This document shows positions 1 to 38,194 of a DNA stretch of 38,194 bases, one piece after another (the stretch's first letter is position 1; each line of letters begins with the position of its first letter). The position numbers and the translations under genes are program-made. Below the pieces are notes generated by a model that was not told where the DNA came from, ran no database searches, and saw nothing but the letters and a program-made list of their open reading frames with translations. This stretch comes from Perkinsus chesapeaki ATCC PRA-425 (taxonomy: Eukaryota; Protista; Perkinsozoa). The stretch is from the NCBI GenBank assembly GCA_013115145.1, contig JAAPAO010000339.1, positions 1 through 38,194 on the forward strand. The letters run 5' to 3'.

Positions 1-515
1 CTTCGCTCGCCCTAACTGACACAATTCTTCTTGCGCTTCCCAGTTGTACTGCACAACACTTCGTGTTCTTTCAAACAGGAGGGGAAGGGCTAGACAGTAG
101 GCGCACTTTAAATCCTGGTACCACTGCGTTGCCGTACCTCGGTCCTAGCGAAATGAGAGTGGGTTTTAGGCTAGAACTTGGCATAACATTCTCTACGATA
201 GAAAGACGAATAATGCAGTATATCCAACTTGCATAATGCATGGATCAACCAGGGTGGATTGTTGGGCAACGCATATAGTCTTGAAGAGCAAATCTGCCCA
301 ACTCATCTGCCCAACATTGGAAGACTCTACCAGACAGAGGGTGAGATAAACAACCACAGCTTTCATGTAATGGGTGTGAAGGACTCGACTAGAGCATTAA
401 TGGTCACACACTGCAGCTGTCACTTGACAAATGACAGTGAAAGGGCTCTTTTCAATACAAGTAGAACCCAGACAATTAGATACTCTGATGAACTTCATCA
501 CCACATACCGTGAGG

Positions 516-944
516 TTACTTCAGGTGCCTCATAACCACAGTTTGGTTGAGGAAGCTTGAAGAGAGGGTATTAGCACTCTCATCAAACGTGAACTCATGC
601 AGACTTCCTTCGGCATGAATTCCGAAATGGTTGTTGATCATCTGAATGAAATGCCGGTAATCACCATGACTACTGGGATCTATAAAGTATGGGTAATCCA
701 ACGGGTGTATTTTCAGCATTGATGACGATACCGCAGCCAAAGAAGAGCACGATACCGAGTATCCGATAAATGGAGGTTCAGTGGGCTCCCACACAGCTAC
801 CACAATGCACTGCACGGGTGGGCCGGCGAAATTAAGATAGTATACTCCATCAGGGCCGGCTCCCATGCACCATCCATTGATGAGGGCTATTAATAGAATG
901 ACGAGCATTGAGGTAACAAAGAGCTGTGTGCCAGCCGAATACAT
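516..944 (-). CDS. Small intronless, probably secreted hypothetical protein (142 aa)
   Basis: Open frame from ATG at 944: MYSAGTQLFVTSMLVILLIALINGWCMG is signal-peptide-like, followed by a globular-looking region. No family recognised. Confidence 0.6.
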   Translation of the reverse strand: MYSAGTQLFVTSMLVILLIALINGWCMGAGPDGVYYLNFAGPPVQCIVVAVWEPTEPPFIGYSVSCSSLAAVSSSMLKIHPLDYPYFIDPSSHGDYRHFIQMINNHFGIHAEGSLHEFTFDESANTLSSSFLNQTVVMRHLK

Positions 945-1310
945 TTTTCTGTTTATTAAACAGTCAATTTTCCCGGCCAGTAACAGTGGCAAACATGCAC
1001 TGCCACTCAAGTCGTATCAGGCATTCCCATGCCCTGTAGTTCTGGTTCCTACTCCAAAATCTTGTCACTAGATCCGTGTCACTTTAACGGAAAGCCGCCA
1101 AGAGTCAGTGGGCGTGCACATCACAGCGTTCAGTACCATCGGTCCCGAAACCGAGTTTGCCTCGAGTTGAAAAGCGTGACATTAACTAAATTTTTCCGAA
1201 GTCTAGAATGGTGGCTTGTATCGGGACATTTTAAATCTGGCTACTTTTCGGGTTCCATTCAAAAACATCCTAATTCGGAAATTTTGAAAAATGCCCAATT
1301 TAAAAAAATG

Positions 1311-1332
1311 CATGCGAGCTCGAGCTCGCATG
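1311..1332. repeat. Perfect 22-bp palindrome CATGCGAGCTCGAGCTCGCATG, overlapped and followed by an imperfect second one (TGTTC-ct-GAGCTC-GAACA)
   Basis: Read directly from the sequence; it lies in an A/T-tract-rich intergenic segment. Confidence 0.85.
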
Positions 1333-1700
1333 TTCCTGAGCTCGAACATCACAAGTCCAAGATTAAACTAGAGTCCATGTAGAAAAACAAAGTTGAAGGA
1401 GTTCACAGAAAAGCTAAACGCCTACCTTCGCCCTTGTTGCTCCATGTAGTGATCGAATCTACACCCGCTACGCTCGCAGGGAGACGACCGGAATTTCCAA
1501 AGAATCGATTATAGTGGCGCGCGCTGTCTCAAAATCGCGCGTCCTGCATCATCATCCTTCATGCTGCTGGGCATCGGCTGCCTCAGCATTCCGTAGGGGT
1601 TTCCGTTTTTAACATGAGTGTTTCTCTTAGTTTCGCCGGTTCCTTTATAATAATGTTCTCTGAAGCCTTCGACGCCACATCTCTACCCAAGTCCCACGGC

Positions 1701-4409
1701 ATGTCTAAAACTACTAAGGTAGATCAGTAGCAGTGTTCAACTACTATGTCTCTTAGATCATCGCTGGTGTTAGCGCCTGTACATTGGCTGCCGGGGCTGG
1801 TTACTATTTATATAACCGACGACAGCGAGCACGGAAGAGTAAGACGCGGTTCTTTCTTTGAGACCTACCGGAAAAGTCGGTATGACATTTGCTAGGTGAA
1901 GAGGAAAAGATCGCATCGATCGATCTCGATAAGCTGAAGCTTATCACTGATGACCTCCTCGTTAACATGCACGGTGTTCTCATGGAGATGGCTCAGATGA
2001 CACGTAAGTCAATTCGCACTGTACATGGAAGTAGGTGCTGTTTCAGAGCGAGTGAGGACGGCCTTGGCCCAAAAAGGGTTGTCCAATCAAATGACGGACG
2101 AGCAGCTCACAGAGATGATTCTCCAGCAAGGAATCCAACAGAAGCTAGAAGATACGCAAAAGCAAGTTTTAAAGAAGTAATCGTAGACGACGCTCGGTTG
2201 TGCGTGCGGTTAGCTGATAGTTGCCGTTCAGATACGACGTGACGGCTGAGGAGGTCGAAGCTGCTCAAAAGCGTTATGAGAACGATGAACATATACAGCA
2301 ATTTGAGAAGGGCATGGATTCTATGTTCGCCTCAGCGACCAAGGGAAAAATGCCTATCATACCAGGTAGTATACAAGAAAGGTTCATGGCAACTTGCTAG
2401 CAATACAATGCAGTAGTGAGCGGGCGTTACAGTTGGACGATCTGGAGCTCGCTTGTATGAAGTTGGTGTCAGAACTTTTAGATTGGAAGGCCTCCGATTA
2501 ATTGAGCCGTGATAAAAATTCTAAAGTGCATTATGGGTCAAGTAAGGATTGATGTGTATCGTCATGGTGGTAGTAGTAGGATTAGCTTCCATATTGCATA
2601 CAGTGTCAACCTGGAGGCAAAATTTGATCGCTACATCCAAGAATGGTCAATACTTTCGATGCTGGGTTGCGAATTGTGATCTTGCAGTAAAATACAATGG
2701 ATTCGAGGGCAGGCCATTCTAGGAAGGGTACTAGAATTAACCAGCTCCACATTTCCTCTTCGCAATAGTGCTGCCACAGCATGGTGAAGTGCCTGTGACA
2801 TATCTACTCACTTGCCCCGTATTTATGCATAGATAGCCCCTGGTGTATAGTGTTTTATTCTCTAGTGTAAAGCTGTAGTACAAGGCAAGTGACAAGGGGG
2901 CAATCGGCCCGATTAATTCTTTACAGCTTCCACAATTTGTTCTGCCGCACTGCCCATTTTTGTGTGTATAATTGTCAGGCTTCGAGATGCCCAAGGCCCT
3001 CACAGTAGACATGTGTTTGAAGATCTTAGAAGCAGTTAATACGGAGAAGCTCGCTAGATTCAGGAAGACACTTAAGGATTTCTGGCAGAAGCATCCTCAT
3101 CCGGTCGATGTAATAGCGTCCATGTCACTGCTAGTGCTATTGGCTTGCGGCAGGCTGATCAGGCTGAGCTCGGCGCAGCCTTGCAGGTGGCCAACGACTC
3201 TGCTGAGGCGGCAGCTGTGGCTCGATACGCTGACGTAGTGGTTAACAAGGCTGTACTACACAGTGCTGTGGCGACGTAGGTCATTGGGAAGGATCTGTAT
3301 AGGAACTGGGATCAACTGCCGTGCGTGAGGATAGGCTACTGTACGTATAGTATAAAGTGGCTTTATGGTTGCTGGGGGATGGCAAATAGCAGGGATTCGG
3401 AGCTATAGGTGGAGAATATGACTCCTATACAATGCGCCCATCTCTTGATCGGATTGGTCGGTTAGATTTATGCGGTTAAATTAGCTCCTTGGTGGTGAAC
3501 TGGAAATGATCCAGAGTTCGCTGAACATTCCTCTGGTCGATATCGTCGATCGTCAGGTACATGACCGAGGACAAGGCTTTCGCTAAGGAGCGCACCCGAT
3601 TGGAGCGCACCCAGCAATTGGAGATAGTGAAGATGATCAAGGCAGGACCAGAGGGCATCGATGCTCTTGGTAACACTGCACCTATTGAGCTTATTGATGG
3701 ACTTACTGACAAGCTTGAAGGTAAGGCTTATTTTGCTTGCTTTGAAGGGTGCATTATGTGCTCAGGCACCAACGAGGAGGGCCTCACTGTCCGTCTGCTG
3801 CAGGCTAGTGATGACAAGAGCGGAGTGGTCGTTGTTATTACTAAGAGTAAGACATCGACAGTCTAAGTTTTATTGATTTCTCTATCGTCAGCTATGAAGG
3901 ACGCTGGGAAGCTGATGAAGCCCATTTCGGATGCTATCGATGCTGGCAAGTTTGATAAGAGAAAGGATCTTCAATTTGTGTAGGAATCGGAAGCTCGGGT
4001 TTTGGGTTTGATCAGTGGCCTGACAGTTACATGGCCGCTGCTGCCGATTCACCGCTGATCCAATCTGAGAGATGCAAGAACTGTGATATCGTTTATGTAA
4101 TAAAAGGGAGGGGGTTTTGTGGAAGCGTTGAGCATGTCTTTGTTAAGCAACGTTCATGCTGACGACCCAGGTTCTATTCCCACGACCGGACCTTCAGCAG
4201 CGCCCCGTAGCCTGTTTGAGCCTTGAAGAGCTTTTGGATGCTGTTGATGATGATCGTATGTTCTCTGATAAAGGTGTTGGTCTCCTGAAGATGAGCACTA
4301 GTGCGGCCATGTCCTCCTCGGATGACTCGTCCAAGAGTAATAGTTCCTATTAAGGGAGCATGCACTGTCTACTTTTGTAGGTGCTGTCAAACCGGCTGAT
4401 GTTGATTAA
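1701..4409 (+). CDS. Multi-exon hypothetical protein with N-terminal signal anchor and helical body
   Basis: Hand-spliced: MSKTTK|IIAGVSACTLAAGAGYYLYNRRQRARK|SEEEKIASIDLDKLK...QQGIQQKLEDTQKQVLK|KYDVTAEEVEAAQKRY...FEMPKALTVDMCLKILE...DIVY|VLFPRPDL...SK|SAVKPADVD*. Exon phases are consistent; one intron is probably GC-AG. Confidence 0.7.
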
Positions 4410-4803
4410 ATGCCCTTTAATAGTTCCTAATACAGCCATAAGGCTGAAACACTTGAATGCTATCATAAGTGGCAGGTCGGCGCTGACAACGACCGGGAAG
4501 CCGCTGCCGTCACCGCTGGCTTGTCCTGTTTCCAAGTAAACAGTTTCCGAATTGTGCTTTTACAAATCTTCTTGTGTGCTCAATTACTCTATCGTCGAGG
4601 TCGACTGTGTCGTGGATCGTTCCATGTGTTATGGGTATATTGGCTAAGTCATGATAAGCTAACAGGTTCGTTAGCTTAGCGGGCGGGCGAGTTGATCGAT
4701 TATGTAAGCTGTCCTGTAATGCTCGTATACCTATCCCAGAGTTTGTTTGCATCAACCTCGTCGGTGATTGTCTCACGTCAACGTCCTTCCCCTCCAGCCT
4801 AGC

Positions 4804-6766
4804 ATGAGCTCCGATAACGATTCGCTTAACAACGAGGACAGGCCTCAGGTGGTCTGGCTTGTCCCCGAGAAGTTCTGCTGGGTAGGTGCTGGAGTGGACC
4901 TGCGTTGGCGTGGATTCGAACGTATGTAGATCGCTAATGTGCCTACTACCTGTAAGTCCTGTGTGGATGGCGGCGGCAGTAGCTGTCACTCTGAGCCGTT
5001 GAAGAGCATCAAGAGAATGCACAGGCACCAGAGCCCAGGTGAGCCCTCCTGCGGTAGAGGGAGGAGGTAAGGCTGATGCTGATGTGCTAGGATCGGTGCA
5101 GCTTACTTCGGATGCGAAGGAGTTCATCGAGGCTAATGTGGGCAGTGAGACGGAGCTCTACTGTGTGGAGAACGACTCTGCCCTCAATTGTGCGATATAT
5201 GTCCACCAAGGCGTGGCTAGCAACAGACACTTCGGCCCGATGAGCTTCTGGCAGGTGAGGCTGCCTGTTCAGGGAGGCCGAGGAGATTGAGGCGTCCTCA
5301 TAGGTGTCCCGATTCTGTGACAGCCTAGAGTCGGAGCTGGCCACGGCGGCGGAGTCGTCTAAGGTACTCGTTATGGTAACATCGCCGTTCGCAGCGACGG
5401 CCTCGAACGCTGCGACGATGCTTATGTGCTATCTGGTTTTGAGGAAAGGCTTCTCCTGCGAGGAGACTCAGGAGAAGTTCTCCTCGGTCGACATTGCCGA
5501 CTTCCCCAACCCTTTCGTGTTCACGAGCACGCCTAAGGCAGCATCTCTCCGTCCTATTGACTGCGCGAGAGGTCTGCAGATCGCCAAGCAGATGGGGTGG
5601 TATCCTGACGTTGGACAGTGGAGGGCATTGAGGCTTAAGTACAGCGCTACCTGGGTGGTTCCGGGGCTCTTCCTGGCCATGCCGGATCCGGTTACTATCG
5701 ATGATGGTTTCAGCCGGACCAGTTTAATTAGCAAATCGGGTAGGCTGGCAGGGCGCGGCAAGAAGGGCAGTCGAGGGTTGGCAGATATAGACTCGGACGT
5801 CATGTCGGAGGCTCAGCAGCAGCAGCCGACCACACCGACAAGCCTGCCGAAGGCGGAGGAGGCGAGTGAGGTTGGTCTGGTGGACAAGTTACAGGAGCTC
5901 AAGGTGGGGATGATACTGAGGATTAACAAGATGCTAGAGAGAAATGATGAGACTCGTAATGATACCGCAGCCGGGGATCGAACTTGCATGGATGATATCT
6001 TAGGGTGGTATGACCCGGATGCGATATTGCCGGAAAGCATCGGTCACACAGACATCCCCATGGGCGATGGAGGGCTGCCTAGTGCTCAGATACTCACTAC
6101 TGCGTATAAGGCGATGACTGAGGTAGATCCACACAGCTGAATAGGGGGCAGGGTGGTGCTGCTCGTCAGACGCTGGAGAAGCGCCCTGATGCTGCTATAG
6201 CTCTGCACTGCCATGCTGGACTGGGACGCACTCTGGTCCTCATCGCTCATGCGATTGTCCACGCCCTTGGCTGGTGAGCCTCGTTGAGGGTTATGTTAGG
6301 CAGCAGCTGTGATGGTCTCAGGCCAGATGGGGAGTACGGTGCCTTGCATGGCTGGCTAAGGATTGTGAGGCCGGGAAGTTTGACGAGCATCCAGCAGGCG
6401 GAGTTTGTCCGTAACGGTTGTGAGTTGAGGGGAGGCTCCAAGGAGCTGGATGATGCTGTTGAGGGGTTCAGGAAGGCACTTTCCGGGCGTAGGTGGGGGA
6501 GTGTCATGGATGAGGATAGCAATCGGTATTCAGGTTTCAAGACGAAGCAAGCTAAGCCGACTCCATCTCCGAAACGGAAGACCTATTCCACTGATGAGAT
6601 TCAACCACCTGAGTCAAAGATTCGAGCACTCGCAGTTCCCCCGGCGAAACGTTCCTGTCTGCTGGCATCGGCGACGGCGGCGGCGGCAGAGACGGCCGGT
6701 TCTAATGTCCGAGTTAGTGAGGCCAGCACTGCTGTTGATGAGCACTTAGCATTTGATGAGTATTAA
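4804..6766 (+). CDS. CDC14: CDC14-family dual-specificity protein phosphatase (multi-exon)
   Basis: N-terminal domain motifs HFGPMS and NAATMLMCYL, then DCARGL, TWVVPGLFLAMPDP, DGGLP, catalytic loop LHCHAGLGRT (about 6205-6235) and WLRIVRPGS..QQ, all matching CDC14 consensus. Confidence 0.9.
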
Positions 6767-7067
6767 GGATATCTTAGCCTTCTCAGACTCCCATTGATTG
6801 TTCTCTAATTAACTGTCGGTCGTTGATGATGAGTGGTGTCGTCGACCAACACTAAAGTAGTCGTCATCACCGAGTGAGTGCTGCTGTTTTCGATTTTCCT
6901 TAATTATCACAACTCGTTGAGTTCATCAGTCAACCGCCCAGCACATCATGCTTCAGTGGAGTTTTCCGAACAAGTGGCGTTTTTCTTGCAATTTTCGTGC
7001 AATTTTTCGCTCTTACTGTCGTCGGCGTCATCCTTGTTACCGTGTTCGATTTAAGTCCGATTTTTCC

Positions 7068-8111
7068 ATGGGAAATTCTTGTTCTTCCTGCTTTGGCTCC
7101 ACCTCAACTCCTACACCACCGGCAGCTCGAAGCTCCAAGCCTGTTGAAGATATCCCCAAGGTTGTTTTGGAGACACCTAAGAAGGAGGCAGAGCAGCAGC
7201 AGCCGGTTGCTGCTGCTAAGGAAGCTCCTGAGCCAGTTAAGGCCGAGACTACCGCTACCAGCGTTCCAGTTGCAGAGCCTACTTCTGCGGTGAAGACGAC
7301 TGCTGTTGAGAGCAGTCCAGTCGCCACCACTGCCGCCCCTACACCGGTGCCGAAACCGGCCCCAATGGTCGAGGAAGAAGTCCCTGCTGTGAAGGTGGCC
7401 GAACCAGCTGTTGTTGAGGAGCCAGTGGCTAGCACTGTTGCCAAGGAGCCAGTACCGGCTGCTGCTGCTGTGGTGGAAGAGGATGCTCCAAAGGTTATGG
7501 AGACCACCACTGTAACTGCTCATATTGTAGATGAGGTGAAGCCAATTGAAGAGGCAACGACTAAACCAGCGCCAGAGCCCGCTGCTGTCATCGCTGAGGA
7601 GGCGAAGCCGGCCGAGGCTGCTCCGAAAGAGAAGCCTGTCGAGGCTGAAAAGGAAACCAAGTCGGTTGAAGCGGCTGCTCCTGTTGAGGAAGCCATGCCG
7701 GCACCGGCAGTGGAGACTTCTGAGAAGCCCACGGAGAAGACAGAGGTTAAGTTGGAGATCGAGAAGGATGCTGTTAAGGAAGAGCAGTCTAACGCAACTG
7801 CTGCCAGCAGTCAGCCGGAGCAGAAGGAGAGGCTGATGGAGGCCTTGGTCCAGAATATCCAGCGGAAGCAGGCCGAACAGCAGATACGGCAGCTCCTATA
7901 CAGCCAGGTTCAAACGCAGCAACAGGCGATGGAGAAGGAGAATAAGCCAACTAAGTCTGGAAAGAAGCATAATCATCATAAGGCTGCTGAAGTCAGCCCT
8001 GACAGATCGGCCACCGCAACTGTGGGGCAATCTACAAAGAAGAGCAAGCAGAGCCAAAAGGAACGCAGGGCAAGACAGAAGGCGGCCAAGGCGGCCAAGC
8101 GCGTCCTTTAA
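7068..8111 (+). CDS. Single-exon 347-aa Ala/Glu/Pro-rich protein with N-myristoylation/palmitoylation motif
   Basis: Starts MGNSCSSCFG (Gly2, Cys5, Cys8), then a long acidic low-complexity region, a Gln-rich helical segment and a basic C-terminal tail. Confidence 0.8.
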   Translation: MGNSCSSCFGSTSTPTPPAARSSKPVEDIPKVVLETPKKEAEQQQPVAAAKEAPEPVKAETTATSVPVAEPTSAVKTTAVESSPVATTAAPTPVPKPAPMVEEEVPAVKVAEPAVVEEPVASTVAKEPVPAAAAVVEEDAPKVMETTTVTAHIVDEVKPIEEATTKPAPEPAAVIAEEAKPAEAAPKEKPVEAEKETKSVEAAAPVEEAMPAPAVETSEKPTEKTEVKLEIEKDAVKEEQSNATAASSQPEQKERLMEALVQNIQRKQAEQQIRQLLYSQVQTQQQAMEKENKPTKSGKKHNHHKAAEVSPDRSATATVGQSTKKSKQSQKERRARQKAAKAAKRVL

Positions 8112-8442
8112 GTCGTGGAGAATAACATTATCATTTAACACTGACGTTTGGTACTCCCTCCCTCCCCACTGCTCCATCAGATGCCTGTTGTTGCTATTGC
8201 CGATGTAGTCGGTGCAATCAAAGTTTCCTATTCTCCCCAATGGCTTTGGCATTCTAGTGGGAAAGTTAATCACGGACCATTGGTTTGGAAGGAGGAAATG
8301 GGCGTATCTTAGGTCCATGCACGGTTGATGCCGCCAATGTCATTTCTGTGAGGCGGTCCTTTCTTTTGCATTTCTCTTATATCCTTTATCAATTTATATC
8401 CTGTTTGTCCTCCTCGATAAGCACTCAGTTGTCGGTTAATGG

Positions 8443-11400
8443 ATGCGTTGGCTGTTCGGCGGCAATAGAAGGGACGATGAGGACTGGGAGGATCTCATGG
8501 AGAGCTCGACAACGCTGATGTCGGCCACAGTAGATCCGCAAGGTAGTCCTGGGAAGCTGGATTGGCGGCATCCGGCGAAGGCTTAGGCGAAGGTCCCATC
8601 AGCTTGAAATCTCCGAAGGATACCCGCACACGCGTACTGGTGTACGGGTCACCTTTCGCTGAGATGATGGCTGATAAGGCTGCTGCCGAGGACAGACACG
8701 AGGCTACTTCTATAGGCGGACATAGGTTGAGTGTATCTAGGGGCTCCTTTGGGTTGAGAGGAGGGTCCCCATTGGAAACTACATCACAGCAGGCAGCAGT
8801 AAGCAAGGGCGTCCCACGCCGGGCTTCCACTCCTTGGTAGGCTGCTCGATGGCCGCCGCCGCCGCCAGTCAGGGATGTGGTGGTATCAGCTCCGGTAGTG
8901 CTGGCTGGAGGGGTTCTCAGCAGCTGCAGGATCGATAAGGTGGCAGAGGGGGCTCGGGCAGTGCTATCATGGATAGGTCTCTGTGGGGGACGGTGGGCAT
9001 GTCCTGCTGCTGTGCTCTCAAGGACGTTTGTACGCGTTTGGCCGGAACGATCATGGCCAATGTGGAGTCGGACATTTCCGAGAAGTGGTCCACGAGGCAG
9101 GTTCGTAGAGGACTTCGTGGCACATGCCTCCGCGGTAGGTAACCCCGGTCCGTCTGCCTGGGGAGTACTCAGTGTCTACTATGGCCACTGGAGCCTTCCA
9201 CAGTGTGTGTTTGGGGGCCAAGGGCGGCGGGGGCGGCGGCCAGGTGGGATGTTGGCCATCATCGGCCGAGTTAAGGATACCCGCAGCTAGGTCTATGTCT
9301 GGGGCCACTCTGACTGCTTGGCTCTTAGCAGTTCTGAGTGGAAGGAGGCCGCCGCTGGTGAGGCTGGACGCTATGCATGCAGCAGCAGCCTTCTTCCTGT
9401 CTAGGTCGCAGTAAAGGCCATATCAGTGTCCCAACCAGCCTGGCAGCTTTGGGGGGCTCCTCAGTAGTGGGGGCCATTGCAGCTTGCGAAAGGACCAGCT
9501 ATGCTCTTGTTATACGGAAAGTGATGACAGCTATGGACTACCAGTCAGCAACAACTTTTCTCACAGATGGTATCATCCGCGTTGATGACCGGCTGCAGGC
9601 CAAGGGACTTTAAATGGGCCACGGTGAAGTCAGCACTAGTGGAGCAGATGCCTGCTGATGGTGTCTCATTGGCGGTCCGGCTGGTTCATCGGGGACAACT
9701 GTTGTGTCGGGAGGAGGTCGGAATATCCATCGGTAGTGCGGTATGCTGGATGGGTGTGCAGGGTCCACAGTGTGTCAGAGGTGTCTGGGGGAACTGGTGG
9801 ACTGGAGCTGTCTGGTCGATACTTCCACAACGGGGAGTTCGCCGAGAGCCGGCCTGTGTTCATGCGGAGAATGGCTCACTCGGCAGGGCATGAGCCGGCC
9901 TGGATCTACTTCAAGGACGGTGGTGGAGAGAGGAGGCAATGGGTACGGTACAGCGGGGGCCGACACCTCTGATGATATTATAGGTCATTTCGACAGCGGC
10001 ACCAGGAACTGAAGCTGGCTTCTTCTTGGTCCTGAGCGGACAGCCGTTGAGCAGTCCGCTGGAGCTGTGTAAGAAAGAAGGGGCGCCGACAGTAGCCAGT
10101 GTCGGGCTTGCTCTGGTCGGGGACAGTATTTATCTGCGGCGAGATGACAGTGAAAGCCATGGTCTGGATGGTCGATATGACCGGATGGACGGGTTGATCG
10201 ATGGCACCGTGGGGTATGCTCTATCAGGCGGCAGCGGGCCAGGGACAGTGCTGGTGCCGAATATGGCCAAGGGGAGATGGGAAATTCGCCGTGGGGCTAC
10301 CATGGCTGCATTCAGCACAGATGCCTTCAACTGTGCTCTGCCGTGGTGCATGTCCCAGAGTATCGGCCTGTGGTATCGGTCCAGTGGTGGAGTCTTCCGG
10401 GTGGAAGCGGTAGTGGACGGTGTTGTATCTTCTGATGGTTTGGTGGGAGAGGATACTAGTGATGGTTTGGCTATCGAGCTGGAGGGTATGGTGAGATGCT
10501 GTTTGCTCTTGCATTGGGGTCTGTCGGCTTTGGGCCAACTACTTCCCGTGCCGAAGTTGCTTCATGAGTTCCCCAGCGATACTGAAATCGTCGATATCGC
10601 CGCTGGTGGGCATTTTGGTCTTGCCGCGGATCGAACCGGCGCCGTTTACGGTTGGGGGGATGGGACCTATGGGGAGTTACTGTCATCCAAGGGTGCCGCG
10701 GTGAGGAGGTTGGACGCTCTTGTCGGGTTCAAGGCCAGACAGGTCTCCTGTGGGGCTCGGCATGCCCTGGTTGTAGATGAACAGGGTAGTGTGGTGGCCT
10801 TTGGGGACAACACAGCTGGTCAGTGTGGCTTGGGCAGTAGGGAGGGGCATAGAGTCAAGAGAGCCAAGGTGATTCCTGTGGGCGGGGCGTGCCTCCACGG
10901 TGGAGGTACTGCGGCCTGTGGTGGACGGCATAGTGCTCTGGTGACGGCAGAGGGAAGGCTGTTCACTTGGGGCCATGGTGGGGACGGCAAACTGATACAT
11001 GTCAAGGAGAAGTATGGCCCTAGGTCGGGTATGGAGGAGGAGGAGAGGGTCGAAGGGGGTGACTGGGAGGAGCAGGAGGAGGAGGGAGGCAATAGGCGGC
11101 CTGCTGGGGTGGCCATCAGAAGTGGCCTCAAGGCTGCGGTGCATCGGCCACGGATGGTCTACGCATTGACACATTTGAAGGTAGTAAGGGGCGGCTGTCA
11201 GGGCCAATGGTCCTGGGTGTAGGTACAGGCCGTGGGGCTTGGCGCGGACTCCACAGTGGTGGTAGTGGGGGACAGTACTGCTCTTGAAGGTGTCGTTGGC
11301 TCTGTTGATGGCAGCACGCCGGGGAGCGCGAGCCCCTTGTCGGTATCGAGGAGCAGCAATCCCTTCCGCTCTCGGTTATTTGCTAGTGAGACCGTTGGAT

Positions 11401-13237
11401 TGGCTCGGTGAGATCAGTTTCAGGTTTCGGAGGTTTCGGCAGCTCGCCAGCTCTGGTGCGAGAAGACTCTGCCGACCAGAGCCTACCGTTGCGGCGTCGG
11501 CTGAGCGATGGCAGCGGGTGAGCCGGGTGCCATCGGGGCGGCGCTGTAGGCCGCCGGTTCTACCAGGTCGATCGATGAGTCCATCGGTGCGGACAGCTTC
11601 GTCAGCGCCAAGGAGTCATTGTAGAGCTTCCATGAGGACTCAACTGGTGACTTGTTTAAAAAAGGTATTTTTGGCATGTGAAATTAAAGAAAGTTTCTCA
11701 CTTGGTATCTTGAGGTTGAGCGCGAGTTTCTCACTTGGTATCTTGAGGTTGAGCGCGAGTTTCTCACTTGGTATCTTGAGGTTGAGCGCGAGTTTCTCAT
11801 ACACAGCTGTTTTTAATAGATGTCTCTGCAATGGCGTAGGCCCTCAGAGAAGTCGTTGGTGTCCGATCGGCATAGATGGGGGAAGAGCAGATCCCCAGTC
11901 AGGAGGCCTCGGTCGCCAGGAGCAGGCTCGAGGCCGGGCGATTCAGCGATGGAACTGAGTATTGAAGGAGTGGGCAGATCTAGAATGTCATCGACCCGTC
12001 TGGAGACTGTGCCGGGCCGCTCAGCATACAGGCCACGACCGAGGAGGAGGAAACGTAATTGTGTGGACAAGGGGACTGGGTCGACGGGGCCGCCTGATGA
12101 GGGAAGTAGCGGAGAAGTCTGTATGGAGCTCTGTGCTGAGGGCTTCGGGCCTGGAGTGGCGGCCAGCAGCATAGATGAGTTCTTGGAGGAGGTGCACCAG
12201 CTGAGGCTTATGAACGAGGGCCTTCTGAGGCAGTATGATCAACGGTACAGAGAGCAGCGGGCTGAGGGAGCCATAGGTGTATTGAGGAGGAGGGGCTTGG
12301 ATGGCCCTAGCTACAGCGAAAGTACCGTGCCGGGCAGCGCGAGTCTGGACGCCAGCCCGAGGACGTGGACGAGCGACGTTACCGCTGCAGTCGGAACGCC
12401 TCGGACGCCTCGGTTGGTGTCGGAGGGTCGGAGCCCTAGAGTGGCCAGCAGCCAGTCGGTGAGCGACTGGACTCCGAGGGATGCGGGCTCGATGAGAGTG
12501 GTGAAGATTTCACGGAGGAGAGAGCCTACTGGTCATCAAGAAGAAGCGAGGCATGCGAAGGTAGGTGCTTTGGACTTGCTGCATTGTCATCCGGCCCGTT
12601 ATAGGCAATCAGTGTGCTACCCTCGTCGGCACCGGAGGAGTGGGGCCCAGAGCTGTCCTACTTGCGCCAATGGGTTGTTCGAGAGTAAGGGAGAGGGCTG
12701 CTGGTAGATGACGTCTAAAAGGTACGGATGTGTCGATGAGGCAGTGATGTCGCTGAATGGTCACGCCCATGATGCAGAGAGGGGGCTCCTCTTCTTCGAG
12801 TTTTGGCGGTGGCTGGAGCTCAGGCAGCGACGAGGCGGCGCGCGGCGGCCATGGCCGTTCGACAGAGAGCTCACCGAGGCTATGTTTGATGGGTTGGCGG
12901 GCTCCAGAGGTCCATGGGCGGCTCGAGCCTATGGGGAATCTTTCCTCATAGGTCGGATTTCAGCAGCTGCTCTGTTGGAGGGGACATGCCCCCAAAAGTC
13001 CATGGACGCCAGTGTGAATACGGAGGGGCCAAAGAAGCTTTGGAAGATCCTAAAGAAGGAAGGGACCTGTCAAAAGGGTCGTGTAAAGAGGGAAGGAAAT
13101 CGGTCCAAAGAGGAGGTAGCACGCGTGCACTGCCATAGACGATCTCTCCCCAGGTGGCACCCTCCGTCATGCCATGTCTCGAAGATGACATTATCAGCCT
13201 CGTTGAGCGGTATGGTGCCATGACTGATGTACACTAG
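8443..13237 (+). CDS. Large multi-exon RCC1-repeat protein with C-terminal coiled-coil and low-complexity regions
   Basis: RCC1 repeats include GHVLLLCSQGRLYAFGRNDHGQCGVG, IAAGGHFGLAADRTGAVYGWGDGTYGEL, VSCGARHALVVDEQGSVVAFGDNTAGQCG and ACGGRHSALVTAEGRLFTWGHGGDGKL. A coiled coil lies near 12170-12270. Joining the 12708-13237 exons to this gene is inferred from splice sites. Confidence 0.7.
11692..11799. repeat. 33-bp tandem repeat, 3 identical copies plus 9 bp, inside an intron
   Basis: Unit AGTTTCTCACTTGGTATCTTGAGGTTGAGCGCG repeated head-to-tail with no spacers. Confidence 0.95.
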
Positions 13238-13343
13238 CTGCAGTGGAGTTGTGTTACATTAAGACCGTTGGTTCCGTCGAACACGGGTCCGAGCAGCTTA
13301 TCAGGTGGAAAATGACGTAACACCATCAGTGTTTGTGTTTGCC

Positions 13344-15331
13344 ATGTCATCATTTGCTTTACCGTCGTACATAGCTTCGGCCGTGCCTCCCTGGCATTCC
13401 TTTTCCTGGCCAGCCTGGCTCACCACTTGGCCGTCGCTGGGGAGTCTGCCGATACTTCATCGAATTCATCTTCCTCATGTTTTGACCAGTGCTCGTCGCA
13501 GCACTCTAATTGGCATCGGCGGCGTGACGCTTCTCTGCGGGTCGGCCTTCTGGTACCTGCGGAAGCGTCGGCAGGCGTTTTGGCGGAATGCAAGCATGTT
13601 CGTATCACGGAGCGATATGACGCGGGACGAGATCGAGCGGGCGTGTCGGATGATGGCTCTGCCGCAGCTCTCGAAGCGGCCCCTGCATAAAAAGTAGGCT
13701 TCGATCGGCTTCTCCCAGTAGTAGCACAGCAGCAGTGTGGAAGCAGTTGGTACCTGCCCGTAGCGAGGGCGTAGTGCCAGGGGACTGGCTTGACTGGCAA
13801 AATTGAGTGATGATCGGAGGGTATGAGATAGTAGTCATTTTACATTGGTGATGATAGGAACGATGCTTTTCTGCATGCTTTCTGTTCATATGGATTCTAC
13901 CATATAAAGGCATGGGGGTGCAATGGGGCTTTTCATAATAATGCATTCGCGCAACTTCACGCTTTAGCTCTTATTAAGAAGCCTTCTGGAGATCGTCTCC
14001 GATGTCGCCCTGTTCGGTTTGCTTTGCGATGGACTAGTTGGTCCTGCAAATGAAGCTGCAAGTTAGGGGCTTCACCGATATCGCCTACCTTGAGCGTTTC
14101 GTTACTTTTCAGATCGTTCCTTGTGGTGGGCTGCGGTGGCCTGGCCAATACCTGTGCTACCTACATAGCGGCATGTCTTCTGCCTGGCTGTCGCATCACT
14201 CTCATCGATGATGACAAAGTGGAGGCCTCCAACCTCCAGCGACAACACCAGCTTCATTCGGTCAAGGACGTGGGCCACAAGAAGGCAGAGTCGGCCCGAG
14301 TGGCTTGTCGCCGCGTTGCCATGAAGGGTGTTGCGGTGGAGTCGGCGCCGGGCATGCTCACCAAGACCAACGTTCGAGACCTTGTGGGGAAGCATGACGT
14401 CATTCTGGACTGCACTGACTGCCCAGCAACCAGATGGCTCTTGTCCTCGGCCTGCGCGACAGCTCGACGCCCTTTGGTTTCGGGCGCTGCTATGCAGTGG
14501 TCCGGCCAGGTCACGGTGTATTGCAGCGGGGAGGACGGTCCCTGTATGCGCTGTGTTTTTCCCGAGCCACCGCCGACTGAGGCTGGCTGTCGAGGCGGCT
14601 GCGATGTCATGGGAGTGTTCCCTCCTTTGCCCGGCATGATCGGTTGTGTGATGGCCTCCGAGGCTCTCAAGCTCGCGCTAATGGACGGACCTCAGCTGGA
14701 GGAGGCCAGCCTCTCGGGAAAGCTGTTGCTCGTGGACATGCTCGACGGTGGCCTGTCGACGAGAACTGTGGCATTAAAGCGTCGCCCGGACTGCCCTGTG
14801 TGCGGGTGGACTGAGGAGGCGGCGGCCCAAGATCGAAGCGATGCGAGCAGCCTTCGAGAGGATGCTGATGCAGTTCAAGCTCCAACTGTTAATAGTATCG
14901 GCCCCAAGCAGGTAGGTCGAGTGGTGCTCTCGTGGTGGTGGTGGTATGGATGGCTTCAGTTGCGTCATCTGATGCTCGAAAGCCCATCTGCGGCGTGTCT
15001 GGTGATAGACGTTCGCCCGAAGCCTCAGTTTGATATGGTTCATCTGAGGGGGAGCGTTAATGTCCCTTATGAGGACTCCCAGGCGTTCATCGACACAGTG
15101 AAGTCCCTACTAGAGGAGCGACGGCCGAACACCACGGTGGTTTGTTGCCGGAAAGGTGGGCATTTTGCCCGACCTTGACTGAGAGCAGTGTGATTCTTGT
15201 TAGGTAACGACAGCCGGCTTGCCGTCTGCGCTCTGCAAAAGTCGTTTAAGTACCTCCTTAACTTGGACGGTGGCATAATGCAGGCGGCAAAGGAGCTGGG
15301 CGTCGAGGGCAAGCAACTGTTCGTTCCCTAA
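13344..15331 (+). CDS. MOCS3: UBA4/MOCS3-type adenylyltransferase-sulfurtransferase (ThiF/MoeB E1-like domain plus rhodanese) with N-terminal extension
   Basis: MTRDEIERACRM resembles the YSRQ helix. Also present: VVGCGGL, DDDKVEASNLQRQ, DCTD, Zn motifs CMRC and CPVC, GVFPPLPGMIGCVMASEALK, rhodanese IDVRPKPQFDMVHLRGSVNVP, and the spliced active-site loop CCRKG|NDS. Confidence 0.85.
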
Positions 15332-15740
15332 GGCCCGCCGCCGTGTGCCTTGTCTGTAGTTTCGGTTCAGTGACAGTAGTTTGTGATGTACAATACCCTA
15401 ATCGCAGCAGCCATCATTAGTTTCTATTAATAACACTGGTAGCTTGTTCAAGGTTAATGGGTTCGTGGGTGTCATGGCTTCTGCACGCGTGCGCACGAGC
15501 GAATCTTTATAGTGCGAAAGATTCATCTTCCCAGCCCGGCCTGTCTTCAGCTGTTAGTGTGTCACTGATTAAAAGCTGGTCTATGTGCTAATTAATACAC
15601 CTTTTCATACTCGTATTGGGGGGATGCCGGCTGACGTACTCGTTACGAGGGCCATCGAGCTGCAACTCCTGGGCGAGCAGCTAGTCGCTCACTCCACTGT
15701 ACTATAGTTCTGGTGTTTGTCATTTTTGGGGGGCTCTGAT

Positions 15741-18700
15741 ATGGCCTATAATGAGCGGGCCAACGACGCACTTACGGACGCGATCGAAAGGTCACAGCAG
15801 AAGAACTGCCACAGCCAAGGCCGGTAAAGATATTTTAGAGGTTGACTGGTAACCAAGGCCTTCCGGCAGATACCTGTCATTTGAGATACAGAATGCCAGC
15901 ACCCGTAATGTGTCGGATGATGACTTGGTGGAATACTGCAATATGTGGTATAATAAGGAGAGGGATAAGTTCGAAGACGGCTGGCGTCCTGAGATAGGCA
16001 CACCAACTGATACCGGAGGTGGGTTATTGCTTCTAGTTGTTCAACGAAGGCTTAAGCTTGTTAATATTTATTACTGTTGCTCTCTGAACTTTACGTCATG
16101 GCGGTATTATGTTGATATTACCTTGTTATTGTAGATGATATCACATGGCAGCTCCCTGCAGTATTCTATTTGCTTTGACCGTAATCGCAGTAGATGCCTT
16201 TAGATTGTGTACACTGATGTAGCACAGGGCGCCCGAATCCTAGTCTATGCCCCTGCGCACCATATTCAACCTTGGAAAACTCTTTTTATCCTTACCAAGG
16301 AGGTGGCATTAATACGACTCTGAGCACAAAAGATACGGTACTATCGGTAATGATGCCCACTGTCAACAGGTCACGGTGGCTGGCAGCCCGATCGATCTGG
16401 AATAATGCTGCTTAGTGGCTACAACAGCGGAGCGTATGGTGTGAAGATTCAAGGCAGGGTCGAGAGCGTTCGGGCGATGGGGGTCATTGGAGCCGGCTTT
16501 GCCCTTCAGATTCCTACCCAGGTAGCCCGCTGTTCTCGGCTACTCGTTGTCAATGTTATTTAGGTTGCCATGGTGTGCCCAGCGGCGAGTATGTGGTGGG
16601 ACTGGTTGGAGAAGCTAGGAATAGTAGCAGGCTTGGTGGGCGGCGCGGTGGGATGGTGTGACTTAGATTAGGGATCGACCACCGGCTACTAGAGTGAAGA
16701 GGGAGCCTGTCGAGAAGGGGAAGAACTCTAAGTAGGCACCAGCGCTGAGCACGGCTTTCATTTTGCTGTTGTTGTTGTATATGCGTTGTCTTACGGTTTG
16801 ATGATATACAGTAGTGTGCGTCAAATTGGTATCAACTAGAGGCGCTTTTATTTCAAACTTCGAGTATCAGATATATCAATCCTTATGGTCTCAGGAGGTT
16901 GTGTACAGTTGTGATCGATTGGCGCATGCATCACATTCAGCAGCGACCTATCCGCACTCGTACGGATAAGGGGCAAGCTGTGAATGTCGAATGCTGCTGT
17001 GTCTAGAATGTCGGCACGCCGGCACGGTCTCAGTGAAATTTAGCACCATTGCCAGCTTCTCGATTCTTGCTGTATCTTCGTCATTACCGTCCATCACAAA
17101 GTACCACGTATCGGTTGCAACAACGAAGAGGCAGTCGAGTGTCACTGACCAACGGTCTGTGCTGACCAACCTGGATTCTAAGGTACCGAGGATATTATCA
17201 AGACGACACTGCCAAGACTTCCATAGCAGTCAAGAACTACACACAGGCCATGTGGACGGAGCGATGCCGAGCGCAGGTGATGCGAGTGGCTGAGGGGTTA
17301 ATGGATTGGTTTGCAGGTGGAGTTTGCCCGGAAGGATATGGAGGTTCGAAGGCCAGACTGGACGGATGTTGAGGGAAGTGAAGCCCAACTGCGGTGAGTG
17401 GATTGACTTGTCGCTGCAAGTTTTGTTGAAGGCGTTTCATCCGTACGTGGAACTCAATTGAGATATTTCCATAAAGAAATATATAATTCCTTTCGATAGT
17501 CGGGAAGGATGTAATAAAGCCTCGCACACGTCAGTCTACCCATCGGTTCAGCTTTTAGCAGGACGGCGAAGGTATTCGGCTGTCGGGTCAGGTACGAGAA
17601 GATGTTTGAGAAGGTTAGGCAGTCGTATCGGGGCGAGGCATACATCCGTGCGGAGTTGGACTTTGGTGTCAACCTAACAACCGGGAATATGATATGGTAC
17701 GGGAAGGATGGGCAGATGGGATTCACTTCACTGCTTAGGTACTGCACTCAGATTTGGCCGGATGCTGTGCTGGACCGTCTTGGCACTAGATGGCGTCCAA
17801 GATTCTGCGCCGTGGCTCGGCGAAACTATCATGACTCTCGATATCAAGGGGATAAAGGAGGAGTATATATTGCTGATGAGACGTATAGGGCAGTGGCGTG
17901 TAAGGGAAGGACTGGAGAGGGGCTGCTGCCGTATCGGAGTAGATAGACTGGTTATCCTAGGCCAGCTCTGATCCAACCGAGGGCATGGGGTAGAGTATGT
18001 CGATCGTAGAATTCGATTTGTGTGCTTTTTGTTCATTTATCCGGCAAACTTTCAATACTGATAGAAAGTTTCAATATCCGCTAAATATTAAAATTAAGTA
18101 TGGAGTTGTTTCGTTATGGGTTATTTCCTATCATAAAGCTATCAAGGTAAAAGCTGCTAAGGGTTTCAAGGGATGCTGGGACCTTCGAGCTTCACAGAAG
18201 TCTGCTCTTCGGGGGAGCTGAAAATTATCCAAATTAGAAATTTTAATGAGAACTATTTTCTGGTGAAAAAGCATCGAGTTGCATTGCCTCCAGGAGCATT
18301 TGGTATTCCTCTACGCCTCCCCGGATGGGTGGTACAGTTATTTAAGGTATCGGATCTCCTGCGCTGTGTCGGGCAGTGATGCCTATCCTGGCGGCGATGG
18401 CAGCTGGCATACCCAATGCGAGGATGGTGGCTCAGAATGCCCCTCAGTTTGATATATTTTGGGAGTATGTCGGATGGAATAAAAATATGCCTCCACCAGA
18501 GGCCCCATCAGGTAGGGTTGGAAATCCTTTTGTCATCTGATGGCGGTGGACAGGCAAGCCCGGTGGCAGTGGAGTGTGGCGGAACTCTCAGGCATATGAT
18601 GCTGACAATAACAGCGATGACACCTTCATGGCTCAACTGTAGGAGAGGGGGAACAGTGGCTGATAGAGAATGGTAGGTTCAAGCAAGAAAATGACGCTTT

Positions 18701-20192
18701 GCTGGAGCTGCAGTGGTATAACGCTGGAGAGTATCACAGGACCAATGGCATGTGGTGTGGAGGAGAATGCATCCCAGGGGTATCATGGAGTAGGGATGAC
18801 TTTGTTGATAATCTAATGTTATGGTGGAGTGATGCTATTGTTGAGGAGGTATGGGGATTATATAATAGAAGGGATATTCATAATGTTGTTCAGGTTGGTA
18901 AGTTCCGTTATCGCCCTAACTTTATGGACAAAGGAGGCCTGGTATTGGACATAGGTGGTGCATGGACCTCGGTGCAATCTAAGGAAGTTTGGGCGCAGGT
19001 GAGTCCATCAAATGCCCTCAGTGTAGGCATTACTCTGTCAGGCAATGATGTGCATGCTTAGCACTATTATGGCCGGCATTCCCTCCGAGATCGCCGCCTT
19101 GCTGCCATCCAGCGATCCTTTCTGGGACTTCATCGTGGACAAGGAGGGGCCGGAGGTGGTCAGGGCCCAACGAGCGTAGGTTGCTGGTTGCCATTGCTCT
19201 TATAAGGACTGAGGCTCAGGAAGATCAGGGCAGCCCGCAATAGGAGGTTTGGTGTGTCCTGGCAAGAACAGCGGTTTACAAAGCTCCACGGGAACCGTAG
19301 TATGTTTAGGCCGGCGGTAGGTGGGGAGTTTGTAGCGCTTGGAATTACACTGTGCAGTTGCCGACATGGGAAGGGACGTCGGAGTCGAGCCGGCCTCGAC
19401 CGGAAGCTAGTGAGGTGGGGAGGCAGGCCAGGGAGGAGACGGAGACTAGGACATGGAGATCGGAGAAGGTGGAGAAGGATGATAAAAAAGCAAAGCCAAG
19501 TAATGGAGAACGGCGGCGCTGTACTAGTACTGTAACTGTGAAGATGTTGCTGTGGAGTAGTGGGATCTCTTAAGGCACTGCTTTAGGTGGGACGGTATAG
19601 ACAATAGAATACTATATTTATGAAGCGCATATTAGTACGATAACCCTGCTGAATCCTATTATTCTTATAGTCAGTGCTTGCGGCCTACAGGGCCTATTGT
19701 ACACCCTCCAGGAGGGGCCCTCCTGCCTTGAGGTATACTACTATTACTACTGCGATAGAACTTGCAGTTCAGTGTGGTATCACTAGAGTGGATTATGATC
19801 GGGCGTAATGATGTCTTAGCCTTCAGAGCCTTCCTCCTCAAGACCACCGCGCCCATCAGGATCGGGCTTCAGCGGCGGCCTGCCCAGCAACTGCCCTCAG
19901 GCTGCCGCAGTACCGGCGAACGAGGGCCGAGATGTCCGGCAGTTCAGTGGAATGGTCATCGCTGTTTTGGACTACTTGCACAACGAACGTGATGTCGCCT
20001 GCATGAGGAGGGGCGAGAAATTTTACTGCCAGTAAGTTGAACTCGTACTCGCGCCGTATTGAGGAGGGTGACTGCTCCTTCAGACAAGAGACGCAGAATC
20101 TGTTCCTCGGCCGAAAGGAGGGTTCCGAGGCTTGCCTGTGGCTCCCTAAGTTCGTGGTTACTGGTGACCTCGGGGGCCTGAGGGGTGGATAG
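15741..20192 (+). CDS. Tandem-array paralogue 1: three internal repeats, SH3-like domain, C-terminal LRGG
   Basis: Hand-spliced, with exons collinear to copies 2 and 3. Starts MAYNERANDALTDAI and ends WLPKFVVTGDLGGLRGG* (TAG 20190-20192). Confidence 0.8.
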
Positions 20193-20321
20193 ATAAATTG
20201 ACTTGCTTGTTCCTATCACTGCCGGTGTACCTGTTTTTTCATTTGCATTGTTCTGCTTTTGTTATCAGAAGGGGAGGCTCAGTGATGGGGTGGTGGTTAC
20301 GCTCGTGTTTGGTTTTCTTTA

Positions 20322-23285
20322 ATGGCATACAACGCAAAGGCGAACGAAGTATTGGAGCATGCGTTGAAGACAGCACATGAGAAGCATGCCTCTAGTCTGG
20401 GCAGGTAGCCATGATAGGGAGAGCGACATCATTATACTACTTGTTGGATAGTACCATAGAATGACTGATTAGGCCGTAAACCCTGTTGACTCTGGATTAC
20501 GGTATAGTACTGATACCCAAAATGATACCCAGCTCGGGCGCACACTACCTCGTGGCCAGAATTTTCAGGCCGACATCCACTCTCTTGCTGCTTAGGTATC
20601 TCTCGTTCGATATTCAAAATGCGGGAGTGCGCAAGGTGACGTTGGAGGAGCTGTTGACGTATTGCAATAGGTGGTACAGTAAGGACATCGATAAGTTCGA
20701 GGACGCTTGGAAGCCGGAGATCGGTCCTAGAAATGACACAGGTGATGTCTTGAGCTTCTTTCTGACACCTCTAGCTGTTCAGGAAGGGGATGGCAGCCGG
20801 ACAGGTCTGGAATACAGTTGTTGAGCGGCCATTATTGCGGCGCTTGGGGTGTTAAAATCCAGGGCAAGATGGAGAGCGTTCGAGCCATGGCGGTGATCGG
20901 AGCAGGGTTCGCTCTGAACATCCCGGCCGAGGTGAGGGCTCGCTGCTGGCCGGGGAGGCGCAGGTGGGGGTCAGATCGCTATGGTGTGCCCGGCAGCAGC
21001 GGAATGGTGGGACTGGCTGGAGAAGCTTGGGCTGGTAGGGTTGGCGTGCTGGTGGGAGGGAGGCTTCGTGTAGGTGAGGGATCGGCCACCGGCTACTAGA
21101 GTGGTCCAGGAGATGGAGGAGAAGGGCGGCAGGACGAAGTAGGAGGCCAAGGAGGGGGGACTAGAGGCTTTCATTGGCTTCGCTGGGCAGGTATAAAGCG
21201 AAGTACGACGATAAGGAGGCGAAGACGTCACGGGCAGTGAAGAACTATATGGACCCAATGCGATCAGATAGGAACGCTCAAATGGTGGGGCAGGCGGCAG
21301 ACGGCGGGGCGGCTAGGTATAGTCCTTCCTGCTGTCAGGTTGAACTGGCCCGCCGAAATCTGGAGGTATGCAGGCCGAGCTGGCCCCATGTGGAGGGGGA
21401 GGAGGCGATGACGAAGTAGGGTGGGCTCTTGAGGGAAGGCAGCACCGGCGGTATCGCATGACAGGTATCGTAGTATGCATGCGAGGATAAGACAGTCTTA
21501 CCGAGGAGAGGACTACATCCGGGCACCGATGGACCATGGACTTACTGTGACTAGTGGGAATGTTATATGGCAAGCATCGTTTCGGTGGATGTTAGTTACC
21601 TTTAATGAAGGTACTGTATGCAGATTTGGCCAGATGCGGTGCTCGATAAGTTGGGCACGAGGTGGCGGCCGAGGTTTAGCGCAGTGGCGAGGGGGAAGAC
21701 ACATGATTACGGAGTGCAGGGGGAGAAAGGTGGCGTGTATGTCGCTGATGAGCTCCACAATGCTGTGGCATGTAGACTAGGGACGATTTTGGTGGGCGGG
21801 ATGGGTTCTGTTAGGCATCGGCTCTCCTATATTGTGCCGGGCTGTGATGCCGATACTGGCGGCGATGGCCGCGGGGATACCTGACGCGAAGATGGTGGCC
21901 AATTGCGCTCCTGAGTTTGATATATTTTGGGAGTATGTTGGATGGAATAAACACATGCCTCCACCAGAGGCCCCTCCAGGTAGCCCAAGGAAGGATTCTT
22001 TGGCAGGTGATGGTGGCATTGGGTAGGTAAGCCGGACGGCACGGGCAAGTGGCGGAATTCGGCAGCTTACGATGCCGAGAACAATGAGGACGACACTTTC
22101 ATGGCCACCCTGTACCCTCATTCGCGGCCTGGTGTGCGCCAGTGGGATCGATCAGATTTATGCAGGAGAATGACGCCCTACTGGAGCAGCTGTGGTGCAG
22201 TGTGGGGGAGTATAACAGGACGGCTGGCTACTGGACCGGAGGCAACTGCAACCCTGGAGTCTCATGGAGCCGAGATGATTTCGTTGACAATCTTATGTTG
22301 TGGTGGCCGTTTGCCTTTATCGAGGAGGTGCCGTAATTGTGGAGCGCTGTATTTCTTTGCCTTTGGACAGGTCGGCCGGTTCCGATATCGCCCAGAGTTC
22401 ATGGACAAGGGTGGCCTCAGTCTGGACGTGGGCGGCTACTACACCTGTGTGCAGACCAAGGAGGCCTGGGCTAGGGTACCATTCGCATGGCTCCCTGTGG
22501 GGTACTGTCGAATCAGGCAATGATGTGTATGTTGAGCTCTATCATCTGCGGTATACCTGCCGAGATAGCTGCATTGCTGCCGGCCTGTGACCCTTTCTGG
22601 GACCTAGTCATCGATACGAAGGGGCCAGAGGCAGTGAGAGCTCAACGAGAGTGAGCCAGGAGGAGGAGGAGGAGATGGTGAATAGTGGTGCTTCAGGAAT
22701 ATCCGAGATGCTCGAGATAGAAGGTTTGGTGAAGCCTGGCAGAGGCAACGCTTTTATAAGATTTACGGCAGCACCTCAGAATTCAGGCCATCAGTAGGTC
22801 GGACTGCTGGTTGTACTGTAACAGATGGTTGCTAGTTGCCGAGGCCTCGTAGGGGTGGTGATAGCAGCGGTGTCCGGTCTGGTAGTGAGTGGCATAAGAA
22901 GGATGAGAAAAGCAAGCCTAAAGGAGTATCTGATAAAAGTATAACTTGAGCTGTGGCTATCGTGAACCTCAATCGTGTTAGAGCCACCGAAGGTCGCCCA
23001 GAGCAGTAGCAGTGGTAGCCAGCAGGCTGATGACGTCCGGATCTACACCGAGGTTGTGTTCGCCGCTATGGACTACTTCCACAATCAGTCAGATGTAGCT
23101 CAGATGAAGAAGGGCGACAAGTTTTACTGCCAGTAGAATCCCTGCTATATCCACTTTACCACTTTTCTATCGAAAGATACGAGACGTCAGACCTGTACCT
23201 CGGCACGAAGGCTGGTGAGAGCCGTCAGCTTTGGTTGCCCAAGTTCGTCGTGACCGGCAATGTCTGTGGCGTCCGGGGCGGCTAG
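20322..23285 (+). CDS. Tandem-array paralogue 2: three internal repeats, SH3-like domain, C-terminal VRGG
   Basis: Starts MAYNAKANEVLEHAL, shares intron positions with copies 1 and 3, and ends WLPKFVVTGNVCGVRGG* (TAG 23283-23285). Confidence 0.8.
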
Positions 23286-23488
23286 CTAGTTGATCTAAAT
23301 TGGGTGAGCATGCTTGGCAGCTGTGTTTCTCGACCGCTGGTGATCTGCGTCTCGCGGGGCGCATCTTCGGCACGGTGGTGATTCATTTTTTGTGTCAGTG
23401 GTTGCACAATGAGCACGTTCATGCAAGTCTTTGTCGCGCGCCACGAAACTCTTCCGTTCAGTTTTTCTATCGACTTGTTGTTGTCGTG

Positions 23489-26400
23489 ATGTCTTACAGT
23501 GAGAAGGCTAACAGCGCTCTCCTCGACGCTCTGGATAAGGCCAGAAGGAACGCTGAGAACAGCCAAGGAAAGTAGGCCATTTGACTCGGCAAATGTGAAA
23601 ATGATTGTTACCGTTAGTATACGGTCAATATAATATTTCTAGATGACACGTACTGTATGCATCATTGACATATTTTTATTAGTATAGAGTCTCTTCTGAT
23701 TAGATTGTTTATAATTTGTCGCATCCGCCACTGCCTGGTTCTCTTATACCTGCGGCGCTGCTGTCCTGTGGTCCTGATGACATTGCATAGCCTTCCTGTT
23801 CAACTTCACTGCAGTCTCTGTACAGGTACCTCTCATTTGAGATTCAAGGGGCTGCCAGACGTAAAGTGGATGAGAGTGACCTAGTGGCTTACTGCAATGT
23901 ATGGTATAAGATCGAGAGGGACAAGTTCGAGGAGGGCTGGCGTCCCGAGATCGGCAAGACGACCGAATGCGGTGTGTTGTGGGTGCCGGCTTGGGCCCTT
24001 TTTGTAGCGTCCCTCAGGTCGTGGATGGCAGACGGACAGGACCGGTATCTTCCTTCTGAGCAGCCACAGCACAGGGGCGTGGGGCCTCAAGGTGCAAGGC
24101 CGGGTCGAGAGCGTCCGGGCAATGGGCGTGATTGGTGCTGGTTACGCCTTGGGCATCTCTCCTAATGTAAGCTCCGTGGTGTTATCGAACTTGACAACTG
24201 CTCTAGGCTGCGATGGTATGCCCGGCCGCCAGCGATTGGTGGGACTGGCTGGAAGAGCTCAATCTGGTGCGCGGACGATCCCTCCTTTGGGCGTCACGTT
24301 TCCGCAGGTCCGAGATCGTCCGCCAGCTACTATGGTCAAGAGACAGCCCGATGAGAAGGGGAAGAGGGCCAAGTGGGCAGCAGCCGCAACTGTTCCTCCC
24401 ATCTCCGCCCATGGTCGGTACAGGTATCGCTCATACACCCAGGACTCGACAGCGAAGACCTCGGTAGCTGTGAGGCAGTATAAGAATATTATGTGGACCG
24501 ACAAGTGCCGTCAGCATGTAGGTGTGGTGGAGGGGGCAGCGGAGCCTTGGATGGTGTGTTGTAGGTTGACGCTGCCAGGAGGGACATAGAGACCTGTCCA
24601 CCACAGTGGAAGAGGATGGAAGGCCAAGCTGCCCAGAAGAAGTAGGCCTGTCGATTCTGTGGGGGGTTTTAGTGTTGTTAGGTATGAACAGATGTTCCAG
24701 ATGGTGCAGGGTTCGTATCAAGGTGGTGACTACATCCGAGCTGAGCTGGATTATGGACTTAAGATCACCACAGGCAACCTGATATGGTAATAACACATGT
24801 CTCCGCTCATCAACTGCCATTGCATACATTTAAGTGAGACCATATCGTTCTCCGCTCATGTCGGTATAGCTTGATAGTACTCACTCCAAGGACTCAGCTA
24901 TCACTCCGTGGAAGCTCAGACTTACTTGTTTTATTATTATCAGACTCGCTCAGCTCAGCCGGTCTCAGAGGGACTGTTTCGCTTATGTCTGGTGTAACGG
25001 CTTTCCTTATGAATGTGCCGCTTTTCTCAGGTACTGCCAGCAGATTTGGCCAGATTGCGTTCTAGATAAGCTTGGCACCAGATGGCGACCTCGGACCAGT
25101 ACTGTGGCCTGGAAGACTAAGCAGAAAGATTCACGCTACTCTGGAGACAAGGGAGGGGTCTATCTGCCCGACGACACCCATAAGGCCGTCGCTTGTGGGG
25201 AGATCATAGCCCAAGTCAGACGGACGGTCCCCGTTAGGTATCGGCACACCGGCTATGTGTCGGGCAGTGATGCCTATCCTGGCGGCAATTGCAGCGGGCA
25301 TTCCAGACGCTAAGATGGTGGCTCAGAATGCCCCTCAGTTCGATATTTTTTGGGAGTATGTCGGATGGAATAAAAATATGCCTCCACCGGAAGTCCCCAG
25401 CGGTAAGCCTCTATTTTTTTCACGCCGCATGAGCTACTGCTGCTTTATAGAGAAGCCCAGCGGCTGTGGGGCTTGGAGGCGCAGTAGGGCCTATGATGAG
25501 GAGAACGTCGATGACGATGACTTCATGGCCAGACTGTAGGCCGGGCGGGGTGGCTGAGGGCGATGGGCTGGGCAGGTTTAAGAGGGAGAATGACGCTATG
25601 CTGGAGCTGCAATGGTATAATGTGGGGGAGTATAACAGGACTAACGGTCAATGGTGTGGAGGGGAATGCATCCCAGGGGTATCATGGAGTAGGGATGACT
25701 TTGTTGATAATCTAATGTTATGGTGGAGTGATGCTATTGTTGAGGAGGTATGGGGATTATGTAATAGAAGGGATATTCATAATGTTGTTCAGGTTGGAAG
25801 ATTCCGTTATCGCCCTAACTTTATGGACAAAGGAGGGCTGGTATTGGATATAGGTGGTGCCTACACTTCTCTGCAGAGCAAGGAGGCATGGGCTCAGGTA
25901 AGCGTCTCCTTCAACTCCAAAGCTAACTGCTTCTTCTTCTCGACTAGGCGATGATGTGCATGCTTGGCTCCATTATGGCCGGCATACCTGCTGAGATCGC
26001 CGCGCTTATCCCCGCCAGCGATCCTTTCTGGGACTACATATGCGATAAAGAGGGCCCGGAGGTTGTCAGGATCCAGCGATCGTAGGGCCGCTGCCGCCAA
26101 CAAGAGGAGACGGTCTGTTGTGTCAGAAAAATCAGAGCTGCTCGAGATGCACGTTTTGGGGCTGACTGGCAGACTGAGAGGTTCAAGAGGGAGAGCAAAG
26201 GCAGCGGCGGTAGCGCCTTCCAGCCACGGGTAGGTCCAGGGGGCAGTGGTGGTGGTTACTGATGCTTAGGTAGCGAGTGGCGCAAGCTCCAGCCACCAGA
26301 GGGATGAGGAAAATTCTCCTATCGAGGAGACCAAGTACGAGAAAGCAAAACCGAGCTCCGCTGACGCTGGCGGTGGGAAGTCTCCTGAGAAGAGTGGGCT

Positions 26401-26759
26401 CGGACCAGGAGTGACGAGCTGTAAGTGTTTTTTCAGAGCCGCCTGCCAGCAGCGCGCCGAAGATCCCCTCGTCTCCGCCGCCCATCCCTCAGAACTACGC
26501 AGAAGTCTGGGAATGCAGCGGCACTGTTGTGGCCAAGCTCAGCTACAGCCACGGTAACCCCGAATACGCTACGATAAAGTGCGGTGAGAAGTTTCACTGC
26601 AAGTGAGGCTCTTGGGAACTGCTGGCGGCGGGTGCAGAGTCGATCAGGTTCGAAGCTCCGATGCTTTATTATGGCACGATTGAGGACGGCCAGGAGGAGC
26701 AATGGCTGCCGAAGTATGTGGTCACCGCCATTCCGCGAGGAGATATTCGTGGCGCGTGA
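23489..26759 (+). CDS. Tandem-array paralogue 3: three internal repeats, SH3-like domain, C-terminal IRGA
   Basis: Starts MSYSEKANSALLDAL and ends WLPKYVVTAIPRGDIRGA* (TGA 26757-26759). Confidence 0.8.
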
Positions 26760-26925
26760 CGTTGGGTGTGGCAATCAAGTCAGTGGCGAGTTACTAGACT
26801 TTTACATGAACGAATTTTAATGAGTGTTACTATCGAACGAATATGATGAACATGGTTTCCATCCGAGGCTCTCTGAGGTGTTGTTATTGTCTGGTTGCAA
26901 AAGAGAGCAGGATTCAGTGTTAAGC

Positions 26926-28542
26926 ATGTTTGGCCAGCAACAGCCACAGTTTGCCCGATTCTTTGGCACTGCCCAGCCCTCTCCTCACGGAACCCAGCTG
27001 ACAGTGAGACACCGGAGGAGCTAGAGGCATTCGTCTACTGTTATTCTTAGACGGCACCTTTTAATGTTGGCCAGCCTACTCTACAGCAGCCGCAGCCCTA
27101 CGACCCTACTGCTCGCAGTGTTCAGCCCCAGCAGCCGCAGGTACAAGGGATGCCTGCGGTCTCTGGGAGGACTGGTTTCCCCATGACCTACGGCCCAGGA
27201 GCTGTCCAGGCCCCACCGGCGGGCGTTGTCAACAACAGAACGAGTAAAGCGGTTGTATTATTCGCATTCGATGTGTCTTTCTTGTAGTGGGAGCGCCTGC
27301 TGCTGGCAACGTCCTCCAAATGCCACCCGGTGTCCGCAGCGCCCAGCCACAGAGCTTCCAAGCAGCCCAAAGGGCCGAGGTTGGAGCGCCGCAGTATGCC
27401 AGCTCGGTGAAGGCGGCCGTGGTCCAGGCACCACAAGCAGCCGCTCCTCCACAGGTTCCTGCCATTAAGGTAGATCATGTGTGCGACTCAACGGAGGGCT
27501 GCTCGATTTCTTAGAGTCCTCCGGTGGCCGACGAAGCCTCCGTCCGCACAGTACTAGCCGTTACTTCGGAATGCTTTATATTACTGCTCTAGATTGCCGA
27601 CCTAAAGGCGTCGCTCGCCACGAAGACGAGATATATCGCTCAGCTAGAGCAGGAGCTGGAGGCCAGAAACCGGGCCATTCTCAACGGACCTCCGCCCGAG
27701 GTGCTCCGCGGTTAGATCAATCGCGCACCCCATTATGATGCCAGAGTCCTCGCGGCGAGTCCATCAAGAAGCTGAAGGCTCAGCTGGCCTCGAGGGATGC
27801 TCTTATCGACGATCTCCGTGACGAGATACGCCGGCTTAAGGCGGCAATGGTGAGGCTATCATCAAGCCTTCTCCGCCGTTATAATACTCTAGGGAGCATC
27901 GGCATCCCGCTCCCTCAGCCGACCAAGTCCAAGTGACAGTAAGCACACTCCAAGCCCGAGGTGATGTTTGTCCGTGCCTGGGCATCTTTCGACTACCTCC
28001 TTTAGGACGTCCGTTGGGGGCGCCCTCGGCTCTTCCGGAAAATTCCAGGCACACCCGCTGTTGACGGGCAGTCCACAGTTCCCGTATCAGAGCATCAACC
28101 GCGAGGATCCAGTCGACATAAGGTTGGTGAATTCCGAGCTGAACTACTCATATCTCATCTTTCCTCTTGACATGCCGCGATACGGGATCCCCTGTTTAGT
28201 CTGAATCACTCGACGATATTGGAACATTCCGTCATGGCACGAGTCCTGTCTACTTGTGTTTAATCAGGGTTGAGGAGTTCTACAATAATACCTCCTCCGC
28301 GGTTCCTTTGAGAAGAATTAACAGGAAGTTCTACGCATTCGGCTCGGCGCAGCTTGAGATTGATGTGGTCAACGGTAAGCTGCTGGCCCGTTCGGAGGTA
28401 AGCGATATGCCCAGCAAAGCAGGCATTGCCCGGCCTTCAGGACGGCTGGAACAACGGCAAGTACGGTGCCATTGAGAAGTGCCTCGTCCACTTCGAGCCC
28501 GTCGAGCGGGAGAAGGCCGGTATGCCTCCGATTTCTTATTAA
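26926..28542 (+). CDS. Gln/Pro-rich, coiled-coil protein with C-terminal GAS2/GAR-like domain
   Basis: Begins MFGQQQPQF and contains coiled coils (IAQLEQELEARN; IKKLKAQLASRDALIDDLRDEIRRLK). The C-terminus PLRRINRKFYAFGSAQLEIDVVNGKLLARSE|DGWNNGKYGAIEKCLVHFEP resembles GAR-domain GxYxFG...VRVGGGW motifs. Confidence 0.65.
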
Positions 28543-28719
28543 TTAGCATACGAGGCGTGCATGGTATAGTCGCCGCTGGCAACTGGTAAAAGCGTGAGTT
28601 CATACGCACATTCAGCTCATGATTGGTAACATGTTGATAGTGATGTGTTGAACAATACTATGGGGAATCGTCAGTTGCGATTCACGCACGCATCTTAAAC
28701 AGACGGGAGAAATGCGAGC

Positions 28720-31114
28720 TTGAATGGTGTAAAGCTCACGCCACGAGGGGTTGATGAGATCTACACTAGACAATTTGCCCTATGTAGGGGCGCGCAGCTA
28801 GGCATGCTTGCTCAGCGTATCTCAGCAAGAATACTTACGACGTCGGCCAGGGTCGATGGGCTTTTCACATATCCACCTAATCAGTCTTTCATTTGGATTA
28901 AGTCCCGCGAGAATGTCAAGGCCAGTGCTCGGCTCTCATAGGTAAAGCCTGTTGCCACTCCAACGTAAGGAGACATGCCAGGCACAGGTCTCATTCTCTT
29001 GAACGCTGTATCGATGCCATCGCCTCCCGAGTGGACGTACACGCCGCGACCTCGACCGCCCATCCTTGCCACACTAGTAATGACAGAAGTGTCATTGAAG
29101 GCCCCTCGGAAATCCTCATGTCAACCGTCACCAATACACTTCTCAAAGTGACACCGCTTGTCCCTGTTGGGAAGATCGGCGATATTGCTGGTAAAGTCAC
29201 TGGTGACATTCTAAATGGTGCAGCTGACCTCCAGAGAGGAATGGGGAACAGATCGGCTATCGCAGACGATATTTTTATGCCCAAGTCATCCGGAAAGCGC
29301 AAGCCATCTTCGCAAAGCGGAAATGGATGCGCCTCCAATCAAGGGAAATTGTCTGACACCAAAGGATGCGGTCTTTGGGCTGCCTTGCTGTCTGGTGTAG
29401 ATCGCTCAGCCAAGCCCCTTACTGCTAGGAAGGAACAGTCTCCGAACATCATAAGCGACGGCGAGTCGTCAGATTGGAGTGTCGTTGATGATACCCACAG
29501 CGACATTTCCTCGCATCTGGAGCCAGTCGGTTTTCGCTCGTCGGCGAACTCAAATGGGATAATGCCCGTAGCATCGGCCTCTGAGGATCTTTGTACCAGT
29601 GGTGGACTATCTCCGGAATGGGAGGACAACATTCTGTCGCCCCGAAGGGTGTCCGACTCTTCAAGCCGGACACCTTCAGGTAAGCGCCACCTATCGCAAG
29701 CAAGCTTGTGTTAACTCAGATGCGGGTCTTTTCTATCCGGATAGCCTGCTCGACTTTGGCCACGAGAGTGATGAGTTCAGGACTACTCTCGAAAACGAGG
29801 CGCAGCGACGGAGCTCTCACCAACATCGTGACGCAGCACTTTGCACTACGGGATGACCTCCTGATCTTTTCAGAGCCAGCATTGCCTGGTAATGGCCGTC
29901 ATGTCCCCGCATCGATAGACAGTCTCGTCGATGGCGATATAGCCTTTGCTGGTCTCACAGTGGAGGAGATGGATGCCCTGCTCGCCGCGGATGAAGCGCT
30001 GCTCTCCTTGGAGGAACACGGACGGCTCCCAGCACCTAGCTCCGACATTTCCCCGCGGAAGGCCATCCCAGTAAAGGATGACGCCGATTTCCAGAAGGCA
30101 CTGCTGCGGCATCCTCTGCTAATGGAAGACCGGAGACTCCTCGCAACAACCGCTCAGTCTACGCTGCTGCTGCCACGAGCTGATGATCACGGCACCTGCC
30201 ACCGTAACAGCCATTTTAGTGATGGGGCGATACACAGACAGCAGCTCATACTGCCTCCTCATGCCCAAGTGTCCCCCAGTACGCACCTCGGCAATGGAGT
30301 TATCAAACGAGCCCGGGATGCTACGGATGTATCTCATCCTGATCGAGAGATGAAAGTCACTGAATGCCCTCACGGCAGTGGGGAAATAGCATCTGCCGGT
30401 ATTACACACGATATCGGCACCCAACCATTTGCAGCTCCCAAACCCCCAGGGCGGGTCCGTTCGCGACCAGGATGGGATACGGCTACGATCAAACACCCGT
30501 CCGAAGGAAGCGCTATTGCTCCCACGCAACCGATGGCAGAGCTTTCGAATCACTCCAGTACTTTGTCTCACATGGCCGTGGAAACTCTATCACTGGCACC
30601 ACCGTGTCGCGTATCGCGGAACACAGTGAAAGGGCACAACCTGGGTGGCACTGTTGGAAAGCCGCTTGTTAGACCGATGCCGAACGAGCACAATGCCAAG
30701 ATTGTTGGGGTTGATATACGAGAGTCGCTAATGTCCGATAGCATAGCTCCCACTCAAGCGATGGAGGAGGTTAGAAACTGTAGCGTTTCCATTGGCGTAT
30801 CATGCATGGAGACGATGACCGAGGGTCGCTTCGCTAGGCGGCATGCTCGCCTCATTCCTCCAACACAACCGATGTCCGACTCCGACCCTTGTGAAGATAA
30901 TAAGTGGAAAAATGGATTCACTAACCAGTACGGAACAAGAAGGTGCTTCGAAGGTCCAGCATACAAGAAAAAGAAAGGAAATAATAGAAAACTGGTACGT
31001 AATGCGACCTCTACTATTCTACAACCTACCCAGCCCATGGAGACCATGGGGGTGGCTGCTGTCGCGATTGAACCTACACAACCAATGATCTCCTCAGAGA
31101 TCCGCTTTACGTGA
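28720..31114 (+). CDS. Large low-complexity protein with a cluster of PTQPM-type motifs; 5' and 3' ends uncertain
   Basis: ORFs 29031-29714 and 29708-31114 join in frame through two short GT-AG introns (near 29680-29720 and 29828-29873). TQ motifs recur in the last exon. Confidence 0.6.
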
Positions 31115-33104
31115 TAAGCATTTAACTCAGTCCAACTGCTGATTCGCGGTAGTTCAGAGATGATTGTTTGAAAGACTATTGAGCGCACTGTATCACCACG
31201 TCTGCTGGTTTCCTTTGGTAATTGCGCTTATGAGTTCAAACAGTCTGACCTACAACTACAGCCTAGTTTTGTCTACTGTTTCCCAAATACCTTACTCGAA
31301 AACATTCGATAAGCTTATTCTGCGAGCCTCATACGACTCATGACAATGAGTGATCAAAGATTCTGACAATATTTCTAAAAATGTTAGACACCAGTCCCGA
31401 TAACAATTACTGGGTCACTTGTCATGATTCCCATAAATACACCGAAATCAAAGAACTTATACTTAGGTTGTCCTTGGCAGTACACCAGCCTTCCTGCGCG
31501 TTACCTGGTAGTTGCTCTTCTTGCTGTGCGTGCGCATGGTTCCGAATTCTCGGTCGCAACTCAGCGCCGAACTATTGCACGATGTTGAATTTGTCCTTCG
31601 GTCGTTATTCAGGTTGGTTAACAAGGAATTATTCGTACGCACGCACTCGCACATGCATTGTGTATAATACATACGTCGCTAATAATACTCTTCCGCACAA
31701 TAAGCTCCGCAGAGGAGCCTTTGCTCGTCCCGCAATAACGAGTCACGCTTGGAGCACCAGTGACTCCTTGACGTGATTCGGAATCGCTAAGTCTATGTGC
31801 GACGGCCGTTGTTGGGCTGCATAGCGAACTGGAAAGGTGCGCTAGGTAAGATATTCCTGGTCGCCTAGTTGTGTATCCCGTCATTTACATGTTGGTTAAT
31901 GTTCGCGGAAGCTTCTGGCTAAAACGGCCAGCATTTGCATATAGACAACTATTCCAGGGACTCCATCACAACATTGGCACACACAGCAGTAAAATGGTCC
32001 CAAGCGTACTCCTAGACCTGCCTGTGATGGTGATAGTTGTGAGTGTGCTGTATGTGAGGCGAGCCCAGAATGCCCCGCATGTCTCCTTTTCGGTCACGCG
32101 TTGCGGATATTCAGCCGATGTTGTAGGAGATGTCATGGAGTTGGTCTAGCGTATGATCCGTAACACTGATGATTATTAACGCTGTTCTTGTAGTTATGGC
32201 TCTGAACTGCCAGCCATGATGATTCAATCCGTTGCCATTGCTATTATCGCTGTTCGATCATTCTTCATCGATAATGATACAGCTGTCTAACTGAGCTACT
32301 ATCAGGAGCGATATTAGTGATACCTTTGGATGGCAGTGTCGCATCCATACTTCCCCCAGAGACTTATGATATTCAGTCGTACGGGATCCCCTATTTCCAC
32401 CATGAAAGCAGCGGGAAATAACGCCTGTATTTGACAACATATCATGTTTTGCACGATAATGAACTCGTGGATACTGGAATCGAAGTCAGTGGGAATAATA
32501 GTTTCTATTTACCTTTTTAGTTACAAAGTCTACATCAAAATCTAACCAATAATAGTATTATTATAATACCCAGTGACCCTGAGAAATCAATATTAAACTG
32601 AGCAATAATGCCTTTAGGCTGCTAACATGCGGCATGCTACATGCCTACCTCAGGGATGCTAGGCTACTCGGCTGATGGGCAGTGATTCATGGCAGACCGT
32701 AAAAATAGCAAAGTAGATCAATAATCATTCTTGATAGGCTGTTAATAATAGCCCGCAACTGCATAATGTACACCGCACTCATATGCAGCGGTGAGCTAGA
32801 AACCGCCTTCCTAACATCAACATTGATACTAGCGCTTAGCGTTGAATACGCGATGCACTACATCTGATTCGCATCAGACTCAAGGATTCATGCGGTACAT
32901 TCCCCATATCTGTCGCATTGTAGTTTCTTAGACTTGGGAATTTCAACAGAAGCCGACTTCAACTATGCCAACAAAAAACACAGAATGTAATGAAATGAAC
33001 GGCTTAAGAAGAAGCCCCTTCTGAAGAGGTTAATGTCTGGTCTTGGATCGTCAATAATCTGTCATCAAGTAATGTATTGAGAAGTGTCACTTGCCACTGG
33101 AATG

Positions 33105-35051
33105 TCACTTTGGCGCAAGACAGAAAGTTACTTCAGATGGCTGGAGAATAAGAGGGCTAACGAACTTAGGAACAAGAGACGTCATATCATCTTTGATCTT
33201 AATGTCATCAAACCTCCTAAAAATGTTGGCGATCAACATAACAATAACTCTCGTAGCAAAATATTGTCCAGGGCATTGGCGTGGGCCATATCCAAATCCA
33301 ACAAACTCCCGCACCTTCTTCCTGTCTACAGATTTACCATCCTCATTCAACCAACGTTCAGGCCTGGCAATAGCAATGTCCGTCACAACAGAAAGTGTCC
33401 GAGGTTGACTAGCTTACTCGAATAAGGATCCATTCTCGTAGTCATCTATCAATACTTTTTGAAAGCACCCGATAATTCTGGTACCAGCTCGTAGATGCTG
33501 ACCGCACAGTTCGCAGTCTCTTAAGGCAAATATGGGGAGTACGGGTCCGGGAGCTCGTAACTGCAGAACTTTGACTAGAGACACCTCCAGGTGACAATGC
33601 TTACTCTAAGACTCTCAAGCATACACGCCTCTATATAAGGGAGGTTTAGAATATCTTCATAAGTTTCTGGCTCTTTCCCAAGATCAGCTACTTCCGCCTT
33701 GATTCTCTCCTTTATCTGTGGCTTAGAACATATATTTTCCAGTGTCTTCGTTGCCGTTATTGATATAGTATCACCTCCGGCGGCCAAGTACCTGGCAATT
33801 GGGTGAATCAGCAGGAGTATCGAGTCCCCACCAACTCCTACATGTGCATGACGCCCAAAAGTTCATCCTTTGTCAAGTTCGGGGCAGTTCCTAATACCCC
33901 AGTAGTAGCAGATGGGTTCTTTTCTAAATATCTAAGTCGCCTCTGGAGAGTTTCCTCCATAAGTGAGCGTAGCTCATTCCATTGACGGTGGAACTACCGA
34001 AGAGAAAGAACAATACAGGGCGATTGCAGCAAGACGTTCGAGAGAACTTGACGCTTATGAAGTGCCTACTCGTCGAGTCTCCGGGAAGAGCACTTTCCAG
34101 ATAAGCCTGTCTTCATACATAAAGTTGAATCGACTCGTTTGCTTATGGAATGTATCCCTCACGAATCTCACAATCGTTTCTTGTAATTCAGGATTGAAGA
34201 AAGGATCTGAGACGTGAAAACAAATCAAGAGATGATGGTTGGTGGCGTAACATTACCATCAGTGAAGGTATCTCTGTCACCACCAAGAGTAACAATAGAT
34301 GCCATCTTGAAAGCTAAAAATGGGAGTTCAGATGTGATATTCCACTCGACATAGCCATCAAGTAGTTGGCGCCCCTCGATATCTCCAATCTACAAGCGCG
34401 AGACTCGCATCGCATTCTATATGGAGGAGCTTGAGGGCCCCTTAGCATATCTTTAATAGCCTTTGATATCAAGGGAAGAAAGGCGTCAACATAACGTTCA
34501 CTGAGGGGCCATGCCGTTAGCCTTTTTAATCTCGAGAATTCCGATCCTTCTGCCAGACCATAGTTGGGTAGATCAAGAAGAGGAGGGAAGTCAGTCCGGC
34601 TGCATGTATTGATGCGGTTCTTGAATATATTGCGATATACCTTAGGATTTGATACAACGATAATCTTCCCTGTTAGAGTTCTGAAATATAGAAACTCGCT
34701 CATACAGTAGTTGGGGATACATTCTCACCGAAGGCAGAATACATCGCCGTACTTCTCCGCACAATCGAGAATGAAAGCTACTTTGTCCTCTGCGCTCTTG
34801 AAAAGCAAAGGAAGGAGGGACAGCATCTATAATGAATCCGAAGTAACCACAAAACTCATAGACTGACTTCTTACACTTGGTCCAGGTAATGTTGTCGACT
34901 TTTCTTGAAGTTTGTTGATAACCAGCTTAGTCATGGTCACTCCAGCCACCACGGTTCCAGCCGCAATAACGAGAAGCGGGCCCTTACCACGTATACCATC
35001 ATTCTTCATCACATCCTTTAGTCTAGCTACGATGTCCAATAGATATGCCAT
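33105..35051 (-). CDS. Cytochrome P450 (multi-exon)
   Basis: N-terminal hydrophobic anchor plus TLPGP, I-helix AAGGDT, ExxR (ESLR), RPERW and heme motif FGYGPRQCPG. Confidence 0.92.
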
Positions 35052-35276
35052 TTCTCAGATAAGTTGAGATTCAAAGCGCTTCTAGTGCTACAGTCCTGAG
35101 CTAGGCGTGTGACGCGGCCAATCTATCTGACTTGTCCTTACCGACTTGTAATACCGATGGGCACAGGTGCACTTTCGCGTTTTCGATGTGGCTCTTACAC
35201 AAAGTTACAAGTGCAATGAATCGATGCCCTTTAATATCTACCCAAGTACTGCTAGCATTAGATTTGTGAGTTATGC

Positions 35277-35910
35277 TGTAAGTAGTTGAATTGCACGCCT
35301 TGGCTTAGCCAAATTGGCTATGCAGATCACAGTTGCATATACATGAACTAAGCCTCCTTCCATCCCTCCGTTAGTTGGAGTCTACCCCTGGCGCGCAACA
35401 GGCTCACAATAGGTTACAGCAGTCACAAGGTCATTAGTAGACTCTAGTCAATACAGCCCTGGCGGTACTCTGCATGAGGCATCACACAGAGCTAATTCTC
35501 AAAGTTTGTGATTCTGTGCTGGTAGCCATGATACTCAACCCCTCGCTTTCATCTCCGTTCGAAAAGCTTCCTCATGTCTTATCTTTCCCAAGTAGCGTTT
35601 TTGGACGAGCATCTTTTCTTCAATTCGCTCGCCGGTCCAAATGGGATCTATACTTGGCGCGTTGTCGAAGTGCGAGCCTCCAGCACGGAGCGACTAGTGC
35701 TCCGCAGGAGCGTGTACACTTGCACGTTCACTGACTATCTCTTGGGGATCCGTCCATACTAGTAACGCGACAGGGGGTAAATGCTAATGCTGCTCTTATA
35801 TATCTACTATAACAGCTTAACCGTGCCATAATCGATCAAGCTATGGGCGTCGGCGTAATGTACACTGATAGGGAGCTCTGGGGATTCCTTACACGTCCCC
35901 CCTCCCCCTA
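35277..35910 (-). mobile_element. Candidate 3' LTR (35277-35893) with adjacent polypurine tract of a truncated - strand LTR retroelement
   Basis: TGTAAG...CTTACA 6-bp inverted termini. The - strand PPT TAGGGGGAGGGGGG (35897-35910) lies 3 nt before TGTAAG. The left boundary is less certain. Confidence 0.5.
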
Positions 35911-36153
35911 GAGAGACGCACACGCAGCTGCGAAATATAGTTGAGAAATAAATCAAATTAGATGCTCTCAGTATCATCTAGAAATAATAAGGTTGCAGTA
36001 AGCGAAGGTTACAACTTCGAGACGAGGTAATAATGAAGGTTAGCAAAGGGTAATCAGAAATGCTGGATAACAGGAGAGATAGGGTAGGCTTTGAGTCAAT
36101 CTTGCTGTACTTCAATTGGGAAGTTGAGCCTAGCTTCCTGATCCCGAAGGTAC

Positions 36154-37240
36154 CAGGGCTCGTATGCGGATCCTGATTCCCGACTCACCCCAGTTGAGTT
36201 AGCTCAACCTGTGAGTTAGACTCATGAGCTTACTCAACGTGTGATTCACTGAATCTGAGCTTGAGTCGCTGATTCTGAGTCACTGAGGTGAATCATGAGT
36301 CTGAGTCGCTAACTCTGAGACAAACAATCAAATCTTGAGTTAGAATCAGAGTCATTGAATCAGCTCACTCACTCAATCAAACTCTTGATTCGATACAGCT
36401 AATCATGAGACAGTGGCTCAGAGTTTGAGTCATAGACGCAAGATCAGAGTCAGCGAATCGCTCCTTGAGACAATGACTCGCAACTCAAGCACCTCATGAG
36501 CTGACTCGAGAGCCGACTCAAGAATTTGATTCACACACTCGCTGATTCACTGAATCACACACGTTTCAGTACTAAATTATGTACCGGGGGTTTTCGTGGA
36601 CGGCACAGACTCAGAGTCTGATTCACCACCCGATTCGGTGACTTAGCGCTCGCCCAAATTCAGCGACCTGTCACAGGACTCTGTTCAACAGGATCTGTTC
36701 AACGCTGTCGTGAATCGCGTATCTCTATCCAAGTAGTTCCCGCAACCCCCTAATATGACTACCTACCTCTCAAAATGCGCTGTGTAGGATTGCTTGGGTC
36801 GAAGTACATGATGGCGAAATCAGTTTTTATCGCATCCATTTTAGGGTCGGAACGCGGTGGCATCAAAGTACAGTAACTTCAACATCTTGATTGAAAGTAC
36901 CAAGTATGGGAACTCATAAAAATTGTATCGTGTACAACGCAAAATTACAAAGTGAAATAATAGTGTAAAATGCCTGTGCCGGGGATCGAACCTGCATCGC
37001 AGGAGGTCGAATCGGATTCAGTGTCTCTGAGTGAGATTCCCCGAATCCGTTAGTGATTCGCCGAATCTGATTGGGTAATTCATGCGTTGAGTAACTCATT
37101 CGGTGATTCAGTGATGATTCGTTAGATCTGAGTTGAAGCGGGGGAATCTGAGTAGAGAATCAGTGAAATCGGAGGATCAACTCACTGTGTGATTTGATTG
37201 CCTGAGCATTTACTCAAACTCAACCCTCGAATCAGGATCC
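36154..37240. mobile_element. Non-coding element with inverted ends and dense GANTC subterminal motifs (putative non-autonomous DNA transposon)
   Basis: GGATCCTGATTC (36168-36179) is the exact reverse complement of GAATCAGGATCC (37229-37240). Both arms are saturated with GANTC pentamers. Confidence 0.6.
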
Positions 37241-37456
37241 TGTTGTAGGACTCTGCGCAGTTGATGTGCATGCGTGCTATATTTGATCTATAGCTAAGCG
37301 GGCGGCGCGGTTGGTATTCGCCGGCCCTTGGCGTGTTCTTTGTTCTCGCTACACTCTCTAGCGTAAGCTACCTGCCCTCAAGACACTTCCTGTTGTGTTA
37401 ACGCATCTCAGCTCCTATTCCCTCACCTATTAACTTGTCACCCGAACCCGATAACA
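37241..37456 (+). mobile_element. 5' LTR of an LTR retrotransposon (about 216 bp)
   Basis: TGTT...AACA termini, immediately followed by a PBS and a gag ORF. The right boundary is strong; the left boundary is inferred. Confidence 0.7.
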
Positions 37457-37458
37457 TT

Positions 37459-37472
37459 TGGGGGCTGAGCCG
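37459..37472 (+). promoter_or_regulatory. Primer-binding site, tRNA-Pro-like
   Basis: TGGGGGCTGAGCCG begins 2 nt after the LTR end. It is complementary to a tRNA 3' end with CCA and a C discriminator, and resembles the tRNA-Pro PBS TGGGGGCTCGTCCGG. Confidence 0.65.
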
Positions 37473-37478
37473 AGAAAG

Positions 37479-38194
37479 ATGTCTGATGATTCTACTGGAA
37501 AGATCGAGGCCTTTACTGATAAGCTGACCCAGCTTACTGATATGGTGACTCGAATAACCGAGGTTCGTGAGGGGAAGTCTTCTGGCCCCTCCTCAGCTCC
37601 TCCTGCGAGCTTAAGGCTACCTAACATTGTTCTACCATTGTATCGGTCTACTGATGACCTGGACGATTTCCTGCATCAATTGAGGTCGATTCTTGAGACC
37701 ACAGAGACCTCAACTAAGCATTGGGTAGCCCTTCTAAAACAACAGGTTATGCAGGATAAGAGGGCGTTTGATCTGGTAAGATTAGCTGAGTCTCAGTATA
37801 AAACTGAGCTTGTTAGTGCGAAGTCTGAGGAAGACTATCGCGATTACTACAAAAAGGTTCAGAGTTTCCTGGCTTCGAAGCGTGGTAAACCTAAGGAGAA
37901 AACACTTGACCTCCTCAATCGCTTCAATATTTTGTCTCAGAACGCTGATGAGACTGTTGAAGAATTCTCTGTGAGATTCTTGGATCTCCATCATGATTTA
38001 CAGAAGTTGATCCCTAATATATATGTGGTGACTACCACTACTGCAGAGGGGACAGTGAGAACTGATGATATTCAGCTGCAACTTCAGTTTATTGTTAAGC
38101 TAAGGGAGGAGATCCGTAAGAAGATTGTTGCCCGCCAGGCCAAATATGATACCGTGCAGAGTTTAATCGAGGCGGCGCAAAGATTTGAGACCTT
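37479..38194 (+). CDS. gag: Retrotransposon Gag (capsid-like), truncated by the window end
   Basis: Uninterrupted intronless frame MSDDSTGKIEAF...LPLYRSTDDLDDFLHQL...LSQNADETVEEFSVRFLDL...QFIVKLREEIRKKI...SLIEAAQRFET, with a Q..E.V..F..RF major-homology-like motif. It is absent from the ORF track because no stop lies in the window. Confidence 0.85.
   Translation, partial: MSDDSTGKIEAFTDKLTQLTDMVTRITEVREGKSSGPSSAPPASLRLPNIVLPLYRSTDDLDDFLHQLRSILETTETSTKHWVALLKQQVMQDKRAFDLVRLAESQYKTELVSAKSEEDYRDYYKKVQSFLASKRGKPKEKTLDLLNRFNILSQNADETVEEFSVRFLDLHHDLQKLIPNIYVVTTTTAEGTVRTDDIQLQLQFIVKLREEIRKKIVARQAKYDTVQSLIEAAQRFET

What the first reader, a model, noticed from the sequence alone, without database searches (positions are those of the whole stretch)
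13344..26759. Ubiquitin-like C-terminal tails (LRGG, VRGG, IRGA) on genes directly downstream of an E1-like enzyme
Seen: the three array proteins end GGLRGG*, CGVRGG* and GDIRGA*, 10-11 residues after the SH3-like PK[F/Y]VV. The array starts about 400 bp after the UBA4/MOCS3-like gene on the same strand. Known: ThiF/E1 enzymes adenylate C-terminal glycines; ubiquitin and NEDD8 end in LRGG; bacterial Cap2 E1-E2 enzymes conjugate CD-NTases that lack a Ubl fold through a terminal Gly or Ala. Inference: these large non-Ubl proteins may be activated or conjugated through the tail, mimic free ubiquitin for ZnF-UBP readers, or carry Gly-end C-degrons. The adjacency may be coincidental, because UBA4 normally acts on URM1/MOCS2A and eukaryotic neighbours are often unrelated.
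Basis: partly seen in the sequence, partly recalled or inferred. Interest (0 to 1): 0.85.

Follow-up and report, generated by a model that had tools for sequence, protein, structure and literature searches.

The report
Conserved RGG tails beside ordinary UBA4
Three neighbouring genes of the oyster and clam parasite Perkinsus encode orphan proteins that end in a ubiquitin-like -RGG/-RGA tail, which is conserved across species, but nothing found here ties that tail to the ordinary UBA4/MOCS3 enzyme gene next door.

Summary
The window is a Perkinsus chesapeaki contig. A ThiF+rhodanese gene (UBA4/MOCS3 type) ends at 15331. Then, 409 nt later on the same strand, come three tandem paralogues ending GGLRGG*, CGVRGG* and GDIRGA*.

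New here:
- The domain before the tail is a true SH3 fold, not a beta-grasp fold.
- In three orthologue groups across three Perkinsus species, the last three residues are [RK]-G-[GA] in 8 of 9 genes. The exception, P. marinus copy 1, ends LRRE. Residues just upstream vary, and synonymous sites are near saturation. The terminal tripeptide is therefore under selection.
- The E1 neighbour is conserved in all three species, but so is the whole block of more than 25 kb, so this says little.
- The E1 keeps every canonical UBA4/MOCS3 residue and has no E2 module.
- All 25 family members outside Perkinsus lack the tail, and the three whose contigs I looked up have no ThiF gene nearby.

Verdict: this is a real, conserved free-C-terminus motif on an orphan SH3 protein family. 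It most likely serves as a docking or turnover signal. Coupling to UBA4 is unsupported (about 5%). No RNA data were available. The scan noted this same array before (s1-225858), on this same DNA.

The parts
13344..15331 (+). UBA4/MOCS3-type E1 gene (ThiF adenylation domain plus rhodanese domain). First exon to 13694, main exon from 14111, short internal introns. The annotated P. marinus start corresponds to 13596; 13344-13595 is a conserved in-frame N-terminal extension with a hydrophobic segment.
   Evidence: Pfam ThiF 1.9e-49 and Rhodanese 3.4e-7. Mapping of the P. marinus protein P0049. Stop at 15329-15331. Catalytic and zinc-binding residues invariant in alignment A3. Extension conserved in three species.
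15741..20192 (+). Array gene copy 1 (annotated FOL47_006089, 708 aa): orphan N-terminal module of about 560 aa, disordered linker, SH3 domain, tail TGDLGGLRGG.
   Evidence: P0020 maps at 100% identity over most exons. Named. AF2 model.
20322..23285 (+). Array gene copy 2: same architecture, tail TGNVCGVRGG.
   Evidence: Collinear tblastx with copies 1 and 3. P. olseni orthologue P0045 maps to 20322-23282. Ending shown.
23489..26759 (+). Array gene copy 3 (annotated FOL47_006091, 702 aa): same architecture, tail TAIPRGDIRGA.
   Evidence: P0036 maps to 23489-26756. Named. Ending shown.
20160..20192 (+). Copy 1 C-terminal tail codons plus stop (ends L-R-G-G).
   Evidence: Residues 705-708 have pLDDT below 50, so the tail is predicted flexible.
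23253..23285 (+). Copy 2 C-terminal tail codons plus stop (ends V-R-G-G).
   Evidence: The peptide ending is identical in P. marinus and P. olseni, with synonymous codon differences.
26724..26759 (+). Copy 3 C-terminal tail codons plus stop (ends I-R-G-A).
   Evidence: Orthologues end SRGG (P. olseni) and SRGA (P. marinus).
20032..20083 (+). Last intron of copy 1 (52 nt, GTAAGT...CAG). It splits the SH3 domain, and retaining it would end the protein at ...KFYCQ.
   Evidence: the junction reproduces the annotated protein.
23133..23176 (+). Last intron of copy 2 (44 nt, GTAGAA...AAG), placed by analogy with the P. olseni orthologue junction.
26603..26647 (+). Last intron of copy 3 (45 nt, GTGAGG...CAG). 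The donor overlaps an in-frame TGA.
19937..20159 (+). SH3-fold coding region of copy 1 (residues about 642-699 of P0020), interrupted by the last intron.
   Evidence: AF2 strands 642-694. Foldseek PDB matches to Fyn/Src/Hck SH3 with TM 0.75-0.79 by target. VIA-align Z 8-9.4 over residues 637-699.

Best explanation
The three genes are tandem paralogues of an orphan protein family, named so far only in Perkinsus. Each protein has an N-terminal module of about 560 residues with three alpha/beta repeats and no recognisable fold relative. This is followed by a disordered linker of about 70 residues, a genuine SH3 fold, and a flexible tail of 10-12 residues.

The last three residues of the tail, [RK]-G-[GA] with a free carboxylate, are held by purifying selection, while the rest of the tail drifts. 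This part is shown.

The gene upstream is the organism's ordinary UBA4/MOCS3 enzyme. Its known substrates are the beta-grasp sulfur carriers URM1 and MOCS2A (established knowledge). It sits beside the array only as part of a long, co-directional, collinear gene block inherited by all three Perkinsus species. This part is also shown.

Inferred: the tail works as a short linear motif that a trans-acting factor reads as a free -RGG/-RGA carboxy-terminus. Of the known mechanisms, the closest are a Gly-end turnover signal or docking to a reader of ubiquitin-type C-termini. It is not a handle for the neighbouring E1.
For: - Organism and gene identity.
- Tails.
- Orthologue tails: copy 1 is LRGG / [VA]KGG / LRRE, copy 2 is VRGG in all three species, copy 3 is IRGA / SRGG / SRGA.
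- Codons of the conserved R and G differ synonymously between species. pS in the adjoining SH3 codons is 0.51-0.81 and pN is 0.05-0.33. The sequence has therefore had time to change.
- P. olseni allelic or strain variants differ upstream of the tripeptide (VKGG vs AKGG; TW.. vs TL..) but not in it.
- SH3 fold: Foldseek TM 0.75-0.79 and rmsd 1.4-2 A; VIA Z up to 9.4. The tail has low pLDDT.
- The E1 is canonical. The GxGGxG motif, SNL-RQ motif, two CxxC pairs, the Cys aligned with the MOCS3 catalytic Cys, and the rhodanese Cys are all invariant in A3. It is 36% identical to mammalian MOCS3 over 98% of the query. Only ThiF and Rhodanese domains are present.
- The block is collinear from window position about 1.9 kb to 28.5 kb with P. 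marinus and P. olseni.
- Outside Perkinsus, none of 25 family members ends in G[GA]. Three contigs checked have no ThiF gene within 10 kb.
- Precedents for reading non-ubiquitin -GG ends: the USP16 ZnF-UBP domain binds the histone H4 C-terminus (PMC13493902), and KLHDC-family ligases read Gly-Gly ends (PMC11568203).
Against: - No reader, degron receptor or partner has been identified in Perkinsus, so the mechanistic half is inference only.
- Two of nine tails end in Ala. From general knowledge, Ala fits adenylation chemistry (Cap2 substrates) at least as well as it fits a di-Gly pocket.
- P. marinus copy 1 has lost GG in both haplotypes, so the motif is dispensable in at least one paralogue.
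- The chance that the single UBA4 gene happens to lie next to G[GA]-ending genes is low. My rough estimate from residue frequencies is a few per cent.
- No transcript evidence confirms the last exon and stop.
- Some P. olseni gene models splice out the copy 2 stop and fuse copies 2 and 3.
Confidence: 0.6

Rival explanations
1. The neighbouring UBA4/MOCS3 adenylates (and perhaps thiocarboxylates) the terminal Gly/Ala of the array proteins. They would then be conjugated or act as sulfur carriers, as a eukaryotic analogue of Cap2 acting on CD-NTases.
For: - Same-strand adjacency of 409 nt, conserved in three species.
- A flexible tail ending in Gly or Ala, conserved in 8 of 9 orthologues.
- Gly/Ala interchange at the last position resembles Cap2 substrates (general knowledge).
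Against: - The E1 is fully canonical and has no E2 or other added module.
- No second Perkinsus ThiF+rhodanese protein appeared among the 120 best hits, so this is probably the housekeeping enzyme.
- The body before the tail is SH3, not beta-grasp.
- An Arg at position -3 is ubiquitin/NEDD8-like. The URM1 and MOCS2A ends that I recall (HGG, SGG) are not.
- The whole neighbourhood is syntenic, not just this gene pair.
- P. marinus copy 1 lost GG while its E1 stays intact.
- Homologues elsewhere lack the tail, and the three whose contigs were checked have no E1 neighbour.
Confidence: 0.05
2. The tail is activated by another enzyme elsewhere in the genome, such as the ubiquitin- or NEDD8-type E1. 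The SH3 proteins would then be conjugated like a modifier without a beta-grasp fold.
For: The tail ends [LV]-R-G-G, as in ubiquitin and NEDD8 (general knowledge). It is predicted to be flexible and is conserved.
Against: - From general knowledge, canonical E1s depend on contacts with the beta-grasp body, and here the body is SH3.
- Position -4 varies: L, V, A, I or S.
- Two tails end in Ala and one in RE.
- No eukaryotic precedent is known to me.
Confidence: 0.05
3. The tail has a structural or self-contained role and no link to ubiquitin-type machinery. For example, it could pack against the protein's own SH3 or N-terminal module, mediate oligomerisation among the three paralogues, or bind RNA or an acidic partner through Arg-Gly.
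For: - The motif is conserved.
- The SH3 groove residues are only partly canonical: one ALYDY Tyr is kept, the WW Trp is replaced by F/Y, and P-x-[FY] is kept. Unusual ligands are therefore possible.
- Three co-located paralogues could act together.
Against: AF2 gives no confident docking of the tail, with pLDDT below 50 for the last residues. Distant homologues keep the invariant residues of the N-terminal module without having the tail.
Confidence: 0.15
4. The ending has no function. It is an ancestral accident kept by short divergence times or by gene conversion among the tandem copies.
For: - All nine genes descend from one ancestor.
- Only three species are available.
- One orthologue has lost GG without other damage.
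Against: - Synonymous sites beside the tail are near saturation (pS 0.51-0.81).
- The R and G codons themselves differ synonymously.
- Residues immediately upstream vary and even change in number. This argues against both short divergence time and gene conversion.
Confidence: 0.12

Closest known systems
C-terminal tails of ubiquitin, NEDD8 and ISG15 (…LRGG-COOH)
   Same: A flexible tail ending hydrophobic-Arg-Gly-Gly with a free carboxylate. Copies 1 and 2 match LRGG and VRGG.
   Different: - The folded body is SH3 rather than beta-grasp.
- The protein has about 700 residues.
- There is no precursor extension.
- Two orthologues end in Ala and one in RE.
- No conjugation has been shown.
UBA4/MOCS3 with URM1 and MOCS2A (eukaryotic sulfur-carrier activation)
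   Same: The neighbouring gene is a bona fide member: ThiF plus rhodanese with all key residues. This enzyme acts on C-terminal Gly-Gly.
   Different: Its known substrates are beta-grasp proteins of about 100 residues. The array proteins are unrelated in fold and size. The adjacency is general synteny.
CBASS type II Cap2 (E1-E2 fusion) conjugating CD-NTases through a terminal Gly/Ala
   Same: A non-Ubl protein with a disordered tail ending in Gly or Ala is encoded next to an E1-family gene.
   Different: - Cap2 systems are bacterial operons. They have an E2 module and usually a JAB protease partner.
- Here the E1 has a rhodanese domain and no E2.
- No protease or E2 domain turned up in the flanking ORFs I scanned.
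- This is a eukaryotic nuclear locus.
Gly-end C-degrons read by KLHDC1/2/3/10 cullin-RING ligases
   Same: A terminal Gly-Gly (or R/K-Gly) on an accessible tail is the consensus signal (PMC11568203).
   Different: These receptors are described in animals, and their presence in Perkinsus was not tested. Here the signal would be a conserved feature of full-length proteins, not of aberrant products.
Histone H4 C-terminus (…GFGG) bound by the USP16 ZnF-UBP domain
   Same: This is a non-ubiquitin protein whose free Gly-Gly end is read by a reader of ubiquitin C-termini (PMC13493902).
   Different: That binding is weak and its role is unclear. No Perkinsus ZnF-UBP partner has been examined. An Ala ending in two orthologues may not fit such a pocket.
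SH3 domains
   Same: The five-strand barrel superposes on Fyn/Src/Hck SH3 at 1.4-2 A. An ALYDY-like A-x-[LI]-x-Y motif and a P-K-[FY]-V motif are kept.
   Different: - No Pfam SH3 model matches, even at E up to 10.
- A profile search of PDB sequences gives only E 0.26-1.1.
- The conserved Trp of the binding groove is replaced by F/Y.

Membership tests
Ubiquitin-like modifiers (beta-grasp Ubls) | Beta-grasp fold immediately before the tail | tested here: not met
   The C-terminal domain is an SH3 barrel: Foldseek TM 0.75-0.79 to Fyn/Src SH3 and VIA Z 8-9.4.
Ubiquitin-like modifiers (beta-grasp Ubls) | C-terminal Gly-Gly (or a single Gly) exposed on a flexible tail | tested here: met
   Two of three window genes end in GG and the third in GA. 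Of nine orthologues, six end in GG, two in GA and one in RE. Tail pLDDT is below 50.
Ubiquitin-like modifiers (beta-grasp Ubls) | ATP-dependent activation by an E1 and covalent attachment to targets | not testable with these tools
   This needs biochemistry or proteomics.
UBA4/MOCS3 (the neighbouring gene) | ThiF adenylation domain with nucleotide-binding motifs, two zinc CxxC pairs and the catalytic Cys | tested here: met
   Pfam ThiF 1.9e-49. G39/G41/G42, S72-N73-L74, R76-Q77, C177/C180, C259/C262 and C195 are invariant in A3 alongside mammalian MOCS3.
UBA4/MOCS3 (the neighbouring gene) | C-terminal rhodanese domain with active-site Cys | tested here: met
   Pfam Rhodanese 3.4e-7. C363, G366 and S369 are invariant.
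CBASS Cap2-type E1-E2 system | E2-like domain fused to, or next to, the E1 | tested here: not met
   Only ThiF and Rhodanese are recorded on the E1 in the window and in P. marinus. Flanking ORFs gave RCC1, DSPn or nothing.
CBASS Cap2-type E1-E2 system | Substrate is a non-Ubl protein with a terminal Gly/Ala encoded beside the E1 | tested here: met
   This is a resemblance in layout only.
SH3 domain | Five-stranded SH3 barrel | tested here: met
SH3 domain | Match to curated SH3 sequence models | tested here: not met
   No Pfam family at E up to 10 for five C-terminal segments. The profile against PDB sequences gave best E 0.26 (Fgr) and 1.1 (Jouberin SH3).
Gly-end C-degron substrates | Terminal -GG or -[RK]G recognised by a dedicated ligase, with tail-dependent instability | not testable with these tools
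   The sequence pattern fits in six of nine orthologues. Receptor presence and protein turnover were not examined.

The most novel reading that the evidence does not exclude
A eukaryote uses an SH3-fold protein, not a beta-grasp protein, as a substrate for E1-type C-terminal activation through a conserved -RGG/-RGA tail. The activating enzyme could be the adjacent, possibly membrane-anchored UBA4/MOCS3. The array proteins would then become conjugated or thiocarboxylated. This would be the first eukaryotic counterpart of bacterial Cap2/CD-NTase priming.
Probability: 0.06. Interest if true: 0.9.

Novelty: new variant of a known kind. Interest (0 to 1): 0.42.

Why it matters
Free Gly-Gly carboxy-termini are rare and are specifically read in eukaryotes by E1s, deubiquitinases, ZnF-UBP domains and C-degron ligases. 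A non-ubiquitin protein family that keeps [RK]-G-[GA] at its very end under selection gives a natural test of who reads such ends in alveolates, a group whose ubiquitin-type systems are little studied.

P. marinus grows in culture and can be transfected and edited (PMC8062965, listed; not read), so tail-deletion experiments are feasible. If the E1 link were real, it would extend non-Ubl conjugation from bacterial immunity to eukaryotes.

As it stands, the finding is a well-supported conserved motif with an unproven mechanism. The adjacency to UBA4 is most simply explained by inherited gene order.

Tried and rejected
- **Transcript evidence.** The run search listed only two small runs with the same species label, holding none of the sampled words. 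Laying them on 20800-26800 gave zero reads. The last exon and stop therefore rest on comparative evidence.
- **Sequence families.** Array proteins and distant homologues gave no Pfam match.
- **Fold of the N-terminal module.** It was folded alone (pLDDT 81.7). Foldseek PDB gave best E 0.075 at probability 0.08. AFDB clusters returned only Perkinsus self-hits. VIA-align wide gave best Z 4.6. The ESM Atlas gave TM 0.24 or less by shape and scores of 0.54 or less by features. All of this is noise.
- **Profile search.** A profile search of the 5.8-billion-protein set returned only Perkinsus proteins.
- **Second P. marinus locus.** L004 looked like an independent array without an E1. It is a fragmented second haplotype of the same locus, 92-98% identical and full of N gaps.
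- **Sequencing error for LRRE.** I considered that the P. marinus copy 1 ending LRRE was a sequencing error and rejected this. Both haplotypes carry it, and it differs from GG by two G-to-A changes with the stop in place.
- **Gene conversion.** I considered it as the cause of the shared ending and rejected it, because the residues just upstream differ between copies.
- **Literature.** A search for Perkinsus plus URM1 found no papers. The Perkinsozoa spliced-leader paper did not address co-transcription of neighbouring genes.
- **Not possible here.** I could not search for Perkinsus URM1, MOCS2A, ZnF-UBP or KLHDC-like genes, because no tool gives access to the whole genome or proteome and I did not type query sequences from memory.

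Full report
**Identity of the window.** A protein search with a close homologue returned 'hypothetical protein FOL47_006089 [Perkinsus chesapeaki]' on a contig of 38194 bases, which is the window's length. A second annotated protein, FOL47_006091, lies on the same contig. The window is therefore a nuclear contig of the mollusc parasite Perkinsus chesapeaki (Perkinsozoa, Alveolata). Genes from about 5.3 kb to 31 kb lie on the + strand, with short GT-AG introns and positive GC skew.

**Check of the observation.** Translating all frames finds exactly three endings of the type [LVIM]RG[GA]*. All are on the + strand and all follow PK[FY]VV:
- GGLRGG*, ending at 20192
- CGVRGG*, ending at 23285
- GDIRGA*, ending at 26759

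The three genes are collinear paralogues (tblastx). Copy 1 runs 15741-20192, copy 2 runs 20322-23285, and copy 3 runs 23489-26759.

The upstream ORF scores ThiF 1.9e-49 and Rhodanese 3.4e-7. Its stop is at 15329-15331, 409 nt before the ATG of copy 1.

**Is the stop the real C-terminus?**
- In each copy a 44-52 nt GT-AG intron (20032-20083, 23133-23176, 26603-26647) separates ...KF[YH]C[QK] from the last exon.
- Retaining that intron would truncate the protein in the middle of a domain.
- The last exon supplies the final strands of that domain and is conserved in frame in nine genes from three species.
- No RNA run holding the stretch was listed, and the two small same-species runs gave no reads. 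The C-terminus therefore rests on comparative and structural evidence, not on cDNA.
- Some P. olseni gene models splice out the copy 2 stop and fuse copies 2 and 3 into a 1402-residue product. Other P. olseni models, and the reading frames of the P. marinus and P. chesapeaki genomic DNA, end copy 2 at VRGG. I read the fusion as a prediction artefact but cannot exclude it.

**What the proteins are.**
- The family is tiny. HMMER against 1.84 billion representatives found 19 proteins. Only Perkinsus members carry names, and the rest come from metagenome assemblies.
- No Pfam model matches.
- AlphaFold2 with a 25-sequence alignment gave mean pLDDT 76.7. Residues 1-560 are globular alpha/beta, 572-638 are disordered, and 642-699 form a five-strand barrel. 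The last residues have pLDDT below 50.
- The barrel is an SH3 fold. Foldseek against the PDB gave TM 0.75-0.79 by target and rmsd 1.4-2.0 A over about 55 residues against Fyn, Src, Hck and Lyn SH3 domains. VIA-align gave Z 8-9.4 over residues 637-699. It is not a beta-grasp fold.
- By sequence the SH3 relationship is invisible: Pfam finds nothing even at E up to 10, and the profile against PDB sequences gives E 0.26-1.1.
- The N-terminal module, folded alone (pLDDT 81.7), has no significant match in the PDB, AFDB or the ESM Atlas. It appears to be three repeats of a small alpha/beta unit.

**Conservation of the tail.** This is the key new result.

| Copy | P. chesapeaki | P. olseni | P. marinus |
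|---|---|---|---|
| 1 | TGDLGGLRGG | TGDLRM[VA]KGG | TGDLTTLRRE |
| 2 | TGNVCGVRGG | TGNLCGVRGG | TGNLCGVRGG |
| 3 | TAIPRGDIRGA | T[WL]AQRENRSRGG | AWSQNNRSRGA |

- Position -3 is R or K in 9 of 9 genes. Position -2 is G in 8 of 9. The last residue is G in 6, A in 2 and E in 1.
- Positions -4 to -8 vary freely in copies 1 and 3 and even change in number.
- The codons of the conserved residues differ synonymously. Arg is AGG, CGG, CGT, CGC or AGA, and Gly is GGT, GGA, GGC or GGG.
- The proportion of synonymous differences in the adjoining 24 SH3 codons is 0.51-0.81 between species, against 0.05-0.33 for non-synonymous differences. (The comparisons involving P. olseni copy 3 are shifted by a one-residue indel.)
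- At that divergence, my rough reckoning is that an unconstrained tripeptide would survive in about one pairwise comparison in a hundred. The terminal [RK]-G-[GA] is therefore under purifying selection.
- Gene conversion does not explain the pattern, because the neighbouring tail residues differ between copies.
- The one exception is real. Both P. marinus haplotypes read AGA GAG where P. olseni reads GGA GGG, and the stop is unmoved.
- The tail is a Perkinsus innovation. None of the 25 family members of 550 residues or more from metagenomes ends in G[GA], although several end in an SH3-like strand pattern.

**The E1 gene.**
- The Perkinsus enzyme aligns end to end with mammalian MOCS3 and other eukaryotic UBA4s (36-38% identity).
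- It keeps the nucleotide-binding glycines, the SNL-RQ motif, both CxxC zinc pairs, the Cys aligned with the MOCS3 catalytic Cys, and the rhodanese CxxGxxS loop.
- Among the 120 best hits to it, only one named Perkinsus protein appears (P. marinus 'Molybdenum cofactor synthesis protein, putative'), plus one unnamed near-identical sequence. There is no sign of a second, specialised paralogue, although a weaker one cannot be excluded.
- It carries no E2-like or other extra catalytic domain.
- From established knowledge, UBA4/MOCS3 adenylates and thiocarboxylates the Gly-Gly ends of the beta-grasp proteins URM1 and MOCS2A. As I recall them, those tails lack the Arg at -3 that marks the ubiquitin and NEDD8 type.
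- The array tails therefore look like ubiquitin tails rather than URM1 tails, and they sit on a different fold.

**Synteny.**
- In P. marinus (L001) and P. olseni (L002, L003) the gene order is RCC1-like gene, ThiF+rhodanese gene, copy 1, copy 2, copy 3.
- The whole region from window position about 1.9 kb to 28.5 kb is collinear with both species, so the E1-array pair is no better conserved than any other pair in the block.
- An apparent second P. marinus locus (L004) is a gapped second haplotype, not an independent array.
- Intergenic gaps are short: 409, 129 and 203 nt. All genes point the same way.
- In three contigs carrying distant homologues, the family gene is single-copy and lies next to a Sec63/DnaJ gene in dense, intron-less DNA. 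No ThiF gene lies within 10 kb.

**Interpretation.**

Shown:
- A conserved free-C-terminus tripeptide sits on a flexible tail behind a real SH3 domain.
- A canonical UBA4 lies next door as part of inherited gene order.

Inferred:
- The tail is a short linear motif read in trans. Known readers of such ends include the KLHDC-family ligases, which take Gly-Gly ends as degrons (PMC11568203), and ZnF-UBP domains, which bind ubiquitin's free end and, weakly, the Gly-Gly end of histone H4 (PMC13493902).
- I rank a docking or turnover signal first. A self-contained structural role and no function at all come next.
- I put E1-dependent activation at about 5% for UBA4 and about 5% for another E1.
- The Gly/Ala alternation at the last position is the one feature that fits adenylation chemistry slightly better than a di-Gly pocket. 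I keep it as evidence against my preferred reading.

**Novelty and score.** The combination of an orphan triple-repeat module, an SH3 domain and a selected -RGG end is, as far as these searches show, undescribed: the proteins are annotated only as hypothetical and a Perkinsus-plus-URM1 paper search found nothing. It is a new variant of a known kind, namely proteins with functional Gly-end C-termini. The eye-catching part of the finding, a functional link to the E1, is not supported. I score interest at 0.42. The motif is real and testable in a culturable organism, but its mechanism is open and the E1 story is probably coincidence.

Noticed in passing
window 13344-13595 (+); L001 about 7900-8180; L002 about 7830-8110: The UBA4/MOCS3 reading frame stays open and conserved upstream of the Met used in the P. 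marinus annotation. It holds a conserved upstream Met, a Trp/Pro-rich stretch, and a hydrophobic 19-mer (Kyte-Doolittle 1.55) followed by RKRRQ, in all three species. The enzyme may carry an N-terminal membrane anchor or targeting segment.
   Followed up: partly
window about 1900-28500 vs L001 and L002: The whole block is collinear among P. chesapeaki, P. marinus and P. olseni. Exons are 65-78% identical and introns cannot be aligned. All genes are on one strand, and intergenic gaps in the array are only 129-409 nt. This would be compatible with co-transcription in a lineage that uses spliced-leader trans-splicing.
   Followed up: partly
L003 2524-9498 and 13575-20287 (P. olseni annotation): Public gene models fuse the RCC1-like gene with ThiF+rhodanese (1842 aa) and fuse array copy 2 with copy 3 (1402 aa). 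The second fusion uses a GTACGT that lies inside the V-R codons of the tail. Both are probably prediction artefacts but are untested by RNA.
   Followed up: partly
P0020 residues 1-565 (window 15741 to about 19300, spliced): The N-terminal module folds confidently (pLDDT 81.7) into three similar alpha/beta units. It has no significant structural neighbour in the PDB, AFDB clusters or the ESM Atlas, so it is a candidate new fold. Invariant residues include R279-W280-R281-P282, K469-G470-G471 and F518-W519.
   Followed up: partly
L005, L006, L007, L008, L009: Distant homologues (28-36% identity) occur only in metagenome contigs with dense, apparently intron-less eukaryote-type genes. In the three proteins looked up (five contigs), the gene lies directly upstream of a Sec63/DnaJ gene. 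The organisms are unidentified.
   Followed up: no
window 11692-11799: A perfect 33-nt tandem repeat (3.3 copies) lies inside an open frame downstream of the RCC1-like repeats and encodes the repeated peptide SFSLGILRLSA.
   Followed up: no
window 10026-11222 and 5304-6140 (+): Upstream neighbours are an RCC1-repeat protein (RCC1_2 3.4e-22) and an ORF matching the N-terminal half of dual-specificity phosphatases (DSPn 3.8e-7). Large ORFs at 6948-8111 and 29031-31114 have no Pfam match.
   Followed up: no
window 26733-26741: The copy 3 tail in P. chesapeaki contains an R-G-D triplet (IPRGDIRGA). It is absent from the P. olseni and P. marinus orthologues, so it is probably chance.
   Followed up: yes
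window 16021-16368, 16737-17180, 17908-18340, 19508-19861: Copy 1 has several introns of 350-440 nt at positions where copies 2 and 3 have introns of a few tens of nt. Intron size has diverged strongly within the array.
   Followed up: no
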